64,000 nucleotides of DNA from FCB group bacterium (lineage in GTDB: Bacteria > Fidelibacterota > Marinisomatia > Marinisomatales > J089). A program made the position numbers and the translations under genes. The notes under the pieces were generated by a model. The model did no database searches. It was not told the origin of the DNA and was given only the letters and a program-made list of their open reading frames with translations. This document shows, piece by piece, positions 1 through 64,000 of this stretch (positions within the stretch are counted from its first letter, which is position 1; every line of letters starts with the position of its first letter). The stretch is taken from positions 138 through 64,137 of the forward strand of contig JAADFQ010000237.1 in NCBI GenBank assembly GCA_013152835.1. Reading direction: 5' to 3'.

Positions 1-2
1 TG

Positions 3-905
3 GTCTGGCCAGCCCCTCCGGATACAGCAAAAATTCAACTAAGTCAAATACTGGTTTCTCCGTATTTGGAATCATCAACACCGGATTGGTATACCAAATT
101 TATGTCCATGATTCGTGGGAAAACGGAAAGACAATTTGTGCGACCAATGGGCCTGGATGTCCGGGAAAACCGGATTGCTGTAGCTGATCCGGGAGCGGGA
201 GGTGTCTTTGTAATTGATCGCCAAACCAAACAAACGCGATTCATGGCTAATCCTGAAAGTGAAAATGTTCCCATGGATGTAGCTTTCGGTGATCAAAATA
301 TTGCCGTAGTTCTGTCTCCTGAACCGCTAATTGCGATGTATGACCTGGAAGGAAATTGGTTACGAACAATCAACCTGAGCGGTACCGCAAAACGAATTAC
401 GGGCATTACGTTTTGGAGAAACCGGTTCATTATTGTAGACACTCAAGGACATAAAATTATCATTATTCATCCCAATGGAGATATCCTGAATACATTTGGT
501 TTCCGGGGGAAAGACAATGGTGCCTTCAACTTTCCCACCTTTGTAGCAGTTGATGAAAAAGGAACCATTTATATTACCGATACAATGAATTTCCGTGTCC
601 AGAGTCTTTCACAATCCGGTGCATGGAACCGGTCAATCGGGGCACATGGGATTGATGCCGGTCAATTTAACCGTCCCAAGGGTGTGGCGTTGGATGATCA
701 GGGTCGGATTTACATCATCGACAGCAGTTTCGATAATATTCAAATATTCAATCAAGAGGGTCGGTTCCTCATGCATTTCAGTTCCGCGGGCCATACAAAC
801 GGTGCCTTGTTAATGCCTACGGATATCGCCGTATCGGGGCGCGATATTATTGTATCCGATACTATGAACAGAAGAATCCAAATATTCCGGATGCTTTATG
901 AATAA
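3..905 (+). CDS. NHL-repeat beta-propeller protein, 5'-partial (frame open to window edge)
   Basis: There is no stop upstream of the TTG at 66 in this frame, so the gene probably starts before the window. NHL-type blades include FNFPTFVAVDEKGTIYITDTMNFRVQ, FNRPKGVALDDQGRIYIIDSSFDNIQIF and LLMPTDIAVSGRDIIVSDTMNRRIQIF. The stop overlaps the next start (ATGAATAA). Confidence 0.75.
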   Translation, partial: VWPAPPDTAKIQLSQILVSPYLESSTPDWYTKFMSMIRGKTERQFVRPMGLDVRENRIAVADPGAGGVFVIDRQTKQTRFMANPESENVPMDVAFGDQNIAVVLSPEPLIAMYDLEGNWLRTINLSGTAKRITGITFWRNRFIIVDTQGHKIIIIHPNGDILNTFGFRGKDNGAFNFPTFVAVDEKGTIYITDTMNFRVQSLSQSGAWNRSIGAHGIDAGQFNRPKGVALDDQGRIYIIDSSFDNIQIFNQEGRFLMHFSSAGHTNGALLMPTDIAVSGRDIIVSDTMNRRIQIFRMLYE

Positions 906-2559
906 ACAACAAATCATTACCCTTATCCTGACCACTTCTTTCCATCTGTGGGGACAAAGTATAATTTCAGAAACGAAACATAATTTATCGGTAAGCGGAC
1001 CGGGACAGTTAACGGCGACCGGTGAAACTGAAATTTGCATCTTTTGTCATGCAACCCATAACGGGTCCGGTGAAGCACCGCTTTGGAATCGGTCATCCGC
1101 AAGTACAACGTACACGATGTACGGTAGCCCTTCCATGACTGGGAACAGCCAGCAACCGGGAGTTTCATCCCGACTTTGTCTTAGTTGCCACGATGGGACC
1201 GTTGCTCTGGGTTTAGTGTTGAATCGGAGCGACCCCATCGCCTTCCCCCTGGGTATGGATAAAATACCGGCTGGTTACCGAACCAATCTCTCCGACAATT
1301 TAGCCGATGATCATCCTCTGAATCTGGATACTCACCCAACGGGAGAACTTTCCTGTAATGGATGTCATGACCTGCACGGGAACAATGGAATGGTATCGAA
1401 ACCATTGGAGTGTTCCTCCTGCCATGATGCTCATGACAATACGTACGGAAAATTTTTAAAGACCAATCCGATTCAGGGAGGTGTTTGCGCTTTATGTCAT
1501 GATAAGGTGAATTGGACCACGAGTACGCACTCTTCTTCGTCCGCAACCTGGAATGGGACCGGCCCCGATCCCTGGCCTTATTCCGATTGGACCACGGTAG
1601 CCGATAATGCGTGTTATAACTGTCATGTATCCCATGGGAGTGCAAGTCAGTACTGGTTATTAAAATCCAGTGCAGAGGAAGATAATTGCCTTGTATGCCA
1701 TAACGGAAATGTAGGTGTGGATATTCAGTCCGAACTACTTAAATCATCAACGCATCCGGTCGAGGATTATACCGGAATCCATGCGCCGGAAGAGGATCCT
1801 CAAACCATGGTTCCTCACGTGGAATGTACGGATTGTCATAATCCGCACCAGGTTTCAGGAGCCTCGGGAACGGCGCCCAATATTACCGGCGCCGAACAGG
1901 GTCTTCCCGGTATCAATACCTATGGCTCACCGGTAGAGCCTGCGACTAATGAGTATGAGATCTGTTTAAAATGCCATGACACCAATCTGGCAACCATACC
2001 AACCTATGTACCGCGACTGGATAATGCGGGCAGCATCCGCCTGGAATTCGCGGAAACCAATGCTTCGTTCCATCCGGTTTTTGCCCAAGGAAAAAATTCA
2101 GATGTTCCCTCATTGTTAAATCCCTGGACGGAAACGTCAATTATGTATTGTACGGATTGCCACAATAACAATTCCATTTCGGGCGGTGCGCCCAATGGTC
2201 CTCATGGATCAGCTTATGCGCCACTGTTAAAAAAACAAATGACATTTACTGACAATAATTCGGAGAACTCTTCCCTGTATGCTTCCTGTTACGATTGTCA
2301 TGACCGTTCAAAAATTCTCAACAAGACGATGGGTATGAGATTCAAAATACATGATAGACATGTTGTACGGGAGAAAACGGCTTGTACCACCTGCCATGAT
2401 CCCCATGGGTCGGTGAATAACAAACATTTAATTAATTTTAATACGGATTATGTATCGCCCAATCGTGATGGAGAATTACGCTGGGAAGACCGTGGAAACA
2501 ACCGGGGCGCCTGTTATCTGAAATGCCATGGTGAGGATCACCGTCCGAAAAGTTATTAG
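898..2559 (+). CDS. multihaem c-type cytochrome (12 CXXCH + 1 CXXXCH)
   Basis: The N-terminus is hydrophobic (IITLILTTSFHLWG). Haem motifs are CIFCH, CLSCH, CNGCH, CSSCH, CALCH, CYNCH, CLVCH, CTDCH, CLKCH, CTDCH, CYDCH and CTTCH, plus CYLKCH. Frequent CXXCHxxH spacing is typical of Geobacter-type paired-CXXCH cytochromes. Confidence 0.9.
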   Translation: MNKQQIITLILTTSFHLWGQSIISETKHNLSVSGPGQLTATGETEICIFCHATHNGSGEAPLWNRSSASTTYTMYGSPSMTGNSQQPGVSSRLCLSCHDGTVALGLVLNRSDPIAFPLGMDKIPAGYRTNLSDNLADDHPLNLDTHPTGELSCNGCHDLHGNNGMVSKPLECSSCHDAHDNTYGKFLKTNPIQGGVCALCHDKVNWTTSTHSSSSATWNGTGPDPWPYSDWTTVADNACYNCHVSHGSASQYWLLKSSAEEDNCLVCHNGNVGVDIQSELLKSSTHPVEDYTGIHAPEEDPQTMVPHVECTDCHNPHQVSGASGTAPNITGAEQGLPGINTYGSPVEPATNEYEICLKCHDTNLATIPTYVPRLDNAGSIRLEFAETNASFHPVFAQGKNSDVPSLLNPWTETSIMYCTDCHNNNSISGGAPNGPHGSAYAPLLKKQMTFTDNNSENSSLYASCYDCHDRSKILNKTMGMRFKIHDRHVVREKTACTTCHDPHGSVNNKHLINFNTDYVSPNRDGELRWEDRGNNRGACYLKCHGEDHRPKSY

Positions 2560-2568
2560 GAGTCGAAA

Positions 2569-3864
2569 ATGAAACAAACCATACTGCTTTCCATAATTAT
2601 GGCCATTATGATTGTTCCGGGATTTACCCAGGATTGTACGTCCGGCGGATGCCACAACGATATTGCGATTAAAAAGAATATCCACGTTCCGGTGGATGAA
2701 GCCGATTGTTTGACTTGTCATAAACAGAATAAACGGAACCATCCGGGTGGGCGGGGAACTGAGATCGGACTTGTCTCTAAGAATATTGAGTCTATCTGTA
2801 CCACTTGCCACGAGGTAGATACATCGGAAAAGGATCTGCATCCGCCGGTTGCCGATGGATCGTGCACGGTTTGTCATGATCCACACCAGAGCGATCAGAA
2901 CTTTTTACTCAAGGGTAACACGGCGGCCGACGTATGCAGTGACTGTCATGATACCGGTTCCAGGGATAAGGAATTTGTCCATGGCCCGGTTGCCGTCGGC
3001 GCCTGTGATATTTGTCATTCCGGTCACGGCAACCTGAAAAATACATTGTTGAAAAAAGCCGATGTGAACAGTACCTGCTATCAATGTCATGAATTAAAGT
3101 CCGAGGAAATAGCTTCCCTGAGCAATAAACACGCTCCCGTAGAAGAATCGTGTTCCAATTGTCATAATCCCCATGAATCGGATATCAAGTACCAACTGGA
3201 AGAATCGGTGCCGGATTTATGTATGGGTTGTCATAGTGAAATTGAAGAGAAAAACAGCAAGGGGAAATCACATCATCAGGCGTTGGATATGGATGATTCC
3301 TGTTTGAATTGCCATTTACCCCATGGATCGCAATTTGAAAAAAATCTTCGGGAAGAACCCTTTGACCTGTGTATGACTTGTCATAATAAACCCATGAAAT
3401 TAGGAAAAACAACCATTCCTAATATGAAATCGTTTTTGAAAAAAAATCCTGATTGGCACGGACCAATACGGGAAAAGAATTGTGCCGGTTGTCATGATCC
3501 TCATGGAACGGATAATATCCGGTTATTAAAGTTTTATTATCCGGAAAAATTTTATTCAAAGTTCAATATCGACCAATATCAACTTTGTTTTCAATGTCAT
3601 CCTTCGGAAAATGTTTTGGATCAGAATACGATTAAATTGACCAATTTTCGTGATGGTGACCGTAACCTCCATTACTTACATGTGAATCGGGAGAAGGGCC
3701 GGACCTGCCGTGCCTGTCACCAAACTCATGCATCCACCAAACCATTTCATATTCGGGAAGCGGTTCCCTTCGGTGAATGGCAATTACCTATCAATTATAC
3801 GCCGAAGGAAGACGGTGGGAGTTGTCAGCCGGGATGTCATAAACTGCAAGAGTATACCCGCTAA
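2569..3864 (+). CDS. multihaem c-type cytochrome (13 CXXCH + CX4CH + CX3CH)
   Basis: Signal peptide MKQTILLSIIMAIMIVPGFTQ. CTSGGCH is followed by CLTCH, CTTCH, CTVCH, CSDCH, CDICH, CYQCH, CSNCH, CMGCH, CLNCH, CMTCH, CAGCH, CFQCH and CRACH, with a terminal CQPGCH. Units of the form CxxCHxPHxS...LL recur (c7/c3-like repeats). Confidence 0.9.
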   Translation: MKQTILLSIIMAIMIVPGFTQDCTSGGCHNDIAIKKNIHVPVDEADCLTCHKQNKRNHPGGRGTEIGLVSKNIESICTTCHEVDTSEKDLHPPVADGSCTVCHDPHQSDQNFLLKGNTAADVCSDCHDTGSRDKEFVHGPVAVGACDICHSGHGNLKNTLLKKADVNSTCYQCHELKSEEIASLSNKHAPVEESCSNCHNPHESDIKYQLEESVPDLCMGCHSEIEEKNSKGKSHHQALDMDDSCLNCHLPHGSQFEKNLREEPFDLCMTCHNKPMKLGKTTIPNMKSFLKKNPDWHGPIREKNCAGCHDPHGTDNIRLLKFYYPEKFYSKFNIDQYQLCFQCHPSENVLDQNTIKLTNFRDGDRNLHYLHVNREKGRTCRACHQTHASTKPFHIREAVPFGEWQLPINYTPKEDGGSCQPGCHKLQEYTR

Positions 3865-3870
3865 AATGAT

Positions 3871-4947
3871 ATGATGCCCTGTCCGAAATATTTGCGGTTT
3901 ATCCAAACACCGCATCAACTGTTCGGGATGTCGTTTCCGGGCAATGGAAATCGGAACCGCAGGCCTTACCCACGGAGTTCCATCGCTGGAATCTGGATAC
4001 TCAGTTTGTTACTCACCGGATTGTGTTCAGCCCAACCGGAAACGGAACGTTCCAAGGCCGGTCGCCGATGGTTATTGGGAGACCAGCTCCCCGATTCAAC
4101 CTGGGCGGTTGTTACAGATCAACTGGATTCCACGTCGGAAGATACCTTGGTATTGGTCATTTTTACGCGGCAAAATCATCCGTATTCATTCAGCTTTATG
4201 GAGGCTCTGGGTAAATTTCTCCCCTCGCCGGTGAAAAAACGTTTATCGATAGTGGAAGTCATCACTCCGAGTCGGGGTACTGTTTTGAATTCACAATTGT
4301 CTCATGAATTTCCGTTGATTGATGATACGTCGCATATACTTTACGATCAATTCGGTGTTCGCGTTTTCCCAACTTTATTTGTGGTATCGCCGAAAGGCAA
4401 ATTATTGCATTATCTACCAGGATTTACACCGACGCTAAAAACCCATCTATCGGAAATATTGGCGCCATATTTTCCTGATGACCTTAGTCAACCTATATCT
4501 GTGCATTATACTAAAAGCGATAAAAAACGGATACGGAAAGAGGATTTGGCACGGAAACTTTATTTTTCAGCTCGCTATGATCTGGCGCGGTTTCAACTCG
4601 AGACATTGGATTCGCTTACTTCCGATGGTATCATTCTATTGGGAATGACTTATCTCAAACTCGAGTCCTGGAATCAGGCGGATTCGGTCTTTCGATCCCT
4701 GCCGGATCAGGCTCCCTACATCGGGTATCGGAATCTAGGTCGTGGATTGGTGGCTTATCGTCTGGGAGCTTTTGATCAGGCCTGGGATTTCTTATCGGCC
4801 ATCGGAAGTTTGCCGGAGATGTACCGGGTTCATTATTGGCGGGGAATTGTGGCGCAATCGCTGCACCGGGATTCAGTCGCCGTTGAAGAATATAAAAAGA
4901 GCGCCCAACAGGCTGCAGGAAAACAAGCTCAACAATTATTACCTTAA
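3871..4947 (+). CDS. secreted thioredoxin-fold-like / TPR protein (no CXXC)
   Basis: Signal-like segment IAGIWILSLLLTGLCSAQ; an alternative start is M20 at 3928. The TlpA/redoxin-like stretch VLVIFTRQNHPYSFSFMEAL...FPTLFVVSPKGKLL lacks the redox CXXC. The C-terminal half is TPR-like (LGMTYLKLESWNQADSVF..., YRNLGRGLVAYRLGAFDQAW...). Confidence 0.5.
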   Translation: MMPCPKYLRFIQTPHQLFGMSFPGNGNRNRRPYPRSSIAGIWILSLLLTGLCSAQPETERSKAGRRWLLGDQLPDSTWAVVTDQLDSTSEDTLVLVIFTRQNHPYSFSFMEALGKFLPSPVKKRLSIVEVITPSRGTVLNSQLSHEFPLIDDTSHILYDQFGVRVFPTLFVVSPKGKLLHYLPGFTPTLKTHLSEILAPYFPDDLSQPISVHYTKSDKKRIRKEDLARKLYFSARYDLARFQLETLDSLTSDGIILLGMTYLKLESWNQADSVFRSLPDQAPYIGYRNLGRGLVAYRLGAFDQAWDFLSAIGSLPEMYRVHYWRGIVAQSLHRDSVAVEEYKKSAQQAAGKQAQQLLP

Positions 4948-4958
4948 GGTGAATTAAG

Positions 4959-6452
4959 ATGAAATTTCGTTCATTTAAAAATATGACCTGGCGCAGCAGG
5001 ATGATCATTGTGGCCCTGACCATCCTTTTTATTTTTGGGAGTGTGGCCACGGTCATGATCAACCAGGTACGGGAAAAACATTTCCATCAATATATGGTTG
5101 AATTGGTTCGCCCGATGGAAACCCTGATTCATAATAATATTATTCATAACATGGAGAACCATCAACCAAACCATTTTCAAAGTATTTTGGAGGGTTTATC
5201 CACCAACGACAAAATTCGATGGGTCCGGGTTTTGGACCGGGATTTTCGCGTCGTGTTCGCTGATGATTCTTCCATGGTGGGAGAGGTCGCATCGATCCCC
5301 ACGTTATACCAACCTAAACTGGCACGTGCGAATCTGGTTGCCTATACTATCGAAGATTCAGTTCCAATTCTTAGAATCGTATCAAAGATACTGAATGAAC
5401 CATCCTGTCAACCCTGCCACGGCAGTACTGCCCCCGTAAATGGATACATCGAAATCGGTATGAATGATTCCCCTGAAGTCAAAGTCGAAACGATGATGCT
5501 GCGCTATGATTTTATATCATTCTTCCTATTTATTACCGTGTTATCGGTCATATTAGGAATAGTGCATAATCGGACCTTCCAAAAACCTCTCACGGAACTG
5601 AAGGCGAGTATCCAACAGATTGAATCAGGTGATTTTTCGACCCGGGTAAAACTGGATACACCGGGTGAATTACGCGGCCTGGCGGAAACAATATCTCGAA
5701 TGACCGAGCAGTTGGAGAAATCAAAACATGAGGTGGATAAGCTTCACCAAAACCAGATTGAACGTGCAGGTCAATTGGCCAGTGTAGGCGAACTGGCTGC
5801 CAGTGTGGCTCACGAAATTAAAAATCCAATCGCGGGAATCCGGAATGCATTAGAAATTCTTTTGGACCGGGATTACCGCCTGCGCAAAGACCCCATATAT
5901 AAGGAAATGTTATTTCAAATTAACCGGGTTACAAAAACAATCAATGATCTGATGGACTATGCGAAACCGCGCGAACCCCATTTTCAGGAAGTGGAGTTAC
6001 ATTCGATTTTGGAACAGGTGATTGCCTTGCAACGTCCCAAAATAGCCAGTGAACAAATTCAATTAACGGTAGCGTTGGCTTCCTCTCACTCCGTGGTAAA
6101 TGGCGATATTGATTTATTGAAACAAATATTTGCCAATCTGATATTGAACGCTTACCAGGCGACTGAGAAGGGGAAAGGAGATCGCATATCCATAACTACG
6201 GAATATTTACCCGGGAAAAAGCGTATCAGAATCTCCGTGAAAAATACCGGGAGCTGGATTCCTAAGGATTTGATGGATCTCATTTTTAAACCTTTTTATA
6301 CTACCAAACATAAAGGCACCGGGCTGGGGTTGTCGCTGACAAAATCCTTTGTTGAGAAACACGGCGGTACAATTACGGTGAACAGTTCTCCGGAACATTG
6401 GACCGAGTTTCTGGTTGAGTTGCCTGTTCAAACAAAAGGGGGTGTGTCATGA
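4959..6452 (+). CDS. sensor histidine kinase with periplasmic CXXCH (haem c) motif
   Basis: Two TM segments (aa ~15-35 and ~185-205) flank a ~150-aa loop containing CQPCH (nt 5406-5420). A HAMP-like linker follows, then the HisKA H-box SVAHEIKNPIAGI and an HATPase_c domain (TKHKGTGLGLSL). Confidence 0.85.
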   Translation: MKFRSFKNMTWRSRMIIVALTILFIFGSVATVMINQVREKHFHQYMVELVRPMETLIHNNIIHNMENHQPNHFQSILEGLSTNDKIRWVRVLDRDFRVVFADDSSMVGEVASIPTLYQPKLARANLVAYTIEDSVPILRIVSKILNEPSCQPCHGSTAPVNGYIEIGMNDSPEVKVETMMLRYDFISFFLFITVLSVILGIVHNRTFQKPLTELKASIQQIESGDFSTRVKLDTPGELRGLAETISRMTEQLEKSKHEVDKLHQNQIERAGQLASVGELAASVAHEIKNPIAGIRNALEILLDRDYRLRKDPIYKEMLFQINRVTKTINDLMDYAKPREPHFQEVELHSILEQVIALQRPKIASEQIQLTVALASSHSVVNGDIDLLKQIFANLILNAYQATEKGKGDRISITTEYLPGKKRIRISVKNTGSWIPKDLMDLIFKPFYTTKHKGTGLGLSLTKSFVEKHGGTITVNSSPEHWTEFLVELPVQTKGGVS

Positions 6453-7834
6453 CCAATGCAAGAGCGCTGATAATCGAAGATGAAAAACTGGTTGCCTGGT
6501 CATTATCCGAACATCTGAAAAAGATGGGATTTGTTACAACAATGTTGGAATACGGAAAACCGGGGATTGAACAGGCATTGAAGGATCCCCCGGATGTGAT
6601 CTTTATGGATTATCGTCTTCCCGATACTAATGGAATTGAGATTTTACGCCAGTTACAGCCTATTCGGGATGAATCGATCTTTTTCTTTATGACGGCCTAT
6701 GGTACGGAAGAAGTCTCCATCGAAGCGCTTAAACTGGGTGCCCGGGAATACCTGAACAAACCGGTGAATTTTGATGAAATCACGGTAATGGTCAGCCGGG
6801 CAATGAAGGAAAAAGAAAAATCCAAAGAAATATCGATCCTCAAACAACAGGAAGAACAACGCTATCAGTTGGGCAACTACATCAGTCAATCCAAGAAAAT
6901 GCGTGATGTCATGGAAACCGCCCAGAAATTGGTTCAAACGGATACGGGAACGATTCTGTTGTTAGGCGAAACCGGAACCGGAAAAGATACTCTCGCCAGG
7001 GTTCTCCATGAGCAAGGTCCCCGGAAACATAAACCGTTTATTATTGTAAATTGTGCTTCATTATCGGAAAACCTGTTGGAAAGCGAATTGTTCGGATACG
7101 AAAAAGGTGCCTTTACCGATGCGAAAACCCGAAAACAGGGACAGGTGGAATTCGCCAACGGGGGTACCATCCTGTTGGACGAAATTGGTGAAATACCGAT
7201 CGGATTCCAGGCCAAACTTTTACGATTTATCGAGACACAATCATTTTATCGTGTAGGAGGGACAAGGGAATTGAAAGTGAATGTCCGGATTATTGCCTCC
7301 ACGAACCGGGACCTGGAACAGGAAATTACCGAGGGTAATTTCAGGGAAGATCTGTATTATCGTCTGAATGTTATTACTTTGGTTTTACCTCCCCTGAGGA
7401 AACGTAAAGAGGATATTCCGCTTTTGGTGAATCGATTTATTGATTTATTCAATGCGGAGTTCGGTCGCTCTGTGAAGGGTATTTCGAAACCGGCGCTGGA
7501 TTTGATTTCCGGGTATTCCTGGCCTGGTAATGTGCGTGAATTAAAAAATGCATTGGAGCGAATATTCTTACTCGAACATGCGAATATTATCGAACCCTGG
7601 CATTTACCCGCTCATATCCAATCCTCTTCAAGAACTGACGGGATGGAGGTTCACCCGGAGGCGACCGGAGGAATGAAAACGGTTTTTGACGGAAAAAGTT
7701 GGGATGATATGGAATCCATGATTGTTCAATGGGCTTTAAAGGAAGAAAAGGGTAATCAGGTCCATGCTGCCAAGCGGCTGAAAATATCCCGGGACCAAAT
7801 CCGTTATAAAATGAAAAAGCACGGGCTCTTGTAA
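6449..7834 (+). CDS. sigma-54-dependent response regulator (NtrC family)
   Basis: The ATGA start overlaps the kinase stop. REC domain with acceptor Asp context VIFMDYRLPD. AAA+ domain with GETGTGKDTLA, a GAFTDA variant of the GAFTGA loop and ESELFGYEKGAFT. C-terminal Fis-type HTH (AAKRLKISRDQIRYKMKKHGL). Confidence 0.9.
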   Translation: MTNARALIIEDEKLVAWSLSEHLKKMGFVTTMLEYGKPGIEQALKDPPDVIFMDYRLPDTNGIEILRQLQPIRDESIFFFMTAYGTEEVSIEALKLGAREYLNKPVNFDEITVMVSRAMKEKEKSKEISILKQQEEQRYQLGNYISQSKKMRDVMETAQKLVQTDTGTILLLGETGTGKDTLARVLHEQGPRKHKPFIIVNCASLSENLLESELFGYEKGAFTDAKTRKQGQVEFANGGTILLDEIGEIPIGFQAKLLRFIETQSFYRVGGTRELKVNVRIIASTNRDLEQEITEGNFREDLYYRLNVITLVLPPLRKRKEDIPLLVNRFIDLFNAEFGRSVKGISKPALDLISGYSWPGNVRELKNALERIFLLEHANIIEPWHLPAHIQSSSRTDGMEVHPEATGGMKTVFDGKSWDDMESMIVQWALKEEKGNQVHAAKRLKISRDQIRYKMKKHGLL

Positions 7835-7866
7835 GAAAACTCACCTGGATGAGGATTATTGCGCAC

Positions 7867-7904
7867 TTCGCTGTGGAATATTCCCTTCGCTGTGGAATAT
7901 TCCC
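7867..7904. promoter_or_regulatory. tandem 2 x 19-bp direct repeat, each with a 10-bp palindrome (candidate enhancer/UAS)
   Basis: TTCGCTGTGGAATATTCCC occurs twice back to back (7867-7885 and 7886-7904). Each copy contains the perfect palindrome GGAATATTCC (7875-7884 and 7894-7903). The element lies about 130-170 bp upstream of the -24/-12 element at 8036. Confidence 0.5.
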
Positions 7905-8035
7905 CAGTTTTTCCAAATGTTTGCGGGTTGTTCTTTTTTGATTCCCCGTGGAAAAGGGAGATAAACTACCATGCCACCGTCGAAGCAGGTCTGGATTTTT
8001 GATTTAAATCACAAATGAAAGCGCAATCAGTGTTC

Positions 8036-8051
8036 TGGCACGGAGTTTGAT
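8036..8051 (+). promoter_or_regulatory. sigma-54 (-24/-12) promoter candidate
   Basis: TGGCAC-GGAGT-TTGAT matches TGGCAC-N5-TTGCW except at the final GC. It lies ~58 nt upstream of the tetrahaem cytochrome ATG and directly downstream of a sigma-54 activator gene. Confidence 0.6.
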
Positions 8052-8108
8052 CTAATAGGGGTGAATGTTTATTGAACTCAGATAGAATTGAATAGAAAGG
8101 ACAAAACA

Positions 8109-8729
8109 ATGCGTACCTTAAAAGTTATAACCACCAGCCTGATCATGTTGGGAGCTCTTTCCGCGCAGACAATTGCCGGTTCCGATCACGATTTCAGTAA
8201 CAAAAGCTGGAATAACACCGGTGAAATCTGTGCCGTTTGTCATACACCTCATAATGCTGAAACTGGAGTGAATGGTGCCCCTCTCTGGAATCACCAGGTG
8301 ACGACCAGTAATTTTACAACTTATACATCTTCAACACTAGATGCGACTACTGTTGGTCAACCGGACGGCGCTTCAAAACTTTGCTTATCCTGTCATGACG
8401 GTACAGTGGCTTTGGATAACTTCAGCGGAAAAACCAATGGTACTGAATTTTTAACAGGTAACAAGAATTTCGGAACCGATCTAAGTAATGATCATCCGAT
8501 TTCATTTACGTATGATGCGACTCTTGCCAGTACTGATGGGGAATTAAATGACCCAACAACAGAAAACAGTGGATTGGGTGGAACCATCACTGCTGACTTG
8601 CTTATCGGTGGGAAAATGGAATGCGCTTCCTGCCATGACGTCCACAATACGGTGGCTGTGAGTGGAACCAAGCTTTTGGTAATATCCAATAACAATAGTG
8701 CTCTCTGCCTGACCTGCCACGCGAAATAA
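8109..8729 (+). CDS. secreted tetrahaem c-type cytochrome
   Basis: ATG at 8109 preceded by AAGGA (the ORF track starts at the upstream TTG at 8088). Signal peptide MRTLKVITTSLIMLGALSAQTIAG. Haem motifs CAVCH, CLSCH, CASCH and CLTCH; 9 His in total. The protein ends ...CLTCHAK. Confidence 0.85.
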   Translation: MRTLKVITTSLIMLGALSAQTIAGSDHDFSNKSWNNTGEICAVCHTPHNAETGVNGAPLWNHQVTTSNFTTYTSSTLDATTVGQPDGASKLCLSCHDGTVALDNFSGKTNGTEFLTGNKNFGTDLSNDHPISFTYDATLASTDGELNDPTTENSGLGGTITADLLIGGKMECASCHDVHNTVAVSGTKLLVISNNNSALCLTCHAK

Positions 8730-8750
8730 CTGATCATTTATAGTTGTTTA

Positions 8751-8789
8751 AAGCCCTCGTTCTCATCTGGGAGCGGGGGCTTTTGTTTT
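8751..8789 (+). terminator. rho-independent terminator
   Basis: AAGCCCTCG (8751-8759) pairs with CGGGGGCTT (8774-8782) with one G-U pair, followed by TTTTGTTTT. Confidence 0.7.
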
Positions 8790-9029
8790 ATCCCGATGTG
8801 AAGACAATCCTAACGTAAGGGTCGGAACTGAAACCTTTTCATTCCGTGAACAGGATGTTACCCAAAAAGAGGTTAATTACCGGGTACTACATGATTTTCC
8901 TCCCGGTTATCCATATTATTATCTAATATTCATCAGAATATTTACCGGGGGAATTTAAATTCAGCCGATGAATTCATTAGCGTCCACGTATCCTGAATAC
9001 CCGAAACGACCCACTTTCTGAGTAGACCT

Positions 9030-12000
9030 ATGCCACGCATACTATTTATTGATGATCATCAAGAAACGCTGACTACCCTCAAAAGTATAATTCGAAAAGA
9101 ATTCCAGGATGTGAAACTGGTTTCAGCAAACAGTGGTGAGGATGGTCTTGCTTATGTATCCGAAACCATTCCGGATATTATCATCCTGAATGTCGCTCTT
9201 CCCGGGATCGATGGTTTTGAAGTTTGTCGCCGACTGCGTGCAAATCCCGCAACAACTGCGATCCCCATTATAATTCTTACCGGCGTCCATTTATCATCCC
9301 GGGATAAAATCGAGGGGTTACATGCCGGGGCAGATGTGTATTTGTCCAAGCCTGTTGAACCTGGCGAATTGGTTTCCCAGGTACGTGCCATGCTGCGAAT
9401 AAAATTGGCGGAAGATCAAATTCGTAAATATCAAAACAATATAGAAAACAAAGTCCGGGAACAATCAAAACAAGTATTAGAAAATGAATTTCGATTCCGA
9501 TTATTATATGACAATTTAAGTGTGGGATTATACCGAACGACTCTGGACGGAAAAATTTTATTAGCCAACCAGGCAATGATTGATCTTCTGGGATATTCAT
9601 CCTTTGCAGATTTTGCTAAACGGAATTTGAATACGGAAGGTTATGAACCGGGATACGATCGTTCAATATTTATTGAACGTTTAAGACAAGAAGGTCATAT
9701 TCAAGGTAATGAGGTTACTTGGACGCGTAAGAACGGGACCCGAATTTATATTCGGGAAAATGCATATTTAGTCCGTGATCAGAGCGGTGATATCGTATAC
9801 ATTGAAGGGACGATAGAAGATATAACCAGGGAAAAAGAAAGCCGGCTGGCCCTTCAGGAGGAACGACAATTGTTCCGCTCGGGTCCCATGGTCATTTTTC
9901 GCTGGCTGGCCGGCGATGAGCGCATTCCTATAAATTACGTTTCACCCAATGTAGAATCTCTCTATGGTTATTCTGTTCAGCAACTGATTCAGGGTGAACT
10001 ACATTATTCCGATATCATACATCCTGATGATCTGGAACGGGTGGTTGCGGAAGTACAAGAACATGTCCTCGCCGGAGAAACGCATTTCAGCCAGCGCTAC
10101 AGGATTCTGGATGCGCAAGGTGATTCGCGATGGGTTCATGATTTGACCACCGTTGTTCGGGATAAACAGGGACAGGTTACATCCTATATCGGGTATATCA
10201 CTGATATTACCGCCATGGTTTCTCTCAGTAAAGAACTGGAGCAGAAGGACCGAATAATCCGTAATGTGTTAAAACAGGCCTTAGAGGGGATTATGGTTAC
10301 GGATGAAACTGGCAATATCGTGGAGTGGAGCCAGGGCATGGAAGAAATAACTGGTGTTTCGGCTGATGAAGTTCTCGGTCAACCGGCCTGGGAAATACAG
10401 GCCGGATTTGCCGATCATGACCGGGTATCCAAAGATCAGGTAACAAATCTGGAAAACCTGATCACAACAATTTTGGAGACCGGAGAAGTCCCTGATATTT
10501 ACCAGTTAATCCTGATTCCGATAAAAAGAAAAAACGGTGAGAAAAGAGTTATTCAACAGGTCTTGTCCACCTACAAAACCGAATCGGGATACGGACTGAT
10601 CGGCTTTCTCCTGGATGAAACCAAGGCAGTTCAAACGGCTCGGGAGTTGGAAGAAACTCAGAAGCGATATGAAACCCTGTTTCAGGCTTCTCCGGATGGG
10701 TTTATTCTTGAAGACAGCCACGGGAACATCCTGGATTGTAATCCCGCTTCCTGCGAAATCCTGGGATATAGCCGGGATGAAATGATCGGGATGAATGTTG
10801 TTGAAATTGCCGATTCCGAAAGCAAATCGGAGGTGCGGTCCAATATTCAGACAATCCTGGAAACCGGGTATTTAAGTCATGAGGTAGAAAACCAGCGGGG
10901 GGACGGGACTTGGATTACACTGGAACTCCACGAAGTGAAAGTACCCCTGCCCAACGGTGAAGATGGTATTCTGGTGATTCACCGGGATGTCACGGAACGG
11001 AAACGTGTGGAAAAAGAATTGCGCAAGCGGGATCGGATCCTTTCCGTTATTACCAATGCGGCGGAAGAGGTCTTACGGGCACAATCCTGGTTTGATTGCG
11101 TGGAATCGATACTGGCCAATATAGGTCAGGCCGTTGGTGCCACCCGGGTTACATTATTCGAAAATCAGAAATCAGAATCCGATCTACTATTCGCTAAAGT
11201 ATGGGGTCGATGGGCTGCCCGGGGATTCGCCCGGAAACATCGTAAAACCGCCCGGTCGTTTAAGGACCTGGGTTTTGAACCGTGGAGCAGTCAGCTTAAT
11301 AACGGAGAAAAAATTACTGCCCGGATTTCGGAAACGAAAAACCAATCCTATTTTGAAATCAATAAATCAAAAAGTGTATTAATTATTCCCATCCTTGCCG
11401 GATCGGAATGGTGGGGAATCCTGAGTTTTGATGACCACCGATCCGAACGTAGGTGGTCCGAAATGGAGGTGGAATCACTGACCATTGCTGCTAACCTTTT
11501 GGGGACCTCCATCCAGAGGGATATATCCGATGCGGCGCTGAGACGCCTGGCTGAAAGTGTATCGACTACTCCCGAAGAAACATTTTTTGAGTCGTTGGTT
11601 TTGGAACTAAACGAAGTGTTGGGATGTGATTTTGCTTTTGTAGGTGAATTGAATGCTCAGGATCCGGGCCAGATACAAACTATTGCTTTTGTTCAGGACG
11701 GCGAACTGAAACCAAATTTCATCTTTAATATGAAAGAAACACCCTGCGAAAATGTCGTTGGGAAAGAATACTGCCAATGTGTGGAAGACGTTCGGCGCAA
11801 ATTTCCCAGGGATACGTTTCTTCAGGAATGGGAAATTGATAGTTTCTATGGAATGCCTCTGTTTGCCGGAGGGAATAACCAGTTGGGTATTATAGCGGTC
11901 ATGTCCCGGCAGACGATAAAAAACGAGCATCTGGTAGAATCCCTGCTGAAAGTATTTGCCGACCGGGCCGGGTCCGAACTGGAGCGACGCCGAGCCTATG

Positions 12001-14651
12001 AAAAACTGCGTGAATCGGAGGAGAAATTCCGCCTATCCTTCAAAACCAGCCCGGATGCAGTAAACATTAATCGCTTATCCGACGGATTGTACGTGGAAAT
12101 CAATGACGGATTTACTGCCTTAACCGGATATACCTGGGATGATGTTCAGGGGAAAACTTCCGTGGAACTTAAAATCTGGGCAGATTTGGAAGATCGGAAA
12201 AAGTTGGTGAGGGCATTAAGAAAGGACGGTATCGTAGAAAACCTGGAAGCTCGATTCCGTTTTCGGGACGGCTCACTGCATACGGGTCTCATGTCAGCTC
12301 GGGTGATCACGATGCATAACGAGCCTCATATCCTATCCATTACCAGAGATATCGAAGACCGCAAACAGGCGGAACTGCTGGTCATTGAAAGTGAAACACG
12401 ATACCGGAAATTGGTGGATCAGGCTCCTGTGGCCATTGGGATTCATGCGCAGGGTGTCTGGAGATTTATCAATGCGGAAGGGGTCCGGTTGATGGGATTT
12501 GAACATTATAACGAACTCATCGGGCAGCCGGTTCTGAATATTATGCATCCCGATAGTCGTGAACTTGCCCTAAAACGTATTCAACATATGATGAAAACCG
12601 GAGAACCGCTTCCGCTGATCGAGGAAAAATTATTACGAAGAGATGGTGCGACGGTTTATGCCCTGGTAACTTCAACACCAATTCAATTTAAAGGGGAACA
12701 AGCTTATCAAGTTATTGCCATGGATATCACGGCTTTAAAAGTAGCGGAAAGTGAAATCCAAATTCTGAATGAAGCCGTGGAACAGAGTCCGTCAACCGTT
12801 ATGATCACGGATCTTGAAGGGAATATCGAATATGTGAACCCGAAATTTTCGGAAGTCACGGGTTGGAGCAGTGATGAGGTAATTGGGGAAAATGCAAACT
12901 TGTTAAAATCCGGTCACACATCCGCAAAAGAATATGAGCAAATGTGGAAGACAATTACCGATGGCAAAACCTGGTATGGGGAATTTCACAATAAACGCAA
13001 GGACGGGAGTTTATATTGGGAACAGGCCAGCATATCGCCGGTCGTTGATTCCGAAGGTGTGGTGCAGCATTTCCTGGCAGTGAAGGAGGACATTACCGAA
13101 AAGAAAGAGACTCGGGCCAGGCTGGAAGAAAGCGAAGCAAAATTTCGTTCAATTTTTGAAGAATCCCTGGACACCATCTATCTCGGTACTGTCGATGGTC
13201 GGATTTTGGATATTAACCCCGCAGGTGAAGCATTATTCGGCTATACACGGAAAGAATTATTGAAAATGGATGCCCGGCGATTTTACCGGGGTTCCGGCGA
13301 CCGGGAAACTTTTGTTGGGCGGATACAAAAAGATGGTTATGTCCGTGATTATAAATTGACGCTACGGAAAAAGGACGGATCGGAAATGATTTGTCTGGTC
13401 AACGCCAAGGTGATCGGTGCCCGGGAAGATGGTACCCAGGTCATTTCCGGGTTAATTCACGATATTACGAAACAGGAAAAGGATCGGTTCCGTCTTCAGG
13501 AAGCGTTGAAAAAAGCACAGGAGGGGGAACGAGTAAAAACGCTCTTTTTAGCCAACATGTCCCATGAAATCCGCACGCCTCTGAATTCGGTGTTGGGGTT
13601 TGTAGAATTACTCCGTAAAGATGATTCCATTGAATCTCCGGAAGAGCGGAATGAAGTTATCGATATTATTCAAGCCAGCGGTCAGCGTCTGATGCGTACG
13701 GTCCATGAGATCCTGGATATTTCCCAGATTGAAGCGGGGACATTTTCCCTGAATCCGGAAGACCTGGACCTGAATGAGATTATAAATCAAGTGGTGAAGG
13801 AACATAATGCCACAATTAAAATGCGTGGCCTGGAATTGATTAATCTTTCAGAAGTCCGAAAACCGGTTATCCATGCAGACCGGGAAAGTATATTAAAGGC
13901 GATTTCAAATCTTGTGGATAACGCAATTAAATATACTCCATCCGGTACTATTCATATTCATTTAAAGTCCGAAAGAGGCCAATTTATCCTCACAATTAAA
14001 GACACCGGAATCGGAATCTCAAAGGAATACATGAAACACATGTACGACGTTTTTTCACAGGAAAGTTCCGGTTTTACGAAAAAATACCAGGGTCTGGGTC
14101 TGGGATTATCCATTACCAAGCGTTGTCTGGATATGAATTCGGTTCCTGTCACTGTAGAGAGCCAGAAAGATGTCGGCACTACTTTTACGTTGGAATTCAC
14201 ACCTGCGCAACCGGTTTCCAAACAGGGAATAGGCGTTGCGGAAGGATCCGGGAAAGAAGATCCGGCGTCTGAAGGTATATTAGGAGATGTACTGGTCGTA
14301 GAAGATGATCCATCGTCTCAATTACTGATGGAATATTTTCTTAAATCCCGTTATCAATTATACTATGCCGTTAGTGTCCAGGAAGCAAAAGAAGTATTAC
14401 GAAAAATTAAACCTCAGGTAGTACTGCTGGATCTTTCCCTGGCCGGTAACGAGGATGGTCTTAATCTGGTTCGGGTTATGCGAAAGAAAAAAAAGTGGAG
14501 TACGATTCCCGTTATTGCGTTGACGGCCCATGTTTTCGTTACCGACCGCGATCGTTGTCTCAAGGCCGGTTGTAACGATTATTTATCCAAACCGGTCAGG
14601 CAGTCCGTCCTTCTTGATAAAATACGACGATTAAATGTTGAGGAGGACTAA
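9030..14651 (+). CDS. giant hybrid sensor histidine kinase (pseudo-REC, multiple PAS/PAC and GAF, HisKA, HATPase, REC)
   Basis: The N-terminal receiver-like domain has Asn at the acceptor position (PDIIILNVALPGIDG). There are many PAS/PAC-like units (for example ...IEGTIEDITREK, ...GYITDITAMV, ...VIHRDVTERKRVE, ...SITRDIEDRKQAE, ...LAVKEDITEKKETR, ...GLIHDITKQEKDR) and GAF-like regions. H-box MSHEIRTPLNSV, an HATPase domain (QGLGLGLSI), and a C-terminal REC (VVLLDLSLAGNEDG). Confidence 0.9.
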   Translation: MPRILFIDDHQETLTTLKSIIRKEFQDVKLVSANSGEDGLAYVSETIPDIIILNVALPGIDGFEVCRRLRANPATTAIPIIILTGVHLSSRDKIEGLHAGADVYLSKPVEPGELVSQVRAMLRIKLAEDQIRKYQNNIENKVREQSKQVLENEFRFRLLYDNLSVGLYRTTLDGKILLANQAMIDLLGYSSFADFAKRNLNTEGYEPGYDRSIFIERLRQEGHIQGNEVTWTRKNGTRIYIRENAYLVRDQSGDIVYIEGTIEDITREKESRLALQEERQLFRSGPMVIFRWLAGDERIPINYVSPNVESLYGYSVQQLIQGELHYSDIIHPDDLERVVAEVQEHVLAGETHFSQRYRILDAQGDSRWVHDLTTVVRDKQGQVTSYIGYITDITAMVSLSKELEQKDRIIRNVLKQALEGIMVTDETGNIVEWSQGMEEITGVSADEVLGQPAWEIQAGFADHDRVSKDQVTNLENLITTILETGEVPDIYQLILIPIKRKNGEKRVIQQVLSTYKTESGYGLIGFLLDETKAVQTARELEETQKRYETLFQASPDGFILEDSHGNILDCNPASCEILGYSRDEMIGMNVVEIADSESKSEVRSNIQTILETGYLSHEVENQRGDGTWITLELHEVKVPLPNGEDGILVIHRDVTERKRVEKELRKRDRILSVITNAAEEVLRAQSWFDCVESILANIGQAVGATRVTLFENQKSESDLLFAKVWGRWAARGFARKHRKTARSFKDLGFEPWSSQLNNGEKITARISETKNQSYFEINKSKSVLIIPILAGSEWWGILSFDDHRSERRWSEMEVESLTIAANLLGTSIQRDISDAALRRLAESVSTTPEETFFESLVLELNEVLGCDFAFVGELNAQDPGQIQTIAFVQDGELKPNFIFNMKETPCENVVGKEYCQCVEDVRRKFPRDTFLQEWEIDSFYGMPLFAGGNNQLGIIAVMSRQTIKNEHLVESLLKVFADRAGSELERRRAYEKLRESEEKFRLSFKTSPDAVNINRLSDGLYVEINDGFTALTGYTWDDVQGKTSVELKIWADLEDRKKLVRALRKDGIVENLEARFRFRDGSLHTGLMSARVITMHNEPHILSITRDIEDRKQAELLVIESETRYRKLVDQAPVAIGIHAQGVWRFINAEGVRLMGFEHYNELIGQPVLNIMHPDSRELALKRIQHMMKTGEPLPLIEEKLLRRDGATVYALVTSTPIQFKGEQAYQVIAMDITALKVAESEIQILNEAVEQSPSTVMITDLEGNIEYVNPKFSEVTGWSSDEVIGENANLLKSGHTSAKEYEQMWKTITDGKTWYGEFHNKRKDGSLYWEQASISPVVDSEGVVQHFLAVKEDITEKKETRARLEESEAKFRSIFEESLDTIYLGTVDGRILDINPAGEALFGYTRKELLKMDARRFYRGSGDRETFVGRIQKDGYVRDYKLTLRKKDGSEMICLVNAKVIGAREDGTQVISGLIHDITKQEKDRFRLQEALKKAQEGERVKTLFLANMSHEIRTPLNSVLGFVELLRKDDSIESPEERNEVIDIIQASGQRLMRTVHEILDISQIEAGTFSLNPEDLDLNEIINQVVKEHNATIKMRGLELINLSEVRKPVIHADRESILKAISNLVDNAIKYTPSGTIHIHLKSERGQFILTIKDTGIGISKEYMKHMYDVFSQESSGFTKKYQGLGLGLSITKRCLDMNSVPVTVESQKDVGTTFTLEFTPAQPVSKQGIGVAEGSGKEDPASEGILGDVLVVEDDPSSQLLMEYFLKSRYQLYYAVSVQEAKEVLRKIKPQVVLLDLSLAGNEDGLNLVRVMRKKKKWSTIPVIALTAHVFVTDRDRCLKAGCNDYLSKPVRQSVLLDKIRRLNVEED

Positions 14652-14718
14652 TTTTCAAAAGAGTTGAATCGGATCAGGGGGAAATGAGTGTTCAGGAGAG
14701 GGAATAGAACTCCGGTCC

Positions 14719-15660
14719 ATGTCCTTACCATTTACTGATTTAAAGATTATATGGAATCCTGCCGCCGGTGGTTATCGGGGTGAATTACGCTGGCTGGCAT
14801 TAAAACAGGAATTGGACCAAAACAATATTCCCTATGAAGTTCGTCAGTCCGAATATCCCGGTCATGCAACGGAGATTGTGCGCCAATGGATGAAATCGGA
14901 TGTGGATCGACTGGGGATTGTCGGCGGTGACGGTACGTTTAATGAAGCACTGAACGGTGCTTTTGCCGATGGTGTATCCTTACAGCCGGAATGCCGTTGG
15001 CTATTCCTCGCCGCCGGGAGCAGTTGTGATTTTGAAAGAAAATTTAATACGGGTCATTCATCTCTGGAAAAAATCTACGGAACCGATGAGCGATTAATTG
15101 ATCTGGGACGAATTCATCCGGAAGGTGTTGATGATGCTCAAGAAGGAACTTATTTCGCGAATAATTCCAGTATCGGGGTCATCAGCCTGGCGAATGATAA
15201 ATTTAATGCACTTTCCGGTCCGGCCCTTTGGCTAAAGCGTATTACAGTAGATGGTGCTGCTATTCTTGCCGGTCTGAAAGCCATTCGCGAATCCATACCC
15301 AGTGAAGTTTCCATAACCCTTGACGGTAAATCCATGCCCGTTAAATCCTTTTCCAATCTTACAGTATTTAAAACACGTTTTTTCGGCGGCGGCATGGGCT
15401 ATAGCCGATCTCCCCGGCAAGATGACGGGCAGTTTGGTGTTGCCTGGATTGAGGCTTCGTCCCGGTTACGGTTGCTCCGCCTGATTCCCACTCTGTACAC
15501 CGGAACGGTACTTGATTATCCTGAAGCACACTATGCCGAAACAACAACCGTACGCATTACCACCGAAGCGCCCATGGTCATCGAAGCGGATGGTCAGATT
15601 GTCGGGACAACACCGGCTTCCTATTCGTTAATGCCGAAAGTATTACGGGTGATCGTATGA
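14719..15660 (+). CDS. diacylglycerol-kinase-family lipid kinase (YegS/BmrU-like)
   Basis: IIWNPAAGG near the N-terminus and the GGDGTFNEALNG catalytic-domain signature. Confidence 0.8.
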   Translation: MSLPFTDLKIIWNPAAGGYRGELRWLALKQELDQNNIPYEVRQSEYPGHATEIVRQWMKSDVDRLGIVGGDGTFNEALNGAFADGVSLQPECRWLFLAAGSSCDFERKFNTGHSSLEKIYGTDERLIDLGRIHPEGVDDAQEGTYFANNSSIGVISLANDKFNALSGPALWLKRITVDGAAILAGLKAIRESIPSEVSITLDGKSMPVKSFSNLTVFKTRFFGGGMGYSRSPRQDDGQFGVAWIEASSRLRLLRLIPTLYTGTVLDYPEAHYAETTTVRITTEAPMVIEADGQIVGTTPASYSLMPKVLRVIV

Positions 15661-16547
15661 CCAAATCGGTAGAACTCGAATCCTACTGTGCCCCTGGAGC
15701 CACCGTTGAAAGATTTACGATTTCACCAAATCCTGGCATTATCCTGCAAGCCTTTCGTTTTTCTCCTCCCCGTCCAAATCCGCTGACAATATTTTTTATC
15801 CCGGGATGGATTTCGAGAATGGCGGGGTGGAAGACCGTTTTACGGGAAATGACTGCGATCTGGCCGGTGATTTACCTGGAGACGCGGGAGAAAAATTCAG
15901 CAGAGACAACCGCGAATTCATCCTTTGGGACACAGGCAATTGCATCTGATCTGGTGAAAGCTGCTCACGGACTGAACCTGATTCCGGAGACTACTCTCTG
16001 GTTCGGAAGTTCCCTGGGAGCCACGGCAATTCTGGAGGCGATACACTCCCTGGATATCCCACCGCTTGCTTTAGCCCTGGTAGGACCTAATGCGGAATTC
16101 CGTATTCCGCTTTGGGGTAGGGTATTAATTGCCTGTTTTCCTCCGGCTCTTTATTCTTTGATGAAACCGTTCGTGAAATGGTATTTGCGTACTTTCCGTC
16201 TGGATGTTGCACACGATCACAAACAATATGAAAAATACTGTACCGCCCTGGATGAGGCCAACCCGGCCAGATTAAAGAGGGGTGCTCAGGAACTGGCCCG
16301 GTATACGGTTTGGGATCGTTTACCGGAGATTGAATGCCCCGTATTGATTTTCGGTGGTTCCCGGGATATTCTTCACGAACCCGAAAACCTTCGATTGATG
16401 GAAAGGCTGCTCCCAAAAGGGCGATATCTCGACATGGGGACCAATTCCGCTACTCATAGTCCGGCGATGGTTCAGCATTTGGAGAAATTTGTTAACAGAG
16501 TAATGGAAAAACCGGGTAAAATGACCGGACACCGACAATATGGGTGA
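15657..16547 (+). CDS. alpha/beta-fold hydrolase
   Basis: The ATGA start overlaps the previous stop. Nucleophile elbow GSSLGA, and LIFGGSRDILHEP near the C-terminus as in the alpha/beta hydrolase His-loop region. Confidence 0.7.
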   Translation: MTKSVELESYCAPGATVERFTISPNPGIILQAFRFSPPRPNPLTIFFIPGWISRMAGWKTVLREMTAIWPVIYLETREKNSAETTANSSFGTQAIASDLVKAAHGLNLIPETTLWFGSSLGATAILEAIHSLDIPPLALALVGPNAEFRIPLWGRVLIACFPPALYSLMKPFVKWYLRTFRLDVAHDHKQYEKYCTALDEANPARLKRGAQELARYTVWDRLPEIECPVLIFGGSRDILHEPENLRLMERLLPKGRYLDMGTNSATHSPAMVQHLEKFVNRVMEKPGKMTGHRQYG

Positions 16548-16595
16548 TAAAATAAACGTAAGTTCTTCTTTCCATTGATAAACCGGGAGCAGAAT

Positions 16596-18224
16596 ATGAA
16601 ACGACCGGAGAAATTGGCCTATATTGAGGATATTCCGGAGAAAATACCGCAACATGCCCTAATCGGGGGAGTGGACCTGGTCATTATTCGTGCAGACGAT
16701 CAATTTCGAGTTTTTTATGGCCGCTGTCTGCATCGGGGTGCCCTGTTATCCGACGGTCTGGTTCAGGGACACAATCTGATTTGTGGTTTGCATAACTGGG
16801 ATTACCGTTTGGATTCGGGAATTAGTGAGTATAATAATAACGAACGGCTAAAAAAATTCACTTCCTGGATTGAAGACGACGTGCTATGGATTGACCGGCG
16901 TGAAATTGAAGATTGGGGAGCTGCCAATCCTCAACCCTGGAATCGGGAAGATTATCAGGGCGCTTATCAGGATCATCACGGAACTGAGATAGAACCGGAA
17001 GTGAGGGCAATTCGGGAATTAGCTGGTTACGGACTTACCCGGACGGGACATCACGGACCTACGGCGGCGATGGGTGTTCCCCGGCAGGAGTTGCCTTCCT
17101 GGAATGAGATTCAATTTGTAGTAGGACAACTACACACCTTGCCGCGCCTGGATGATGAACCGGTTGCAACGGAATTGATTATCGGTCCCAATGCGAACAA
17201 ACCACTGAAACTGGATATCCCGCTTTTTGTGTCTGATATGAGTTACGGTGCCCTTTCGGAGGAAGCGAAAATTGCCCTGGCTCGGGGTGCGGAGTTGGCC
17301 GGGACGGGAATATGTTCCGGGGAAGGCGGAATGCTCCCCGAGGAACAGGCAGCGAATTCGAAATATTTCTATGAATTAGCTTCGGGACGTTTCGGTTGGA
17401 GCTGGGAAAAAATCCAACATGTCCAGGCGTTCCATTTTAAAGGCGGCCAGGGCGCCAAGACGGGCACGGGGGGACATTTGCCGGGGGACAAAGTACGTGG
17501 AAAAATAGCCACGGTTCGGGGATTACCCGAAGGACAACCGGCCATTTCTCCGGCGCGATTCCCGGATTGGAACCGGATTGAAGATTTTCGTGAATTTGCT
17601 GATGAAGTTCGCGAGCGCACAGGCGGAATTCCCATCGGATTCAAATTATCGGCACAACATATCGAAGAGGATTTGGATGCGGCGCTGGAGGTGGGCGTCG
17701 ATTACATCATTCTGGATGGACGAGGCGGCGGTACCGGAGCGGCGCCGCTGATTTTCCGGGATCATATTTCAGTTCCCACGATCCCCGCACTGGCTCGGGC
17801 TCGTCGCCATCTGAATCTCCGCAAGCGCCAAGATGTAACTTTAATCATTACGGGAGGGTTACGTACTCCCGCTGATTTGGCCAAAGCGCTGGCCTTGGGA
17901 GCCGATGGTATCGCCCTTTCCAACGCCGCCCTCCAGGCAATCGGCTGTATCGGCATGCGTGCCTGTTATACAAATAATTGCCCGGTAGGGATTGCCACCC
18001 AAAAAGAATCTCTGCGGAAGCGATTGCCGGTAACGGAAGCGGCTGAACGACTCAACCGTTTCTTTCGATCTTCGGTAGAATTGATGAAAATTCTGGCGCG
18101 GGCCTGCGGCCATGAAGCTTTGAGTCAATTTAATACAAATGATTTAACCACATTTCATCGGGCAATGACCCGTTTAACGGGAATTGCTTATGGTGGTGTG
18201 TCGCTTAATCCGGAAGGAGTTTGA
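16596..18224 (+). CDS. Rieske [2Fe-2S] domain fused to glutamate-synthase-like FMN domain
   Basis: ATG at 16596 follows GGGAG (the ORF track uses TTG at 16575). Rieske ligand motifs CLHRG...CGLHNWDY. The remainder is a GltB central-domain-like region (SDMSYGALSEEAKIALARGA, FKGGQGAKTGTGGHLPG, IILDGRGGGTGAAP, GCIGMRACYTNNCPVGIATQ). Confidence 0.8.
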   Translation: MKRPEKLAYIEDIPEKIPQHALIGGVDLVIIRADDQFRVFYGRCLHRGALLSDGLVQGHNLICGLHNWDYRLDSGISEYNNNERLKKFTSWIEDDVLWIDRREIEDWGAANPQPWNREDYQGAYQDHHGTEIEPEVRAIRELAGYGLTRTGHHGPTAAMGVPRQELPSWNEIQFVVGQLHTLPRLDDEPVATELIIGPNANKPLKLDIPLFVSDMSYGALSEEAKIALARGAELAGTGICSGEGGMLPEEQAANSKYFYELASGRFGWSWEKIQHVQAFHFKGGQGAKTGTGGHLPGDKVRGKIATVRGLPEGQPAISPARFPDWNRIEDFREFADEVRERTGGIPIGFKLSAQHIEEDLDAALEVGVDYIILDGRGGGTGAAPLIFRDHISVPTIPALARARRHLNLRKRQDVTLIITGGLRTPADLAKALALGADGIALSNAALQAIGCIGMRACYTNNCPVGIATQKESLRKRLPVTEAAERLNRFFRSSVELMKILARACGHEALSQFNTNDLTTFHRAMTRLTGIAYGGVSLNPEGV

Positions 18225-18225
18225 A

Positions 18226-19068
18226 ATGAGTGATTCAATCCTTTGGAAAACGGTTCATCCGGTCAACATTGATCGTCTGGCGGAAGCCCGGGTACAAAGT
18301 CACTGGGCAATACAGATACTATCTGCATTGGCCGATGCCTGTATCCCGGTGGAGGCAGACGATAGCCATACTAATCTGGGTTGGCGCGCTGATTTGGAGG
18401 CACTGGTGGGACGGGAAACTCCGGACGGGTTTCATCTGGCGCTTAAAATCCCCTTTCTTACCATTAGCCTTTTGGATTCTTTCGGTAAAGAGTTCGCTTC
18501 TTTGCCTTTATCCGGAAAAACCATTGAGGAAAGTTTGCAGTGGGTCGCCGGCGTCGTAGAACGATTTACCGGTCGAACCATGGAGCAGGTGCCCCGATTA
18601 CGCGATTATGAAATGCCGGACCACCTGGTGGGAAGCGGAGCTACCTTCGACCGTTCCGATCCGGAGGCATTTCAGGAATTAGCCAACTGGTTCCATAACA
18701 GTTTTTCCTTGCTGGATGACATTTTGGAGTGGGAAGAGGACGCCACACTGGCTCGTTGCTGGCCACATCACTTTGATGTAGGTGCATTGATTTCCATGGG
18801 AAAACCTTACGACTTTTCCGAATCTATCGGATTGGGAATGTCGCCGGGGGATAGCAGTTATTCCGAACCCTACTGGTATATTAACCCCTATCCCAATCCT
18901 GAGAAACAACCGGAGGAGGAACTTCCTTCTGGAGGGCATTGGCATCGGGAGGGTTGGTTCGGCGCTGTCTTAAGAGGGTCAGCCGTCTGGGGTAATCCGG
19001 AAGACCAGGCCCAACACTGCCGGCAATTTATCGATGCAGCTCTGAAAATTGAAAAAGCGCTGTATTAG
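18226..19068 (+). CDS. conserved hypothetical protein
   Basis: ATG at 18226 follows GGAAGGAG and sits 1 nt after the upstream stop. No motif that I can assign confidently (contains CWPHHFDVGA and EPYWYINPYP). Confidence 0.6.
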   Translation: MSDSILWKTVHPVNIDRLAEARVQSHWAIQILSALADACIPVEADDSHTNLGWRADLEALVGRETPDGFHLALKIPFLTISLLDSFGKEFASLPLSGKTIEESLQWVAGVVERFTGRTMEQVPRLRDYEMPDHLVGSGATFDRSDPEAFQELANWFHNSFSLLDDILEWEEDATLARCWPHHFDVGALISMGKPYDFSESIGLGMSPGDSSYSEPYWYINPYPNPEKQPEEELPSGGHWHREGWFGAVLRGSAVWGNPEDQAQHCRQFIDAALKIEKALY

Positions 19069-19079
19069 TTCAGCCTTCG

Positions 19080-20963
19080 CTAAAGCTTGTCCACTTCCTG
19101 TTCAAACTGATCTACCAATGATTCCATTTGATTGAGTACGGCCTGAATGGTGGTCGGCTGACTGAGGTCTACACCGGCGGCTTTTAACTGCTCCATAGGG
19201 TAATCGTTACCGCCTGATTTGAGCAACTTCAAATACCGTTTAACAACCTTTTTCTGTTTCCGGCCTTTGGCTGCTTTTATATCGAAAACTATCTTCGCCG
19301 ATGAGGCGAAACACGTGGCATATTGATACACATAGTAGGGTGCAAAATAGAAATGGGGAATCCGGGCCCAGGTGATGTCATAAAGATCATCATGGGCAAC
19401 GTCCTCACCATAATAATCCTGGAGTAGCTGCCGGTAGATGTCGTTCAGAACATCGGCCGTGATCGGTTTCCCTTCCTCGGCTAACTGATGGGCCTGCAAT
19501 TCGAAGTCGGCGAACATGACCTGAGTGAAAAAAGTCCCGGCGATATTATCAATGGCCAGCGAAAGAAGGGCAATCCGTTCTTTCGGATCTTTCGATTTTC
19601 CCAGCAGGTAATCCAGGAGCAGAGCTTCATTCAGGGTGGAGGCCACTTCCGCCACAAAAATAGTATAATCGGCAGTGGCATAAGGCTGCGTTTCATTAGC
19701 ATACATGGTATGCATGGAATGACCCATCTCATGGGCCACGGTGAACATGTCATCCATGGTATCACTGTAATTTAACAACATATACGGATGAACCCCGTAT
19801 ACTCCGGAAGAATAGGCACCGCCCCGCTTCCCTTCGTTTTCGTAGACGTCCACCCAACCACCGTTAAAGGCTCCTTTTAATTTTTTACCGTAATCTTTAC
19901 CCAGTAATTTGACGCCTTGTTGGATAATCTCGGCTACATCGTCATATTCATAGGTTTTGTTAAAATCCACGACGGGGATACTGCTATCGTATAAATGATA
20001 TTCCTTCAGTCCCAGGGCTTTCTTCCGCAAGCGATGGTATTTTTTTAACGATCCGGTCCCTTTTTTCACTTCCCGGATTAAATTCAGGTAAACATCCACG
20101 GGAACATTATTATTGTCCAGAGCGGCTTCCAGTGTCGAATTATAATTACGTGCCTGCGCCATCGCCCAGTCTCGTTGACAGATGCCATTATAGATAGCGG
20201 CGTAGGTGTTAATATTGGCATTGTACAGCCCGTTCCGGGTTTCAAATGCCAGTCGGCGATCATCCTGGTTGCGGTTCGTGCTCAGGATGAGACGATATTG
20301 ACCGGGAGTTATGGTAACCGAATCACCATCGGCAAGAACGACATCGGGGAAACGAATATCCGATGTCGAGAGCTCGGAATGAATGGACCGGGGCGTGGAA
20401 TTAAAACGGGAGAAATAGGATAATAGCCGTTCTCCCTCTTCGTCCAAGACGTGCGTTTGCTGGCGATATAAGTTTTCGATGGAAAAACGATATGGCGCCA
20501 GAGCAGGCGTTTCGGTTAGCCAGGCAGACATCGTTTCCCAGGGTATACTTAATAATTCAGGATCAAACCATGCCGTGGCGGTTCCAAATTGAGAAAACAG
20601 TATTTGCACCTGTTGGAGTTTGGCGGATACAGCATTATCCCGACTGTCGACATCCCTATTCAGGGAAGCGTAACTATATACTTTTTCCGCCAGAATGCCT
20701 AAAGTATCCGAAAGATAATAGGCGTCCAGCAAAGCATCCGGACCCTGGTTCAGCGTTCCTTTCAAACCCGAATACCGATCCATTAATTCCTGAAGTCGGT
20801 CATAATCCGCTGCCCATTGATCCCAGTCAGTATAAATGTCCGTAAGGTTCCATTTGTATTGATCGGGAATTTCAGAACGCTTTAATGTTTTTGGCTTTCC
20901 GATTAATACACCGGTGATGAAAATAAGGGTTAAAATCGGAAACAGGCGCTTAGTCGTTTTCAT
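19080..20963 (-). CDS. pepF: oligoendopeptidase F (M3B metallopeptidase), secreted
   Basis: Zinc motif VAHEMGHSMH with downstream FVAEVASTLNE. The likely start is M52 of the track ORF (MKTTKRLFPILTLIFITGVLIG, a signal peptide). Confidence 0.85.
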   Translation of the reverse strand: MKTTKRLFPILTLIFITGVLIGKPKTLKRSEIPDQYKWNLTDIYTDWDQWAADYDRLQELMDRYSGLKGTLNQGPDALLDAYYLSDTLGILAEKVYSYASLNRDVDSRDNAVSAKLQQVQILFSQFGTATAWFDPELLSIPWETMSAWLTETPALAPYRFSIENLYRQQTHVLDEEGERLLSYFSRFNSTPRSIHSELSTSDIRFPDVVLADGDSVTITPGQYRLILSTNRNQDDRRLAFETRNGLYNANINTYAAIYNGICQRDWAMAQARNYNSTLEAALDNNNVPVDVYLNLIREVKKGTGSLKKYHRLRKKALGLKEYHLYDSSIPVVDFNKTYEYDDVAEIIQQGVKLLGKDYGKKLKGAFNGGWVDVYENEGKRGGAYSSGVYGVHPYMLLNYSDTMDDMFTVAHEMGHSMHTMYANETQPYATADYTIFVAEVASTLNEALLLDYLLGKSKDPKERIALLSLAIDNIAGTFFTQVMFADFELQAHQLAEEGKPITADVLNDIYRQLLQDYYGEDVAHDDLYDITWARIPHFYFAPYYVYQYATCFASSAKIVFDIKAAKGRKQKKVVKRYLKLLKSGGNDYPMEQLKAAGVDLSQPTTIQAVLNQMESLVDQFEQEVDKL

Positions 20964-21199
20964 ATCTATCTCTTGTTTAGGGTGAAAAAAGTATGAGAAA
21001 ATGCTTACTATTGAGAGCATCGAACAAGGAAAAGGTTGTCTGTGAAAGGTTGTCTGTGTAATTGCACCTGTCAGTTTGACTTTTCCAGCGCCAATAATGC
21101 ACAAGGGCAATGACATCCTGGCGTTCCTTTCCAGCGGATTGTCGCAGATTGAATTCCGGTATGGTTCTGGAGTATCTTGGATGAAACAGGAGCAAAATT

Positions 21200-23302
21200 A
21201 TGAATACACAGCAACAATTCAACCCCGAGGAAGGGGTAAACCCGCTTGAAAAATACGGAATGGATCTCACCGCACTGGCGAGACAGGGGAAAATCGATCC
21301 GGTTATCGGTCGGGAAAATGAAATCCGGCGAATCATTCAAATTTTAACCCGCCGCACAAAAAATAATCCCGTGTTGATCGGAGAACCGGGAACCGGGAAA
21401 ACCACGGTGGTAGAAGGATTAGCACGCCGGATTATCGAAGGTGATGTTCCGGAAAACCTGAAACAAAAACGTTTGATTGCCATGGATCTTAGTGCCATGG
21501 TTGCTGGTGCCATGTATCGCGGTCAATTCGAGGAACGGTTGAAAAATTTTATTAAAAAGATCGTTGAAAGCGACGGCGAAATCATCCTGTTTATCGATGA
21601 ATTACACATGATTGTTGGCGCTGGTGGTGGTGAGGGTCAGATGGATGTATCCAATATGATTAAACCGGAGCTGGCCCGCGGACGGATGAAGGTCATTGGT
21701 GCAACCACTCTGAATGAATATCAGAAATATATTGAAAAGGATGCTGCCCTGGAACGTCGTTTTCAGCAAGTCTTTATTGCCGAACCAGGTGTTGAGGATA
21801 CGATTACGATTCTGCGGGGTATTAAAGATAAATATGAAATCCATCACGGATTGCATATTAAAGATTCGGCATTGATAGCTGCGGCCAGTTTATCTGATCG
21901 CTATATCTCTGATCGATTTTTACCGGATAAGGCCGTGGATCTGGTGGATGAAGCCGCTGCCAAACTAAAAATCGAAATGAATTCGGCTCCGGTTGAAATC
22001 GACGATAAACGTCGTAAACTTCTACAGTTGGAAGTTGAACGGGAAGCGTTAAAAAAAGAAAAAGATGCGAAGTCGCGGAATCGGTTGGTTCAGGTAAAGG
22101 ATGAAATAAAAGCGTTAAAATCAGAGTTGGATGAGTTGACCCAAATTTGGGAACGGGAAAAGGAGACGATGAATCAAATACAATCGCTGAAAACCCGGTT
22201 GGAAGAACTTCAGCACCAGAGTGATCGGGCTCAGCGCGAAGGCGATTACCAGACATCTGCCAAAATATTGTATGACGAAATACCCAAATTGGAACAAAAT
22301 ATTGAACGATTAACAGATCGGATTACGCAGGAACATCATTTCCTCAAAATGGAAGTGGATGAAGAGGATATTGCTGAAATCGTTTCCAAATGGACTGGAA
22401 TACCGACGACTAAAATGTTAAGTGGGGAGCAGGAAAAATTACTCCACCTGGAAGATCAACTTCGGAACCGGGTCGTTGGGCAGGATCAGGCCCTGGAGAA
22501 AGTTGCCGATGTGATTCGAATGTCGAAAATGGGCGTACTGGATCAACACCGGCCACTGGGTACATTTTTATTCACCGGAAACACAGGCGTGGGAAAAACC
22601 GAATGTGCTAAAGCCTTGGCAGAATTACTGTTCGATGATGAACGAGCTTTGATTCGGATTGATATGAGCGAATATATGGAATTGCATTCGGTTTCCAAAC
22701 TGATTGGAGCACCACCCGGATATGTGGGGTATGACGAGGGTGGTCAATTGACGGAAAAGATCCGGCGGCGTCCCTATGCTGTCATTCTGTTCGATGAGAT
22801 TGAAAAGGCGCACCCCAATGTATTGAACATTTTGCTCCAGATCTTAGACGAGGGTCGTCTGACCGATACCAAAGGTCGTACGGTCAATTTTAAAAATACA
22901 CTCATTATCATGACGTCTAATCTGGCACAGGATGAAATTAAACGGGCACTACGTCCTGAATTCCTGAACCGGATTGATGAAATCATCCGATTCAATGATC
23001 TCGAGGAGTCGGTGATTCAGGGTATTGTGGATATTCAGCTAAAACGGATGCTGAAACAAATTAAAGAGTCCAATATCCGGGTGGATATTGATGAAGAAGT
23101 ACGGGATTACTTAGTGCGTCACGGCTATGAACCGGAATATGGCGCTCGTCCGGTGAAACGCCTGATAAAACGGGAAATTCTGGCTACGTTGTCCCGGGTA
23201 ATGCTGGAAAACCCCGCAGCGGAAAGATTACGTGTTGGGCTGGAAAGCGGAAAGATTACCGTGTATCCGGAACAAGAGGGAAGGGAGCGAAAAGCGTCTT
23301 AA
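21200..23302 (+). CDS. clpB: ClpB-type disaggregase lacking the N-terminal domain
   Basis: AGGAG precedes the ATG. The protein begins at the region equivalent to the NBD1 linker ([29 protein letters not shown]). Walker A motifs GEPGTGKT and GNTGVGKT. A long coiled-coil middle domain is present. Only 236 nt lie upstream before pepF. Confidence 0.9.
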
Positions 23303-24201
23303 TTTCCCGGAGTACCAATTTCGACACGGCAGCGACCGGATTCTTTTGCTTTGTAAAGTCCCCGGTCTGCCGTGTCGATCAGTACTTGTGGGTCTTCCCC
23401 GTGGAGCGGGAACTGAGCGATACCGGCGCTGAAGGTAAAACTGATTTCTTCATCATTCCACTTTACCTTCACTTGCTCCTGGAGATTATTCAGGAGACCT
23501 TCTACGGTTTTAATGGCGCCTTCAATTTCGGACCGTTCCATAATCAGGAAAAATTCTTCGCCACCCCACCGGGATAAAATATCTGTAGTACGAATATTAT
23601 TCTGGATAAAGCGCGTAAAGGCAATCAGTACCTGATCACCACAGGAATGGCCATAAGTGTCGTTGACGGTCTTAAAATGATCCAGGTCCATCATGACTAA
23701 GGTAAACCCATCGCCGTGACGATGATGAAGTTTAATCTGGCGCATTAATTCCTTCTGAAAATATCGCCGATTATAAATCTGGGTCAGAGGATCCAGGTAG
23801 ATTGCATGTTCCAGATCATCCTGTCGTTTCATAATGGAGGATATCTTTGCCAGCATCTCATCCCGGTTAATGGGTTTAATAATAAAATCATCCACTCCGC
23901 CGAGATAGGCTCGAATCCGCTCCGGCAGTGATTCAATTCCGGTCATGAAAATGAATGGAATCAGGCGTAATTGAGAATGACTTTTTATCGTCCGAAGAAT
24001 TTCAAAACCGTTTGGACGCATTTGAATATCACAAAGAATGATATTTGGCGAATGCTGGAAAACCAGTTCCTGAGCCGATTCAGCATTCTCCAAAATATCC
24101 AGAACAAAGACGATATATCCGGCTTTTTCCAAATGATATTTTATAGGTGCAATAAAATAATGGTCGTCTTCAAGTATAAGAATTTTAACCTGATTTTGCA
24201 T
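23299..24201 (-). CDS. response regulator - diguanylate cyclase (REC-GGDEF)
   Basis: REC domain (ILILEDD..., IILCDIQMRPNG). GGDEF domain with an RWGGEEFFLIM active site and DHFKTVNDTYGH. Confidence 0.9.
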   Translation of the reverse strand: MQNQVKILILEDDHYFIAPIKYHLEKAGYIVFVLDILENAESAQELVFQHSPNIILCDIQMRPNGFEILRTIKSHSQLRLIPFIFMTGIESLPERIRAYLGGVDDFIIKPINRDEMLAKISSIMKRQDDLEHAIYLDPLTQIYNRRYFQKELMRQIKLHHRHGDGFTLVMMDLDHFKTVNDTYGHSCGDQVLIAFTRFIQNNIRTTDILSRWGGEEFFLIMERSEIEGAIKTVEGLLNNLQEQVKVKWNDEEISFTFSAGIAQFPLHGEDPQVLIDTADRGLYKAKESGRCRVEIGTPGN

Positions 24202-24240
24202 AAGACGATTGTTCCCTTGTTGAATTTTTTTACTTCGGGA

Positions 24241-24543
24241 TTATTTAACGGCGAAACGGTTAACTGTTTCAGCCAATTTTTTATCGAATGTTACGATCAG
24301 GTTTTCCAAAGCCAATTCATCCTGAACCATGGCTGCTTTTTCAATTTGGGACCCGAATTCTGAAAATTCATCCAGGCCATAACCGCCCCCGCTTCCTTTC
24401 ATGTTGTGACCGAATTTCTGGACTTCCAAAAAATTCTTATCACTGAGATTTGCTTTCACATCCGGGAGTGCATTTACTAAAAAATCAAGATATTGTCTGA
24501 TCAGTTCCTGAAATTCCGGATCATTGAGATAGTCATTTTCCAC
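24241..24543 (-). CDS. Hpt phosphotransfer protein
   Basis: A 100-aa helical protein with an HxxKG signature (FGHNMKGSGGGYGL). Confidence 0.75.
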   Translation of the reverse strand: MENDYLNDPEFQELIRQYLDFLVNALPDVKANLSDKNFLEVQKFGHNMKGSGGGYGLDEFSEFGSQIEKAAMVQDELALENLIVTFDKKLAETVNRFAVK

Positions 24544-24717
24544 GGCACACCTCTGAGATTATACGGGTTGTTTTTCTCCTGGGGTCCGTACACGGCCCCT
24601 CTGATATTACTCAATAATAAAATCACTTTCAATGTATGCCTCGACGGAAGATAAACCTTTTATCATTGAAAATTAGTTATTACAATTTTATACCAGAACT
24701 AAATAAGGAGGACAATA

Positions 24718-24843
24718 ATGACACAGAATAATCCCAAAACATCTTGGAAGGAAATCTTTTTCGAGAAAAAATATCCGCTCTGGGTATTACTCCTGATTAC
24801 GGTTGTTTATGCATTTCTGTTTTATTTTGCGATTAATGTGTAA
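24718..24843 (+). CDS. possible 41-aa membrane peptide (below ORF-track cutoff)
   Basis: AAGGAGGA sits 6 nt upstream of the ATG. Sequence MTQNNPKTSWKEIFFEKKYPLWVLLLITVVYAFLFYFAINV has one clear TM segment. Confidence 0.35.
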   Translation: MTQNNPKTSWKEIFFEKKYPLWVLLLITVVYAFLFYFAINV

Positions 24844-24880
24844 ATATCTTTATCTCCGAGTCGGGATGCTGCCTATGAAC

Positions 24881-24920
24881 GAAAGAAAAATGTACTACGG
24901 ATTTTCTCCATGCCCGTACA
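24881..24920 (-). terminator. possible rho-independent terminator of the 24994-26610 pilin gene
   Basis: On the minus strand, TGTACGG-(13-nt loop)-CCGTAGTACA is followed by TTTTTCTTTC. The stem has one bulge. Confidence 0.4.
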
Positions 24921-24993
24921 TCGAAGTGTGTTTGCCGCCAGCGCTTTGCTACGGTGGACAAGTGGTACGCAGGCGTGCACCATTGGTGGAAAT

Positions 24994-26610
24994 CTAGGGG
25001 ATTGGGATCGATGTTGTCTGGGAAGTTCCGCAGGCGTAATTAAAGGTGAGATCGAAAACAGTTCCGGAGAATCCGCCGGTGACAGCGGCAGTTCCACTGG
25101 TATTTTTATAGATTCGCATTCTTAATGTACGTGATTGATTCACGTTCCAGGTCGGATTTGTATAACTGCAACTGGAAAAAGAGGCCGTTGCCTGAATATT
25201 GCTGTCAATCCGCTGGCGGGGGACTGAACCGCAGGTGGTATTATCCGCCTGCCAAACTATAGTACCGCTGGGGACATCTATCCGTTCCAGATAGGCTGTT
25301 GAAGCGGAAAAATCAGTAGAGACAACGATACTGGTCAGTTCAACAGGAATATAACCCGAATTTTTCAATGGAAAATAAACATTTCGGGCGTTACTGGTTA
25401 CCGTCCCGTTTAACGATAAAGTGGGGTCACTACAAACGCCCGTCGTTGAGAAGGTTACGGTTTGTGTCGGAGCAGTTTGGGACTGAAATTTTATTGTAAA
25501 ACTGGTTCCCCGCATGTCCACTGTGGCTCCGGTACCGTCGGCTGCATCCTTAAATACCAACGGTCCGATCGTCATGTCCCCGGCATAAATCTGAATTTTA
25601 TTCCCCAGGATAATCTGAGCGTCAGTAGGAGATAAAGCGGTACTGTTCACATTCCAGGTCCAATGCGCATTTCCCGCTACCGAAACCGACTCCAGATATG
25701 GTGTGGCGCAATTCCAACAACTTTGGGTAGCAGCAGACCAGCTCAGTGTCATTTTATTGATCGGCATAGTGGTGCTTCCGGAATTACTGATATCAAAATA
25801 GACCTCATTCTGCGTAGCGGTTTCAACCGTAGCTGAACCAGAGACATACGTCACATTTCCATAGGTGGCATATATTGTCATTTCAATATTATCGGATGTC
25901 GTACGATTTCCCGGTGACACGGACATGGATTTTAATACCGTATCACCGGCGGATACGGCGCGAACTTTATGAATGCCAATCGGAACCGAGCCGAGATAAT
26001 AACCGTTGGAAGAATTATAGCTTAACGAATGATAACTGCCGCCATATTGGATTTCTACTTTGCCGCTGGAGCCGTCCACTTCCACATTTTTAGAAGTTAA
26101 TAACCTGACTTTTATCGTATTGCCCAGTAATTCATTTACACTGTTTCCAATTTTTTGAGTAATTGTATCGCCGTCATCAGGAGTATAAATAACGGGCGGT
26201 TGCGTATGATCGGAGGGAACCGAATAGACATAACTGTTGCCCCAGGCATCGGTGAGATAATAATCCGGATCGTCCGCAAAACCGATATCAATATATGGAC
26301 CATCCCATCCGGGAATACCGGATACGTTGGATACTAAATCCCGAAGGGTTGGGGGTAACTGCCCGGTATCGCCGATGTATCCGTAATTGGTACGGATATT
26401 ATTTTCCATGATATTAGGATTTCCAACGATACCTTCGGCTAATATTCGCATTTCGGCAATTGTACCATTCACATTCGCATTGTTAAATACACGAATTAGC
26501 GATCGGGCACCGATACCGCTTAAAATAGCAATGATGATCATCACCATTACGAGTTCAATTAGAGTGAATCCTCGATATTGACCGGGATGGGATTTCATTG
26601 TAGTATCCAT
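24994..26610 (-). CDS. giant modular GspG-like pseudopilin (P1)
   Basis: Class III signal ...MKSHPGQYRG|FTLIELVMVMIIIAILSG (start at 26610 or 26598; the track ORF begins at GTG 26658). GspG-like region GDTGQLPPTLRDLV...GWDGPYI...DAWGNSYVY, followed by ~400 aa of Ser/Thr/Asn-rich beta-modules. Confidence 0.8.
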   Translation of the reverse strand: MDTTMKSHPGQYRGFTLIELVMVMIIIAILSGIGARSLIRVFNNANVNGTIAEMRILAEGIVGNPNIMENNIRTNYGYIGDTGQLPPTLRDLVSNVSGIPGWDGPYIDIGFADDPDYYLTDAWGNSYVYSVPSDHTQPPVIYTPDDGDTITQKIGNSVNELLGNTIKVRLLTSKNVEVDGSSGKVEIQYGGSYHSLSYNSSNGYYLGSVPIGIHKVRAVSAGDTVLKSMSVSPGNRTTSDNIEMTIYATYGNVTYVSGSATVETATQNEVYFDISNSGSTTMPINKMTLSWSAATQSCWNCATPYLESVSVAGNAHWTWNVNSTALSPTDAQIILGNKIQIYAGDMTIGPLVFKDAADGTGATVDMRGTSFTIKFQSQTAPTQTVTFSTTGVCSDPTLSLNGTVTSNARNVYFPLKNSGYIPVELTSIVVSTDFSASTAYLERIDVPSGTIVWQADNTTCGSVPRQRIDSNIQATASFSSCSYTNPTWNVNQSRTLRMRIYKNTSGTAAVTGGFSGTVFDLTFNYACGTSQTTSIPIP

Positions 26611-26852
26611 GGAATTAAGATAGAAACTAAAGCACTCTTTATTTAATCGCAACCCCACAGGTCACATGAAAATCAAATCAACACAAGGGCTGAAAGAAGG
26701 TAAGCGTCGAAGATCAAAAGGAAAAATTCATAAGTTATGATTTACTGTTTTACCCACTCGCTATTTTATCGGAACTTGTTTTAATTCGGTTTTCCACCTC
26801 CCCGTTGATGAATTGTTATGAACGGCGCTAAAAATGAAACCACCATTACGTC

Positions 26853-28499
26853 TTGAATAATGGCTCCCCAATCATGAGTGAGCTAAACGTGTTCAGGGAT
26901 CATCGATTTGTATTCAAAGGAATTGCATTGGCCCTGCTTACGTTTATCATCTATTTTCTGTTTCCCGTACCAGGTTTTCGTCGCTGGGACAGTCTTATGT
27001 CGGCTACTATTGTTCATGATTGGGATTCCATGCCCGGATCGGTAATATTTTTCTTTGCCCACACGCTTGTTCTTCCTATCAGTCGACTGATCAGTCTTCT
27101 CCTTCCGGATCTGGACCCGAATGTTGTCGTAAGTTTACGGGAAATTCTGTTTGCTTCCATGAATACCGTTCTCCTTTTTTGGGGATTAAATTGGGTTTTA
27201 GGAAATTCCCGCACGGCTTTCTGGCTGGCAGCAATAACAATCTTCTTTCATGGTCGATGGATGTTTGCCACTCATGGAGAAGAAAAGGAAATTCTCCTGT
27301 TTTTTCAGCAGATTTCTGTGCTTTATACCTTTCATTATTTGCATTGGACAAAATACGCCTCGCAAGTTTTTAATATCTCAACTCCATATATCGCGGAAAT
27401 TATTCTGGGTTTTCTATTGGCAATATCGGTCATGGCACATCTGGAGAATGGGATAATCGTAGTAACCATCGCTATTGTTCTGGGAATTTCCGCAGGAAAA
27501 AAGCAGATAGGCTGGGCACAATTCTGGTTGATCGGAGTCTCGGCTGTCTCCCTGGGTTTGATTTGGTTTGGGATTATTATTGTGAGCGTAAATGGAATTC
27601 GAACTCTTTCCGGTGCCTTGCAATGGTTATTTGAATATCACGTCACCGGGGAGTTTTTTACGATCACTCCGCACTTTTTTAATCAGATGGTAGAAGCCTG
27701 GACCGGGTTCCGACGCTTACTTATCGGGGAGACCGGAGAGGGTCCCTGGATGACCGTAGAAATGGTTGTGGGATTCGGAATGCTCGTTATTACTATCCGG
27801 AAAGCGTGGACTAGGAATAAACGGATTACCGCTTTTTTCCTAATTTTTCTGGGATTGATGACCGTACATTTTTTCTATTGGCTTCCATGGGATCCGGAAC
27901 AATGGGTACCGACCATTATGGCCGGAATGTTCTTAGTCAGCTTAGCGTGGTTTCATGAATACGATAAACCAAGATTACCGATTTTGATCATAATCCTGGT
28001 TGTCTTAATCGCAGCGAATGGTTATCGGTATATCCGCGATGGCGAATCGGTAAAACCATACCGGTCGTTCAGGATCAACGCAGGTCAGCATATTGGAAAA
28101 GTAAGCGATTGGGTTTTACGCAGTTCCCCCTATCCGAATTTGATAGCGGGATTACGACCATATTTACTACAAGATACAATTGTTTTAGTGGATCAACGGC
28201 ATTTGGCTAACCATTTGATAATCTATTCATCAGCCGTTCCTATAGTTACTGCTTATCTGGATAAAACCGACGATGTTTTACATAAAAAGTATCTGTTAAG
28301 CCAATTAAGTCTTGCCGTTTATCGTCCGGAGTTTTCTACGGTTGAACTGAAGGATAAAATAAGGTCGGGAGAATTGGTGTATTATTTAACGGAAGGACCA
28401 ATACCCGGATTGGTTACGGAGCTGAATGCCAGGGCAATACCATTTCCCGGAACGCGCTGTCTTGATTTTCAATTATGGCGGTTGGAGTCTTTGGAATAG
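26853..28499 (+). CDS. polytopic membrane protein (GT-C-like candidate, unassigned)
   Basis: More than 10 hydrophobic segments followed by a ~170-aa soluble C-terminus. TTG start at 26853 or ATG at 26874. Divergent from P1 and convergent with (31-nt overlap) the next gene. Confidence 0.55.
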   Translation: MNNGSPIMSELNVFRDHRFVFKGIALALLTFIIYFLFPVPGFRRWDSLMSATIVHDWDSMPGSVIFFFAHTLVLPISRLISLLLPDLDPNVVVSLREILFASMNTVLLFWGLNWVLGNSRTAFWLAAITIFFHGRWMFATHGEEKEILLFFQQISVLYTFHYLHWTKYASQVFNISTPYIAEIILGFLLAISVMAHLENGIIVVTIAIVLGISAGKKQIGWAQFWLIGVSAVSLGLIWFGIIIVSVNGIRTLSGALQWLFEYHVTGEFFTITPHFFNQMVEAWTGFRRLLIGETGEGPWMTVEMVVGFGMLVITIRKAWTRNKRITAFFLIFLGLMTVHFFYWLPWDPEQWVPTIMAGMFLVSLAWFHEYDKPRLPILIIILVVLIAANGYRYIRDGESVKPYRSFRINAGQHIGKVSDWVLRSSPYPNLIAGLRPYLLQDTIVLVDQRHLANHLIIYSSAVPIVTAYLDKTDDVLHKKYLLSQLSLAVYRPEFSTVELKDKIRSGELVYYLTEGPIPGLVTELNARAIPFPGTRCLDFQLWRLESLE

Positions 28500-30940
28500 A
28501 TTGACCAACCGAAGGAAACCACAAGACCGCCAAACCATACCCAAATCCAGACGGTACGGAATATATCCCGGATGATTTGGGGGAATCGGAGATGCAGCGA
28601 TTCAAGTTTTATCCATCTCCTGCGCATCCAATCCAAATCAATCAGTGTTCGGTCCAGTCCGAGTCGGCTCGAAAGTCGCCAATAATTTCCTGAAAGCAGT
28701 GTTTCCATGTGGGTATAGGAAAAAGGTGTGATCTGAGACCAATCAAGATTCGCTCTCCAATCCGGTTCAACATTTACACCGGAACGGCGATCTGCTCTGG
28801 TCAATAGTGAATCAATCAGATGAACATCCAGGGTTGAATCAAGGGATGCGTAAACAAATCCATGATTTCCATAGTTGTTTCCTGTATTTAAGACCATGGT
28901 TTGGGGATATTCACTGATAATACCGGCCAGAATTTTCATCGCTTGACTGTCGGGATAATCAGGATCGGCCGATCCCTGAGTGGATTCAGCGAATAGTCCT
29001 CCAGGTGCAAGACGCGATTTTAGTAAATTAAAGAAATCCTGATTGTGTAAGAGCATTGTTCCCAGCGTATAAGGTGCGGAAATATCCATCACAATCAAGT
29101 CGTATGTTTTATTGTCAGTGCGTATAAAATGCTTGGCATCATCGATGATGATTTGAGTATTTGTCCAGCGATTAAATTGATTCAAATCTCCCCAGCACTT
29201 TTTAGCAGATTGAACCACATCCGGATCAATTTCCACGAGTGTGGTGGCTTTGGCAAAAGGACCCACCCGTCCCACGGAATACATGGAACCGCACCCCAAT
29301 ATCAGGATATTCAGTTTCTTTTTTTTCTTACTATACTGGTATTGAGCAGGAAGTTCAGCCAGGAAATAGGTGAATTCGGACAAGCCGGTTTCTTGAATCC
29401 ATTCACCCTCCGAATTTGCCTGATATCCGAAATACAGGACACCATTAATGAAGGACCATCGGCCATCGGAGGGAAGACCGGGAAGGGAATGAGTATCCAG
29501 TATCTCAATCGTGTGGTACATGCTGTTCGCCTGATAACATAGCGAGGGGTTACTGTATCCACGCATTGCATAATAATCCTGAGTGACGGCCAGCTTTATC
29601 CCGGGTCCACGACTCAGAAGAAACACCAGAATTCCGATCGCGGCAATCAACTGAAATGTCCATAACTGATGAGGCGCCGATAGCATCCAGAGAATCAGGA
29701 AGAAAATGGCAAAATAAACCGGTTGAATCCACTGCGGGAACCAGAGCGTGAATAAAATCAGTAATCCTGTTCCTGCAACGGCACCGGCTAATTCTCGGGA
29801 ATAGGAGCGAACCAGTTTTAAGGAAGGCGATGTGAATTCGGTGAACCGGGGTAGAAAAAGAGAATAAAAACTTGAAGTAACAAAAGCCGAGAAAAACAGA
29901 ATTCCGATCAAAGCCCACCATCCGGCTCCGAGATAAATTGCCATCGAAGCAAAATATTTAAGAAATAAAAAAATATCCAGATGCAGGAAGAGAGTGACCC
30001 ATCCCAAAGGAAGAAAAAAACGGTTAGGGATTCGTGGTGCGGCCAGATAACCAACGGAATACCCAATAAAGTAGGCCGTGGCTACAATCAGAACGGATAA
30101 TTCTGAAGCAGCCAGTAAAGTTGAGAATTCCCGTGTGATAAAGAACTGAAGCAGAATCAGGTTTACGCCCGATAGGAAGAGAATATTTTTTTTCTTCTTA
30201 ACGGATATCCGGTTTTTGTCAATTGAAAAACCTGTCTTATGAAATGAAATAGCTTCGGATCGTGATAAGCAAAGGGTGACGACCAATACCGATAGTAATG
30301 CTGCCAGACCATAGAATTTAAAGGACAGCATCCCCAAAATTCCCAAAAGTAAAATTGGCAACCAAACCGGATAAGTAAAATAAACCAGCATAATCAAAGC
30401 GAGGGAAATAAAAGGCAGAATAAAGGGAGCACGAACCCCCCATTGTACAAAACCAAGGAGGCTGGTAACAAAACCCAGAATAAAACCATTATTTTCGTGG
30501 AAAAAAAGTTGTGCCGTGGATTGCGATTCAGCCCGGGTTCTGAATAATGCTCCGGCCGGAGCAGCCGTTGCCAGGATCAGAATTCCATAAATGGGTAAAA
30601 AAACGATGGTGGGAATAAATGTGACTAATCCCAGAGCGAGCAATCCGTAGGCAATTGTTGACAATAATAAACTGGTGCGGAATGATTTTGGTTTTGCAAA
30701 TCGGAGATTCAAAACGACACCCGCAATCCAAATTACCGAAATAAAAAAATAGCCCATATACGTGGCTGTATAATAACATTGGAATAAAAAATAACTGGAA
30801 ACCTGGAGCAATCCGAAATGAAAACCGGCCAAGACCGGTAATACTTTCTCTCTCGGATGAAGCAGGGGAAAAGAGATGGGTATTGAATCTCCTTCGGGCA
30901 TTGTTTTTCCCGAAGCGGTTATCTTATGGCCAACTGACAA
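28469..30940 (-). CDS. polytopic membrane domain fused to spermidine-synthase-like (PABS/class I MTase fold) domain
   Basis: The N-terminal ~480 aa are highly hydrophobic. The C-terminal part has LNILILGCGSMYSVGR...LVEIDPDVVQSAKK...YDLIVMDISAPYT...APGGLFAES, a PABS-like layout in which GGGDG is replaced by GCGSMY. Confidence 0.7.
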   Translation of the reverse strand: MSVGHKITASGKTMPEGDSIPISFPLLHPREKVLPVLAGFHFGLLQVSSYFLFQCYYTATYMGYFFISVIWIAGVVLNLRFAKPKSFRTSLLLSTIAYGLLALGLVTFIPTIVFLPIYGILILATAAPAGALFRTRAESQSTAQLFFHENNGFILGFVTSLLGFVQWGVRAPFILPFISLALIMLVYFTYPVWLPILLLGILGMLSFKFYGLAALLSVLVVTLCLSRSEAISFHKTGFSIDKNRISVKKKKNILFLSGVNLILLQFFITREFSTLLAASELSVLIVATAYFIGYSVGYLAAPRIPNRFFLPLGWVTLFLHLDIFLFLKYFASMAIYLGAGWWALIGILFFSAFVTSSFYSLFLPRFTEFTSPSLKLVRSYSRELAGAVAGTGLLILFTLWFPQWIQPVYFAIFFLILWMLSAPHQLWTFQLIAAIGILVFLLSRGPGIKLAVTQDYYAMRGYSNPSLCYQANSMYHTIEILDTHSLPGLPSDGRWSFINGVLYFGYQANSEGEWIQETGLSEFTYFLAELPAQYQYSKKKKKLNILILGCGSMYSVGRVGPFAKATTLVEIDPDVVQSAKKCWGDLNQFNRWTNTQIIIDDAKHFIRTDNKTYDLIVMDISAPYTLGTMLLHNQDFFNLLKSRLAPGGLFAESTQGSADPDYPDSQAMKILAGIISEYPQTMVLNTGNNYGNHGFVYASLDSTLDVHLIDSLLTRADRRSGVNVEPDWRANLDWSQITPFSYTHMETLLSGNYWRLSSRLGLDRTLIDLDWMRRRWIKLESLHLRFPQIIRDIFRTVWIWVWFGGLVVSFGWSIYSKDSNRHN

Positions 30941-31133
30941 TAATAAGAGTCAAACTCAATATAACCAAAATCGCACCGGTGATATAGCGATGGGCCAGAG
31001 CACCTTCGTCCGTTGTAATGATTCGATTCCCCAGTTCGTTTAATCTTTTTACAAATTCCGGATTAAACATAAGCAGCAGTCCGAACACCAGAGCGATAGC
31101 GGCGATAATTGGTATGAAAGGTATGATACTCAT
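30924..31133 (-). CDS. 69-aa two-TM protein (paralog of 37802-38011)
   Basis: Two hydrophobic helices flank FNPEFVKRLNELGNRIITTDEGALAHRYITGA. It is alignable to the other 69-aa ORF (FFPRLLLQLSQWANQIIFRDDIFIKKNRATGA). Confidence 0.55.
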   Translation of the reverse strand: MSIIPFIPIIAAIALVFGLLLMFNPEFVKRLNELGNRIITTDEGALAHRYITGAILVILSLTLIIVSWP

Positions 31134-31186
31134 TTGGAAATATTCTGTAGATCCATATTACACATAATCCTCCAAAATCGAAAAAA

Positions 31187-32782
31187 TTAAGGCATGGTAA
31201 ATGATATTGTTTGATCCGATCCGCATTTGAAATGGAGCGTCAGCGTAAAATTTGCTCCGGTAACATCTGCTTTGGTGCTGCCGGTAGCGTTAAGATAGAA
31301 GTCCATCCGGTTCAACAGGATATATCCACCGCCGGAAATAAAGGCTGGGGGCTGCGTTTTACAAAAAGTGATATCCACGCCATTCACATTATCCACCAAC
31401 TGCCGTGATTGATTACCGCACCAGGATTGGTTGGCCTGCCAGTAAATCGTGGAAGCGTTAATAAAGGATATGATATTAAGATACGGACTTGGACTCACAT
31501 CACATTTAATTTGCATACCGGTAATAGTAGTGGCTGCACTCCCTGTATTATGGATTCGAAGGCGAACACGATATAGTTGTGGTTTGGTTAGATTCGAATA
31601 AGAAATTACTGCCGGTGAACAGGTCCCACTGGTTGAAAAACTCACCGTTTGGTTTGGTGTCAGACTGGAAAAGAAAGATATTCGGAAGGTAACGTCATTC
31701 ATGGGTTGAACGGTTCCGTTTCCGTCCACCTGGTCCTGGAAAGCAATGGGTCCGATAGTGGTATTGCCGGAGGGTAGTGAAAGGGTATTATCCAACACCA
31801 ACCGGGCTCCGGTAGAGGCCAGAGCACTTCGATTTATCGTATTCCATTTCCAGTAGTCGGTTCCGTTAACGGTAATATTGGCCATATAGGCGTAATCGCA
31901 CTCCCAACAAAGGGAATTGGACCAGCTCACACTGATCTGAGAAATATCCATGATAGTATTACCGGAATTGTTCACGGTAAACGTGAGCTCGGAATTATTT
32001 GTACCTCCGAGGGAAGCTGTTCCGGCCACATAAGTGAGTGTCCCAAAGGTAGGATTAACCGTGTATTCCAACCCTTCCGTCGGACTCGTCGTAGAATTAT
32101 TCGGTCCTACGCTGAGATGTCGTAAAGAAGTATCACCGGAAACAATAAACCGGAGCGTTGCAATGCCTATTGGTACGGAGGAAATATTATATCCCAGAGT
32201 TTTTGAGTAAGTCATTGTTTGCCAGGGGTCACCGCCGTATTGGATCTGAACGGTGGCATCGCTGTCACGGAGAGGATAACCATCGCCGTTTCGTACTCGC
32301 AAAGCGACAGTGTTATTTAATATTTCGGATTTATCATTGGCAATCTTTAACACAATAGGATCACCATCACCGGGACTGGTTAATGTTACCGGGCCGGAAG
32401 TCGGTACGGAATAAGTTATGGTTGTATTCCAGCCATCCCGAAAGAGAGCGGTAGGATCTTCTTTAATTCCCGTGTAATCACCATAAGGACCATCCCAGCC
32501 GGCAACTCCCGGGTCTGTAAGCAAATCGTTTAAACTGGTTGGAAATTGACCGGTGTCGCCTACATAACCATAATCAATACGTACACCGTTTTCCACGATT
32601 TTCGGATTTCCCACGATGGCGTATTTGATTTTGTTCATATTTGCAATGGTCAGATTAAAATTTCGGTTCGTGCTGATACGGGCCAGGGATCGGAATCCTA
32701 CAGCGCTGAGAATACCGATAATAACAATTACCATGACTAACTCAATGAGTGTGAAACCGAGATATGATTTAGATTGCTTCAC
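31187..32782 (-). CDS. giant modular GspG-like pseudopilin (P2)
   Basis: A GTG at 32782 gives the leader MKQSKSYLG|FTLIELVMVIVIIGILSA and removes the 37-nt overlap implied by ATG 32827. GspG-like GDTGQFPTSLNDLL...GWDGPYG...DGWNTTITY, followed by beta-modules. Confidence 0.8.
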   Translation of the reverse strand: MKQSKSYLGFTLIELVMVIVIIGILSAVGFRSLARISTNRNFNLTIANMNKIKYAIVGNPKIVENGVRIDYGYVGDTGQFPTSLNDLLTDPGVAGWDGPYGDYTGIKEDPTALFRDGWNTTITYSVPTSGPVTLTSPGDGDPIVLKIANDKSEILNNTVALRVRNGDGYPLRDSDATVQIQYGGDPWQTMTYSKTLGYNISSVPIGIATLRFIVSGDTSLRHLSVGPNNSTTSPTEGLEYTVNPTFGTLTYVAGTASLGGTNNSELTFTVNNSGNTIMDISQISVSWSNSLCWECDYAYMANITVNGTDYWKWNTINRSALASTGARLVLDNTLSLPSGNTTIGPIAFQDQVDGNGTVQPMNDVTFRISFFSSLTPNQTVSFSTSGTCSPAVISYSNLTKPQLYRVRLRIHNTGSAATTITGMQIKCDVSPSPYLNIISFINASTIYWQANQSWCGNQSRQLVDNVNGVDITFCKTQPPAFISGGGYILLNRMDFYLNATGSTKADVTGANFTLTLHFKCGSDQTISFTMP

Positions 32783-32790
32783 AGTATAGT

Positions 32791-34407
32791 TTAAAGCGTG
32801 AAAGCGATCGTTTGGGTATTTCCGCATTGAAGAATGAACTGGAGGGTATAGGATTGTCCAACTTTTACGGGAACATTGGTGGTTCCGCTCAGATTTTTCC
32901 GGATACGAATATCCACTGTTGCCGTTCCACCGGCATTGATTGTGGGTAAGGCATAGGTACAGATTGAAAAATCGGCAGTACCTACAGCGTTATTGGCAAT
33001 TGTTGGGCGGGCTACGCTGCTGCAAGCGGCTACATCAGCTCGCCAGACATTTGTGGCGTTGAATTGAATTCGTTCCAGATAAGCGGTAGAGGTCGTGATA
33101 TCAGAAGAAACGGTCATGGAAGTAACTGTGACCGGTAGGACTCCCGGATTCTGGATCGTTAGATGGAAGCGGGCGTTATTTACTCGTGAAGCGGCTACAC
33201 TCACTACCAAACTGGGAGCCGGGCAGGTTGTTGTATTATCAAAAGTTATCGTTTGGGAAGGGGCGGTCGAGGATTCGAATTTGATTGTAAACCGGGTAGC
33301 ATTCATATTGATCGTATTGGCTGTAGATCCGTCAGTCCCGTCCAGAAATATTAACGGTCCGATTGAATTTACTCCGGTATAGAGCGACATGCTGGCATCT
33401 AAAATCACTTGGGCACCGCTGGGTACCAGGGACGAACGTCCGTAGGTATTCCATTTCCAATAAGTCAATGTCTTTTTGACTTCGGAAAGGTAGGCGGATT
33501 GACAATTCCAGCAGTCATTGGGCAGTTTGTCCCAGGTAATGGTCATTTTACTAATCTTGAATGTAGGTGTCCCCGTATTCGTAACAGTAAACGAAACCTG
33601 ATTATTTCCTGCCCCGGAAACAGATGCTGAACCGGAAACATAGGTTAAATTACCATAATCGGGATAGACCGTCATTTTAATCGTTCCGCCGGTCGTACCA
33701 TTCGCTTCTTCCACCGATAGTGTTTTATAAACCGTATCGCCTGCGGAAATGGCCCTTAACTGTCTAAGTCCAATAGGAACGGTAGAAATTTTAAAACCGT
33801 TTGCTGAAGAGTAAGTCAGAGGAGTCCATGCATTGCTATAGTAGACGGCCACGGTTCCGTTCGTTCCGTTTATCTCAACACCGTTTTCCCGGTAAAGGCG
33901 GACTTTGACCGTATTGTTCAGGATGGCATTCAAACTTTCCGCGATTTTCACCGTGATTGTATCGCCATCGGCAGGAGTCCAGATTTTGGGAGTCTTGGTC
34001 CCGACGGTAGGTAGTACATACCGGTAGGATTGACCAAAGGCATCCCGTTTGAAAAAGTTGGGATCACCGGTATAACCGGCTTCCACATAAGGACCGGCCC
34101 ATCCTGGTTTACCGGAAGAGTTCTCGAGTAAATCATCCAGGGTGGGAGGCATGACACCTGTATCACCCACATAACCAAAACTGGTTCTCACATTATTCTG
34201 GATAATGTTGGGATCGCCAACGATGGATTTTTTTAAGTTCTGCATCTCCTCATACGTTTCATTAAATTTGGCATTGAGGGTGATGCGAGTGGTTGTTCTG
34301 ACGGCGACTCCGGCCAGAATTCCCATAATCACAATGACGATGATTAATTCAATGAGGGTGAATCCGCCCCTGGAATCGGTGATCGTCATGCTTGCGAATC
34401 TTGGCAT
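32791..34407 (-). CDS. giant modular GspG-like pseudopilin (P3)
   Basis: ...MTITDSRGG|FTLIELIIVIVIMGILAG (alternative start 34389). GDTGVMPPTLDDLL...GWAGPYV...DAFGQSYRY, followed by two ~120-aa modules. At least 10 N-x-S/T sequons. Confidence 0.8.
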   Translation of the reverse strand: MPRFASMTITDSRGGFTLIELIIVIVIMGILAGVAVRTTTRITLNAKFNETYEEMQNLKKSIVGDPNIIQNNVRTSFGYVGDTGVMPPTLDDLLENSSGKPGWAGPYVEAGYTGDPNFFKRDAFGQSYRYVLPTVGTKTPKIWTPADGDTITVKIAESLNAILNNTVKVRLYRENGVEINGTNGTVAVYYSNAWTPLTYSSANGFKISTVPIGLRQLRAISAGDTVYKTLSVEEANGTTGGTIKMTVYPDYGNLTYVSGSASVSGAGNNQVSFTVTNTGTPTFKISKMTITWDKLPNDCWNCQSAYLSEVKKTLTYWKWNTYGRSSLVPSGAQVILDASMSLYTGVNSIGPLIFLDGTDGSTANTINMNATRFTIKFESSTAPSQTITFDNTTTCPAPSLVVSVAASRVNNARFHLTIQNPGVLPVTVTSMTVSSDITTSTAYLERIQFNATNVWRADVAACSSVARPTIANNAVGTADFSICTYALPTINAGGTATVDIRIRKNLSGTTNVPVKVGQSYTLQFILQCGNTQTIAFTL

Positions 34408-34463
34408 ACAAAGGACCTGGCTGGGGGGATCTCAGCCAGGTTGGCCTATTGCTGATTCAAAGA

Positions 34464-37232
34464 TTAGTGACCATGATCATGGTGTCCGCCGCCACCGTGG
34501 TCGTTATGGTTATTTCCACCTGTACCCGGTGTTGTGAAGGTCAACGTATAATCACAGTTATCCCCCACACCAGTAAGTTCCACCGAGAAATCAACACCGC
34601 GCATATCCACGTAACTACCACCGGTAAGTGCATCCTTGAATTTGTAAAATACCAAGGTAACCCGGTCATTCACATCCAGGAAGATGTAATTATTCAAGTC
34701 AAGAACGCCGCCACTGGATAAGCGATCATCACTACCGGCATCCCAGTATGTTGCACTTCCTACCTTGAATTTGGATGCGTAGGCGTCGGATTCATTCCAG
34801 AAACCAGTGATCTGTTTGATCTGGATCGGACTGTCCCCTGTGTTTTTCACGTCAAATTCGACGGTGTAATGCCGTGAGCCGGACACGTCGACATTATTGT
34901 TGTAAATGCCTAATGAGGGACCCGAACGACTATCCGTATCAAATTCGAAGGGATATTGCGTACCGTCGGTAGCGATAAAGGTGACCTTAATGTGGTGACC
35001 GCGCATATCCAGTCGATCGCCGTTGCCATTCACATGATCCTGTTCAACGGAGCACTCAAAACTGTCTTCCTGGTTTGGTGTGCCGCACTCATCGCCGTGA
35101 GCCTTGTGAGCTTCCCAGGCATCAGTGATAATACAGAGAACCTGGGGATTTTCGGTGTCGCCATCCGGATAATGAGTAATTGTAATTTTACCGTCTCCAT
35201 CGCTGTCCGGACAATCCGGTGGAGAATAATGGGATCCGGAATTACCACCGCCATGATTCCCATGATCATTATGGCTTCCATGGCCGTTATGGTTTCCATG
35301 ACCGTGATCATTGTGGTTGTTGCATCCACTGCCCTGGTTTGTACAACTATATCGATGGATATATCCCGAACTTGAATTGGATTCATCATCTAAATAATAG
35401 CCATGACCGTTTTCGGTGATAACCGCATTGGTTGCCGTAATGCTGATCCACCATTGTCCCAGGGCCAGACCGCCGGAACGGTTATCATTGTAGAGATTGA
35501 CCGTCATGTTGTTAGAAGAAATATCATATTGCTTTCCATTATCCATTAAATATGATGATCCATTCACCGTGAGACCGTTCTGATTTCCATTCCCTTTTGG
35601 CTTTACATGAACCCAAACCGCCGAACCCTGATAATCGGATGCGGATTGTGTGAGGTCTTCGCGAGTGATGAGACTGCCGTCGGTCTTCACCAGATAAAAC
35701 TGGTGATTACTGTTATTATTAGGATTAAGGTTGATAGAACCACCGATCGTCGATGTGGTAGTGGGGTCAGAATAATGGTCTCCCCAATCCGATCCGCGGG
35801 AAGTCGTAAAGCCTTTCAGCTCTACGGTTTTCGTAGCATCGCAGATGGAGAATAAATCATCAAGGGCCAGGTATTGACCGGAAGCTACCCGGCAGTCTGT
35901 ATTTTTCCAGTAGGATGTACCGCCCAGTTTTATTTCTTCAAGATAAGGAATAGTGCAGGTTGTATCCCATTCAACGATCATTCCACTGATCGTGATACAG
36001 CAATCCCCGGGATTGGTGATATCAAAGGATATGTCCTGACGATCATGTCCGGATGTTTGCAGTGTTCCACTGGCATAGATTAATGATCCCACCGTCGGAG
36101 GCGTTCCCGGAGCGGTGAAGGAAATAAGTTGGGTAGGGGCAAGGTCAGAGTAGAGATAGAACTGGAAAGTTGTTCCATCCAATTGAATAGGGTCGGCCGC
36201 ACCGGTACGAGCATCGGCGTACTTGACTTCCGTTACATTGAGTGGCGTGCCGGGAGTAACCAATAAGGTGCTTCGCAGGACCAATTCCTGGCCGGACACT
36301 GCCCGTACGCCGTTATTATCGACCAGATAATCCCAGTATGTGCTACCGCCGACTTTAAAGGTTTCCAGATAAGGTGTTTGATTACACCAATTGGAGCCGG
36401 ACCATCCAAAGGATAAACTTTTAATGTTAAATTGACAATCTCCGGTTGCATCGGCCTGAAAAGAAACAATGTCATTCAGGGTTCCGCTGAGCGCGGCGGA
36501 ACTGGAATATTGAATGGTGCCATAATCACAGGTAATGGGCGCCGGGTCGCAAGGCGGGTCGGGACATGCCGGTGGATGAAGCGTGTCAGCCCCACCATTA
36601 GCAACAACAGTGACCTCCAGTCCGCAGGCCGGAAAACCATCGCCGTAGAAGCCGAGGGATGAACTATAGTCCAGTTTAATATCTCCACAACCGTAATTGA
36701 CATAAACATCGATAGATGATGAATCCAAAGGAAGACCGTTATCGTCGGTAAACTGATATTGAACGGAATTGTTGAGTGCATCGGTAATTTCGTTAGACAT
36801 ATCCAAGGTAATGGGGTCAGCACCATTTCCCCCTGCCGTTGAAGTTAACGTCAAATTCTGTGTATCCCAGATGTACGGGTTACCCCAGGGATCATAAAGA
36901 TAATCCAGGGGGTTATTTACAAACGTAACATCAAGGTAGGGTCCCAGCCAACTGCAATACTGATTCCCGCCGGGGTCTTGCAATAAGTCCTGAAGTGTAG
37001 TCGGAATTGAACCATTATCGCCGATAAAACCGCAATCACCCTCAGTACAGCCGACAATTCCACATCGGATTTGTTCCATTTCCGATAATGCCTCCGCTTC
37101 CCAACTGGACGGTGTCAGAACAACGATGACTTGTATGGCTGTCGCTGCCAGGATACCCAAAACAACGATTAAAGCGACCAGTTGAAACAGTGTAAAACCT
37201 TTAGTGTTCTTGGTTGTGCGAATTCTTTGCAT
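34464..37232 (-). CDS. 922-aa modular pseudopilin with Gln5 and His-rich tracts (P4)
   Basis: MQRIRTTKNTKG|FTLFQLVALIVVLGILAA, then a GspG-like region GDNGSIPTTLQDLL...WLGPYL...DPWGNPYIW. At least three of the shared modules. Internal tract CNNHNDHGHGNHNGHGSHNDHGNHGGGNSGSH and C-terminal tract GGNNHNDHGGGGHHDHGH. Confidence 0.8.
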   Translation of the reverse strand: MQRIRTTKNTKGFTLFQLVALIVVLGILAATAIQVIVVLTPSSWEAEALSEMEQIRCGIVGCTEGDCGFIGDNGSIPTTLQDLLQDPGGNQYCSWLGPYLDVTFVNNPLDYLYDPWGNPYIWDTQNLTLTSTAGGNGADPITLDMSNEITDALNNSVQYQFTDDNGLPLDSSSIDVYVNYGCGDIKLDYSSSLGFYGDGFPACGLEVTVVANGGADTLHPPACPDPPCDPAPITCDYGTIQYSSSAALSGTLNDIVSFQADATGDCQFNIKSLSFGWSGSNWCNQTPYLETFKVGGSTYWDYLVDNNGVRAVSGQELVLRSTLLVTPGTPLNVTEVKYADARTGAADPIQLDGTTFQFYLYSDLAPTQLISFTAPGTPPTVGSLIYASGTLQTSGHDRQDISFDITNPGDCCITISGMIVEWDTTCTIPYLEEIKLGGTSYWKNTDCRVASGQYLALDDLFSICDATKTVELKGFTTSRGSDWGDHYSDPTTTSTIGGSINLNPNNNSNHQFYLVKTDGSLITREDLTQSASDYQGSAVWVHVKPKGNGNQNGLTVNGSSYLMDNGKQYDISSNNMTVNLYNDNRSGGLALGQWWISITATNAVITENGHGYYLDDESNSSSGYIHRYSCTNQGSGCNNHNDHGHGNHNGHGSHNDHGNHGGGNSGSHYSPPDCPDSDGDGKITITHYPDGDTENPQVLCIITDAWEAHKAHGDECGTPNQEDSFECSVEQDHVNGNGDRLDMRGHHIKVTFIATDGTQYPFEFDTDSRSGPSLGIYNNNVDVSGSRHYTVEFDVKNTGDSPIQIKQITGFWNESDAYASKFKVGSATYWDAGSDDRLSSGGVLDLNNYIFLDVNDRVTLVFYKFKDALTGGSYVDMRGVDFSVELTGVGDNCDYTLTFTTPGTGGNNHNDHGGGGHHDHGH

Positions 37233-37244
37233 AGTCTAACCCCT

Positions 37245-37772
37245 TTATTTGAGATGAAGACTCAGATCATCACTGGTACTTTTGACACCGTCAGGTCCCC
37301 AACTTAACAGACTGGTATCTCCGGCAGTGGGACTGTATATCTCATAGGTATTGCCCCAGGCATCCGTCTTCCATTCATTGTCAGAGGCAAAATCTTTGGA
37401 GATATAAGGTCCGTTCCATCCGGTTTGTGTGAACCGATTCCAATTGGGATAAGAACCCTGAGTAACGAGATCGTCCATGGAAGACGGCAGATGGCCGATG
37501 TCGCCGTTAAACCCTTTATCGATCAGGACACCGCCGGCCACGGAGGAAGGATCACCCATCAGCGCTTTTTTGAGTTCTGTCATCTCTCCCTTGGTGGCTT
37601 TCAGGCGCGAAGTCTCAATAACGTTGGTGACTTTAGGTATGGCAATCGCCGATAAGATTCCTATTAATACAATGACCATGACCAACTCGATCAGGGTAAA
37701 CCCTTTTGTGAATGTTCTCATTTGTTCTTGATGACTCTTTTTATTCATCCTAATCCTAATCCGGTTATGCAT
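37245..37772 (-). CDS. GspG-like pseudopilin, normal size (P5)
   Basis: ...MRTFTKG|FTLIELVMVIVLIGILSAIAIPK (internal ATGs at 37748 and 37721 are likelier starts). GspG signature GWNGPYI...DAWGNTYEIY...SWGPDG. Confidence 0.85.
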   Translation of the reverse strand: MHNRIRIRMNKKSHQEQMRTFTKGFTLIELVMVIVLIGILSAIAIPKVTNVIETSRLKATKGEMTELKKALMGDPSSVAGGVLIDKGFNGDIGHLPSSMDDLVTQGSYPNWNRFTQTGWNGPYISKDFASDNEWKTDAWGNTYEIYSPTAGDTSLLSWGPDGVKSTSDDLSLHLK

Positions 37773-37801
37773 GACATGTCGTGACAGTTATCACAGAATT
37801 G

Positions 37802-38011
37802 TTATGTGAATCGATGGAAATAAATCCATAACAACCAGAGTCCCGCGATGATTAAGCCGGCGCCGGTGGCCCGGTTTTTTTTGATGAAAATATCATCCCT
37901 GAAAATAATCTGGTTGGCCCATTGGGAAAGTTGAAGAAGCAATCGGGGAAAAAACAGGTAGGCGATACCAATACCCAAAACCAAAATGCCGACGATAATA
38001 ACAGAAATCAT
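37802..38011 (-). CDS. 69-aa two-TM protein (paralog of 30924-31133)
   Basis: Same length and topology as 30924-31133, with the shared pattern F-P-x5-L-x4-N-x-I-I-x2-D-x6-R-x2-G-A. Confidence 0.55.
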   Translation of the reverse strand: MISVIIVGILVLGIGIAYLFFPRLLLQLSQWANQIIFRDDIFIKKNRATGAGLIIAGLWLLWIYFHRFT

Positions 38012-38013
38012 GA

Positions 38014-39132
38014 TTAATCATCACGAAAGGTTATGGCTTCACTCATAGCGTCACGACTGGCTTCAACTTCCGCGCCCTCCATTTTCATATGGAGTTTTAA
38101 ATCGTTGGCGCTGTCGGCGGCGGTAAGGGCATCATCCATGGATATCACGCCTTGTTTGTATAGATCGAACAAATGTTGATCAAAGGTTTGCATTCCCGAT
38201 TCGCGGGAGGCGGCAATCGTTGATTTCACCTCATCGATGAGACCTTTATACATCAGATCGCTGATCCGGGACGAATTCACCAGTATTTCCAGAGCAGCCA
38301 CCATTCCCGTACCATCCATTTTTGTTATCAGACGCTGAGAGATAATAGCCTTCAGATTAAGCGATAAATGCTGGCGGATCATGGGATGATTATCAACGGG
38401 GAAGAAGTTCATGATTCGTTCCAATGTTTGGGAAGCGTTGACCGAATGAAGTGTACTGAATACCAAATGACCGGTTTCGGCAAAAGTCAGGGCAGCCTTC
38501 ATTGTTTCCTGATCACGAATTTCACCAATTAAAAGGACATCAGGTGTTTGGCGCAGGGCGCTTTTCAGGGCCACTGCATAGGATTCCGTATCCATACCTA
38601 CTTCCCGTTGGGTTACGATACACTTTTTATGGTAGTGTAAAAATTCCATAGGATCTTCGATCGTAACAATGTGACCGGTACGGGTTGAATTGATATGGTC
38701 AATCATGGCGGCCAGTGTTGTGGATTTTCCACTCCCGGTGGTTCCGGTAATCAGCACCAGTCCGCGAGGCGTTTCACATATTTTGCTAAGTGCGGGAGGC
38801 ATGCCCAAATCTTCCAGAGTCCTGATTTCGGATTTAATATGCCGTAACACCAAGCCCACGGAACCCCGTTGACGGAAAATATTAATTCGTACCCGACCTA
38901 CTCCAGGAACAGAATAAGCAATATCAATTTCATGGTGCTCCTGAAATTCCTTGGCTTGTTTATCATCCAGAAAAGAATAGGCAATTTTTTCCGTCATGGA
39001 AGGATTCAATTTGGTTGAACTAACCGGATAAATTTCATGCCCGATCCGGTACATAGGAGGGTTACCAACGGATATATAAAGGTCGGTGGCATCTTTTTCC
39101 ACCATGAGTTTCATTAAATCGCTAAAATTCAT
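38014..39132 (-). CDS. PilT-family hexameric ATPase, PilU-like
   Basis: GGGAGG precedes the ATG. Walker A GTTGSGKST, Asp box and Walker B IGEIRD, His box FSTLHS. The PilT AIRNLIRE motif is replaced by SRISDLMYKG, as in PilU-type paralogs. Confidence 0.85.
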   Translation of the reverse strand: MNFSDLMKLMVEKDATDLYISVGNPPMYRIGHEIYPVSSTKLNPSMTEKIAYSFLDDKQAKEFQEHHEIDIAYSVPGVGRVRINIFRQRGSVGLVLRHIKSEIRTLEDLGMPPALSKICETPRGLVLITGTTGSGKSTTLAAMIDHINSTRTGHIVTIEDPMEFLHYHKKCIVTQREVGMDTESYAVALKSALRQTPDVLLIGEIRDQETMKAALTFAETGHLVFSTLHSVNASQTLERIMNFFPVDNHPMIRQHLSLNLKAIISQRLITKMDGTGMVAALEILVNSSRISDLMYKGLIDEVKSTIAASRESGMQTFDQHLFDLYKQGVISMDDALTAADSANDLKLHMKMEGAEVEASRDAMSEAITFRDD

Positions 39133-39149
39133 GGATACCTCCCGTTAAT

Positions 39150-40190
39150 TTATTTCAGATCCATTTTGGGTAATATTTCCTGAGCCGCCTCTTTTGTGAT
39201 AGCTCCCTCTTGGAGAAGTTTCCTCAGGGCTTGTTCCATGGTGCACATTCCCAACGATGATCCCGTCTGTAGCGCGGACTGAACCTGATAGGTTTTATTC
39301 TCCCTGATTAAACTCCGGATGGCATTGGTACCAACCAATATTTCCAGAGCAGCAACGCGGCCTTTTTCTCCTTTCCGCCGTAATAACATTTGGGAAACTA
39401 TCCCTTCAATCGAATCGGCAAACATGGAACGAATCTGTTCCTGTTGATTAGTCGGAAAAACATCCACGATTCGATCCACTGTTTTGGCGACGCTATTGGT
39501 ATGGAGGGTTCCGAAAACAAGGTGACCTGTTTCCGCAGCGCTGATGGCCAGGGAGATAGTTTCCAGATCGCGCATCTCACCAACCAGAATAACATCCGGA
39601 TCTTCCCGGAGCGCGGAACGAAGCGCGTTGGTAAACGATTTGGTATCACGACCAACCTCACGCTGACTAATCAGACAGGACCGGCTTTTGTGAACAAATT
39701 CGATGGGATCTTCAATTGTAATAATATGAGATTTTCGGTTAGAGTTGATATGGTCAACCATGGCGGCTAATGTCGTTGATTTTCCACTACCGGTGGGACC
39801 GGTAACCAGAACCAGTCCTTTTTCGAGATAGCATAATTTCCGTATTACCTCCGGCAAATGGAGATCTTCCATAGTGAGTATTTTCGAAGGAATTGTCCGG
39901 AATACAGCTGCTTTGCCATCGTTCTGATAGTAGACGTTGACACGGAAACGTCCGATGGACCCGATTTCCCGTGAAAAATCCAACTCCCAGGTTTCTTCAA
40001 ATCGTTTCCGTTCCTGGTCTGTCATGATATCATATATCAAGCGATGAATGTCCTCAGGGAGTAAGTTAGGAACATCAATTTTTTTCATCACTCCGTCGAC
40101 CCTGACCATCGGTGGAGCACCGGCGTTCAGGTGGAGATCAGAGGCACCGGAAGAATTGGTAAATTTCAGAAGTTCAAGGATATCAACCAC
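39150..40190 (-). CDS. pilT: PilT retraction ATPase
   Basis: GTG start. GPTGSGKST, VGEMRD, FGTLHTNS and the PilT signature NAIRSLIRENK. Confidence 0.9.
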   Translation of the reverse strand: MVDILELLKFTNSSGASDLHLNAGAPPMVRVDGVMKKIDVPNLLPEDIHRLIYDIMTDQERKRFEETWELDFSREIGSIGRFRVNVYYQNDGKAAVFRTIPSKILTMEDLHLPEVIRKLCYLEKGLVLVTGPTGSGKSTTLAAMVDHINSNRKSHIITIEDPIEFVHKSRSCLISQREVGRDTKSFTNALRSALREDPDVILVGEMRDLETISLAISAAETGHLVFGTLHTNSVAKTVDRIVDVFPTNQQEQIRSMFADSIEGIVSQMLLRRKGEKGRVAALEILVGTNAIRSLIRENKTYQVQSALQTGSSLGMCTMEQALRKLLQEGAITKEAAQEILPKMDLK

Positions 40191-40312
40191 GATGCAGACC
40201 TCGCAAGTTTAAAATAGTGGTTTGTTTGGATAGAAATTGGCGTTTGAAGCACTGATTCATAAGAATAAATATAGAATGGAATCGGGAATATTTCTATTCC
40301 CCATTTTGGAGA

Positions 40313-41314
40313 TTAGTAGATCAGCGATAAATAAACTACAACAGCCCCAATACCTAGAAGGCCCAGGAGAAAGCGCTTTTCCAAACTTAATATTTGTTCC
40401 GCCATGTCGTCGATTTCCGCACTGATGAACTGGGAATAATTCAGGATGGTGTTGTACTTGGTTTTCTCCTGTTCAAAGAGGATGATTTCCCGGGCCAGAG
40501 TATCCGGTAAAACAGTGAAATACTTTGGCAGTCGGTCCGGGTCCGGTTTTGATTTAATTAGATTCGCAAGTTTTTGAATGTCCTGAACAAGATAGGAATC
40601 TCCAAGGTAGTTTATTAAAAGACCATTGATTTGTGGAATTGGTACACCGGAACGTTGAAAAACGTTGTATAAAAAACAATAAGTGCTGATTTTGGAGAAA
40701 TGATGAATTTTTCCAGCCAGGGGAATCAGGTTTAATATTTTTTCTTTCCGCATCTCACTTGATATAATATAACGATAAACCCAACCCGCAAGCAGGATAA
40801 TGAAGGCGACCCCACTGGTAGTATATAGCATGTTTTCCAAGGAGAAGGTAAAGAGTTCTAAACGGACCAGTGTGTAGATTGCCCCGCCCAATAAAGCATA
40901 GATTATCATTCGAAGGTAAAACAAGGATACATTGTAATAATCAAACATTTTATTTTCATTTCTTAGATGTAACCGGATCGCTTCCAATCCAACGACCATT
41001 TTCCCACTGCGTTCAGTTGCCATAATCATTGCGATGTAAAAGTTAGGAAATACGTCTTTAAAGGTTAGCATAGCCTGGGAAAGAGGCGTCCCGGATTTTA
41101 CGGCGTTAGCAACGCTGAATAATACCATGCGCTGCACACGATTTCCGGTTGTTTCGAACACGGCGTCCAATGCATCCGGCAGCGTTTGTCCGGCCTGAAT
41201 CTGGGCCAGTAGTTTTTCCGTGAATAACAGGAGCTGTTTATAGGAAAAAGAGGAAGATCCGTATCCCAAATTAGAACTTAGATAGCGCTCAAATCGATTT
41301 AATTTCTCTGCCAA
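40313..41314 (-). CDS. divergent GspF/PilC-family platform protein (333 aa)
   Basis: T2SSF-like repeat QAGQTLPDALDAVFETTGN...VKSGTPLSQAM...MIMATERSGKM, followed by TM segments and a second degenerate repeat (IPLAGKIHHFSKISTYCFLYNVFQRSGVPIPQ). Confidence 0.65.
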   Translation of the reverse strand: MAEKLNRFERYLSSNLGYGSSSFSYKQLLLFTEKLLAQIQAGQTLPDALDAVFETTGNRVQRMVLFSVANAVKSGTPLSQAMLTFKDVFPNFYIAMIMATERSGKMVVGLEAIRLHLRNENKMFDYYNVSLFYLRMIIYALLGGAIYTLVRLELFTFSLENMLYTTSGVAFIILLAGWVYRYIISSEMRKEKILNLIPLAGKIHHFSKISTYCFLYNVFQRSGVPIPQINGLLINYLGDSYLVQDIQKLANLIKSKPDPDRLPKYFTVLPDTLAREIILFEQEKTKYNTILNYSQFISAEIDDMAEQILSLEKRFLLGLLGIGAVVVYLSLIY

Positions 41315-41326
41315 ATATTGTTTCTC

Positions 41327-43435
41327 CTATTCGTCGTCTGAATAGTTCACAGAATCTATCCATGAATCAATGGATGTGATCTCAGGATTTATTCTTTTTG
41401 CCAACTGTAAGCTTAAGAAAGCTGAGTCTTGGTTCCCAAGATAATAATAATTCCGGCCCATGAGATACCAGGCATACCCGTAGGTTGAGTCTGTTTTTAT
41501 CACTGATTTCAAATTTCCGAGGGATTGCTTGTACTGTCCTAATTGTTGGAGCGCATCGCCAAAAGCAACTTTTGCGGATAAATCTCTGGGATCCCACTTG
41601 ATAAATTTTTTAAACCATACCAATGATGATTCCGGTTCTTCAAATTGCAGCCAGGTTTCGGCGCGATTGATCCATAAATCCGGATTATTTGGATAGAGTT
41701 CCAGCGCCCGGTTAAAAAATCGGTTCATTTTCGGAACGGTAAGCCACATATCCCGCCAGCCGGGCATGGTGGTATCCAGGACCGTTAGTTTATCCAAAGA
41801 AAACCCTGATGACACCAACTGCAAAAGATGGCGTTTATAAAATTCTCCCCGTACCTGCCAGTAATTCCATGTTAGGGGGCCCAGTTCGGTACTTCTCTCA
41901 AATTCTTTCTCCGCTGAATTCAATAAAATCCATTTCTTCAAATGATCCTTTTCCCGAATTGCCTGGTTACTATATACTGATCCAAGATGCATATAATTTT
42001 CACCCCTCCGGGATTCCAAAACCGTAGCAATCTGATAATTTTTCAGGGCGGAATAATAATCTTCTGCATCAACGGCTCTATCCCCTTGCTGAGTAAAATA
42101 CTGAGCCAGAGGTTGAATAACACTGAATACGACCAGCGTTATTAAAACGATTATCTGAAAAAGCCGTTGCGTAGGGACTGCGATTACTTTTCCCGTAATA
42201 GGTATTTGTTGAATAGAAGCATTTGGATGATGGCGGAGAAAAATAGCGATAAATAAAAGAAAGAGGGTCAAAATACCCGGGATGTATAAATGATAATCCA
42301 CAAAAGTATGGATTAGCACAGCCAGTGCACCCACACCCATACCGGTAACCGGTGCGGATATTTTATCCAATTGTTTATGTAAACGGAACCAGGAGAAACC
42401 TTTCCCCGCCAGAAAAATCAGAAAAATAAGAAATAAACCCAGACCAATGATTCCCAGTTCCTCAAAATATTGAAGATAATCATTATGGGCAAAATCAAAG
42501 CGAATTCCAGGAGGTAGCCATTGTGTATTCGTGATATGAAATGTTCTGAAGCCGTATCCGATCCAGGGATGATCTTTGGCGAGATGAAAAGTCTGAGCCC
42601 AGATTCGTTGTCTGCCGAAGGTATCGGGATCGGTCAGGCTTCCCATCCGGGAAATAATTTGACTGCCGGGTATGGCGCTCAGCCCAACAATAACCAGAAT
42701 CATACTCAGGGCCACTCTTTTTAATTTTAGTGCGAATGTCTGAATTAATTGGTAGCGATGAAGAATGTATAGATTTAACACTACCGATGTTAAGAAAAAG
42801 GCCAGCCAACCAGCACGGGAATAGGTAGTACCCAGTACCCATTCACCAATAAATAATAGCAAAAACAAGATTCGTTCATACTTTCGTTTCGGGGAATAAA
42901 GATACTTCCAGAAAATCATAGGCCAGATCAGAATTATGTATCCGGCGAAGGTGTTTGGCCAGACAAAAAAACCATGGGAACGGGCGAAAAAACTACCCTG
43001 AATTGTATTTGCATTGATTTCAGTGAAAAATTGCCAGATTCCTATAAGCATTTCGATTCCGAACAATACAAGAATGAACTTGACGATGAAGGATTCATCC
43101 AGCCGATCTGGATAATTCACTGTTGCAAAAAAGAGAATAAAAGCTGCCAGATATGTTAACGATTTATAATCGGTAGCAAACGCGTCGATGGTCCAGATAT
43201 TTGAAAGTAATATCCAGAAAATGAATGCGGCAAAAATAATAATAAGGATATTGTTACGGATTGTGTACTCTTTATTTTTATTGCATAAATAATAATAAAT
43301 CCCCAATAATCCCGATGCGCTACATAGCAGAATGGTGTTATACAAAGGCGTTTCCGGACCGCGGTCAAAAGGAATGAAAAGAAAAACCAAACCCCAGAAA
43401 AGAAGGAAGAGATTGTTAATCATCCGTTTCCCCAA
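41327..43435 (-). CDS. O-antigen-ligase-like (Wzy_C) membrane protein with C-terminal TPR domain
   Basis: Polytopic, with SRAGWLAFFL and the ligase hallmark FAHNDYLQYFEELGIIG. The C-terminal ~250 aa are TPR-like (ALELYPNNPDLWINRAETWLQ..., AFGDALQQLGQYKQS..., AWYLMGRNYYYLGNQDSA...). Confidence 0.8.
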   Translation of the reverse strand: MGKRMINNLFLLFWGLVFLFIPFDRGPETPLYNTILLCSASGLLGIYYYLCNKNKEYTIRNNILIIIFAAFIFWILLSNIWTIDAFATDYKSLTYLAAFILFFATVNYPDRLDESFIVKFILVLFGIEMLIGIWQFFTEINANTIQGSFFARSHGFFVWPNTFAGYIILIWPMIFWKYLYSPKRKYERILFLLLFIGEWVLGTTYSRAGWLAFFLTSVVLNLYILHRYQLIQTFALKLKRVALSMILVIVGLSAIPGSQIISRMGSLTDPDTFGRQRIWAQTFHLAKDHPWIGYGFRTFHITNTQWLPPGIRFDFAHNDYLQYFEELGIIGLGLFLIFLIFLAGKGFSWFRLHKQLDKISAPVTGMGVGALAVLIHTFVDYHLYIPGILTLFLLFIAIFLRHHPNASIQQIPITGKVIAVPTQRLFQIIVLITLVVFSVIQPLAQYFTQQGDRAVDAEDYYSALKNYQIATVLESRRGENYMHLGSVYSNQAIREKDHLKKWILLNSAEKEFERSTELGPLTWNYWQVRGEFYKRHLLQLVSSGFSLDKLTVLDTTMPGWRDMWLTVPKMNRFFNRALELYPNNPDLWINRAETWLQFEEPESSLVWFKKFIKWDPRDLSAKVAFGDALQQLGQYKQSLGNLKSVIKTDSTYGYAWYLMGRNYYYLGNQDSAFLSLQLAKRINPEITSIDSWIDSVNYSDDE

Positions 43436-45095
43436 GGTATTTTAATAAATATTTATCTATAGGGTCCGGCGCCCATCGATTATGACGTTTAATCTCTTTT
43501 ATTGCCAGGAGTGAATCTTCATTAGTATGGAGGAGCGGTATTAATCCCATTGGTGTGTATGGTCGGTTATAAAGTTTATATTCAAATTTATCGATATAGG
43601 CTTGATTTGATTCATTGCGTTTGATATAAATAAAGTGCCGATAGCTGTTCCAGAATACAAGGGCCCATTTGTTTTGATCAAGCGGACTCGAATCTATCCA
43701 ATGAAACGAAAAGGGATTAATGATAATTAATGTTTGAAAATTATAGAGGCTGTCAGCCGTTAGAAAATCAGGTCTGTTCCAAGACATTTGATTATATTGA
43801 TGAACAAATTCCGAAGGGTAGGAAGGTATTCGTCCATCAATAAACGTTCTCCTTTCAGGGTAAAAGTTCCAGATCAGGTACCCGCCCCAGAAAAAATCAT
43901 TGAAGAGGGGTTCGGGAACTGGATTTTTGTTAATAAACCGCGTAGCATGTACCGGTAGTACCGTCGGATCAATTCCAATCCCAAAATTGTAGGAGGGCAT
44001 GAGACGGTTATCGCCACTGATAATATTGAAAGGCTCAATGGTCAGTCCATAAATAAAGAGTAAATACAATATCCATCGGTATCGGAAATTCTTCCATACA
44101 TTGATTATCTTAACAGGAAATGTAGCGACCATGCATACAAGTGCACTAATCTCAAAATAAGGTATTATACGATTGTATTTAATAGACAATAACAGGAAAA
44201 AAAGTGCTGGAAGGAAAAACCGGGGCAACTTTTTTTCTCTTCCCAGGTATATAAGGACTACAAGAAAAAAAATCGGAATAGTTAACCAGTAATACATCAT
44301 TTTATCAAACCCGAAATAACTAGTCGGCATATATTCGGAAATGACAATTAAATCGTTTACATTCAGATGTGCATAGGGATATACGATGAATTGAGTAAAG
44401 TGTGGATTAATTAAGGCTCCCAGAAAACCAGTTATCAATAACAAGATTCCGGATTTTATTATCCGGATGGTTTTGAAGAAGTTTATCTGATTAGCCATTA
44501 GTATATGAATGAATTTTTCTAATGTGTCTAGGGCAAGAAACACAATTCCGAATAAAACACCTGCATGAATGTTGCTCCAAACAATGAACAGGAGAAAAAT
44601 AGCAAAATAATTGTATTTTTTCGGTGGACGAGACGCAATTAATACAGTTAGGGCAAAAAATACTATGGAAAATAAATGCGCACGGAGCAGGAGACGAAAA
44701 TTAATGGAAAAAAGAATCCAGATAATTCCTATACAATTAATAAAAACAGATTTGTTTACAGTCCAAAACAGATTAAGCAATATTAAGATTAACAGTTCAA
44801 CCATAATAACTCTAAAAACAATTAGTCCTGTGATTCCTGCCCCTTGGTGGACAAAAAATGCCAGAGTTGAAAACAGCCATTGGGGTGTTTCCCACGGATA
44901 ATCAGGATTTGAGTAAGAAAAATAATTCGTAGTAGGTAATTGACCATGTTCCACAATATATCGACCTTCAGCAAGGCTCCACCAGATGTCGCCGGTCTGA
45001 AGGCGATGGTAGCTGATTATAAAACCAAAGACAAAAAGACTAAAAATTAACAGTCTTTCGGTTGTTCGATTAATTTGCAGATGGAACGATTCCAT
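43416..45095 (-). CDS. polytopic membrane protein (GT-C-like candidate, unassigned)
   Basis: First gene of the long minus-strand operon. Roughly 12 hydrophobic segments. A loop GDIWWSLAEGRYIVEHGQLPTTNYFSY near the N-terminus and NDFFWGGYLIWNFYPERRTFIDGR before a soluble C-terminus. Confidence 0.55.
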   Translation of the reverse strand: MESFHLQINRTTERLLIFSLFVFGFIISYHRLQTGDIWWSLAEGRYIVEHGQLPTTNYFSYSNPDYPWETPQWLFSTLAFFVHQGAGITGLIVFRVIMVELLILILLNLFWTVNKSVFINCIGIIWILFSINFRLLLRAHLFSIVFFALTVLIASRPPKKYNYFAIFLLFIVWSNIHAGVLFGIVFLALDTLEKFIHILMANQINFFKTIRIIKSGILLLITGFLGALINPHFTQFIVYPYAHLNVNDLIVISEYMPTSYFGFDKMMYYWLTIPIFFLVVLIYLGREKKLPRFFLPALFFLLLSIKYNRIIPYFEISALVCMVATFPVKIINVWKNFRYRWILYLLFIYGLTIEPFNIISGDNRLMPSYNFGIGIDPTVLPVHATRFINKNPVPEPLFNDFFWGGYLIWNFYPERRTFIDGRIPSYPSEFVHQYNQMSWNRPDFLTADSLYNFQTLIIINPFSFHWIDSSPLDQNKWALVFWNSYRHFIYIKRNESNQAYIDKFEYKLYNRPYTPMGLIPLLHTNEDSLLAIKEIKRHNRWAPDPIDKYLLKYLGETDD

Positions 45096-45304
45096 GATTT
45101 TCCTTTAGGTCTAAATAAATATTAGATCTTCTCAATACTCAAATTAAAGGTAAAATCAATAAAAACCACTTTATACTTCTTTCCAATGATATAGAATTCC
45201 ACTGAAATTTAACAGCAGTTTCACTACCGGATAATGTGCTGAATGATAGCTTCAACGGTAAGAAAAATCAATTCGAAAACCCAGCAATAGAGCTATAGGG
45301 AATT

Positions 45305-46147
45305 ATGGCAACACGATATAGGACATTGCCTCAACTGGCAGCGATATTCTTATTACTATCCTTGGTAATCCTTTATATGAAGCGCGACGAATACAAAATG
45401 AAGTTGGAAGACTGGATGACGGAAGCTTCGAAGAGTGTAGCCAGTGATTCACTGACAGGAATCAAAGATACAGCTTCTGTAAAAGTCCAGATCGAACCGA
45501 AGGATTTAGCCGGTGGTTTGGTGGCCTATTATCCTTTTATGCAAAATGCCAAAGACGCGTCTAAAAATAAAAACGATGGAAAACTCATAGATGTTACGCT
45601 CGCTATCGATCGATATGGAAATCCTGATAATGCGTTTAGGTTCAATCGGAATCAGTTTATTGAAATTAAAGACAGTCCCAGCTTCAAAAGTATTAAAACA
45701 GGTGTTTCCGCTTTTGCCTGGATAAACCTTTCCCAATATGGTGGGTTTCGGAGTGGAATTGTTTCCCAGGACGGGAAATGGGTTTTGGGTGTTTATCGCG
45801 GTGTTCTGGTCGGTAAGGTCTATTTAGATAATGGTCATTCCATTTATTTGGAAAGCTCTCAGGGAGTATCCTTGAACCATTGGAATCATGTTGCAATGAC
45901 ATTTAACGGACAGACCTTGGCCCTGTATATCAACGGTCGGAAAGTAGCGACAAAACCAGCACCGGGGCGATACCAGATTAAAAGACCGAAAAATTTTCGT
46001 TTATATGGTCAACCATCTATTGGAAGAGCTTTTGGTGTCGGTGGTAAAAGTTTCATTGGTTCCATTGATGATGTTTTTATTTATAATCGTGTTTTAAATG
46101 AAACGGAATTGGCAGCGATTTTTAATGGAGAATTACCTGAATTATAA
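45305..46147 (+). CDS. membrane-anchored LamG/concanavalin-like lectin-fold protein
   Basis: N-terminal TM segment (LPQLAAIFLLLSLVILY). LamG_3-like hallmarks LVAYYPFMQNAKDASKNKNDG...DRYGNPDNAFRFN...WNHVAMTFNGQTLALYINGRKV...IGSIDDVFIYNRVLNETEL. Confidence 0.7.
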   Translation: MATRYRTLPQLAAIFLLLSLVILYMKRDEYKMKLEDWMTEASKSVASDSLTGIKDTASVKVQIEPKDLAGGLVAYYPFMQNAKDASKNKNDGKLIDVTLAIDRYGNPDNAFRFNRNQFIEIKDSPSFKSIKTGVSAFAWINLSQYGGFRSGIVSQDGKWVLGVYRGVLVGKVYLDNGHSIYLESSQGVSLNHWNHVAMTFNGQTLALYINGRKVATKPAPGRYQIKRPKNFRLYGQPSIGRAFGVGGKSFIGSIDDVFIYNRVLNETELAAIFNGELPEL

Positions 46148-46220
46148 GTTCCGGACCTTGTTTGGATACAAGGAACGAAAACCTATTATTAGGTAAAATT
46201 TTTTCGTAATTCCGGCAATA

Positions 46221-46256
46221 AAGAAAAAAGCCCGCATAGTGCGGGCCTTTCTCTTT
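46221..46256. terminator. bidirectional rho-independent terminator
   Basis: GCCCGC (46230-46235) and GCGGGC (46241-46246) form a stem with an ATAGT loop. An A-run lies upstream and a T-rich run downstream. It sits between convergent genes. Confidence 0.65.
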
Positions 46257-46275
46257 ATAAATGAAATGAAGCTAC

Positions 46276-46686
46276 TTATGGAGCCGAAGTTGAGCGGGTA
46301 CCGATTGTTCCGGTACTGGACGAATAAGACCAATAATATTTACTCGCGTCGCTTCGCTGGTGATAAACATAATTATTTGTGGAGTTAAATCCCCATGTAT
46401 CATTTCCGGCCGGCGTGGGTGCGGTGGAGGTGTATCCTGTGGGTGTTTGATCCAAACCGTCAAAAGGATCGGTAGGATAAACCTGACCGTTTCCGGAGGC
46501 CATCTCATTAACACTATAGGTGTAAACACCGGATCGTAAGCCACCAATTACGCCATCTTCAGCCGATATATGGGCTTGATTTGTTAGATTTGCAAACTTA
46601 GGTATAGCGACAGCTGCCAGAATACCTAAGATGACAATTACCATGACCAATTCGATCAGGGTAAATCCTTCCTGGTTACGTTTCAT
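46276..46686 (-). CDS. type IV pilin / pseudopilin (136 aa), probable major subunit
   Basis: AGGAG precedes the ATG. MKRNQEG|FTLIELVMVIVILGILAAVAIPKF is a classical class III signal. The C-terminal part is Ser/Thr/Tyr-rich and has no Cys. Confidence 0.9.
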   Translation of the reverse strand: MKRNQEGFTLIELVMVIVILGILAAVAIPKFANLTNQAHISAEDGVIGGLRSGVYTYSVNEMASGNGQVYPTDPFDGLDQTPTGYTSTAPTPAGNDTWGFNSTNNYVYHQRSDASKYYWSYSSSTGTIGTRSTSAP

Positions 46687-46753
46687 TTGTTATCTCCTGT
46701 CTTATTCTTATTCTAATTAGTGAAATTTTTCTTTTTTCTTACTGTTAATTTCT

Positions 46754-46768
46754 TCAATAACCATGCCA
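46754..46768 (-). promoter_or_regulatory. sigma-54 (-24/-12) promoter candidate for the small pilin gene
   Basis: The minus strand reads TGGCAT-GGTTA-TTGA, the same layout as the 8036 element. It lies ~70 nt upstream of the pilin ATG, and a sigma-54 activator gene is two genes upstream. Confidence 0.6.
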
Positions 46769-46810
46769 AATATTATTACCGAGGGAAAATTCTTAGCACC
46801 CGGAGGATAG

Positions 46811-46827
46811 TGTTTCATATTGAAACA
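46811..46827. promoter_or_regulatory. perfect inverted repeat TGTTTCA-N3-TGAAACA (candidate activator site)
   Basis: Perfect 7-bp arms with a 3-bp spacer, located ~45-60 bp upstream of the -24 element and 17 nt after the pilC stop. Confidence 0.4.
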
Positions 46828-46843
46828 GTGTTGCAACGTCGAA

Positions 46844-48073
46844 TTATCCCCCCGGTCCCCCCTGAAAGGCTTCAATCATACCCCACATGGGCATAAACAT
46901 ACCTGCCGCGAGGAGGGCCACAAGACCTCCGATAATAATTGTCATGACAGGCTCAATGGCGGCCATTAATCCATCAACTGCATCATCCACTAAACTATCG
47001 TAATGTTCCGAAACATTCACCAGCATTTCATCCAGGGATCCTGATTCTTCTCCGACGGATATCATTTGGATAACCAGGGGAGGGAACATTTTACTTTTGC
47101 GGAAAGGGATGGTTAATCCTTGGCCCTGTTTAACGCCGATGGCAATTTCATTAATAGCTTTTTCCACAACCTTATTTCCGGTGGATTTGGCCCCGATTTC
47201 CAGGGATTGAAGAATGGGTAAGCCACTTCTATTCAGTGTTTGCAGGGTAGAAGTAAAGCGGGCGATGGATACCATGTGAAATAATTTACCAAAAACGATG
47301 ACATGGAGTTTAAATCGGTCCCAATTAAAACGACCCTGCTCAGTATGAATATAATAATTGAATAGAAATCCGATGGCCAGAATTCCACCAAAAATCATGT
47401 ACCAGTAATTTTGAAACGCATTACTGATACCAATCAGAATGCGTGTTGGCAGGGGTAGTTCCGCCTGTCCACCCATGGCAAACATTTTGATGAAATTGGG
47501 AAGGACAAAAGTGATAATGATAACAAATGCAATAACAATTGCCGTCATAACCATCATTGGATAACGAAGTGCTTTCTTGATCCGTCGTTGAATGTCCGAT
47601 TGACGGCCAAGCTGATCATTTAACTTGAGTAACACTTCTTCCATGGCACCGGCTTCTTCACCGGCTTTCGTGCTATGAATGAAAAATTCAGGGAAAACAT
47701 CCGGGTGTTTTGATAGGGCTTCCGAAAAACTCAAGCCACCCTCCAGATCACGATAAACCGAATCCAAAACCGCTTTAAAGGCGGCGGTTTCGGCCTGTTC
47801 TTTAAGCGCACTGATGGAGGTTAACACCGGTACACCGGCATGTTCCAAAGTATGGAGCTGTTTCGTGAAATTCATCACTTCCTGGATAGGTACTTTTTGA
47901 AATCGCTGCAGGAATACACTGATCGCGGATTCTTTCTTTTCTTTTACTTTGATCGGTGTGTATTCAAGACTGTTTTGTAAATAATCCAGGGCCTCTCCGT
48001 AATTGGAGGCTTCAAAATCTCCAGTAACTAAAAGTCCGGAACCATCGATAGCTTTGTAAGAATAAGTTGCCAT
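46844..48073 (-). CDS. pilC: PilC/GspF platform protein
   Basis: Two T2SSF repeats (LHTLEHAGVPVLTSISAL...; LQTLNRSGLPILQSLEIG...), three TM regions, and the typical C-terminus GMFMPMWGMIEA. Confidence 0.9.
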   Translation of the reverse strand: MATYSYKAIDGSGLLVTGDFEASNYGEALDYLQNSLEYTPIKVKEKKESAISVFLQRFQKVPIQEVMNFTKQLHTLEHAGVPVLTSISALKEQAETAAFKAVLDSVYRDLEGGLSFSEALSKHPDVFPEFFIHSTKAGEEAGAMEEVLLKLNDQLGRQSDIQRRIKKALRYPMMVMTAIVIAFVIIITFVLPNFIKMFAMGGQAELPLPTRILIGISNAFQNYWYMIFGGILAIGFLFNYYIHTEQGRFNWDRFKLHVIVFGKLFHMVSIARFTSTLQTLNRSGLPILQSLEIGAKSTGNKVVEKAINEIAIGVKQGQGLTIPFRKSKMFPPLVIQMISVGEESGSLDEMLVNVSEHYDSLVDDAVDGLMAAIEPVMTIIIGGLVALLAAGMFMPMWGMIEAFQGGPGG

Positions 48074-48075
48074 AG

Positions 48076-49293
48076 TTATGCCCGTGGTCCTTCGTATTTA
48101 ATCTTGTAACGTTCCATTTTACGCCAAACCGTGACGCGACTTAACCCCAATTTCTTTGCGGCGGCGGTAATATTACCGCCAACTTCTGTCAGAGCATTCA
48201 GGATTGCTTTTCGTTCCATATCTTCGATGGAAGATATTTTACGTGGTTTTGATGATGATCCATCTGAAAATGTATCCATTTTTTGCAAAGGTTCCATTAA
48301 TGCGGCTACGGTCTTGGCTTCCAAATGGGAGCCTTCGGAGAATAAGGCGGCGCGGGTTAAGAAACTTTCAAATTGACGAATATTCCCAGGCCATGAATAG
48401 GAATGGAGAATAGACAGGATTTCCAGGTCAAAAGATTGAATATTACGTCTGTTTTTTCTATTGGTACGGTGTAGGAAATACACCATCAGGGGGAGAAAAT
48501 CACCATAGCGTTCCCGCAGAGGAGGAACCAGAATAGTAAAATTATTTATTCGATAATATAAATCTAATCGGAAGCGATTAATTTTTATAGCCTGATCAAG
48601 ATCCTTATTGGAAGCAGAGATAATTCGGACATCTGCTTTTCGTGGTTCATTGCTGCCGATTCGCTCGAATTCCTGGAGTTCTACTACCCGCAGGATTTTG
48701 CTTTGCATTAACAGATCCATGTCTGCAATCTCATCCAAAAAGAGGGTTCCCTTATGGGCGTATTCGAATTTCCCCTTTTTGTGTATATTTGCTCCGGTAA
48801 AGGCGCCTTTTTCATACCCGAATAATTCGCTTTCCATCAGCTTTTCCGGTACAGCGGCGCAATTCAGGCTAACCATTTTTTCATTGGCCCTGAGACTTGT
48901 AAGGTGGACCAACCGGGCTACAAGTTCTTTTCCGGAACCGCTTTCCCCCTGGATTAAAACGGAAATATCCGTGTTTATTGTTCGCTCTAATGTATAGTAT
49001 AAATTCATCATGGCTGTGGAGGCACCGATTAGATTATTAATGCCGAATTTTTTACGTAGCTGAAACCGTTTCTGATCAATAATCGGGAATCCACCAAATT
49101 GCTCCAGAGCGCTTTGGATCAACTTATACAATATCTTCGGCGATGAAGATGACAGCAACCAGCGGTCACATCCGGAAAGTAAACAATCGTTTAGTATTTT
49201 AATATCGGGTTGAGAAACCCAGAGCCAGATCGGAATCCGATGAGGATGAGCCAAAAGACGTTTTATTGTATCTACGGGAGAAATTAAATCCAA
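48076..49293 (-). CDS. sigma-54-dependent activator (PilR-like) with degenerate receiver
   Basis: GESGSGKELVA, ESELFGYEKGAFTGA, and a C-terminal HTH AAKKLGLSRVTVWRKMERYKI. The track start is a TTG. The frame stays open for a further 68 codons (to 49497) that encode receiver-like sequence (see finding). Confidence 0.85.
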   Translation of the reverse strand: MDLISPVDTIKRLLAHPHRIPIWLWVSQPDIKILNDCLLSGCDRWLLSSSSPKILYKLIQSALEQFGGFPIIDQKRFQLRKKFGINNLIGASTAMMNLYYTLERTINTDISVLIQGESGSGKELVARLVHLTSLRANEKMVSLNCAAVPEKLMESELFGYEKGAFTGANIHKKGKFEYAHKGTLFLDEIADMDLLMQSKILRVVELQEFERIGSNEPRKADVRIISASNKDLDQAIKINRFRLDLYYRINNFTILVPPLRERYGDFLPLMVYFLHRTNRKNRRNIQSFDLEILSILHSYSWPGNIRQFESFLTRAALFSEGSHLEAKTVAALMEPLQKMDTFSDGSSSKPRKISSIEDMERKAILNALTEVGGNITAAAKKLGLSRVTVWRKMERYKIKYEGPRA

Positions 49294-49493
49294 CTGATCG
49301 CTGACGATTACTCCATCGATCGGATTAAGTTGTAAATAATTTAATGAATCATATCCACTGTCGACCGAATGAGTCTGGATTGATGGGTTTTCCAGGGTTT
49401 CTAATAGGGCATGAATCGCCCTTGTTCTTTTTCCGACGACAAGGATATGCTTTATGCCGGAAAGCTCATCCTTTGATTTATATGAATCCGCCG

Positions 49494-51146
49494 TCAGGAT
49501 GATACCCTAAATACTTCGTCCAACGATGTAACGCCCTGAATCACCTTTCGAATTCCATCGAACTTTAATTGAATCAATCCTTCTTCCAGGGCTTTATCCA
49601 GAAGGGTGTCGTATCCGGCTTTGGCGACAATCAGCCTCCGGATTTCTTCAGTGAAGACCAATATTTCATATAAACCCACACGACCTTTATAGCCGGTTTG
49701 ACGACAATGTTTACATCCCTGTCCCTTATAGAATTTTATTTTTTGCTTAATATTAGCCAGATTGAGTTCTTCCAATACTGCTTGATCCGGTTCATAAGCT
49801 ATTTTACACTGATCACATATTTTTCGTACTAATCGCTGGGCAACAATTGCTTTTGTCGAACTGGCGACAAGAAAATGCTCAACACCCATTTCGATCAATC
49901 GGGTGGCCGAACTCACGGTATCATTCGTATGCAAGGTGCTGAGTACCAGGTGTCCGGTCATGGCAGCCTGCACGGCAACCGTGGCGGTCTCACCATCCCG
50001 GATTTCTCCCACCATGATAATGTCCGGGTCCTGTCGCAAAATAGAGCGTAGACCGGCGGCGAATGTTAGTCCGATTTTATGATTTACGTTAGACTGACGA
50101 ACCAGCGGTAAGCGATATTCAACCGGGTCTTCAATAGTAATAATATTCTTATCCGGTGTATTGATTGTATTGAGAGCCGCATACAGAGTAGTGGATTTTC
50201 CCGATCCGGTAGGACCCGTAACCAGAATGATCCCATTGGGTTCAAAGAGAACACGGTTAAATGTCTTTAACATTTCGGGGGCCATTCCCAGGTCAGCCAG
50301 TTTCATATGAATACTGCTTTGATCCAGGATACGAATAACCACATTTTCGCCGTATACGGTGGGTAAGGTCGATACACGGAAATCGAAACGATTTTCTCCG
50401 ATTGTCATATTGAAACGCCCATCCTGCGGGACTCGTTTCTCGGTAATATTCAGGTTTGACATGACTTTTACCCGAGATATGATTTCATCCTGCAGGTCTG
50501 CCGGATGATGGTAAATATTTTGCATAACACCATCAACCCGGTACCGTACACGGAGCTCGGTTTCTTCAGGTTCAATATGGATATCACTGGCCTTCATTTT
50601 CACGGCCTGATGGAACATAAGCTCCACCAGTTTAATCATCGGTGATTCTTCTCCGGATGTTGGTTTCTTATCCCGATCCAGAATCCGGATTTTCTCCATT
50701 ACGGTATCCATATCCCGTGATGTACCATAAATTTCATCCAGGGATTCCATGATTTCGCTCTCGGCGCAGAGAGTAGGTTCAATTTCCATTTTCGTCATCC
50801 GGGATAACTCATCGAAAATGTCAATATTGGATGGATCGGGAATACCAATCATCAGCGTGGAATCAATTTTGAACAATGGAATGATTTTATTATGGCGGGC
50901 ATAATCTTCCGGAATCAATGTTTTGACTTCCGGATCAAAATTGTAATTATTCAGAAAAAGATAAGGGAGATTAAGTTGTTGACTGAGGGCAATAATAAAA
51001 TCATGTTCGGATAAAAAACCAAGTCGGGTAATTACTTTCCCAAGCGGTTCTCCGGTTTCTTTTTGTTTTTTCAGTCCTTCATGCAATTGCTCCGGTGTGA
51101 TAGCACCGGCATCAATGAGCATTTCACCAATTCGTTTTTTTGCCAT
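49494..51146 (-). CDS. pilB: PilB/MshE-type assembly ATPase with MshEN-like N-terminal domain
   Basis: GPTGSGKSTT, VGEIRD and STLHTND, with a tetracysteine cluster CDQC...CKHC. The N-terminus RIGEMLIDAGAITPEQLHEGLKKQ...PLGKVITRLGFLSEHDFIIALSQQ resembles the MshEN motif. Confidence 0.9.
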   Translation of the reverse strand: MAKKRIGEMLIDAGAITPEQLHEGLKKQKETGEPLGKVITRLGFLSEHDFIIALSQQLNLPYLFLNNYNFDPEVKTLIPEDYARHNKIIPLFKIDSTLMIGIPDPSNIDIFDELSRMTKMEIEPTLCAESEIMESLDEIYGTSRDMDTVMEKIRILDRDKKPTSGEESPMIKLVELMFHQAVKMKASDIHIEPEETELRVRYRVDGVMQNIYHHPADLQDEIISRVKVMSNLNITEKRVPQDGRFNMTIGENRFDFRVSTLPTVYGENVVIRILDQSSIHMKLADLGMAPEMLKTFNRVLFEPNGIILVTGPTGSGKSTTLYAALNTINTPDKNIITIEDPVEYRLPLVRQSNVNHKIGLTFAAGLRSILRQDPDIIMVGEIRDGETATVAVQAAMTGHLVLSTLHTNDTVSSATRLIEMGVEHFLVASSTKAIVAQRLVRKICDQCKIAYEPDQAVLEELNLANIKQKIKFYKGQGCKHCRQTGYKGRVGLYEILVFTEEIRRLIVAKAGYDTLLDKALEEGLIQLKFDGIRKVIQGVTSLDEVFRVSS

Positions 51147-51154
51147 AATCAGAT

Positions 51155-51946
51155 TTACGAACTCAAGTGCAGGAAATTTAGATATATTTCCATGAGTTTG
51201 TTACCCCAAAATAGCATTCCGATGGCTGCCCATGAAAAATAGAATCCAAAGGGGTAACGTTCATCAGGTCGGGGATGAAACCGGATGACCGCTTTGATTG
51301 CATAAACCAGGACAATTAACACGGCGCCGAAAAAAAAACTAAGCAAGGTTAATTGCCATCCTAAAAATACGCCGATCAATCCGGCCAGCTTAATATCGCC
51401 TAAACCCATGGATTCCTTGCGGAAGAGAATATTCCCCAATCCGCGTATGACCAGCAGACTTCCGGCTCCTACTATGCCACCGATAATGGCTGATATCAGT
51501 ATTGAAAAATTCATGGATACAGCCGATAATAAAAGTCCCGCGACAATTCCGGAATAGGATAGTACGTCAAAAATCAGGAATTCGTCATAATCGATAAAAG
51601 CGATAGGAATCAGGAATCCAATCAACACAATTGCAATTGCTGAATTCAAAGAAATACCGAAAAGTAGAACTGAATACCCAAACAACAACCCGGTAAGTCC
51701 TTCCACCAGCGGATACCGCCAGGAAATGGATTTACGGCATTCCGAGCAACGTCCTCTGAGCAGGATAAAACTGAGGATAGGGATATTTTGCCACCAACGA
51801 ATCGGTGTTTCACAATAGGGACAATGGGAAGATGGAAAAATGATCGATTTGCCCTGGGGGATACGAACAATAACAACGTTCAAAAACGAACCGACTATAA
51901 GTCCAAAAACAACAGCAACAAAAATAGATATGGACTCAGGCCACAA
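51155..51946 (-). CDS. pilD: prepilin peptidase (A24 family)
   Basis: Cys motifs CPYC...CSEC, the catalytic Asp context MGLGDIKLAGLIG, and a polytopic topology. Confidence 0.9.
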   Translation of the reverse strand: MWPESISIFVAVVFGLIVGSFLNVVIVRIPQGKSIIFPSSHCPYCETPIRWWQNIPILSFILLRGRCSECRKSISWRYPLVEGLTGLLFGYSVLLFGISLNSAIAIVLIGFLIPIAFIDYDEFLIFDVLSYSGIVAGLLLSAVSMNFSILISAIIGGIVGAGSLLVIRGLGNILFRKESMGLGDIKLAGLIGVFLGWQLTLLSFFFGAVLIVLVYAIKAVIRFHPRPDERYPFGFYFSWAAIGMLFWGNKLMEIYLNFLHLSS

Positions 51947-52301
51947 GCGCTTTAACCTGATCGATCAACTGCTGATTTTTAAATGGTTTTGTAAGATAGG
52001 CATCAGCACCCATAGCTTTTCCGGTTTTTTCATCTTTCTCATCGGTTTTCGCCGTAAGCATCAGGATCGGAGTATTTTGGAAGGATTCATCAAATTTCAA
52101 TAGACGGCTGAGTTTAAATCCGTCCAGTTTGGGAAGCATTACATCAAGAATAATGAGATCGGGTTTTTCCGTCCGCGCTTTTTGAAGACCGTCAAGTCCA
52201 TCATTGGCTTCCAGGATTTCGAAACCTATTTTGGTTAGAAAAGCCCGGATTAAATTGACGATATTAGGATCGTCATCCACAACCAGGATACGTTTTTGCA
52301 T
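51936..52301 (-). CDS. single-domain CheY-like response regulator
   Basis: GGAGGT lies 4 nt upstream of the ATG at 52301 (MQKRILVVDDDPNIV...). Acceptor context LIILDVMLPKLDG, then LTAKTD and KPF. Confidence 0.85.
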   Translation of the reverse strand: MQKRILVVDDDPNIVNLIRAFLTKIGFEILEANDGLDGLQKARTEKPDLIILDVMLPKLDGFKLSRLLKFDESFQNTPILMLTAKTDEKDEKTGKAMGADAYLTKPFKNQQLIDQVKALVA

Positions 52302-52317
52302 AGTTACCTCCGTCTGA

Positions 52318-52593
52318 TTAGAATCCTGCTTTTTCCAGGAGTTCAACCCATAAATTCTTTGGATAATAATGTTTGCAGATACTTTTTTTGATCACGGTAT
52401 GTTTCCAGACTCTGCAATAACCGTCAAAGAAAGATTGAGTAGATTGGAATTTAGAACAATTGGAGCATTTCCGAACATGACTTCGGTAAACGCCATTTCC
52501 TGTAGTAAAAAAAAAGCGCCAGCTTAAGAAAAACACCATGAACATGATAAACATGACGGCGGCCCAGAAGAGCATTTCTTTCGTAAGGATCAT
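52318..52593 (-). CDS. small membrane-anchored Cys-rich protein
   Basis: TM helix FWAAVMFIMFMVFFLSW, then CSNC...C...C (RKCSNCSKFQSTQSFFDGYCRVWKHTVIKKSICKHY). The start overlaps the upstream stop. Confidence 0.45.
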   Translation of the reverse strand: MILTKEMLFWAAVMFIMFMVFFLSWRFFFTTGNGVYRSHVRKCSNCSKFQSTQSFFDGYCRVWKHTVIKKSICKHYYPKNLWVELLEKAGF

Positions 52594-53825
52594 GGCTGCT
52601 CGATGTTGAAAATCTGTTTTCGTATGGGAATTTTAATAATTTGTCCGGGATAAATAGAATCAGGATTGGCAATCTGGTCTTTATTTGCCAGGTACAGAAT
52701 CCGCCAGCTATAGGGATTCCTGAATTCCGGAGCATTGGTGGCAATGCTCCACAGATGATCGCCCGGAACAACAAGATGATAGCGGTAAGCATTATATCCG
52801 GCCAGGACATCAAAGACCAGACTGTCCTGGGTATCGAGAATGGAATTTCGCTGCGCGGTTAATTTTTGATAAATATCTTGCTGTAATTCACCAAATGATT
52901 CCGTATTCAGTAGAAGCGATTGTTTCATGAGCACCGTATCCCGGCGTACAATCCAATCTTTATAGGTTACTATATTGGTGTCCTTTTGACCTACATTTTT
53001 TGCAAATAAATCCAGTCGGAAGAAAAAGAAATCTCGTTGCTTCAGCGTCATATCAAGATCAGGCGTTTGATTGTGTAAAATAGCTACGCTGTCATCCAGG
53101 GCGGCCAGCAGAGAATCACGGACCTGAATTAAATCCAGATATTCATTAAGATAAAAATTATCCCAGAGTCGTTTGGGGATCTTTTGTTTTTCCAGGTCTG
53201 TTTTGATGCGATCCAATTCGACTTCAAAATCAGAATTTCTCTGCTCCAATTCTTCAATCCGGGCATAATAGTCCGTATTCTTGTCTTCCAATCCTTTTAA
53301 TCGATTGAGATAATCATCATTGCGTTTTTTCAGAACATTCAGTTTCAGTTGCATTTGATCGAGGTCTTTCATGAGACCTTGTTTTTCCGCATACAAAGCT
53401 TTGAGTGAATCTTCAAGAAGGTCCCAAATAGTCCATTGTCGTGGGCGGATATTTTGAGCGATCAAATAAATATTTCCCAGATCATAAATAGAATCCTTAA
53501 CGGCACGAGGATTGACGCTACGCATTGCCTGGGCAAGAATGGTGGGTGTGATACGGCGGGAAAAATCAAATTGGAACTTCAGTTTATAGGCTTGAAAATC
53601 GCGGGTTATTTCTATTGGAATGGCAAATCGCCCTTCATCGTCAGTATAGTCCAAAATGACTTCCTCCGGACCGTTGACCCGAACAGTGCATTGTTTAACA
53701 ACATAGGCTTTTCCATTGGATTCGTAGAACACACGTCCGATAACAGTTGCATCTCTGGCCTCCGGAATGCCGGAGGTTGCGGCAAGCAGCCAGGACAAAC
53801 AGAATACCGGGACAAGTACCTTCAA
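52590..53825 (-). CDS. secreted coiled-coil protein with C-terminal LysM domain (TsaP/FimV-like role?)
   Basis: A TTG at 53825 overlaps the pilT stop (TTGA) and yields the signal peptide MKVLVPVFCLSWLLAATSG. A CarboxypepD_reg-like segment VIGRVFYESNGKAY...DDEGRFAIPI, then coiled coil (LNVLKKRNDDYLNRLKGLEDKN...). LysM-like YHLVVPGDHLWSIA...YPGQIIKIP. Confidence 0.7.
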   Translation of the reverse strand: MKVLVPVFCLSWLLAATSGIPEARDATVIGRVFYESNGKAYVVKQCTVRVNGPEEVILDYTDDEGRFAIPIEITRDFQAYKLKFQFDFSRRITPTILAQAMRSVNPRAVKDSIYDLGNIYLIAQNIRPRQWTIWDLLEDSLKALYAEKQGLMKDLDQMQLKLNVLKKRNDDYLNRLKGLEDKNTDYYARIEELEQRNSDFEVELDRIKTDLEKQKIPKRLWDNFYLNEYLDLIQVRDSLLAALDDSVAILHNQTPDLDMTLKQRDFFFFRLDLFAKNVGQKDTNIVTYKDWIVRRDTVLMKQSLLLNTESFGELQQDIYQKLTAQRNSILDTQDSLVFDVLAGYNAYRYHLVVPGDHLWSIATNAPEFRNPYSWRILYLANKDQIANPDSIYPGQIIKIPIRKQIFNIEQP

Positions 53826-54928
53826 GAGGATGATCTGACCTTTCGCTTTGAATGCAGGACGTTGCGAATGGACCCGGCCCATTCTTCAAAGGGACGCATT
53901 TCTTCAGCATACACCTGTGCTTCTTCCAGGGTAATTACGTCATCATCCAGCAGTTTAATCAGCGCCTGATCACTGGTCTGCATTCCTTCTTCTGTTGAAG
54001 TCTGAATTGCGGAACGAAGTTGATGTGATTTCCGCTCACGGATAAGATTGCGGATACTATTCGTACCCAGCATGATTTCCATGGCAGCTATCCGACCATC
54101 CCCATGCTTAGTCTTAACCAGTTTTTGGGCGACGACACCTTCCAGAGTGCTGGAAAAAATAGCTCGAATCTGGTTATGCTGACCTGAAGGAAATACGTCA
54201 ATTACCCTGTCGGCAGCTTCCGGAGCGCTGCCCGTGTGCAGAGTTCCTAAAACCAGATGACCGGTTTCCGCCGCGGTCAATGCCAGGGAAATGGTTTCCA
54301 GATCGCGCATTTCTCCTACCAAAATGACATCCGGGTCCTCGCGGAGGGCGGCACGAAGCGCATTGGAAAAAGAATTACTGTGGGTCCCAATTTCCCGCTG
54401 GGTAATTAAACATTTCTTACTTTTATGCACGAATTCAATGGGGTCTTCAATCGTTAGAATATGACCCCGCCGGGTGCTGTTTATATAGTCCACAATCGCG
54501 GCCAAGGTGGTTGATTTACCGCTGCCGGTAGCACCGGTTACCAAGATAAGTCCTTTGCGGGTTTTGGCTAATTTTTGTAATGCAGGAGGAGCGTTAATAT
54601 CGTCCAGGGTCCAAATTTTATCAGGAATCACCCGAAAAGCAGCGCCAATTCCATTGGCAAAACTAAAAACATTGATTCGAAATCGCCCAACGCCCTTAAT
54701 ATGCCAGCCCAGGTCCACTTCATGGAATTCCTCATAAATCGCGATTTGGCGTTCAGTGAGAATACCATAAATTGTATCATGTGCTTCCTGGGGCGATAGG
54801 GGCGGCTGGTCCAACCAGCGTGTTTCACCATTTTTTCTGATGATCGGCGGGTATCCAGAACTGAGATGGAAATCAGAAGCTCCGCTCCGTGAGACAGCCG
54901 TAAGGAGTTTGATCAGATTCAAAGCCAT
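53822..54928 (-). CDS. pilT: PilT retraction ATPase (second canonical copy)
   Basis: GATGSGKST, VGEMRD, LGTLHTGS and the signature NSIRNLIRERK, with a ~25-aa basic C-terminal extension. Confidence 0.9.
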   Translation of the reverse strand: MALNLIKLLTAVSRSGASDFHLSSGYPPIIRKNGETRWLDQPPLSPQEAHDTIYGILTERQIAIYEEFHEVDLGWHIKGVGRFRINVFSFANGIGAAFRVIPDKIWTLDDINAPPALQKLAKTRKGLILVTGATGSGKSTTLAAIVDYINSTRRGHILTIEDPIEFVHKSKKCLITQREIGTHSNSFSNALRAALREDPDVILVGEMRDLETISLALTAAETGHLVLGTLHTGSAPEAADRVIDVFPSGQHNQIRAIFSSTLEGVVAQKLVKTKHGDGRIAAMEIMLGTNSIRNLIRERKSHQLRSAIQTSTEEGMQTSDQALIKLLDDDVITLEEAQVYAEEMRPFEEWAGSIRNVLHSKRKVRSSS

Positions 54929-54934
54929 GAGTAA

Positions 54935-56308
54935 CTATTCCGTCTTATTATCCGAATAAATCAGGTGTGGTGTAATGAAAATTAAAAGATCGCTCTTTTG
55001 TTTTTCACTGGAATGATAGGTAAAGAGTTTTCCGATCAGAGGGATATCACCGAGAAAAGGTACTTTTTTCTCCAGTTCCCGAACGTCTTCTTTGATCAAC
55101 CCACCCATGGCGATTGTTTCGCCGTTATTGACCCGCACCTGGGTCTGGGCATTCCGTCGGGAAATTATCGGCTGATCCAGGTTGGGTCCCGAATAGCCGG
55201 TGATCCCTTCCACAGTGGGTTCCACAACCATCGTAATCTGACCGTTCTTATGGACGTGAGGGAGGACCACTAACTCAATTTTTATGGTGTATTTTTCGGC
55301 TGTTTCGGTAGCCAATGCTCCCGTGGCCCCTTGTGAAACAGTGGGTACGATGACGGTTAATTCAGTCTCAGTTGTGAAGGTAGCCCGATGATTATCCAGC
55401 GTTGCAATTCGTGGATCGGACAGGATTTTCGAATTCCCGGAAGAGCGTAGATAATCCAGGACAACCTGAAATTCCTGGAGCGTTAAAATCGCTAAATTGA
55501 GTTGTTTGAATTTTCCGATACCCAGTCCGGAGGCGCTACTACCACCACCACCGGTTCCACCTGTTGTTCCTCCCGTCCCACCGGTAGCACCACCACCACC
55601 GGCAGATACTAATCCGGTTGACGTGGCGATGGCCGGACCTCCCTGGAGGGTCGCCTTCGCCGTCCAGTCAATCCCCATATTTTCATTATTTGATAGAATG
55701 GTTTCAATGAACTTTACACTGATCATCACCTGTGGAATGGGAATATCCAACTGTTCAATCAGGGATTCGATTGATTCAAAATTGGAGGGGACATCGGTGA
55801 CTACCAGCTCGTCCGCGCGGGTTCCAGTTTCCTGATCCGTATTTTGAGAAAGTTCCGAAGATCGCTGAAATATCTGGATAGTCCCTTTTGGGGTTAATAT
55901 ATCTTCCAGAGGGCCGATTACGTCGGTGGCCGAGATATAATCCAATTGAAAAACTCGCGTAATGGTTTCGCCGGCCATTTCCGTATCCACGGGTTTTACA
56001 ATAAGAATGTTATCCTGGATCATGTAATCGAATCCGTTAGACTTCAGGATGGCATCCAATGCACCTTTCAGAGTCACATTGACGAAATGGACAGTAACCG
56101 TCCCGCTGATGTCCTCATTAACCACCAGATTAATATTGTTCTGTTCTGCTAAAAGTCGGAGGACGCTCTGTAAATCCGCATTGACAAAATCCATGGTCAG
56201 CAATTCTTTTGACCGACCCGAAGTAGGTTGCGGGTTTACCGTGCTGAGACCCTGACTAAAGCCGAAGCAGACTAGGAGGAGGAGAGGGAGTAAAAGTCGT
56301 GATTTCAT
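54935..56308 (-). CDS. pilQ: secretin (PilQ/MshL/GspD family, short form)
   Basis: Signal peptide. Secretin C-domain ...ISRRNAQTQVRVNNGETIAMGGLI...KVPFLGDIPLIGKLF...LLIFITPHLI. Gly/Thr-rich insert at aa 236-262. Confidence 0.9.
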   Translation of the reverse strand: MKSRLLLPLLLLVCFGFSQGLSTVNPQPTSGRSKELLTMDFVNADLQSVLRLLAEQNNINLVVNEDISGTVTVHFVNVTLKGALDAILKSNGFDYMIQDNILIVKPVDTEMAGETITRVFQLDYISATDVIGPLEDILTPKGTIQIFQRSSELSQNTDQETGTRADELVVTDVPSNFESIESLIEQLDIPIPQVMISVKFIETILSNNENMGIDWTAKATLQGGPAIATSTGLVSAGGGGATGGTGGTTGGTGGGGSSASGLGIGKFKQLNLAILTLQEFQVVLDYLRSSGNSKILSDPRIATLDNHRATFTTETELTVIVPTVSQGATGALATETAEKYTIKIELVVLPHVHKNGQITMVVEPTVEGITGYSGPNLDQPIISRRNAQTQVRVNNGETIAMGGLIKEDVRELEKKVPFLGDIPLIGKLFTYHSSEKQKSDLLIFITPHLIYSDNKTE

Positions 56309-56835
56309 TCTTCGGTGGTTGTTTGAAGGTTCAGAATATATTCCTTACCACCGGGAGATACCAACACCACTGAATTAGGCCGGACTTCTTTTAATTGAAG
56401 TCCATCGATTCGGTCTCCCACTTTCAAAATCGATTCATTAATCAGAACCACCGGTCGGTCTCCTCTGAATGAGATTGCCGACAGGATATAATCTTCAATA
56501 TAGACCGGATCTTCTTCAATAATGTTTTCTTCAGATTTTACCTTCACAATACCTACCGTACTCATAAACGGATCCCGTCCCCAGACGGTAGCGTAGGCGG
56601 GAATTTTTTCTGCTTTGGTTGCCTGAATGGTTTTGGGCTGGATAACCGGTGTTGATCCGCCGGAAGATGAAGAAGTCTTTCGGTTAGGAGTTGATTTTTT
56701 TGCTACCGATTCAATTTTTTTAACAAGTTCTTTGGTAGAGGGTGTTTTATTGAACATCATATCGTAACCCAGATAACTCAGTGAAACAACGAGGACGATC
56801 AATAGGATTTTCTGGGATTTGGAACCTTCGGCCAC
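56305..56835 (-). CDS. PilP/MshK/GspC-like inner-membrane-anchored protein
   Basis: N-terminal TM segment, a Ser/Thr/Pro linker, and a C-terminal beta-domain (ISFRGDRPVVLINESILKVGDRIDGLQLKEV). Its position between pilO and the secretin supports the call. Confidence 0.5.
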   Translation of the reverse strand: MAEGSKSQKILLIVLVVSLSYLGYDMMFNKTPSTKELVKKIESVAKKSTPNRKTSSSSGGSTPVIQPKTIQATKAEKIPAYATVWGRDPFMSTVGIVKVKSEENIIEEDPVYIEDYILSAISFRGDRPVVLINESILKVGDRIDGLQLKEVRPNSVVLVSPGGKEYILNLQTTTEE

Positions 56836-56837
56836 TG

Positions 56838-57392
56838 CTAAATTTTTCCCCCGGGGTTAATAACATAAAAATAAGCGCTCATTTTGGCAATAACGGTCAC
56901 ATGGTCATCGCTGCGATTCAGAGATAAATTCGAGATGTAAATATGAAACGGTAACTGATACAAAGATTCGATGAACATACCAAAATTAAGATAACTACCA
57001 TTAATCTCAATTTCTATCGGTACTTTAACAAAATAATTTGGAGATTCCAACATGGCTTGAATGGCCGGTGATATTTTGTCAATAGTCAAATCTCTGGTGA
57101 GAGCAGCCTCAACAATGTCATTAACCATTGTGGAAACCTGATCTTTTGTGGGCAGCTTCATGGAAAGGGAATCAAATTCTTCCACCATTGAACTTACGGA
57201 TGCTTTGAGACTCGGGAGACTGTTGATGGATACATTGCTCCGGCTTAATTGTCCGTTCAATTGGCTGATTTCAGTCTGAATAGTATAGATTTTGTTTACC
57301 TGAGCCTGATACATGAAAAAATACCAGGCGACAATACTGGCGATTACAGCCAGAAAGCCAAGAGCCAGGATTTGACGCGCGTTAACCTTCAT
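56838..57392 (-). CDS. pilO: PilO/MshJ-like protein
   Basis: One TM segment (ILALGFLAVIASIVAWYFF), then coiled coil and a ferredoxin-like C-terminal part. Operon position supports the call. Confidence 0.6.
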   Translation of the reverse strand: MKVNARQILALGFLAVIASIVAWYFFMYQAQVNKIYTIQTEISQLNGQLSRSNVSINSLPSLKASVSSMVEEFDSLSMKLPTKDQVSTMVNDIVEAALTRDLTIDKISPAIQAMLESPNYFVKVPIEIEINGSYLNFGMFIESLYQLPFHIYISNLSLNRSDDHVTVIAKMSAYFYVINPGGKI

Positions 57393-60300
57393 AGTCAGTG
57401 ATTTGACATTGAATGTCGAAGCGCAAACCGACGAACGAATCGGAATCCACTGGTTGGGAATCTTTCAGAATTACATTTTTCATATAACCGGAATTTTCAA
57501 GACGCATAACCAATTCCGCCAAACGTACATTGGCATCATATTTCGTTGTCTCGATATAACCGATTATGCGAACGGTAGCTTGTTTCGATGAAGTGATTTC
57601 CCCTGTATTTTCGAATGATTCCAGGGAAACGCTTTCCGGGAAAATATTGCTGATAATGCGTAAAAATTGGACATTAAAGGTGGGCTCGTTGAACATTTTT
57701 TTCAGAAGGTCCACTTTTTTTCTCGTATCTTTTTTGGTATCCTGCAAACGGATAACTTCTTTTTCCATGGGACTCATCTGATTGACGCGTTGTTTCAACG
57801 ACACCAGTTCGGAATTCACGGTTTTACCCTGCATGGAAATGGTCGTGGATAAACTGATGATGGATACAACGGCGGTAAGAAGAAACAGTCTGAAAACTGT
57901 TTTTAACGTTTTTGTTTGTGTTTCCTGAACATATTTTTCAGGGAGAAGATTCAACTCGGGTGATGTATCAATGGATATACCGGCCGGCGTAGCCAGGGCC
58001 GTCGCATTTTCTTCGAGAACATCCACATTGGCCAGTGATTTCCCAATAGACCAGAGATGTAGCGGGTTACTGACCTGCACGTCCATGTTGAGATAATCTG
58101 CCAGGAAATCGGTGATATTCAACATTCCGGCTGTGCCGCCACAGAGATAAATTTTATCAATCGGACCGAATGAAAATTCATTGGCATAATATTGTATTGA
58201 TCGCTGGATTTCCTTGGCCAGTTTTTCCATGGGAGACCGGAGACGGGAGGACAGCTGAATTAACGGTATATCTTCATCTGAAGTACGATTTTCATTTTCT
58301 TTCAAGGGAAATCCGTACTTGAATTTGAATAATTCCGCCAGATCCTCTTCCACGTTGATACGTTCCCCCCGGGAGGTTGTCATCGAACCGATCAAAGCTT
58401 CCGTGAAATCTTTCCCGGAGACGCCGATTTCACGGGCAAAACGTAAATCCTGGTCATGAATGACATTAATCATGGTGGTCTCATGTCCGATATCGATAAC
58501 CATAACATTTTGAAGGTTTTCTATGGGATAGTGACCAACATAATAGCGCCACATGGCCAGCGGTGTAGGAAGAATTTTGGTTGGGATTTTTAGACCGGAT
58601 AAAGTGCTTATTTTTCTCTCAACCATCGCTTCAAGGGCAGCAACTACCAGAATATCAAGTTTTGGTACACCATCAACAACGGTTTCTTTAATAACCTTGA
58701 AATCCAGGACCGATTCGTCTGCCGAAAAGGATAAATGTTTTTTAGTGGACCATTTGACGGCTTCCTGAAGTTCTTTTTTGCCCACTTTTGGCATTTGAAT
58801 ATTTTTAATACCAATGTCGGAGCCGCTGATCAACAAGTTAAGTTTTAATTTTTTTAAATCACTATCCGTTAATATGGATTGAACCGTCTTTTTAATAAAA
58901 GAGGCGGTCTCCTTTTCATTCCCGCGTATATTGCTGGGTATTTTGTAATATCCAAAATCCTGGATGGAAATTTCACCGCTGATATCATCCGCCAGGATAT
59001 ATTTAATGGCATAGCTGCCGATATCCAAACCGATTCTCGACCGGCTGGGATGAAATTTCTTTAGCAAATATTTTAATGAGAATTTTTTTTCTTTCTGATA
59101 TACAAAAGTGACGGTACCGGAGTCTTCCAGTTCGTCTTCAAAATCGGAAAAATCATCTTCATCGTCGGTTTTATCTGTCTTGAGTTCATCGTCCTCGTCT
59201 TCGGATTTCACATCTTCAGGAACTTCTTTATCTATATTGGCATGTTCCTGTTCGGGAGATTCAGGTTTTGGTCCTAATTCAGGTTTATGGGCACCAAAGT
59301 CAATATCTGCAAAAAGATCTTCATTTTCGTCTTGCGGAGATTCTTCCGTCTCTTTTGGTGTTGTATCTCCCGGTTCGGGATCCGGTGTTGATTTTTCATC
59401 CGCCGTTTCCTTTTGCGCTGATTCTATGGATTCTTCCTTTGCGGGTATTTCAGAATCTTTTTCCGTTAGTTTATCAGGTTCCAGGGGATCGAAATCGAAA
59501 TCCGTTGAACCTTCGGGCTGGTCCTTTTGTTTATTGTCGTCCAGTGATTGTGTTAATGCATCAAGATCAAATTTTATATCATCCGCCGCAGATTCTGATT
59601 TAACGGATGTTGTATCCAATTCTGCGGGCTCTTTATCGGAACTTGATTCCCCGGCTTTACTCGTTTCAATCGGAACGGGTTTGGTGGGTGATACAGAGGG
59701 TTGCGTTGAATCTGTCTCGATATCCGGAGCATGTTTATCCGGTTTGGTCTTCTGTTCCGGAAGTGCGGACACTTTTTCTTCCTGGCCGGATTCATCCTCA
59801 TCTTTTTTAAACATGAGTGAAAAATCTTCGCCGGAATCATCAGCGATTGAAGATTCTTCTGCCGATTCCGGTGTTTTGTCAGCAACGGATCCCGATTCCG
59901 CAGCATCAAGAGCGAATTGCAATTCTGGCAGTTCTTCACCAGAATCTTCTGAGGATATAGATTCCGAAGAATCACCATCTTCTTCTTTGGAATCGGGTTT
60001 AAAAATCAGTTCTAAATCGCGGTCTGACTCCGGTTGATCCTGAATAGTGACCTGTGATTCTGATTGGCCCAGTTCAGATTCGGATAGCGTTTGACTTTCA
60101 GGAGTCTGCGTGGTTTCCAGGCTATCTTCATCGACGGTTTCTACATCAAGATCGCCGAGCAGAAAGTCCATCACATGGCCCTTGGATTTGGAGGGCTTTG
60201 AGGCGGAGGGTTTCGGAGCTTTGGTTGGCTCTGGTTTTTTCGCAGGTTTCGGTTTCGGAACGGTACTTTTTTTTGTTTTTCGTTCCTTGGAGCCCCGATC

Positions 60301-60405
60301 TCTCAGGATATCCAGCAGTCGATTGGTGGCATTTTCCTGAAGATCAGACAAGGGCGTTCCACTTTTCCTTTTGCTTGATAATACCACGCACCATGGGACC
60401 ATCAA
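57382..60405 (-). CDS. PilM-PilN fusion (MshI/GspL-like) with ~390-aa disordered N-terminal extension
   Basis: aa ~455-830 form an actin-like PilM domain (RIGLDIGSYAIKYIL...DIGHETTMINVI...LCGGTAGM). Next come the PilN signature LNLLPEKY plus a TM segment and a PilN-like C-terminus. The N-terminal part is Lys/Pro-rich, then strongly acidic. The start is uncertain (62-nt overlap with the upstream gene; the next ATG is at 60171). Confidence 0.8.
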   Translation of the reverse strand: MMVPWCVVLSSKRKSGTPLSDLQENATNRLLDILRDRGSKERKTKKSTVPKPKPAKKPEPTKAPKPSASKPSKSKGHVMDFLLGDLDVETVDEDSLETTQTPESQTLSESELGQSESQVTIQDQPESDRDLELIFKPDSKEEDGDSSESISSEDSGEELPELQFALDAAESGSVADKTPESAEESSIADDSGEDFSLMFKKDEDESGQEEKVSALPEQKTKPDKHAPDIETDSTQPSVSPTKPVPIETSKAGESSSDKEPAELDTTSVKSESAADDIKFDLDALTQSLDDNKQKDQPEGSTDFDFDPLEPDKLTEKDSEIPAKEESIESAQKETADEKSTPDPEPGDTTPKETEESPQDENEDLFADIDFGAHKPELGPKPESPEQEHANIDKEVPEDVKSEDEDDELKTDKTDDEDDFSDFEDELEDSGTVTFVYQKEKKFSLKYLLKKFHPSRSRIGLDIGSYAIKYILADDISGEISIQDFGYYKIPSNIRGNEKETASFIKKTVQSILTDSDLKKLKLNLLISGSDIGIKNIQMPKVGKKELQEAVKWSTKKHLSFSADESVLDFKVIKETVVDGVPKLDILVVAALEAMVERKISTLSGLKIPTKILPTPLAMWRYYVGHYPIENLQNVMVIDIGHETTMINVIHDQDLRFAREIGVSGKDFTEALIGSMTTSRGERINVEEDLAELFKFKYGFPLKENENRTSDEDIPLIQLSSRLRSPMEKLAKEIQRSIQYYANEFSFGPIDKIYLCGGTAGMLNITDFLADYLNMDVQVSNPLHLWSIGKSLANVDVLEENATALATPAGISIDTSPELNLLPEKYVQETQTKTLKTVFRLFLLTAVVSIISLSTTISMQGKTVNSELVSLKQRVNQMSPMEKEVIRLQDTKKDTRKKVDLLKKMFNEPTFNVQFLRIISNIFPESVSLESFENTGEITSSKQATVRIIGYIETTKYDANVRLAELVMRLENSGYMKNVILKDSQPVDSDSFVGLRFDIQCQITDYEG

Positions 60406-61174
60406 TAACTTCCTGGTCGCTCCGAATCATGGTAATGAGTGATTCATGACACATATTAATAATTTTCCGGGGGGATCCATTCGTGACATGGTAGATCTGT
60501 TCAATGGCTTCATCGGTAAATAGTTCTCTAGAATTCGCTCCGGCTCGGGCAAGGCGAAACCGAATCAATTCTCCCGTTTCTTCCTCATTTAACGGATTAA
60601 TGGAATATCCCAGAGCGACCCGATCGTTAAAATTCGGTTTCTTTTTCAGTTTAATTAGAAATTCCGGTTGAGCAAAAATAACCACCTGGAGTAGTTTTTG
60701 TTTATTGGTTTCATAATTAAGCAGATTTCGCAGTACTTCCATAAAAGTGGGCGTCAGCATTTGTCCTTCGTCCAGTATCAATACCGGATTGCGCTCTTCG
60801 ATTAAGGAAATTTTATACAGGTGATTTTGAAGAGCATTCTTGCATTCGATAGTCGAGTTAGGGATTGATCGAACTTCAAAGACTTCCATAATCGCTTTAA
60901 TAAATTCAAACTCCGACTGAAAATTGGGATCCAATATCATCCGGAAAACGAATTTATCCGTGTCCGGTTCAAACTGTTGCAGAAGAATTCGGGACAAGGT
61001 GGTTTTTCCGGTTCCCACTGCTCCCAGAACTACGCTGAGACCACGACGCATACGGATGGCAATTTCCAATCGGTATAAGGCTTCCTGGTGTTCCCGGGAA
61101 TGATAGAAAAATTCTGGATCAGGTGTGCTGGAAAACGGTTCCTTGGTAAGTCCCAATTGTTTATAGTATTCCAT
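60344..61174 (-). CDS. ExeA/MshM-like AAA ATPase
   Basis: Walker A GAVGTGKTT and Walker B VLILDEGQ. General layout matches ExeA/GspA/MshM. Confidence 0.8.
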   Translation of the reverse strand: MEYYKQLGLTKEPFSSTPDPEFFYHSREHQEALYRLEIAIRMRRGLSVVLGAVGTGKTTLSRILLQQFEPDTDKFVFRMILDPNFQSEFEFIKAIMEVFEVRSIPNSTIECKNALQNHLYKISLIEERNPVLILDEGQMLTPTFMEVLRNLLNYETNKQKLLQVVIFAQPEFLIKLKKKPNFNDRVALGYSINPLNEEETGELIRFRLARAGANSRELFTDEAIEQIYHVTNGSPRKIINMCHESLITMIRSDQEVIDGPMVRGIIKQKEKWNALV

Positions 61175-61397
61175 TTTCTTTCCTCCATTTTATCTCACTG
61201 AGAGGGACGTGCTTGAGGCGCAGGTCAATAATCCGTTTTAATTCTTTTACCGTCTGATCATTGAAATAGCGGTAATTGCTACTTTCGCTTCGCCCTACTT
61301 CCTTAACCAGTCCGATTCGCAGGTAGTAGTTTAGCGTGTGGAGTGATAAACCGGTTTTCACGGCCAGATCGCCGATCAGATACGTATTGGAACTCAT
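61161..61397 (-). CDS. MerR-family HTH protein (78 aa)
   Basis: YLIGDLAVKTGLSLHTLNYYLRIGLV is an N-terminal MerR-type wHTH. It is the first gene of the assembly operon. Confidence 0.7.
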   Translation of the reverse strand: MSSNTYLIGDLAVKTGLSLHTLNYYLRIGLVKEVGRSESSNYRYFNDQTVKELKRIIDLRLKHVPLSEIKWRKENGIL

Positions 61398-61418
61398 ATG
61401 GATGTTGGGGGTGGGAGG

Positions 61419-61458
61419 TACTCAATGGTTATGGAGTCAGGTGTGCAACCATTGAGTA
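61419..61458. promoter_or_regulatory. 12-bp perfect inverted repeat upstream of the MerR-like gene
   Basis: TACTCAATGGTT (61419-61430) and AACCATTGAGTA (61447-61458) are separated by 16 nt. The element lies 22-61 nt upstream of the ATG at 61397. Confidence 0.45.
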
Positions 61459-61661
61459 ATTGAAAACGGACGGACTCCCATCTTGGATATTTTTTATTAT
61501 TCAAACCTTACCTCGTGGCGATATTATACGTTAATACTCAGTATAAGTACAAATATTTTTTATTTTAAAAAAATGAGGTGGCAATTTCAATCTCTGGTAT
61601 TCAATTTCTATCATGATTTTGCCCAAATACATCCCTGTTGAATTCGCGAAAGGAGTCTCTT

Positions 61662-62444
61662 TTGAGCGTGTTTGATATCGTCGCTGTTGCAGTAATCGGT
61701 TTCTTTGCTTTTAACGGACTACGAAAAGGCCTCATATCCGAACTGTTTAAAATCATCGGAGTTATCGCAGGATTGATCATAGGACTCCAGACTATTTCAA
61801 CTTCCGCTGCTTTGGTCCATCGAACTTTTTCAATGGGAACCAACGGAGAGAAAGCGTTGGGATTCATTATCGTTTTCATAGGGGTCATGGTGATTTCTCT
61901 ACTTGTTGCTCATTTTGTAAAGAATATTTTCAAATGGGTAATGTTAGGCTGGTTGGATCGTTCGGGGGGCTTGATTCTGGGCGGAGTGAAGGGAGCACTC
62001 ATTATTAGTTCCGTGATCCCATTAATTTCCCTCATGCCGGATTCAATTCCCCAGGTGAAAAATATTCGCCGTCATTCCATGGCCTATCAGTATTTAAATG
62101 GGTTTGCTCCGAAAGTATATAATACTGTAGGAACATTTATTCCAGGCTCAAAATCTTTTGCCGCCAAGCTCAAAGAGAGTTTTCCTTCTATGGATTCTTT
62201 TACGAAAATCAGTGGAGCCGGCGGTGCTGGTATCCAGGAGGAATCGTTGAAACAAATCCAGGGACTTATGGGTGGCAACGAAAATCCAACGATGGACGTT
62301 CTGAAAAAACAGCTCAAGGATATTGGCGGAATGGATAACCTCGAGGAGGTTGACCTGAAAAGTCTTAATCTGCAAAAAGCGCAGGAATTCATCGATCAAA
62401 ATGGATCATCCGGTAAATCCGGGAAAGGTCGCAGGCGGCGGTAG
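61662..62444 (+). CDS. cvpA: CvpA-family membrane protein
   Basis: AGGAG lies 6 nt before the TTG at 61662, giving MSVFDIVAVAVIGFFAFNGLRKGLI... (typical CvpA N-terminus). Four TM segments and a soluble basic tail. Confidence 0.7.
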   Translation: MSVFDIVAVAVIGFFAFNGLRKGLISELFKIIGVIAGLIIGLQTISTSAALVHRTFSMGTNGEKALGFIIVFIGVMVISLLVAHFVKNIFKWVMLGWLDRSGGLILGGVKGALIISSVIPLISLMPDSIPQVKNIRRHSMAYQYLNGFAPKVYNTVGTFIPGSKSFAAKLKESFPSMDSFTKISGAGGAGIQEESLKQIQGLMGGNENPTMDVLKKQLKDIGGMDNLEEVDLKSLNLQKAQEFIDQNGSSGKSGKGRRRR

Positions 62445-62645
62445 TTTAATTCTGTTAAATAATACTTAATTATATTTCGTTCGGTTATACTTTCTTTTTA
62501 AACTTTATCGTCGAACTGGATAGTAGCGGAAAGAAATATATTCTTTCCTCGGAATGCAGACAGGTAACTCACAACGAAATATTTCAATAAAAAATGATAA
62601 ATACTGATTGATAATGTTAAATAATGTTATATTGAATTACCGGTA

Positions 62646-62846
62646 ATGAAAAAGACCAATGAAATGCGGGTTCATTCTGTACGGCTACCGCTACGGATTT
62701 GGACGATTATGCGCAAGTTGGCTAATCAGAATTATCGGTCGTTGAACAATCAGTTCTTAAAAATTGTTGAAGACTGGATGGTAGATCGAGGGTATCTGGA
62801 AGATTCGGAACGAACGACCTTTGACGATGCCAATTCCGGTTCCTGA
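62646..62846 (+). CDS. Arc/MetJ-type ribbon-helix-helix DNA-binding protein
   Basis: VRLPLRIWTIMRKLANQNYRSLNNQFLKIVEDWM matches the Arc-like pattern (RLP..L...L...A....RS.N..I). Confidence 0.6.
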   Translation: MKKTNEMRVHSVRLPLRIWTIMRKLANQNYRSLNNQFLKIVEDWMVDRGYLEDSERTTFDDANSGS

Positions 62847-62880
62847 TTCACAGTTTATACATAATAGCATGGAGGGCGTT

Positions 62881-63654
62881 ATGTATTCTAAAACCCGTAG
62901 AATCGCTAGGCGATTTTCATTCGCAGTTGTGTCTCTGGTTTTAATCATCAGTGGTACGGTTTGGGCGGAAACAGAAGAAGCCATGGTCCAGGTGACACCG
63001 TTTTCTGGATTAAAATCCTTAATGAGCCATGTTACAACTGATGGACTCATCGGAACTTTGTTTGTAATTGTAATGGCTTTGGTTTCGGCCCATTTTTACA
63101 ATCACAAGGACAATCGATATGCTCAGGGGAAATCGGAGCATATTTCATCACCTGGCAGCTTTCGTTATGTATATCGGTATATCCAGTTAACCACGATCGG
63201 AGCCGCCGCCGGAACATATCTGACACACAGTTCCATATTCCTGTTAGTCCATCAGAGCATTTTGCTGTTCTATTCAGGATTGGCCATTGCGGCTATTGCC
63301 ATGGCTTTATTCGTGACGGCAAAGCTGAATCTGGGTGAACATTATAGCCCCTGTTTTGACAGTTATGTTCCCAAGGACATTATACAGGATGGCTTGTATC
63401 GTTACGTCCGACATCCTATTTACATGTCGAATATTTTGCTCCTCTCAGGAATGGGGCTTTCCACAGGGTCATTATGGATTCTGCTGAACTTAGTGTTATT
63501 GACGGTCTATTATATCCGTTCGGCTCAGGAAGAAGAAGCTGTCCTTGAACTTCGGTTTCCGGCCTATCGCGAGTATCGGGCGAAGACTAATATGCTTTTT
63601 CCCAGTTTCCGGATTTGGCTTCAAAACGGATTTCGCAAACAGGTGAGTCATTAA
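62881..63654 (+). CDS. isoprenylcysteine carboxyl / phospholipid methyltransferase-family membrane protein
   Basis: GGAGGG precedes the ATG at 62881. Polytopic, with the family signature GLYRYVRHPIYMSNILLLSG and EEEAVLELRFPAYREY. Confidence 0.75.
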   Translation: MYSKTRRIARRFSFAVVSLVLIISGTVWAETEEAMVQVTPFSGLKSLMSHVTTDGLIGTLFVIVMALVSAHFYNHKDNRYAQGKSEHISSPGSFRYVYRYIQLTTIGAAAGTYLTHSSIFLLVHQSILLFYSGLAIAAIAMALFVTAKLNLGEHYSPCFDSYVPKDIIQDGLYRYVRHPIYMSNILLLSGMGLSTGSLWILLNLVLLTVYYIRSAQEEEAVLELRFPAYREYRAKTNMLFPSFRIWLQNGFRKQVSH

Positions 63655-63663
63655 TATATGGAT

Positions 63664-63694
63664 TTGAGTCCGGGAACGGGGACTCAATATTCTT
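63664..63694 (+). terminator. possible rho-independent terminator
   Basis: TTGAGTCC (63664-63671) and GGACTCAA (63680-63687) form a perfect 8-bp stem. It is followed by TATTCTTG, a weak U-tract. Confidence 0.4.
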
Positions 63695-63714
63695 GTAAAC
63701 TATTGGAAGAGACA

Positions 63715-64000
63715 ATGGAAACACAACAATTGCGTACGGCCCAGCCCGGGTTGTATCCTAATAAAAATCTGTATCATTACCAACAACCGGGATCAGTATT
63801 ATCAGGTAGTGATGGGTTAATTATTGAAGATAATGTTGAAAATAAAATCTCCTTTAATGTGATGCCCAACCGACCCGTTGAGGAACGTTTAATTATGCGG
63901 CGCTATCGAGTTTGGGATGATGCCATCGAAGCCGAATTTGACCGCGAATATTTCAGTAGTATGGAAAAAAGTCCGGACCATTTAATTTTTGTTACCGTCC
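63715..64000 (+). CDS. hypothetical protein, 3'-partial (runs off window end)
   Basis: Starting at ATG 63715 the frame is open for 95 codons with no stop (METQQLRTAQPGLYPNKNLYHYQQPGSVLSG...). No motif recognised. Absent from the ORF track because it has no stop. Confidence 0.4.
   Translation, partial: METQQLRTAQPGLYPNKNLYHYQQPGSVLSGSDGLIIEDNVENKISFNVMPNRPVEERLIMRRYRVWDDAIEAEFDREYFSSMEKSPDHLIFVTV

Follow-up and report, generated by a model that had tools for sequence, protein, structure and literature searches.

The 64-kb stretch of DNA analysed in this study (the window) contains what looks like a switch for an OmcE-related cytochrome gene, composed of a membrane kinase with a putative haem-bearing outer sensor, a sigma-54 regulator, conserved sites and a sigma-54 promoter. 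We regard it as likely that a two-component system acting through sigma-54 switches the structural gene for an OmcE-type tetrahaem cytochrome, and that this unit lies within an omcE-like cluster for extracellular electron transfer in an uncultured bacterium of the FCB group (Marinimicrobia-like). The parts are all of known kinds, and the wiring of these parts has not been described before. Sequence comparison established the domain identities, the homology to solved haem sensors and solved OmcE filaments, and the conservation of the sites and the promoter. All of the elements listed in the original prediction were present where it had placed them, and related loci supported each; the circuit is not, however, self-contained as it had been described, since the unit closes a larger cytochrome cluster of the omcE type.

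Table 1. Features of the predicted circuit and its upstream neighbours (window coordinates).
Feature	Positions	Strand	Basis
NHL beta-propeller (cut by window start)	66-905	+	Pfam/NCBIfam
Multihaem cytochrome, 553 aa	898-2559	+	Pfam/NCBIfam
Multihaem cytochrome, 431 aa	2569-3864	+	Pfam/NCBIfam
Thioredoxin-fold/TPR protein	3871-4947	+	Pfam/NCBIfam
Sensor histidine kinase, 497 aa	4959-6452	+	Pfam HAMP, HisKA, HATPase_c
Periplasmic sensor domain, GSU0582/GSU0935 sCache_haem type, residues ~36-180	5064-5498	+	profile, AF2, Foldseek
Candidate distal ligand Met65 of kinase sensor	codon 5151-5153	+	aligned to Met60
CQPCH haem-c attachment motif (residues 150-154)	5406-5420	+	read directly
NtrC-family sigma-54 activator: REC, AAA+, Fis-type HTH	6449-7834	+	Pfam
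Weak, degenerate upstream site ATGAGGATTATTGCGCAC	7849-7866		PWM 11-12 bits, alignment A1
Perfect 19-bp tandem duplication CTTCGCTGTGGAATATTCC x2.1	7866-7904	+	TRF
Site CTGTGGAATATTCCCTTC	7871-7888		PWM 14-18 bits
Near-perfect 18-bp palindrome CTGTGGAATATTCCCCAG, TGT-N10-type inverted repeat	7890-7907		PWM; inverted repeats I3, I5
Sigma-54-type -24/-12 promoter TGGCACGGAGTTTGA	8036-8050	+	pattern search; conserved in orthologous loci
Secreted tetrahaem cytochrome, 206 aa	8109-8729	+	phmmer, family profile, alignment A3
Intrinsic terminator, 15-pair stem then T-run	8750-8783	+	terminator search

The predicted haem-sensor kinase and its presumed partner regulator

The kinase is arranged as TM1, a periplasmic haem-c Cache/PAS-like domain, TM2, HAMP, HisKA (H285, codon 5811-5813) and HATPase_c, and the solved structure nearest to its core is ZraS. 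As predicted, a single CQPCH lies in the outer loop, which spans ~149 aa and is flanked by a hydrophobic helix at the N-terminus and another at about residues 184-204. Helices at 11-67 and 171-215 are present in the AF2 model (pLDDT 88.8), where the CxxCH helix (148-154) sits between two strands, and a Foldseek search retrieved Cache/PAS sensors, with 3B42 at rank 2. The suggested resemblance to Geobacter haem sensors proved to be true homology, as the loop profile (alignment A2) matched GSU0935 (3B42, E=2e-12) and GSU0582 (3B47, E=4e-7) over the entire domain. In the alignment to 3B42, CQPCH corresponds to CQSCH, H154 to His144 and Met65 to the distal ligand Met60; C150 and C153 would attach the haem, with H154 as proximal ligand. 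Moreover, CxxCH occupies the same position in 78 of 80 sensor homologues taken from a scan of 1.8 billion representative proteins, and residues M65, N146, C150, C153, H154 and G162 are invariant or near-invariant.

By profile and fold, the loop belongs to the GSU0582/GSU0935 family of periplasmic haem-c sensors (3B47, 3B42; Pfam PF21563 Mcp40H-20_sensor), which was recently regrouped with Tll0287/DUF3365 as sCache_haem. It shares with the two Geobacter sulfurreducens sensors a domain of ~140 aa between two TM helices, the Cache/PAS-like fold, a single CxxCH carried on a short helix between strands, and the aligned proximal His and distal Met. Unlike those chemoreceptors, the window protein has a histidine kinase as its output, haem incorporation by its loop is predicted, and its subfamily has three additional invariant histidines beside the Met. 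Its sequence is also too divergent for the Pfam model: the window kinase alone matches none of the Pfam haem-sensor models, and PF21563 is reached by kinases that share its architecture and its length of 497 aa but are more distant.

The kinase stop and the regulator start overlap as claimed (ATGA at 6449-6452), and the two proteins are presumed to be partners because their genes overlap and the family type fits. The regulator matched Response_reg, Sigma54_activat (E=2.9e-67), AAA_lid_14 and HTH_8 in Pfam and has D54 in REC, a Walker A sequence GETGTGKD and a GAFTDA loop at residues 220-225; by this domain content it is a complete NtrC-type activator, in line with its original assignment. The GAFTDA loop was kept in all seven regulator orthologues, and a survey of D. 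vulgaris activators placed it among the loop variants expected to retain activity (PMC4641369). With its HisKA/HATPase kinase and REC-AAA+-HTH_8 regulator, the pair resembles the enterobacterial AtoS/AtoC, ZraS/ZraR and NtrB/NtrC systems, and its top named models were AtoS, AtoC and ZraS. The scores, however, fell far under the equivalog cutoffs for AtoC, the closest NCBIfam model of the regulator (420 vs 714 bits), and AtoS (210 vs 646), and ZraS, with AtoS the nearest model of the kinase, was also under its cutoff; further differences are the unrelated sensor domain, the loop GAFTDA in place of GAFTGA, and a cytochrome as the target. In the ato locus, the genes for kinase and regulator immediately precede the sigma-54 target operon and share its orientation, and the target operon has tandem inverted-repeat sites.

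Conserved palindromic sites and promoter

Two 18-bp palindromes (consensus CTGTGGAATATTCCACAG), spaced 19-22 bp, were found 3' of the regulator gene in seven of seven orthologous loci, a small set in which the window and locus L001 are close relatives. When the PWM was built from the other loci, the two best matches of each of the seven loci fell within ~60 nt of the regulator stop. In the window, the palindrome at 7890-7907 was the top match (26.5 bits, leave-one-out PWM) and is predicted to be the main regulator binding site. The site at 7871-7888, with its left half intact and its right half truncated at the duplication junction, was the second-best match in the 64 kb with a PWM from other loci only. 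The weak site at 7849-7866 aligns with the strong first site of L001; within repeat family D1 it counts as the third copy, and its spacing to the neighbouring copy is 22 bp.

The perfect 19-bp duplication emphasised in the original prediction is present (TRF period 19, 2.1 copies, 100% matches, score 78), and it begins 31-32 nt past the regulator stop, not 33; GGAATATTCC has two occurrences in the window, both within the tandem repeat region (expected, 0.21). The palindromes are indeed conserved in tandem, but the conserved unit is the 18-bp pair 19-22 bp apart and not the duplication, which neither L001 nor the other orthologues have; in these, two sites lie 20-22 bp apart. Judged by this comparison, the duplication is a recent, lineage-specific event that added a third site.

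The TGGCAC-N5-TTGA element expected 130-170 bp downstream was located 133 nt beyond the tandem repeat, with GG at 8037-8038 and a -12 element of TTGA against the consensus TTGC, and the cytochrome transcript is predicted to start near 8061. This element is the sole match to TGGCAC-N5-TTGM on both strands of the 64 kb (expected, 0.16). A TGGYAY-N5-TTG promoter lies 130-270 bp beyond the palindromes in all seven orthologous loci, and 69-99 nt upstream of the cytochrome start in the six loci followed by a cytochrome gene and in a second unit of L010; its chance expectation is ~2.2 per 128 kb, yet no orthologous intergenic region lacks it. Two points weigh against the circuit: four of eight units carry TTGA or TTGT instead of TTGC at -12, and with a leave-one-out promoter PWM (five training sites) the window and L001 sites were not among the top matches of their own loci. 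The only other intergenic TGGYAY-N5-TTG in the window (46755-46771, minus strand, -12 also TTGA) serves as an internal control; it stands before a type IV pilin gene whose neighbour encodes a second sigma-54 activator. The conservation of the tandem palindromes and promoter in both position and sequence (7/7 loci) supports their proposed regulatory role, as does a scan of the interval between the regulator and cytochrome genes that detected neither a sigma-70-like promoter nor a terminator. No IHF consensus was found between the sites and the promoter and no rpoN gene within the 64-kb window, and each of these absences counts against the circuit.

The OmcE-related cytochrome and its gene cluster

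The Shine-Dalgarno-led gene for a secreted tetrahaem cytochrome was borne out, with AAAGGA 7 nt upstream of the ATG, a signal peptide and four CxxCH motifs (CAVCH, CLSCH, CASCH, CLTCH), whereas its homology to OmcE had gone unrecognised. Searched against the PDB with phmmer, the protein had as its two best matches 7TFS (E=1.3e-24) and 9YUQ (E=1e-24), both at full length; its family profile matched 7TFS and 9YUQ at 4.6e-38 and 8.3e-36, and beyond these two OmcE structures no PDB match was obtained at E<=0.01. The conserved non-motif histidines are H27, H48, H129 and H179, together with an extra invariant H62; the cytochrome retains all eight OmcE haem ligands as well as the HD(F/L)S motif at the N-terminus. 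By these alignments, the cytochrome is homologous to the OmcE nanowire subunit over its full length. It agrees with OmcE of G. sulfurreducens (7TFS) and Desulfuromonas soudanensis (9YUQ) in length (~205 aa), four CxxCH motifs and four distal histidines, and differs in H62 and in coming from the FCB group, a group outside the five phyla given for OmcE homologues (10.1101/2025.10.22.684050). The clean terminator anticipated after the gene was confirmed, and L001 has a comparable GC-rich hairpin after its first OmcE-like gene.

The upstream genes (66-4947) are spaced 7-11 nt apart or overlap and probably form one operon with the kinase gene, and their order is repeated in L001, L007, L008, L009, L010 and L012. 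An NHL propeller with two multihaem cytochromes makes up most of the minimal omcE cluster (10.1101/2025.10.22.684050), and in related loci the OmcE-like gene is likewise accompanied by NHL propellers and multihaem cytochromes, in keeping with omcE clusters. In contrast to the minimal cluster, the window has an inserted two-component system and thioredoxin/TPR gene, and the large beta-barrel gene is absent from it. In L011, a different gene set follows the same kinase-regulator pair and promoter; in L003 and L006, a different two-component system (PAS-HisKA_3 kinase and GerE regulator) stands before the OmcE-like gene. Both arrangements weigh against the proposed circuit.

Proposed mechanism and alternative explanations

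In the proposed mechanism, the kinase would bind one covalent c-type haem through C150, C153 and H154, with Met65 as a redox-linked distal ligand. A change in haem state would travel through TM2 and HAMP as far as the HisKA/HATPase core (H285); the periplasmic cytochrome pool might cause it by reducing or oxidising the haem, or a diatomic gas by displacing the Met. The phosphoryl group would next pass to D54 of the regulator. The regulator would then assemble on the tandem palindromes immediately 3' of its own gene and, by ATP hydrolysis, open the sigma-54 closed complex ~140 bp away, giving a monocistronic cytochrome transcript that would end at the hairpin. The direction and nature of the signal, like the polymerisation of the product, are presumptive.

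It is rather unlikely, though compatible with the same wiring, that the kinase senses a gas (NO, CO or O2) rather than redox state, with the ligand displacing the distal Met to switch the kinase. In GSU0582 and GSU0935, Met60 gives way to NO in either redox state and to CO in the reduced state (PMC8396549), and Pseudomonas sCache_haem domains have been characterised as NO-binding sensors (PMC12889525, 10.64898/2026.05.25.727664); against this, though not decisively, the regulated gene and its neighbours encode electron-transfer cytochromes and not NO detoxification, and the histidines beside Met65 that are invariant in the kinase orthologues (H63, H68, H72) could make the haem six-coordinate and a poor binder of gas. 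Far less probable is expression of the cytochrome mainly by read-through from the upstream operon or from an unrecognised housekeeping promoter, with the palindromes acting as RNA hairpins (terminator or attenuator of the regulator operon) or autoregulatory operators instead of an enhancer. No terminator was detected between the regulator and cytochrome genes, the repeat region of the window can fold into a -19 kcal/mol hairpin followed by UUUUU, and the scan that found no sigma-70-like promoter in this interval did not cover FCB-group housekeeping promoters. However, the T-run past the hairpin occurs only in the window and weakly in L008, and the sites are conserved by sequence (TG.GGAA..TTCC.CA) across kinases 37-80% identical, not by compensatory change. 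Wherever they occur there is also a -24/-12 element, set at a constant distance from the start codon; in L010, a second pair with its promoter stands before another OmcE-like gene, one without a regulator gene upstream.

That the target is a soluble or cell-bound tetrahaem carrier of OmcE ancestry only, which does not polymerise, is a tentative possibility that we lean against. H62 is the ninth invariant histidine of the FCB-type cytochrome, compared with eight used in OmcE, and is missing from both solved OmcEs; it could mean different haem ligation and no filament, and the OmcE preprint raised the idea that a nine-His OmcE-like protein might satisfy its haem internally and serve as a non-extending "stopper" (10.1101/2025.10.22.684050). 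The unusual conservation of the family (60-80% identity across several phyla), the absence of the beta-barrel gene from the window and the lack of a terminal aromatic residue in the 631-637-aa upstream proteins of L007-L009 also favour such a carrier. On the other side stand the full-length homology solely to two filament-forming OmcEs, the conserved ligands and HD(F/L)S motif, and the omcE-like gene company.

If the sensor detects gas, the cytochrome would respond to nitrosative or oxidative conditions and not to periplasmic electron load, and if the product stays unpolymerised, an ordinary respiratory cytochrome and not a nanowire would be under the control of the circuit. The preferred reading, a switch for an OmcE-type structural gene, would follow the logic of PilS/PilR, in which a two-component or enhancer-binding activator drives just the gene for an abundant extracellular-filament subunit from a -24/-12 promoter and the machinery genes are transcribed separately. 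The window itself holds a pilin unit with a matching -24/-12 promoter, in a pilus cluster whose activator has no receiver domain; the predicted circuit differs from PilS/PilR in the type of filament and in the periplasmic haem domain of its sensor.

Predicted haem-c sensor kinase and its probable NtrC-type partner

The features of the proposed circuit are collected in the table. In this study, the kinase gene with a CQPCH motif that the original prediction had described was found in place, and its stop codon overlapped the start codon of the regulator gene in the sequence ATGA, as had also been claimed. Pfam recognized HisKA (E=1e-12), HATPase_c (E=4e-25) and HAMP domains in the kinase, and H285, within the motif VAHEIKNP, was invariant in the orthologous kinases. 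The first 200 residues gave no Pfam match, and the sensor loop matched nothing in Pfam or NCBIfam.

Positions of the circuit elements and of the pilin promoter in the window
Feature	Position	Strand	Remarks
Sensor kinase, 497 aa	4959-6452	+	read from the sequence; database annotation just "HAMP domain-containing protein"
CQPCH motif	5406-5420	+	residues 150-154 of the kinase
NtrC-type regulator, 461 aa	6449-7834	+	REC (D54), sigma-54 AAA+, lid, Fis-type HTH
Third palindrome copy	7849		degenerate
Perfect 19-bp tandem repeat, 2.1 copies	7866-7904		Tandem Repeats Finder
Predicted -24/-12 promoter TGGCACGGAGTTTGA	8036-8050	+	sole TGGCAC-N5-TTGM match in the window, both strands (expected 0.16)
Tetrahaem cytochrome, 206 aa	8109-8729	+	ATG 7 nt after AAAGGA; database annotation "cytochrome c3 family protein"
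Terminator, 15-pair hairpin and T-run	8750-8783	+	3' of the cytochrome gene
Sigma-54-type pilin promoter TTTGGCATGGTTATTGAAG	46755-46771	-	some 70 nt upstream of the gene for a type IV pilin, beside the second sigma-54 activator

When homologues of the sensor loop by itself were sought in a word index, no match was returned, and an exhaustive HMMER scan of residues 1-211 against 1.8 billion representative proteins was required. The scan recovered 80 homologues, and CxxCH stands at the corresponding place in 78 of them. C150 and C153 were invariant among 31 aligned sequences, and M65, G108, N146, H154 and G162 were kept in at least 90% of the sequences. Moreover, the sensor-loop profile (A2) matched the periplasmic c-haem domains of Geobacter sulfurreducens GSU0935 (PDB 3B42, E=2.1e-12) and GSU0582 (PDB 3B47, E=4.4e-7) over profile positions 36-161, which span the whole domain. 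After conversion of chain numbers, H154 and Met65 aligned with His144 and Met60 of GSU0935, the proximal and distal haem ligands of that protein (PMC8396549); Met65 lies in the N-terminal helix and was nearly invariant across the family and invariant in the orthologues. The likeness to Geobacter haem sensors, noted in the original prediction, is thus a real homology.

Structural modelling was in line with these matches. An AF2 run on the loop as a single sequence was unusable (pLDDT 48), and an alignment-based model (pLDDT 88.8) was used instead; it contains five strands, with a helix at 148-154 that holds CQPCH between the strands at 137-145 and 160-169. The top Foldseek matches were WalK, 3B42 (rank 2), DctB, CitA and KinD, all Cache/PAS-type extracytoplasmic sensors. 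The N-terminus is rich in K/R, and the model has long helices at 11-67 and 171-215, hydrophobic at about 15-35 and 184-204, from which the domain is predicted to be extracytoplasmic, between two transmembrane helices.

Neither PF21563 nor PF11845 matched the window kinase even at E<=10, which places it below the Pfam family threshold. PF21563, the family built on these Geobacter domains, does match more distant homologues about 31% identical to the window kinase (P0231 and P0235); such kinases from Desulfuromonadaceae have the same length and architecture, and the gene of a sigma-54 regulator likewise overlaps theirs. As judged from these comparisons, the window sensor is too divergent for the Pfam model though homologous to the GSU0582 and GSU0935 domains. 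Recently, this family was regrouped with Tll0287/DUF3365 as sCache_haem, in which CxxCH is 99% conserved (2026 preprint, PMC12889525).

Three further histidines, H63, H68 and H72, lie beside Met65 in the motif HNMxxHxPxHFQ (window 5145-5174); these residues were invariant in 18 orthologous kinases and not in the wider haem-sensor family, and they might act as alternative distal ligands or form a docking surface. In searches for further loci, the orthologous-kinase profile (A4) against genome contigs was dominated by generic kinase-core patterns, with a best match of 32% identity and no close orthologue, and a single sensor sequence gave no match in metagenome contigs. Alignment A5 found one metagenomic locus, L094, with the same genes, predicted binding sites and promoters as the related locus L010.

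The regulator matched Response_reg, Sigma54_activat (226 bits), AAA_lid_14 and HTH_8 in Pfam, and its nearest named models, AtoC and NtrC, scored far under their cutoffs. Its sigma-54 contact loop reads GAFTDA, not GAFTGA, as it does in all six orthologues, and this variant is among those expected to keep activity according to a survey of Desulfovibrio vulgaris activators (PMC4641369). The window holds two sigma-54 activators, and a search through every ORF of 150 aa or more in its 64 kb found no rpoN.

Predicted binding sites and the -24/-12 element

The perfect tandem duplication that had been described was recovered by Tandem Repeats Finder, and the decamer GGAATATTCC occurs at just its two copies in 64 kb (expected 0.21). 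Related loci were retrieved through cytochrome and kinase homologues. The regulator gene is complete in seven loci, and in each of these a pair of imperfect 18-bp palindromes begins within about 40 nt of its stop codon, with the consensus CTGTGGAATATTCCACAG, a repeat of the TGT-N10-ACA type, and a spacing of 19-22 bp; locus L007 ends inside the regulator gene. With a leave-one-out weight matrix, trained solely on the other loci, the two best matches in every locus were these palindrome positions, and in the 64-kb window they scored 26.5 and 14.4 bits against 13.6 bits for the best unrelated site. Because the degenerate third copy aligns with the strong first site of the window's close relative L001, the 19-bp duplication is a recent, lineage-specific event, which gave an extra site to a lineage whose ancestral pair was spaced by 22 bp. 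A terminator was rejected as the main role of the palindromes, for a clear T-run is found in the window only.

The predicted -24/-12 promoter was also present as first described, at one position in 64 kb. Its GG and spacing fit the sigma-54 pattern, and its -12 element is TTGA where the consensus has TTGC. The position of the element was conserved in eight of eight units, with GC at -12 in four of them. The pattern YTGGYAYR-N4-TTG(C/A/T) occurs in every locus, 130-270 bp downstream of the second palindrome (the pairs precede the promoter in 7/7 loci), within the range of about 80-300 bp expected for activator sites, and 69-99 nt ahead of the start codon wherever the cytochrome gene comes next; the core pattern is expected just about 2.2 times per 128 kb. 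A leave-one-out sigma-54 weight matrix with five training sites did not recover the promoters of the window and L001, and the promoter call therefore rests on the pattern and its fixed position. A scan of 7835-8108 found no sigma-70 site, and no terminator was detected between the regulator and cytochrome genes. In addition, no IHF consensus was found between palindromes and promoter in any locus, and for the leader and its flanks Rfam gave nothing above a chance-level match.

The only other intergenic match to the promoter pattern in the window was TTTGGCATGGTTATTGAAG, ahead of the pilin gene. Pilin genes are classic targets of sigma-54. This promoter serves as an internal control; it too has TTGA at -12, and TTGA at this element therefore recurs in the genome. 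The 136-aa pilin (46276-46686) belongs to a type IV pilus cluster on the minus strand (46276-56308) with a secretin, two T2SSE ATPases, a LysM protein, a prepilin peptidase and PilC, and the sigma-54 activator of that cluster (48076-49293) is without a receiver domain.

Downstream of the circuit promoter, the two close relatives share a conserved block, GTGAATGTTT(A/T)TTGAAC, whose first base is the predicted start of transcription (window 8061-8077, L001 5949-5965); with two sequences, the match may reflect either constraint or recent common ancestry.

OmcE-like cytochrome and the surrounding cluster

The cytochrome gene, predicted to follow a Shine-Dalgarno sequence and to end at a terminator, has both elements. 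As a single sequence, its product matched over its full length the two solved OmcE nanowires, 7TFS from G. sulfurreducens (E=1.3e-24) and 9YUQ (E=1e-24), the latter a nanowire bundle of Desulfuromonas soudanensis (10.1101/2025.10.22.684050). With a profile of 22 family members against the whole PDB, the values were 4.6e-38 for 7TFS and 8.3e-36 for 9YUQ, and no other entry reached E<=0.01. Furthermore, four CxxCH motifs and H27, H48, H129 and H179 were invariant in the family alignment (A3) and aligned with OmcE. A ninth invariant histidine of the FCB-type family, H62 (in WNH), is Arg in both solved OmcEs and could alter haem ligation or block polymerisation. A nine-His OmcE-like protein has been speculated to cap, not extend, the filament (10.1101/2025.10.22.684050). 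The chance that the present product would form a filament is put at about even.

At E<=0.001, the cytochrome had more than 7,700 matching proteins. Identity to it ranges from 62 to 81% in the 120 that were listed, and source names among the matches listed include Calditrichota, Chlorobi/Ignavibacteria-like bacteria, Bacteroidota (Lutibacter), Acidobacteriota, Gemmatimonadota and others. This unusually high conservation across phyla suggests either strong constraint or horizontal spread.

The gene order of the window is common to L001, L007, L008, L009, L010 and L012, whose kinases share 37-80% identity with that of the window. The common order is an NHL propeller, a multihaem cytochrome of about 553 aa, another of about 432 aa, a thioredoxin/TPR protein, the kinase, the regulator and one to three OmcE-like genes. 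The minimal omcE cluster comprises two multihaem cytochromes, two beta-propeller lipoproteins, OmcE and a large beta-barrel, and OmcE homologues have been given for five phyla, none of them in the FCB group (10.1101/2025.10.22.684050). In comparison, the window has two multihaem cytochromes and one NHL propeller but no barrel gene; L007-L009 carry a 631-637-aa gene further upstream, in the region past the window start, and two NHL genes occur in L003 and L006 together with a protein of 636-673 aa ending in Phe. The genes upstream in the window thus appear to match most of the minimal cluster.

Several variations of this arrangement were observed. Two or three OmcE-like paralogues lie in tandem in L001 and L012. 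In L010 (9307-10440), a second full unit downstream of the first contains palindromes at 9307 and 9329 (22 bp apart), a promoter at 9748 with the sequence TTTGGTATAATTATTGT, and then a second OmcE-like gene, and it recurs in L094 (10295-11428). L011 (7910-8510) has the orthologous kinase and regulator with the palindromes and promoter, but what comes next is a small Cys-rich ORF, followed by Rrf2, MarR, 260-aa cytochrome and 4Fe-4S genes; no OmcE-like gene is present there, and the upstream omcE-type cluster is absent. In L003 (3396-6624) and L006 (3411-6621), a cytoplasmic PAS-HisKA_3 kinase and a GerE/LuxR-type regulator occupy the position of the two-component system before the OmcE-like gene, whose product shares 73-77% identity with that of the window; the target is conserved, and the regulator ahead of it seems to have been exchanged. 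The thioredoxin-fold/TPR protein (3871-4947) has no CxxC in its translation and weak Pfam matches to AhpC-TSA and Thioredoxin_8, and its position is kept in all syntenic loci. A 1873-aa hybrid kinase (9030-14651; REC, about seven PAS, two GAF, HisKA, HATPase and REC) comes next after the cytochrome terminator; this gene was rejected as part of the unit, since it is kept at that position in the close relative L001 only.

Proposed wiring, signal and significance

We consider it probable that the haem-c sensor kinase acts through the NtrC-type regulator, the palindromes and the sigma-54 promoter on a monocistronic OmcE-like gene. In the proposed mechanism, the kinase would phosphorylate the regulator, which would assemble on the palindromes and activate the promoter, and transcription of the machinery genes, as of the two-component genes, would start further upstream. 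Two signals may be weighed for the haem. The periplasmic redox state is the first choice, preferred because of the predicted Met/His ligation and the electron-transfer context, and NO or another gas is a serious rival, as Pseudomonas members of sCache_haem are reported to bind NO (PMC12889525). On the preferred redox reading, the kinase might read the redox load of periplasmic cytochromes and set the amount of OmcE-type subunit through a dedicated sigma-54 enhancer, which in FCB-group/Marinimicrobia-like bacteria would couple nanowire output to electron back-pressure in a feedback loop; this extended model is tentative, and we regard it as rather doubtful.

All parts of the circuit are of known kinds, namely an sCache_haem sensor, an NtrC-type two-component system, a sigma-54 promoter and a member of the OmcE family, and the predicted kinase-regulator pairing already exists in Desulfuromonadaceae. 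What is new is the inferred link of a haem-c sensor to an OmcE-type gene, a defined consensus for the predicted binding sites and an omcE-type cluster that the sequences indicate in FCB-group bacteria. In the literature search, no paper was found that describes any of these three, and nothing relevant was found on regulation of omcE by RpoN or by a haem two-component system.

In conclusion, the locus bears on two questions, the targets of the widespread periplasmic c-haem sensors and the regulation of cytochrome nanowire production. It offers a compact, testable case, in which a single sensor and a single activator are joined by defined 18-bp sites, one promoter and just one structural gene, in an arrangement kept across several uncultured lineages. 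If the proposal is true, it would provide the first known target gene for any haem sensor of the GSU0582/GSU0935 family and would define for the first time a regulatory input of a cytochrome nanowire, in an FCB/Marinimicrobia-like lineage for which OmcE nanowires are unreported. If the cytochrome is merely a soluble carrier, the locus would be an ordinary respiratory two-component system; if OmcE-like proteins do assemble into filaments, sediments and oxygen-poor waters would see long-range extracellular electron transfer much more widely than a view centred on Geobacter suggests.

Follow-up and report, generated by a model that had tools for sequence, protein, structure and literature searches.

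An OmcE-family tetrahaem cytochrome from an FCB group bacterium as a candidate subunit of a cytochrome filament

The 5' part of the window, that is, of the whole 64,000-nucleotide stretch of FCB group DNA analysed here, carries a series of forward-strand genes for a beta-propeller protein, multihaem cytochromes and a two-component regulatory pair. The first (1..905) is an NHL-repeat beta-propeller gene of the NHL1 type, which is truncated at the 5' end because the window starts within it, and whose stop codon overlaps the start of the next gene. The latter (898..2559) encodes a large cytochrome of 553 aa with 12 CxxCH motifs and a conserved C-terminal CX3CH, and is followed at 2569..3864 by the gene of a 431-aa, 13-CxxCH cytochrome related to MtrA and DmsE (match to 6R2Q chain A at E=1.7e-19; match to the DmsE-family model at E=4e-39, under that model's cut-off). 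This MtrA-like protein is likely to be a barrel-inserted electron conduit. Next come the genes for a TPR or weakly thioredoxin-like protein (3871..4947), whose conservation is limited to the Marinimicrobia-type form of the cluster, a sensor histidine kinase (4959..6452) and an NtrC-type sigma-54-dependent response regulator (6449..7834) with the receiver, Sigma54_activat and HTH_8 domains assigned from the Pfam matches of its orthologues. The gene of a small tetrahaem cytochrome, the main subject of this analysis, lies at 8109..8729.

The tetrahaem protein consists of 206 aa, counted from an ATG start. Its translation contains four haem motifs, CAVCH, CLSCH, CASCH and CLTCH (C41/C44/H45, C92/C95/H96, C172/C175/H176 and C200/C203/H204), and the distal histidines are H48, H129 and H179 together with H27 in the N-terminal arm. 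A Sec-type signal, MRTLKVITTSLIMLGALSA|QT, recognised by eye and devoid of a lipobox Cys, occupies approximately residues 1-19 (8109-8165) and leaves the mature N-terminal arm QTIAGSD-H27. At the opposite end, the protein terminates with CLTCHAK, so that a tail of only two residues, AK, extends past the last CxxCH, as is the case in 72 of the 75 family members aligned. An earlier, sequence-only reading of this DNA had described a small tetrahaem with a signal peptide, nine His and the CLTCHAK end, all of which are present in the ORF. Among 56 close homologues, no variation occurs in the four CxxCH motifs or at the His positions corresponding to H27, H48, H129 and H179.

A sequence search of the PDB with the tetrahaem protein yields full-length matches (residues 2-206) to the filaments of Geobacter sulfurreducens (7TFS, E=1.3e-24) and Desulfuromonas soudanensis (9YUQ, E=1e-24), both identified as OmcE filaments (PMC12954529; bioRxiv 10.1101/2025.10.22.684050). 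With a family profile, the E-values drop to 2.4e-36 for 7TFS and 4.3e-34 for 9YUQ, and no other PDB chain is matched even at E<=10. Thus, at this threshold, the c3 and c7 structures, the octahaem OmcZ and the archaeal tetrahaem ECNs (PcECN, 8E5F, and AvECN, 8E5G) give no matches, and no chain of OmcS, a hexahaem protein as opposed to the four CxxCH here, is found by sequence or by profile. The sequence-only reading had pointed to the layout of Omc-type filament cytochromes, recalling OmcS in particular, and had named alignment to OmcS, OmcE, OmcZ and archaeal ECNs as the check, with lack of detectable homology to filament cytochromes as the outcome that would count against it. Homology to filament cytochromes is indeed detectable, over the full length, for OmcE; the suggested resemblance to OmcS lacks sequence support, and no sequence match links the protein to OmcZ or the archaeal ECNs at E<=10.

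In a MAFFT multiple alignment, the tetrahaem protein and OmcE are 40% identical. The authors of the 9YUQ structure describe a conserved OmcE set of four CxxCH and conserved distal His, and in our alignment of nine sequences, spanning OmcE, DsOmcE, the window protein, the corresponding module of the large cytochrome and FCB homologues, the 12 residues of the CxxCH motifs and the His equivalent to H27, H48, H129 and H179 are all invariant. Blocks outside the haem sites are shared as well, namely I-x4-HD[LF]S, APLWN, Y72, QP..SKLCLSCHDG, LSNDHP and the terminal CH-x-K. Judged by these sequence relationships, the product of 8109-8729 is a member of the OmcE family, and at 40% identity the OmcE fold is expected for it; an AlphaFold2 model built without haems from a 56-sequence alignment is poor (pLDDT 51.8). 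Among the Pfam families, Cytochrome_C7 scores 34.5 bits (cut-off 24.8) and covers only residues 29-102, in two pieces, whereas Cytochrom_CIII, at 17.7, stays under its cut-off of 22.9, and both are best read as generic haem-motif matches.

The tetrahaem protein is also related to the N-terminal module (approximately 205 aa) of the 12-CxxCH large cytochrome, as had been noticed by eye. BLASTP aligns the two with 32% identity over 176 aa (E=4e-21; residues 45-203 of the large protein), and for the same pair in orthologues, the identity rises to 38-39% and the E-values reach 7e-40 to 5e-42. The by-eye alignment identified the module relation correctly but mispaired one motif: ECASCHDVHNT of the tetrahaem corresponds to ECSSCHDAHDN of the large cytochrome, not to SCNGCHDLHGN, where CNGCH represents an additional haem site, inserted in only about 5% of 65 orthologues. 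Residues ~20-203 of the large cytochrome make up an OmcE-like module that matches 7TFS at E=5.4e-26, with the alignment reaching the last residue of OmcE. This module has a free N-terminal arm His of its own, H28, and its last haem motif is followed in cis by another His (H201-x9-H211), with further haem motifs in the remainder of the protein. Orthologues of the large cytochrome occur in loci of Verrucomicrobiota and Acidobacteriota (L068 and L041). Both the free arm His and CH-x9-H are retained in 65 of 65 orthologues. Such a combination of a free arm His with a cis cap makes sense only if the arm His act in trans.

Natural fusions of OmcE-like modules provide a measure of the spacing involved. 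In the fused relatives, 9 of the 10 internal arm His are located 6-9 residues past a CxxCH, according to the pattern CxxCH-x(6-9)-His. In the stand-alone tetrahaem, the 2-residue tail and the 7-residue arm add up to 9, a value within the fusion spacing and equal to the spacing in the 65 large-cytochrome orthologues, and the arm His is invariant; these observations would fit an interfacial haem ligated by His in trans. The spacing rule, the tail-plus-arm sum of the stand-alone proteins and the cis-capped module of the large cytochrome, all derived from sequence comparison, appear to be new here.

The nine His for four haems had been taken as compatible with bis-His ligation of all haems. The count is correct, but it does not imply that the ninth His, H62, is a spare ligand. 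H62, part of the WNH motif, is invariant in the close homologues (56/56), and across the broader family, the WNx position is occupied by His in 50 of 75 members and by Arg or Lys in 18 of 75, the two solved OmcE among these. Specifically, the multiple alignment places Arg at this position in OmcE, DsOmcE and the module of the large cytochrome, and H62 is kept in fused modules that also retain the linking His. Together, these two patterns argue that H62 is not an axial ligand, and we consider it unlikely in this capacity, be it in a monomer or in a chain-ending 'stopper'.

The tetrahaem gene has its own regulatory signals. A sigma-54-type -24/-12 promoter element, TGGCACGGAGTTTGA, is located on the forward strand at 8036..8050, 59 nt before the ATG and directly 3' of the NtrC-type activator gene, in agreement with the sigma-54 control postulated in the sequence-only reading. 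The pattern TGGCAC-N5-TTGM has its sole match in the 64 kb window at this site (0.16 expected by chance; at least one match in 14 of 100 shuffles). When the upstream regions of four loci are aligned, conservation is confined to a single block, GGCAY-N5-TTTG, and the strict promoter pattern precedes 19 of 76 omcE-like genes, compared with 0.006 expected per region. Downstream, 21 nt past the stop codon, there is a hairpin resembling an intrinsic terminator, with a stem of 15 pairs and a T-run (8750..8783, forward strand), which makes the tetrahaem gene a single-gene transcription unit. The sensor kinase contains a single conserved CxxCH (C150) in a predicted periplasmic loop between two TM segments, which makes it a candidate c-haem redox sensor; this motif is kept in five sigma-54-type loci and is absent from the kinases that are paired with GerE-type regulators. 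With the sensor kinase, the sigma-54 activator, the promoter and the terminator, the tetrahaem gene forms a single-gene unit under separate regulation.

The published minimal omcE cluster consists of two multihaem cytochromes, two beta-propeller lipoproteins, OmcE and a large barrel, and a nanowire-type context has been defined by a beta-propeller lipoprotein, multihaem cytochromes and a large outer-membrane (OM) beta-barrel in the vicinity (bioRxiv 10.1101/2025.10.22.684050). Within the window, one propeller and two multihaem cytochromes are found beside the tetrahaem gene. The barrel, the second propeller (a lipoprotein) and a pentahaem cytochrome fall past the 5' edge of the window and contig and are known from syntenic relatives at <=80% identity; exact-sequence look-ups of the tetrahaem protein and of one other sequence matched no indexed contig, and the gene context as a whole is drawn from homologues at 65-80% identity. 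In two such loci (L091 and L092), the order is NHL2 lipoprotein, pentahaem, barrel of 631-650 aa, NHL1, large cytochrome, MtrA-like cytochrome, TPR protein, histidine kinase, response regulator and omcE-like gene. With the barrel, NHL2 and pentahaem contributed by the loci of relatives, the neighbourhood has the nanowire-type context, and the tetrahaem, large cytochrome, NHL protein and barrel are all present in 40 of 80 species loci. Among cultured bacteria, Lutibacter profundi LP1 (CP013355, locus L004) has this cluster.

In a model that is confident (pLDDT 82.6) although built from 8 sequences, the barrel of the relatives consists of beta structure throughout and resembles large OM barrels only, the best match being MtrB with a TM-score of 0.38. 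Two database searches yielded just 6-8 barrel homologues. An HMM built from 19 barrels found about 60 loci, with none of the Desulfuromonadia barrels among them. Homology to the barrels encoded beside omcE in Desulfuromonadia was rejected (hhalign probability 4%), and only the fold class is common.

Taken together, these data suggest, with a probability that we put at roughly 0.6, that 8109-8729 encodes a subunit of an OmcE-type cytochrome filament. Under this model, the tetrahaem subunits would be exported, loaded with haem and then polymerise head to tail outside the cell. His27 of the 7-residue N-terminal arm would serve as the distal ligand of the last haem of the preceding subunit (C200xxC203H204), and this ligation in trans would produce a continuous haem chain that electrons could reach via the barrel and the MtrA-like cytochrome. 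The large cytochrome would act as a terminal adaptor at the base or tip, through its OmcE-like module, whose arm His is free and whose last haem has its cap in cis. How much subunit is made would be governed by the haem-bearing periplasmic kinase and the sigma-54 activator, probably according to redox state. What cytochrome filaments do physiologically is itself a matter of dispute (PMC11077965).

The principal competing explanation, which we regard as unlikely, is that the tetrahaem is a soluble, non-polymerising carrier, periplasmic or loosely bound to the surface. Like PpcA, STC or cytochrome c3, it would carry electrons towards or away from the conduit of barrel and cytochrome, combining OmcE ancestry with a lack of OmcE assembly. 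The plain Sec signal, devoid of any recognisable outer-membrane export tag, would suit such a carrier, and so would the generic Pfam assignments (Cytochrome_C7 and also Paired_CXXCH) and the public annotation of homologues as 'cytochrome c3 family'. The family is, moreover, huge and phylogenetically broad (5059 clusters at 50% identity), and the 9YUQ authors warn that OmcE-like tetrahaems occur widely and need not all form filaments. The barrel, lacking homology to that of Desulfuromonadia, also fits, and the invariant H62 could complete the last haem and thereby render all four haems bis-His within one chain. Against a carrier stands the fact that the only relatives of solved structure are filaments, matched over the full length. 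The Arg that takes the place of H62 in both solved OmcE proteins and in the module of the large cytochrome, and the retention of H62 in fusions that keep the linking His, speak against completion of the last haem within the chain. The invariance of the arm His, the tail and arm lengths held to the fusion spacing, and the free arm His that the large cytochrome keeps in addition to its cis cap also favour the filament subunit.

A far less probable alternative is that, instead of being the major subunit of the filament, the protein is a minor component or a terminator ('stopper' or cap). The 9YUQ authors proposed a four-haem, nine-His OmcE-like protein as the ideal terminator, and the tetrahaem has exactly four haems and nine His; in addition, a division of labour would be possible in close relatives, where two diverged copies stand in tandem (58% and 80% identity to the window protein). 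However, nine His are the norm for the subfamily, as the WNx counts given above indicate. There is a single copy in the window, which must then be the main one, and its own promoter, terminator and single-gene unit suit an abundant structural subunit. As for similarity of both window proteins to OmcE through shared CxxCH and His motifs only, by convergence or low-complexity bias, multihaem cytochromes do yield many weak motif-driven matches, such as paired-CXXCH alignments and the spurious WD40 matches to the tetrahaem N-terminus in the PDB sequence search, but this explanation is effectively refuted by alignments collinear over ~200 residues that include non-haem blocks, and by the profile match to 7TFS with nothing beyond the OmcE filaments.

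Returning to the filament model, we tentatively propose, as a possibility that is hardly the favourite, a more specific role for the large cytochrome (898-2559), namely, that of a terminator or anchor of an OmcE-type filament. H28 of its module would dock on the filament end that exposes an unsatisfied last haem, and polymerisation would stop there, the equivalent haem of the module being pre-capped by H211 (CH-x9-H). The filament would thus be wired into eight more haem sites and, further on, into the MtrA-like/barrel conduit. If this is true, a single rule, that the arm His ligates the haem of the preceding CxxCH, would explain filament polarity, termination and the covalently pre-polymerised multi-module relatives, and would hold across at least 10 phyla, including abundant marine and sediment groups. 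The CxxCH-x(6-9)-His rule and the cis-capped module would offer a testable answer to the question, current in the field, of how filaments start, stop and are anchored.

Cytochrome nanowires have been solved for two bacterial species and two archaea, aside from three further filament types of G. sulfurreducens. No paper on the present homologues turned up in literature searches that combined OmcE with taxa of the FCB group, although such absence is not proof; within the literature searched, nanowires in FCB/Marinimicrobia have not previously been reported. In the latest survey, five phyla, all outside the FCB group, are listed as having OmcE homologues in a nanowire-type gene context. The window locus, along with some 40 species-level loci that have the full gene set, would extend the nanowire machinery to many more groups, including Marinimicrobia-like bacteria, Bacteroidota, Ignavibacteria/Chlorobiota, Calditrichota, Planctomycetota, Verrucomicrobiota, Woeseiaceae and further groups abundant in sediments and low-oxygen waters. 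Such an extension bears on the spread of long-range extracellular electron transfer, and the haem-bearing kinase with its sigma-54 activator would provide a handle on regulation. If the tetrahaem turns out to be a monomer of the periplasm, what remains is an ordinary multihaem carrier encoded in a porin-cytochrome cluster.

By their descriptions, two sets of clusters from uncultured non-proteobacterial phyla resemble the window cluster in combining syntenic multihaem cytochromes with outer-membrane porins: the EET clusters of Acidobacteriota and Verrucomicrobiota with 'OmcE-like' cytochromes (bioRxiv 10.64898/2026.05.27.727921) and the novel PCC clusters of Bacteroidetes and Verrucomicrobia (bioRxiv 10.1101/392027). 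Predicted structures in these preprints are called OmcE-like, MtrA-like and MtrC-like; neither a stand-alone tetrahaem as a candidate OmcE-family filament nor a CH-x(6-9)-His rule is described in their accessible parts. The MtrCAB system of Shewanella (6R2Q) is similar in that the 431-aa cytochrome matches MtrA and that MtrB is nearest to the barrel model. It differs in that the window cluster has no MtrC orthologue, that the barrel is not related to MtrB in sequence, and that the surface partner here would be the OmcE-module cytochrome together with the tetrahaem. Chaperone-usher pili and the pilin genes controlled by sigma-54 and PilS-PilR offer an analogy only, in which a small, separately transcribed subunit is encoded beside a two-component sigma-54 pair and a related co-encoded protein could terminate or anchor the polymer, a 'stopper' role that the 9YUQ authors also discuss; there is no homology, and assembly here would rest on His-haem ligation instead of strand complementation.

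The closest parallels are with genuine OmcE systems. OmcE of G. sulfurreducens (GSU0618, 7TFS) is likewise a tetrahaem of ~200-230 aa with a Sec signal, has the four CxxCH and the four distal His in the identical order and ends two residues past the last CxxCH. Differences include the change of the Arg in WNR of OmcE to His and the shorter surface loops of the window protein. DSOUD_2954 of D. soudanensis WTL (9YUQ), which forms bundled antiparallel nanowires, shares the eight ligand His, the two-residue C-tail and an N-terminal arm of 6-7 residues, and its minimal cluster is free of glycosylation genes, as is the window cluster, where the glycosyltransferase block adjoining the G. sulfurreducens gene has no counterpart. 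The omcE loci of Desulfuromonadia (L011, L012, L018 and L020) also include an adjoining NHL beta-propeller and an MtrA-like multihaem cytochrome, which are homologous to the window NHL1 propeller (32% identity, E=1.6e-34) and to the 431-aa cytochrome (37% identity, E=2e-61), respectively, and several of their omcE genes are preceded by a sigma-54-like promoter. Unlike these clusters, the one described here belongs to a Marinimicrobia-like MAG of the FCB group, embeds the pair of haem-sensor kinase and sigma-54 activator, adds the large cytochrome with the OmcE-like module and employs a barrel of a different family with no detectable homology. The 8-haem cytochrome of the Desulfuromonadia clusters was considered as a possible OmcE relative on account of its ...CxxCH-x-K end, but the pairwise similarity is at the level of motifs only (E=0.007).

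The 206-aa product of the tetrahaem gene at 8109-8729 (+) begins with a Sec-type N-terminus, MRTLKVITTSLIMLGALSA|QT, devoid of Cys, contains four CxxCH motifs and nine histidines, and ends in CLTCHAK, all of which agrees with the sequence-only reading. The public annotation of this very protein is 'cytochrome c3 family protein [FCB group bacterium]', and Pfam and NCBIfam searches yield generic haem-motif matches only (Paired_CXXCH and Cytochrome_C7, with decahaem models below threshold); the predicted structure is of too poor a quality for use. Residues 18-56, comprising the signal peptide and the N-terminal arm, give repeated PDB matches to designed WD40/WRAP-T propellers (E=1e-9 to 0.15) that are made of pieces of ~6 bits each, and this homology was rejected as a repeat-summing artefact. 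The proposal that the tetrahaem is a stand-alone counterpart of the N-terminal module of the 12-CxxCH large cytochrome is borne out: the likeness is real because the BLASTP match to residues 45-203 of the large protein reaches E=4e-21 (32% identity over 176 aa). The by-eye alignment behind that proposal was correct in the overall relation but not in the pairing of ECASCHDVHNT, whose true partner is ECSSCHDAHDN; in the large cytochrome, CNGCH is an inserted motif that only ~5% of the 65 orthologues have.

Searches against the sequences of solved structures place the tetrahaem with OmcE. The window protein is matched over its whole length by 7tfs_A (232 aa, E=1.3e-24), from the Geobacter sulfurreducens OmcE filament (PMC12954529), and by 9yuq_N (218 aa, E=1e-24), from a nanowire bundle of an OmcE homologue of Desulfuromonas soudanensis WTL (bioRxiv 10.1101/2025.10.22.684050). 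A family profile built from 56 homologues and run against the PDB matched the two OmcE chains at E=2.4e-36 and 4.3e-34 and nothing else at E<=10. The suggested likeness to filament cytochromes accordingly stands for OmcE (profile E=2.4e-36) and is unsupported by sequence for OmcS, for which there is no match at E<=10; the comparison with OmcZ and archaeal filament cytochromes likewise produced zero PDB matches at that threshold. Because the profile matches only OmcE chains, OmcS, OmcZ, the archaeal filaments, c3, c7 and STC are excluded, and the relationship, as judged by sequence, is specific to OmcE. In a multiple alignment of OmcE, the D. soudanensis protein, the window protein (40% identical to OmcE), the large-cytochrome N-module and FCB-group homologues, all haem Cys and His residues as well as H27, H48, H129 and H179 of the window protein are invariant, the same set that is reported to be conserved, 'four CxxCH and four other histidines' (bioRxiv 10.1101/2025.10.22.684050). 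We infer, with a probability of roughly 0.6, that the tetrahaem is a filament subunit that would polymerise, be exported and function as such.

Natural fusions among the relatives bear on how such subunits could be joined. The fusion P0121 contains five matched stretches, four of them identified as arm-bearing modules, whereas P0122, P0123, P0124 and P0126 contain two to four each; P0196 and P0123 have a haem domain of another kind N-terminal to the module. In all these fusions (P0121-P0124, P0126 and P0196), the modules follow one another head to tail with no linker besides the normal tail and arm, and some of the multi-module proteins carry beta-propeller-like or PKD-like regions after the modules. 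The multi-module fusions are, in effect, covalently pre-polymerised OmcE chains. In 9 of the 10 internal junctions, the arm histidine (H-D-[FL]-S) lies 6-9 residues, mostly 8 or 9, past the preceding CxxCH histidine, the spacing in the tenth being 17 residues. Virtually the same distance is obtained for stand-alone proteins when tail and arm are added: 2 residues of C-terminal tail (a length shared by 72 of 75 family members) plus 7 before His27 give 9 in the window protein, assuming cleavage after ALSA, and OmcE and its D. soudanensis homologue total 8-9 by eye. The simplest reading of these spacings is that the arm histidine would be the distal ligand of the haem on the immediately preceding CxxCH, in agreement with the OmcE filament, in which the interfacial haem is completed by a histidine of the adjacent subunit (PMC9473688, PMC12954529). 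In the fusions, the arm histidine would then ligate the haem of the preceding CxxCH in cis and, in stand-alone subunits, that of a neighbour in trans.

The large cytochrome can be viewed in the same light. Its OmcE-like module aligns through the very last residue of OmcE, His211 lies exactly 9 residues past His201, and both H211 and the free arm histidine H28 are conserved in all 65 orthologues, from many phyla. On the arm-histidine reading, this protein could join a filament end by donating H28 and would have no haem left open itself, which would fit the needs of a terminator or anchor at the base or the tip. The authors of the 9YUQ structure looked for a 'stopper' of this kind, which they expected to be co-encoded with the major subunit (bioRxiv 10.1101/2025.10.22.684050). 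The large cytochrome also carries a C-terminal CX3CH (CYLKCH, residues 539-544) that is 98% conserved among the 65 orthologues and, added to the CxxCH motifs, may bring the count to 13 haems in the window protein; most orthologues, having no CNGCH site, would reach 12.

The competing explanation, that the tetrahaem is a non-polymerising carrier, appears to us rather unlikely. The ninth histidine, H62 (motif WNH), is invariant in the 56 closest homologues and leaves room for a self-completed monomer, and members of so large a family need not all behave alike. Both solved OmcE proteins and the module of the large cytochrome have Arg at the H62 position, and 18 of 75 family members have either Arg or Lys there; since it varies among Arg, His and Lys, H62 would more likely pair with a haem propionate than serve as an axial ligand. 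What cytochrome filaments do physiologically is also under debate (PMC11077965).

The gene neighbourhood can be judged by the standard set for OmcE homologues, which are taken as likely nanowire subunits only when genes for a beta-propeller lipoprotein and a large outer-membrane barrel lie close by; the minimal Desulfuromonadia cluster consists of OmcE, one large barrel and two each of multihaem cytochromes and propeller lipoproteins (bioRxiv 10.1101/2025.10.22.684050). The window encodes, in order, an NHL propeller truncated by the window start (1-905, +), the large cytochrome (898-2559, +), whose start codon overlaps the propeller stop, a 431-aa cytochrome with 13 CxxCH (2569-3864, +), a 358-aa TPR protein (3871-4947, +), a histidine kinase (4959-6452, +), an NtrC-type sigma-54 activator (6449-7834, +) and, last, the omcE-like gene (8109-8729, +). 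The 431-aa cytochrome matches 6R2Q chain A (E=1.7e-19), which we take to be the MtrA subunit of the Mtr complex from Shewanella baltica; the label 'Cystathionine beta-synthase' attached to 6r2q_A in the match table is an apparent mislabel, 6r2q_B being labelled 'Structure of the Mtr complex'. The 358-aa protein, between the MtrA-like cytochrome and the kinase, has TPR and weak thioredoxin-like matches (AhpC/TSA, E=4e-4) and is conserved only in the Marinimicrobia-type arrangement (loci L001, L002, L091 and L092), where the tetrahaems of L001, L002 and L092 are 80% identical to that of the window and that of L091 is more distant. At the position upstream of the window edge, the syntenic relatives encode a second, lipobox-bearing NHL propeller, a pentahaem cytochrome and, without a Pfam match, a protein of 631-650 aa; P0271, of this class, is modelled by AlphaFold2 (pLDDT 82.6) as all-beta with ~30 long strands, and its Foldseek matches are large outer-membrane barrels only, the top one (TM-score 0.38) being MtrB of the Shewanella Mtr complex. 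Other FCB loci have an alternative order, namely NHL1, large cytochrome, kinase, regulator, one or two omcE-like genes, NHL2, pentahaem cytochrome, barrel and MtrA-like cytochrome. Among 80 species-level loci, an NHL propeller is found within 10 kb in 76, and tetrahaem, large cytochrome, propeller and P0271-type barrel family are all present in 40. The context is in kind that of a nanowire subunit; we infer the second propeller, the pentahaem cytochrome and the barrel from relatives, beyond the window.

Desulfuromonadia omcE clusters (L011, L012, L018 and L020) follow the order purD, purE, resB, ccsB, a 9-10-haem cytochrome, an 8-haem cytochrome, an NHL lipoprotein, omcE, a 737-766 aa barrel and glycosyltransferases. 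Their propeller and 9-10-haem cytochrome are homologous to the propeller and the MtrA-like cytochrome of the window (32% identity, E=1.6e-34, and 37% identity, E=2e-61, respectively), but their barrel has no detectable relation to the FCB-locus barrel and they lack a large OmcE-module cytochrome. These are two real architectural differences, and that in the barrel is a caveat to the filament-subunit reading. The 8-haem cytochrome (L011:7403-8395; L012:7459-8457; L018:7354-8370; L020:7460-8407) ends in LCQ[MF]CH[NKR]K, two residues past the last CxxCH, as in OmcE, and might offer its terminal haem, left open, to the OmcE arm histidine, the pairwise likeness to OmcE being at the motif level only (E=0.007).

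Sigma-54 control of the tetrahaem, also proposed from sequence, is supported by a predicted promoter at 8036-8050, 59 nt before the ATG, which is the sole match to TGGCAC-N5-TTGM in the 64 kb window (0.16 expected by chance). GGCAY-N5-TTTG is the only conserved block in the otherwise diverged upstream DNA of four loci with a sigma-54-type regulator, and 19 of 76 distinct omcE-like genes, Desulfuromonadia omcE genes included, are preceded by a strict version of the pattern (0.006 expected per region). A sigma-70-like promoter was sought for the omcE-like gene and not found; a 15-pair terminator hairpin lies 3' of its stop codon. The kinase, with transmembrane segments at about residues 12 and 180, has a single CxxCH (C150) in the predicted periplasmic loop between them, kept in all five kinases accompanied by sigma-54 activators (the window, L092, L091, L005 and L010); the PAS kinases with GerE-type regulators (L007 and L009) have none. 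This conserved motif makes it reasonable to regard the kinase as a candidate c-haem redox sensor that would govern expression of the subunit. Directly downstream of the omcE-like gene, a 1873-aa hybrid sensor kinase (9030-14651, +) with a receiver at each terminus and many PAS domains keeps the same position in L001 (1875 aa) and may be an additional regulator of the cluster.

More than 7700 homologues of the window protein were scored among 90% clusters, and an exhaustive search of 50%-identity clusters gave 5059 representatives, of which 510 reach E<=1e-30. When one genome per species was scanned, family matches came from at least 576 loci, and many of these matches are to the large-cytochrome N-module rather than to a stand-alone tetrahaem. 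Among the matches listed, those closest to the window protein belong to Candidatus Neomarinimicrobiota, Calditrichota, Ignavibacteria/Chlorobi and Lutibacter, and the scanned loci extend over Desulfuromonadales, Geobacter, Geothrix and other Acidobacteriota, Gammaproteobacteria (Woeseiaceae, Sedimenticola), Bacteroidota, Chlorobiota/Ignavibacteria, Calditrichota, Planctomycetota, Verrucomicrobiota, Nitrospiraceae, Myxococcota, Zixibacteria and others. OmcE homologues in a nanowire-type context are reported from Thermodesulfobacteriota, Pseudomonadota, Aquificota, Campylobacterota and Nitrospirota (bioRxiv 10.1101/2025.10.22.684050), and two other preprints mention 'OmcE-like' multihaem cytochromes in EET clusters of Acidobacteriota and Verrucomicrobiota (bioRxiv 10.64898/2026.05.27.727921) and novel porin-cytochrome clusters in Bacteroidetes and Verrucomicrobia (bioRxiv 10.1101/392027). 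In a literature search on OmcE and FCB-group taxa, we found neither an assignment of the FCB tetrahaems to the OmcE family nor a description of the spacing rule between CxxCH and the arm histidine. The FCB locus shows a variant of the cluster architecture and suggests one new mechanism of OmcE-type assembly that can be tested.

The window has a single omcE-like copy; many relatives have a second, diverged one directly downstream (L001:10156-10767; L005:10731-11366; L010:10701-11357), 48-60% identical to the window protein and, in the Caldithrix-like form, without the ninth histidine (PIWSS), so that a split into major and minor subunits is possible in two-copy relatives. The window also contains genes resembling those of type IV pili or type II secretion at 24997-26658 (-), 49497-51146 (-) and 57385-60405 (-), whose products are a protein of 554 aa that bears a methylation motif at its N-terminus, an ATPase of the PilB/GspE type and a PilM-PilN fusion; according to one proposal, export of OmcS and OmcZ in Geobacter is aided by a pilin-based apparatus.

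Follow-up and report, generated by a model that had tools for sequence, protein, structure and literature searches.

A 64,000-nucleotide stretch of DNA from an FCB group bacterium (contig JAADFQ010000237.1, positions 138 to 64,137; hereafter the window) encodes four large pilins, P1 to P4, which by sequence carry a previously undescribed module family. We think it probable, with moderate confidence, that these proteins are modular type IV pilins in which the tandem module forms an adhesive stalk borne on a filament. Nine module copies are present in the four paralogues at this one locus, with two each in P1, P2 and P3 and three in P4 (Table 1). P1 and P3 are 46% identical over their full length, P2 and P3 are 39% identical, and the small pilin P5 shares 37-39% identity with the heads of P1-P3 in blastp. 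Synteny is kept in three related contigs, and a related-locus query with a single protein returned two syntenic loci from metagenome-assembled genomes.

Table 1. Features of the pilin locus, with positions in the window
Feature	Position (nt)	Strand	Description and evidence
P1	24994-26658	-	554-aa modular pilin; ORF translation
P1 module M1	25441-25863	-	family HMM
P1 module M2	24997-25431	-	family HMM
P2	31187-32827	-	546-aa modular pilin; ORF translation
P2 module M1	31628-32047	-	family HMM
P2 module M2	31190-31612	-	family HMM
P3	32791-34407	-	538-aa modular pilin; ORF translation
P3 extra beta domain	33670-33930	-	residues ~160-246, between head and M1; CarboxypepD_reg-like; AF2 strands 165-246
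P3 module M1	33232-33657	-	residues 251-392; family HMM 119 bits, profile positions 1-134
P3 CWNC (C299, C302)	33502-33513	-	loop between strand 4 (ends W292) and strand 5 (A-Y-L-S-E)
P3 C395	33223-33225	-	Cys at M1/M2 junction; inferred partner of C299
P3 module M2	32794-33219	-	residues 397-538, at protein C-terminus; family HMM 82.8 bits
P4	34464-37232	-	922-aa modular pilin; Gln for Glu at mature position 5
P4 copy a	36108-36524	-	
P4 copy b	35754-36092 and 34932-35081	-	split copy
P4 nested insertion in copy b	35082-35753	-	~225 aa; profile broken between positions 103 and 100
P4 copy c	34527-34922	-	followed by His-rich tail
P5	37245-37772	-	small GspG-like pilin, 175 aa, no modules, immediately upstream of P4
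PilC-like platform protein	46844-48073	-	T2SSF E 1.5e-54
Sigma-54 activator	48076-49293	-	Sigma54_activat E 1.6e-66
PilB/MshE-type assembly ATPase	49494-51146	-	T2SSE E 5.5e-143, MshEN
Prepilin peptidase, A24 family	51155-51946	-	A24_N_bact E 8.5e-37, Peptidase_A24 E 2.8e-15
PilT-like ATPase	53822-54928	-	T2SSE
Secretin	54935-56308	-	Secretin E 3.6e-46
Two ORFs, 176 and 184 aa	56305-56835, 56838-57392	-	ORF list only
PilM-PilN fusion	57382-60405	-	PilM_2 E 5.5e-33, PilN

Pilin identity and assembly machinery

The N_methyl model (PF07963) scored P1, P2 and P3 at 27.2, 24.6 and 31.2 bits, respectively (E 1.4e-7 for P3), all above the Pfam cut-off of 21.2 bits, and TIGR02532 was also above its cut-off in the NCBIfam scan. 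No N_methyl match was reported for P4. The prepilin motif reads GFTLIE in P1-P3 and P5 and GFTLFQ, with Gln5, in P4. The heads of P1-P4 each gave sub-threshold T2SSG or GspG-type matches, and P5 matched T2SSG (E 3e-6), N_methyl and TIGR01710 (E 1e-15). The heads of P1-P5 thereby resemble GspG (PF08334, TIGR01710), although GspG lacks C-terminal modules and all P1-P5 scores fall under the equivalog cut-off. Judged by the class III signal, that is, a cleavage motif plus a hydrophobic helix, P1-P4 are pilins. The AF2 model of full-length P3 has the layout of a modular pilin, with a long N-terminal helix and head followed by separate all-beta domains, and it matches tandem Ig-like proteins. The order of domains in P3 is prepilin signal and N-terminal helix, GspG-like head, CarboxypepD_reg-like beta domain, M1 and M2.

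A dedicated peptidase and assembly machinery are encoded near the pilins, within the window (Table 1), and the A24 peptidase would be the enzyme that processes P1-P5. Besides P5, a second small pilin, PilA-like, is encoded at 46276-46686. PilT-like ATPases and PilM/PilN set the locus apart from those of type II secretion and are instead characteristic of type IV pili. A sigma-54 promoter was sought upstream of P5, P1 and the membrane-protein gene and none was found, the best candidate agreeing with the consensus at 7 of 11 positions and lacking the GG/GC pair.

A repeated module in the four large pilins

An earlier note on this DNA, made from the letters alone, described a duplicated beta module of about 120 aa with a W...YLE...YW core in all four large pilins. 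The peptides it quoted are all present in the translations of four minus-strand ORFs, and blastp, HMM and hhalign comparisons agree that the internal duplication is real and common to the four proteins. In blastp, P3 residues 249-349 aligned with P4 residues 379-470 (E 8e-9) and P3 residues 253-377 with P4 residues 773-886 (E 3e-5). An HMM of the M1 copies scored the M2 copies at 17.6-26.3 bits as compared with 10.0 bits for the best of 2000 shuffled M2 sequences, and chance similarity was rejected as the cause of the repeat. Alignment of the M1 and M2 alignments with hhalign gave a probability of 97% (E 1.2e-10) over 118 columns, so that the profile check proposed for the repeat supports it. 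We conclude from these sequence comparisons that the module arose by internal duplication. The repeat unit is nevertheless longer than first described, at about 140-145 aa, and the span given for the two P3 modules, 32794-33615 (P3 residues 265-538), has to be extended, with the true start lying about 14 residues upstream at residue 251 (nt 33657).

The W...YLE...YW core and the N-x-G strand hold throughout the family. Over 144 modules, conservation is 97% for N277, 62% for W317 (with a further 23% Phe), 61% for Y306 and 58% for W292 (with a further 23% Tyr). The signature of the module comprises the N-x-G strand; W, A-Y-x-E and V/Y-W; R-x-x-S-G; and D-M-x-G-x-x-F-T-x-x-F. In the AF2 models the module is an all-beta sandwich, and P3 residues 251-395 were modeled with ten strands at a pLDDT of 95.9 and a pTM of 0.89.

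Copy b of P4 is interrupted, with profile positions 2-103 at residues 381-493 and positions 100-135 at residues 718-767. The insertion between them combines a tract rich in Gly, Asn and His with a Cys/His motif, DGDGKITI-H-P-G...AH-AHGDECG, that is also found in the homologues P0010 and P0021. It had no Pfam or NCBIfam match, and a PDB search with the insert motif returned none. The split of copy b also occurs in two orthologues, where the profile segments are about 240 and about 108 residues apart, and the P4 orthologues at loci L001 and L002 keep both the GFTLFQ motif and the split copy. As for the extra beta domain of P3, 25 of 116 family members gave a CarboxypepD_reg match (best E 1.8e-9), as did P0012 at residues 159-233, and the domain was not detected in P3 itself.

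Distribution of the module family

The family search was an exhaustive HMMER search of 1.84 billion proteins with a profile of the window's module copies, a check that the earlier note had proposed; it yielded 155 cluster representatives at E ≤ 1e-3, of which 35 reached E ≤ 1e-10. Most of the matched proteins carry a prepilin motif. A word-indexed protein search was nearly blind to the family, giving 2 and then 3 matches. The C-terminus lies no more than 15 aa beyond the last module in 117 of 133 matches. Among 116 full-length matches, 44 had N_methyl, 16 had T2SSG and two had PilX_N. One protein, P0134, scored 40.5 bits with Pilin_N (cut-off 25.2), which marks it as an archaeal-type pilin. 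The module is carried by bacterial pilins of the GspG, PilX and GFSLVE types and by this archaeal-type pilin. We conclude that, as far as sequence can tell, the module family is almost confined to the extreme C-terminus of pilin-like proteins, which come from diverse bacteria and include at least one archaeal-type pilin.

Scans of P1-P5, the 116 full-length homologues and 59 isolated modules revealed no Pfam or NCBIfam family that reached its threshold over the module. PDB sequence searches with two module profiles and with the isolated P0073 module returned nothing significant, and nothing describing these proteins or the module turned up in a literature search. Sampled members are annotated as "prepilin-type N-terminal domain" or "hypothetical protein", or are unnamed.

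We considered whether the module could belong, in diverged form, to one of the familiar Pfam Ig-like families such as CARDB, DUF1573/ASH, Big or fn3, in which case it would be nothing new. The earlier note had seen a resemblance to CARDB in the first strand, and CARDB (PF07705) and DUF1573/ASH do share a first strand of the V-x-F-x-V-x-N-x-G form, with weak partial matches to DUF1573, CARDB and HYDIN-type Ig domains. However, the first strand alone matches (E 0.05-0.4, about 25 residues) and the rest of the module does not. For CARDB the match was weak and partial, at 11.8 bits against a cut-off of 22.7 (E 0.29, P3 residues 261-299), CARDB was found at E ≤ 1 in two of 59 modules, and membership in that family was rejected because the match is below cut-off and covers part of the module only. 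Matches to such Ig families are far under cut-off and extend over about 25-40 residues, each family is matched by at most five of the 59 modules, and the large repetitive proteins among the representatives of our search match profile positions ~12-49 only. Taken together, we regard membership in a known Ig-like family as very unlikely.

Possible relationship to the outer domain of archaeal pilins

The Pfam family matched most often was Arch_flagellin (PF01917), with nine of 59 modules at E ≤ 1 and a best E of 2.2e-6. The matching proteins identified individually were P0073, P0030, P0017 and P3. P0073 gave the best of these individually identified matches, aligning residues 267-375 with positions 63-160 of the 162 in the model at E 3.2e-5 and 24.8 bits, short of the gathering cut-off of 29.5 bits. 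P0030 aligned with positions 61-101, and M2 of P3 (residues 410-536) aligned weakly with positions 65-162 (E 0.022, 15.5 bits). We conclude that the recurrent colinear matches support a relation at the superfamily level only. UpsA and ArlF also gave weak matches. In a Foldseek search with the module, the top PDB match was 8fk7, the archaeal pilus of P. calidifontis, and the top 50 also held the archaellins 5tfy and 9eq7 together with FlaF and FlaG; these matches were not significant, with a best E of 1.8e-3 and a TM of about 0.4. Sequence and model comparisons are thus consistent, at a sub-threshold level, with the Ig-like outer domain of archaellins and archaeal type IV pilins being the nearest known relative of the module.

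Several features of the archaeal outer domain (PF01917; 8fk7, 5tfy, 9eq7; FlaF/FlaG) resemble those of the module: the two are similarly sized beta-sandwiches, the colinear matches, though sub-threshold, cover everything after the helix in the Pfam model, and the module family includes an archaeal Pilin_N protein. In contrast, archaeal subunits have a single outer domain directly after the helix, whereas in P1-P4 the module is repeated and comes after both an alpha/beta head of bacterial type and a further beta domain. That the module is a true homologue of the archaeal outer domain is a tentative proposal, which we hold as somewhat less probable than its negation. If it were true, bacterial and archaeal pilins would share a globular domain beyond the N-terminal helix, through ancient inheritance or through inter-domain transfer of a pilin "decoration" module, and this would contradict the current statement that homology between bacterial and archaeal pilins does not extend past the helix (Kreutzberger et al. 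2023, PMC10334743).

A cysteine motif in some of the modules

The CW(N/E)C motif reported for P1-P3 is present in these proteins, and it is confined to their M1 and that of close relatives rather than being family-wide. A CxxC occurs in 14 of 144 modules, 71 of the 144 are without any Cys, and ten further modules keep the first Cys alone, as a "CW" pair. The CWNC loop of P3 corresponds to an insert state of the family profile, and DSSP assigns module residues 45-55 of the model to a loop. Four homologues (P0012, P0015, P0019 and P0020) have exactly two Cys per protein, aligned with C299 and C395. Relatives bearing the CxxC have three Cys in M2, and those with the first Cys only have none in M2. 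The six-Cys pattern of P1 and P3 is kept in the L001 and L002 orthologues. Because the two-Cys homologues keep the first motif Cys and the module-end Cys, the Cys counts suggest that C299 pairs with C395 in a structural disulfide from loop to module end rather than belonging to a redox or metal center.

The earlier note had offered a vicinal disulfide or a metal or redox site, and had set aside a haem site. On haem it was right, as no His follows the second Cys (CWNCQ, CWNCA, CWECD) and a haem c site is thereby excluded. A vicinal disulfide in the strict sense is impossible because the two Cys are not adjacent. A thioredoxin-like redox CxxC was also rejected, because the module is all-beta and the motif sits in a loop that separates two of its strands. 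M1 of P1-P3 strictly retains the motif, as do the L001 and L002 orthologues of these proteins, and the His-rich tracts of P4 could bind metal, and yet a functional redox or metal-binding center strikes us as quite improbable given the few modules that have the motif, its position within an inserted loop, the retention of the first Cys alone elsewhere, the pairing of its position with the module-end Cys in the two-Cys homologues and a fold that is a beta-sandwich and not thioredoxin-like. Under the structural disulfide that we prefer, the CW(N/E)C loop would be a lineage-specific elaboration in which the loop is most likely pinned by its first Cys to the module-end Cys, and the second motif Cys, having come with the three M2 Cys, would complete an even set of structural disulfides.

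Proposed role of the modules

We propose that the A24 peptidase cleaves the prepilins and that their N-terminal helices would then enter a filament built by the PilB/MshE-type ATPase, the PilC-like protein, PilMN and the secretin, in which P1-P4 are probably of low abundance or located at the tip. GspK is a tip pseudopilin without Glu5. P4 shares the loss of Glu5 with GspK and, by this analogy, would be the most distal subunit. The GspG-like heads of P1-P4 are paralogous to one another and bear no resemblance to GspH/I/J/K or PilV/W/X, so that the analogy to a minor-pilin tip complex may fail. The tandem modules could form a rigid beaded stalk off the filament with an aromatic-rich distal end for adhesion, possibly to glycans. 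The module thus probably serves as a stalk or in adhesion.

An alternative arrangement would make P1-P4 the major, stoichiometric components of a thick sheathed filament, with modules packing laterally as an outer sheath in the manner of archaellin outer domains. This would fit the similarity of the module to the archaellin and archaeal pilin outer domain and the GspG-like head that all four paralogues have in common with the small P5. However, at least three extra beta domains per subunit would make the filament much wider than a typical type IV pilus and hard to fit with export through the secretin, and the module-free small pilins, P5 and the PilA-like ORF, are more plausible major subunits. 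We therefore consider a sheathed filament of this kind improbable.

It is also conceivable, if unlikely, that the modules are CBM-like carbohydrate-binding domains and the giant pilins lectin pilins, with W292, Y306, W317, the CW loop and YWKWN as a glycan platform. The family profile matched CBM3 structures weakly (6sl4 at E 0.015; 1nbc, 4b9f, 2xbt and 4jo5 at E 0.3-0.5), CBM49 matched M1 of P3 weakly (E 0.013-0.047), and glycan binding is documented elsewhere for extra minor-pilin modules (PMC9934059, PMC11623550). No CBM match was significant, CBM49 reaching 14-16 bits against a cut-off of 23.4, the Foldseek top 50 of the high-confidence model contained no CBMs, and the strand alternation suggests that the conserved aromatics are within strands and likely face the core. 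With respect to the archaeal fold link discussed above, the PDB sequence profile search gave these weak CBM3 matches instead, which counts against that link.

Modular type IV pilins and the significance of the module

Modular pilins have been surveyed by Raynaud et al. (2021, PNAS, PMC8179133), who describe many grafted modules without a database signature that are probably exposed at the tip; examples are S. sanguinis PilB and PilC, which bear a vWA and a lectin module, respectively, and ETEC CofB with a beta-repeat and a beta-sandwich (PMC8179133). P1-P4 share with these proteins an N-terminal pilin module and linker-grafted C-terminal modules. They differ in that the grafted module belongs to an undescribed family present in two to three tandem copies, one with a nested insertion, and in that four paralogous modular pilins, all with GspG-like heads, are encoded in one operon.

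Much of the versatility of type IV pili comes from grafted modules, many of which domain databases still miss. One such module is now defined by a confident fold model, a conserved signature and clear boundaries. A family model would reveal pilin tails that are presently unannotated and would provide a concrete test of an outer domain shared by bacterial and archaeal pilins, and the locus, being compact, lends itself to studies of what the module binds.

P1 to P4 are pilin-like proteins with tandem copies of one module

The heads of P1–P4, the four large paralogues, and of the small module-free pilin P5 all gave T2SSG or GspG-type matches in Pfam and NCBIfam scans, and the prokaryotic N-terminal methylation motif scored above the Pfam cut-off in P1–P3. 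A motif scan found GFTLIE in P1, P2, P3 and P5 and GFTLFQ in P4 (~37180-37200, minus strand), where position 5 of the mature protein has Gln in place of the conserved Glu. This Gln is kept in the orthologues on the related contigs L001 and L002 and also occurs in the homologues P0003, P0010 and P0033. Gln in place of Glu5 is a known feature of the tip pseudopilin GspK, which P4 recalls in this respect. P1–P3 share 39-46% full-length identity, and P4 aligned with them by blastp over its first ~450 residues and then in two further segments.

Module boundaries were set from alignments and a family HMM (table), with M1 and M2 denoting the first and second copies in P1–P3. The peptides quoted in an earlier note, which had recognized the module by eye, are all present in the translations, and its claim of an internally duplicated module common to P1–P4, with three copies in P4, is borne out by blastp, HMM and hhalign. 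The unit measured ~140-145 residues instead of ~120, and its true start lies ~14 residues earlier than proposed. Besides the collinear alignment, P3 M1 matched P4 by blastp at E 8e-9 and 3e-5, making the three P4 copies visible. Self-blastp missed the divergent M2, but profile methods do detect it: an M1-type HMM scored the four M2 sequences at 17.6-26.3 bits, compared with a maximum of 10.0 bits among 2000 shuffled M2 sequences, and hhalign aligned M1 with M2 over 118 columns, the whole module (probability 97%, E 1.2e-10). Once its insertion is removed, copy b of P4 forms a bridge between the two types (M1 HMM 74 bits, M2 HMM 36 bits). Based on these scores, the hhalign result and the bridging copy, we conclude that the internal duplication is real.

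Over 144 aligned modules, in P3 numbering, the most widely kept residues were N277 (97%), F354 (92%), G331 (85%), M368 (79%), F377 (77%), G345 (76%), F373 (72%), F273 (70%), W317 (62%, plus 23% Phe), Y306 (61%) and W292 (58%, plus 23% Tyr). The W...YLE...YW core and the N-x-G strand singled out earlier therefore mark real, family-wide positions.

A nested insertion of ~225 residues breaks P4 copy b between profile positions 103 and 100; orthologues on two related MAG contigs show this split too, their gaps being ~240 and ~108 residues long. The insertion contains a Gly/Asn/Ser/His-rich tract, HGHGNHNGHGSHNDHGNHGGG, and a Cys/His motif, DGDGKITITHYPDGDTENPQVLCIITDAWEAHKAHGDECG, with no match in Pfam, NCBIfam or PDB; a clearer form, ICH.PPGNP.N..T..I...AW.AH..HGD.CGPC, is found in P0010 and twice in P0021. 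After the last module, P4 ends in a His-rich tail, GGNNHNDHGGGGHHDHGH, which could bind metal.

Coordinates of the pilin genes, modules and neighbouring features
Feature	Position	Strand	Description
P1	24994-26658	minus	ORF, 554 aa
P2	31187-32827	minus	ORF, 546 aa
P3	32791-34407	minus	ORF, 538 aa; module region under study is the C-terminal half
P4	34464-37232	minus	ORF, 922 aa
P5	37245-37772	minus	small relative, 175 aa; precedes the four large paralogues
P1 M1	residues 266-406
P1 M2	residues 410-554
P2 M1	residues 261-400
P2 M2	residues 406-546
P3 M1	residues 251-392		linker Cys at 395
P3 M2	residues 397-538
P4 copy a	residues 237-375
P4 copy b	residues 381-493 plus 718-767
P4 copy c	residues 771-902
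P4 nested insertion	35082-35753	minus	P4 residues about 494-717, inside second module
P4 His-rich tail	34464-34526	minus	C-terminus
P4-P3 gap	34408-34463		56 nt
Response-regulator/GGDEF protein	23299-24201	minus	right after P1
Large multi-pass membrane proteins	26853-28499; 28469-30940	plus; minus	between P2 and P1
69-aa ORFs	37802-38011; 30924-31133	minus	just upstream of P5; just downstream of P2
Wzy_C/TPR protein	41327-43435	minus	702 aa, O-antigen-ligase domain and TPR repeats
Laminin_G_3 (concanavalin-like) protein	45305-46147	plus	280 aa; adjoins PilA-like pilin on opposite strand
PilA-like pilin	46276-46686	minus	136 aa, directly downstream of PilC
PilB with MshEN domain	49494-51146	minus	domain match
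PilM-PilN fusion	57382-60405	minus	1007-aa ORF; PilM residues 459-812, PilN residues 914-1002

The module defines an unclassified pilin-associated family

Pfam and NCBIfam scans found no family covering the module at threshold, and the P3 modules gave only weak matches to Arch_flagellin (E 0.022), CBM49 (E 0.047), CARDB (E 0.29) and DUF1573 (E 0.4). A lectin or CBM function for the modules is a rival, less likely reading. A search of 5.8 billion proteins by word index brought up just two close relatives, and a source lists one of them as a partial prepilin-type protein of a Fidelibacterota MAG. An exhaustive HMMER search of 1.84 billion cluster representatives, using a profile of eleven module copies (nine from the window, two from P0001), recovered a family of 155 proteins at E<=1e-3, with 35 at E<=1e-10 and 11 at E<=1e-30, confirming that the earlier observation extends from the locus to a whole protein family.

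We analysed 134 members, leaving out very large repetitive proteins that matched the first strand alone. The last module ends <=15 residues from the C-terminus in 117 of 133 members, and near-complete copies number one in 92 members, two in 26 and three in 9. A Pfam scan of 116 members found N_methyl in 44, CarboxypepD_reg-like in 25, T2SSG in 16 and PilX_N in 2. The closest relatives have a GspG-like head and 2-3 modules; other architectures comprise ~390-aa proteins with a head, a CarboxypepD_reg-like domain and one module with a 'FSDGS..FT' end, pilins with a GFSLVE-type N-terminus and 'LIEEIKI.G..VWK' modules, and the PilX_N proteins. P0134 is an archaeal-type pilin (Pilin_N 40.5 bits against a 25.2 cut-off), and P0071 and P0120 gave sub-threshold DUF7266 and DUF7289 matches. 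Where members have public names, these are only 'prepilin-type N-terminal cleavage/methylation domain-containing protein' or 'hypothetical protein'.

Predicted fold and putative archaeal relatives

An AlphaFold2 model of full-length P3, built with only six sequences (mean pLDDT 70), begins with a long N-terminal helix, followed by a small head and, beyond it, all-beta domains, and Foldseek returned generic tandem Ig-like matches for it (integrin alpha legs, transglutaminase C-terminal barrels, macroglobulin domains). A model of P3 M1 from an alignment of 59 module sequences reached pLDDT 95.9 and pTM 0.89 and has ten strands; CWNC falls in a loop of 11 residues that joins strand 4, whose last residue is W292, to strand 5, which starts at Y306. 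The up-and-down strand order would place this loop at the same end of the sandwich as the conserved aromatics and the C-terminal tail. Of the CARDB/Ig-like folds to which the module had been likened earlier, CARDB itself is only a weak, partial match.

Arch_flagellin (PF01917) matched more modules than any other Pfam family (9 of 59 at E<=1, the lowest E being 2.2e-6; 7 of 116 full-length members at E<=0.01), and its matches are colinear with the part of the Pfam model after the N-terminal helix. P0073 residues 267-375 match positions 63-160 of 162 (E 3.2e-5, 24.8 bits, cut-off 29.5), P3 M2 matches 65-162 and P0030 61-101. In NCBIfam, three modules were weakly similar to UpsA, an archaeal pilin (best 2e-4), and two to ArlF. 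When the module model was compared with the PDB by Foldseek, the top match was 8fk7, the flagellar-like archaeal type IV pilus of Pyrobaculum calidifontis (E 1.8e-3, probability 1.0, TM 0.39/0.41), with FlaF (4p94), FlaG (5tuh) and archaellins (5tfy, 9eq7) within the top 50. Because three independent weak signals agree, we consider the archaeal Ig-like outer domain to be the module's nearest known relative, at the level of superfamily and not membership.

Cysteines and the CxxC motif

CW[NEGQ]C occurs in 14 of the 144 modules, all in the closest subfamily and always as an insert relative to the family profile; ten more keep the first Cys alone, followed by Trp, and 71 lack any Cys. P0012, P0015, P0019 and P0020 have exactly two Cys in the whole protein, one aligning with C299, the first of the motif, and the other with C395, in the module-end 'xxC(A/S/D)P'. 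In a secreted protein, the simplest arrangement of two Cys is a single disulfide, which would point to an ancestral staple from loop to C-terminus. When the second motif Cys is present (P0004, P0009, P0011, P1–P3), M2 has three Cys, and relatives without it have none in M2; since the two co-occur, the second Cys appears to have arrived with an odd number of M2 Cys. Six mature Cys stand at conserved positions in P1, P3 and orthologues. These patterns suggest either that a disulfide joins the two modules or that three structural disulfides were re-paired. As the motif lacks the His of CxxCH, a haem c site is rejected, as the earlier note had held, and it lies outside any thioredoxin fold, so a thioredoxin-like CxxC is rejected too. 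Nor is it vicinal in the strict sense, one of the options raised earlier, and a redox or metal centre is less likely than a structural disulfide.

Gene neighbourhood and proposed role

The window encodes type IV pilus-like machinery, including three PilT-like ATPases, a secretin, PilC and a second, half-size T2SSF protein, an A24 prepilin peptidase and a sigma-54 activator. A motif scan found no canonical minor pilins (GspH-K, PilV/W/X types). The PilM-PilN ORF has an N-terminal extension of ~450 aa without a family match. The Wzy_C/TPR gene sits within the pilus gene cluster, and its product may be an enzyme for O-glycosylation of pilins; Ser, Thr and Asn are abundant in the modules.

The order P5, P4, P3, P2, two multi-pass membrane proteins, P1 is kept in L001 and L002, and L003 retains its downstream portion, which runs from the membrane protein with the spermidine-synthase-like domain as far as P1. 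Of the two membrane proteins, one lacks a Pfam match and the other has a C-terminal spermidine-synthase-like domain; the position of the latter is kept in all three contigs, and an ORF resembling the former in size and strand was seen in L001 only. The neighbourhood of the response-regulator/GGDEF protein is conserved in L001 and L003, and this neighbour together with the MshEN domain hints at c-di-GMP control of the pilus. The two 69-aa ORFs share a two-hydrophobic-segment layout and weak mutual similarity and may be small membrane proteins that are paralogous to each other. The P4-P3 gap contains a perfect 8-bp inverted repeat, CCTGGCTG...CAGCCAGG, which is not followed by a T-run and may form a hairpin within the operon.

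P1–P4 would be processed and then built into a filament, probably as low-abundance or tip subunits because of their bulk; modular pilins elsewhere have been argued to be such subunits (PMC8179133). A sheath in which P1–P4 are major subunits is a less likely alternative; the PilA-like pilin could itself be the major subunit. P4, with Gln for Glu5, would be the distal-most subunit. Module function is inferred: the modules would make up a stalk stapled by disulfides, with adhesion mediated by its aromatic-rich distal end.

The earlier interpretation is, overall, partly supported. We show that P1–P4 are pilin-like proteins with tandem beta-sandwich modules of an unclassified pilin-associated family, and we regard them as modular pilins, a known kind, carrying an undescribed module. 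Separately from the likeness to archaeal outer domains, the module family was found in an archaeal Pilin_N protein with a profile of only the window proteins and one close metagenomic relative (P0001). It is a possibility that bacterial and archaeal pilin outer domains are connected through this module.
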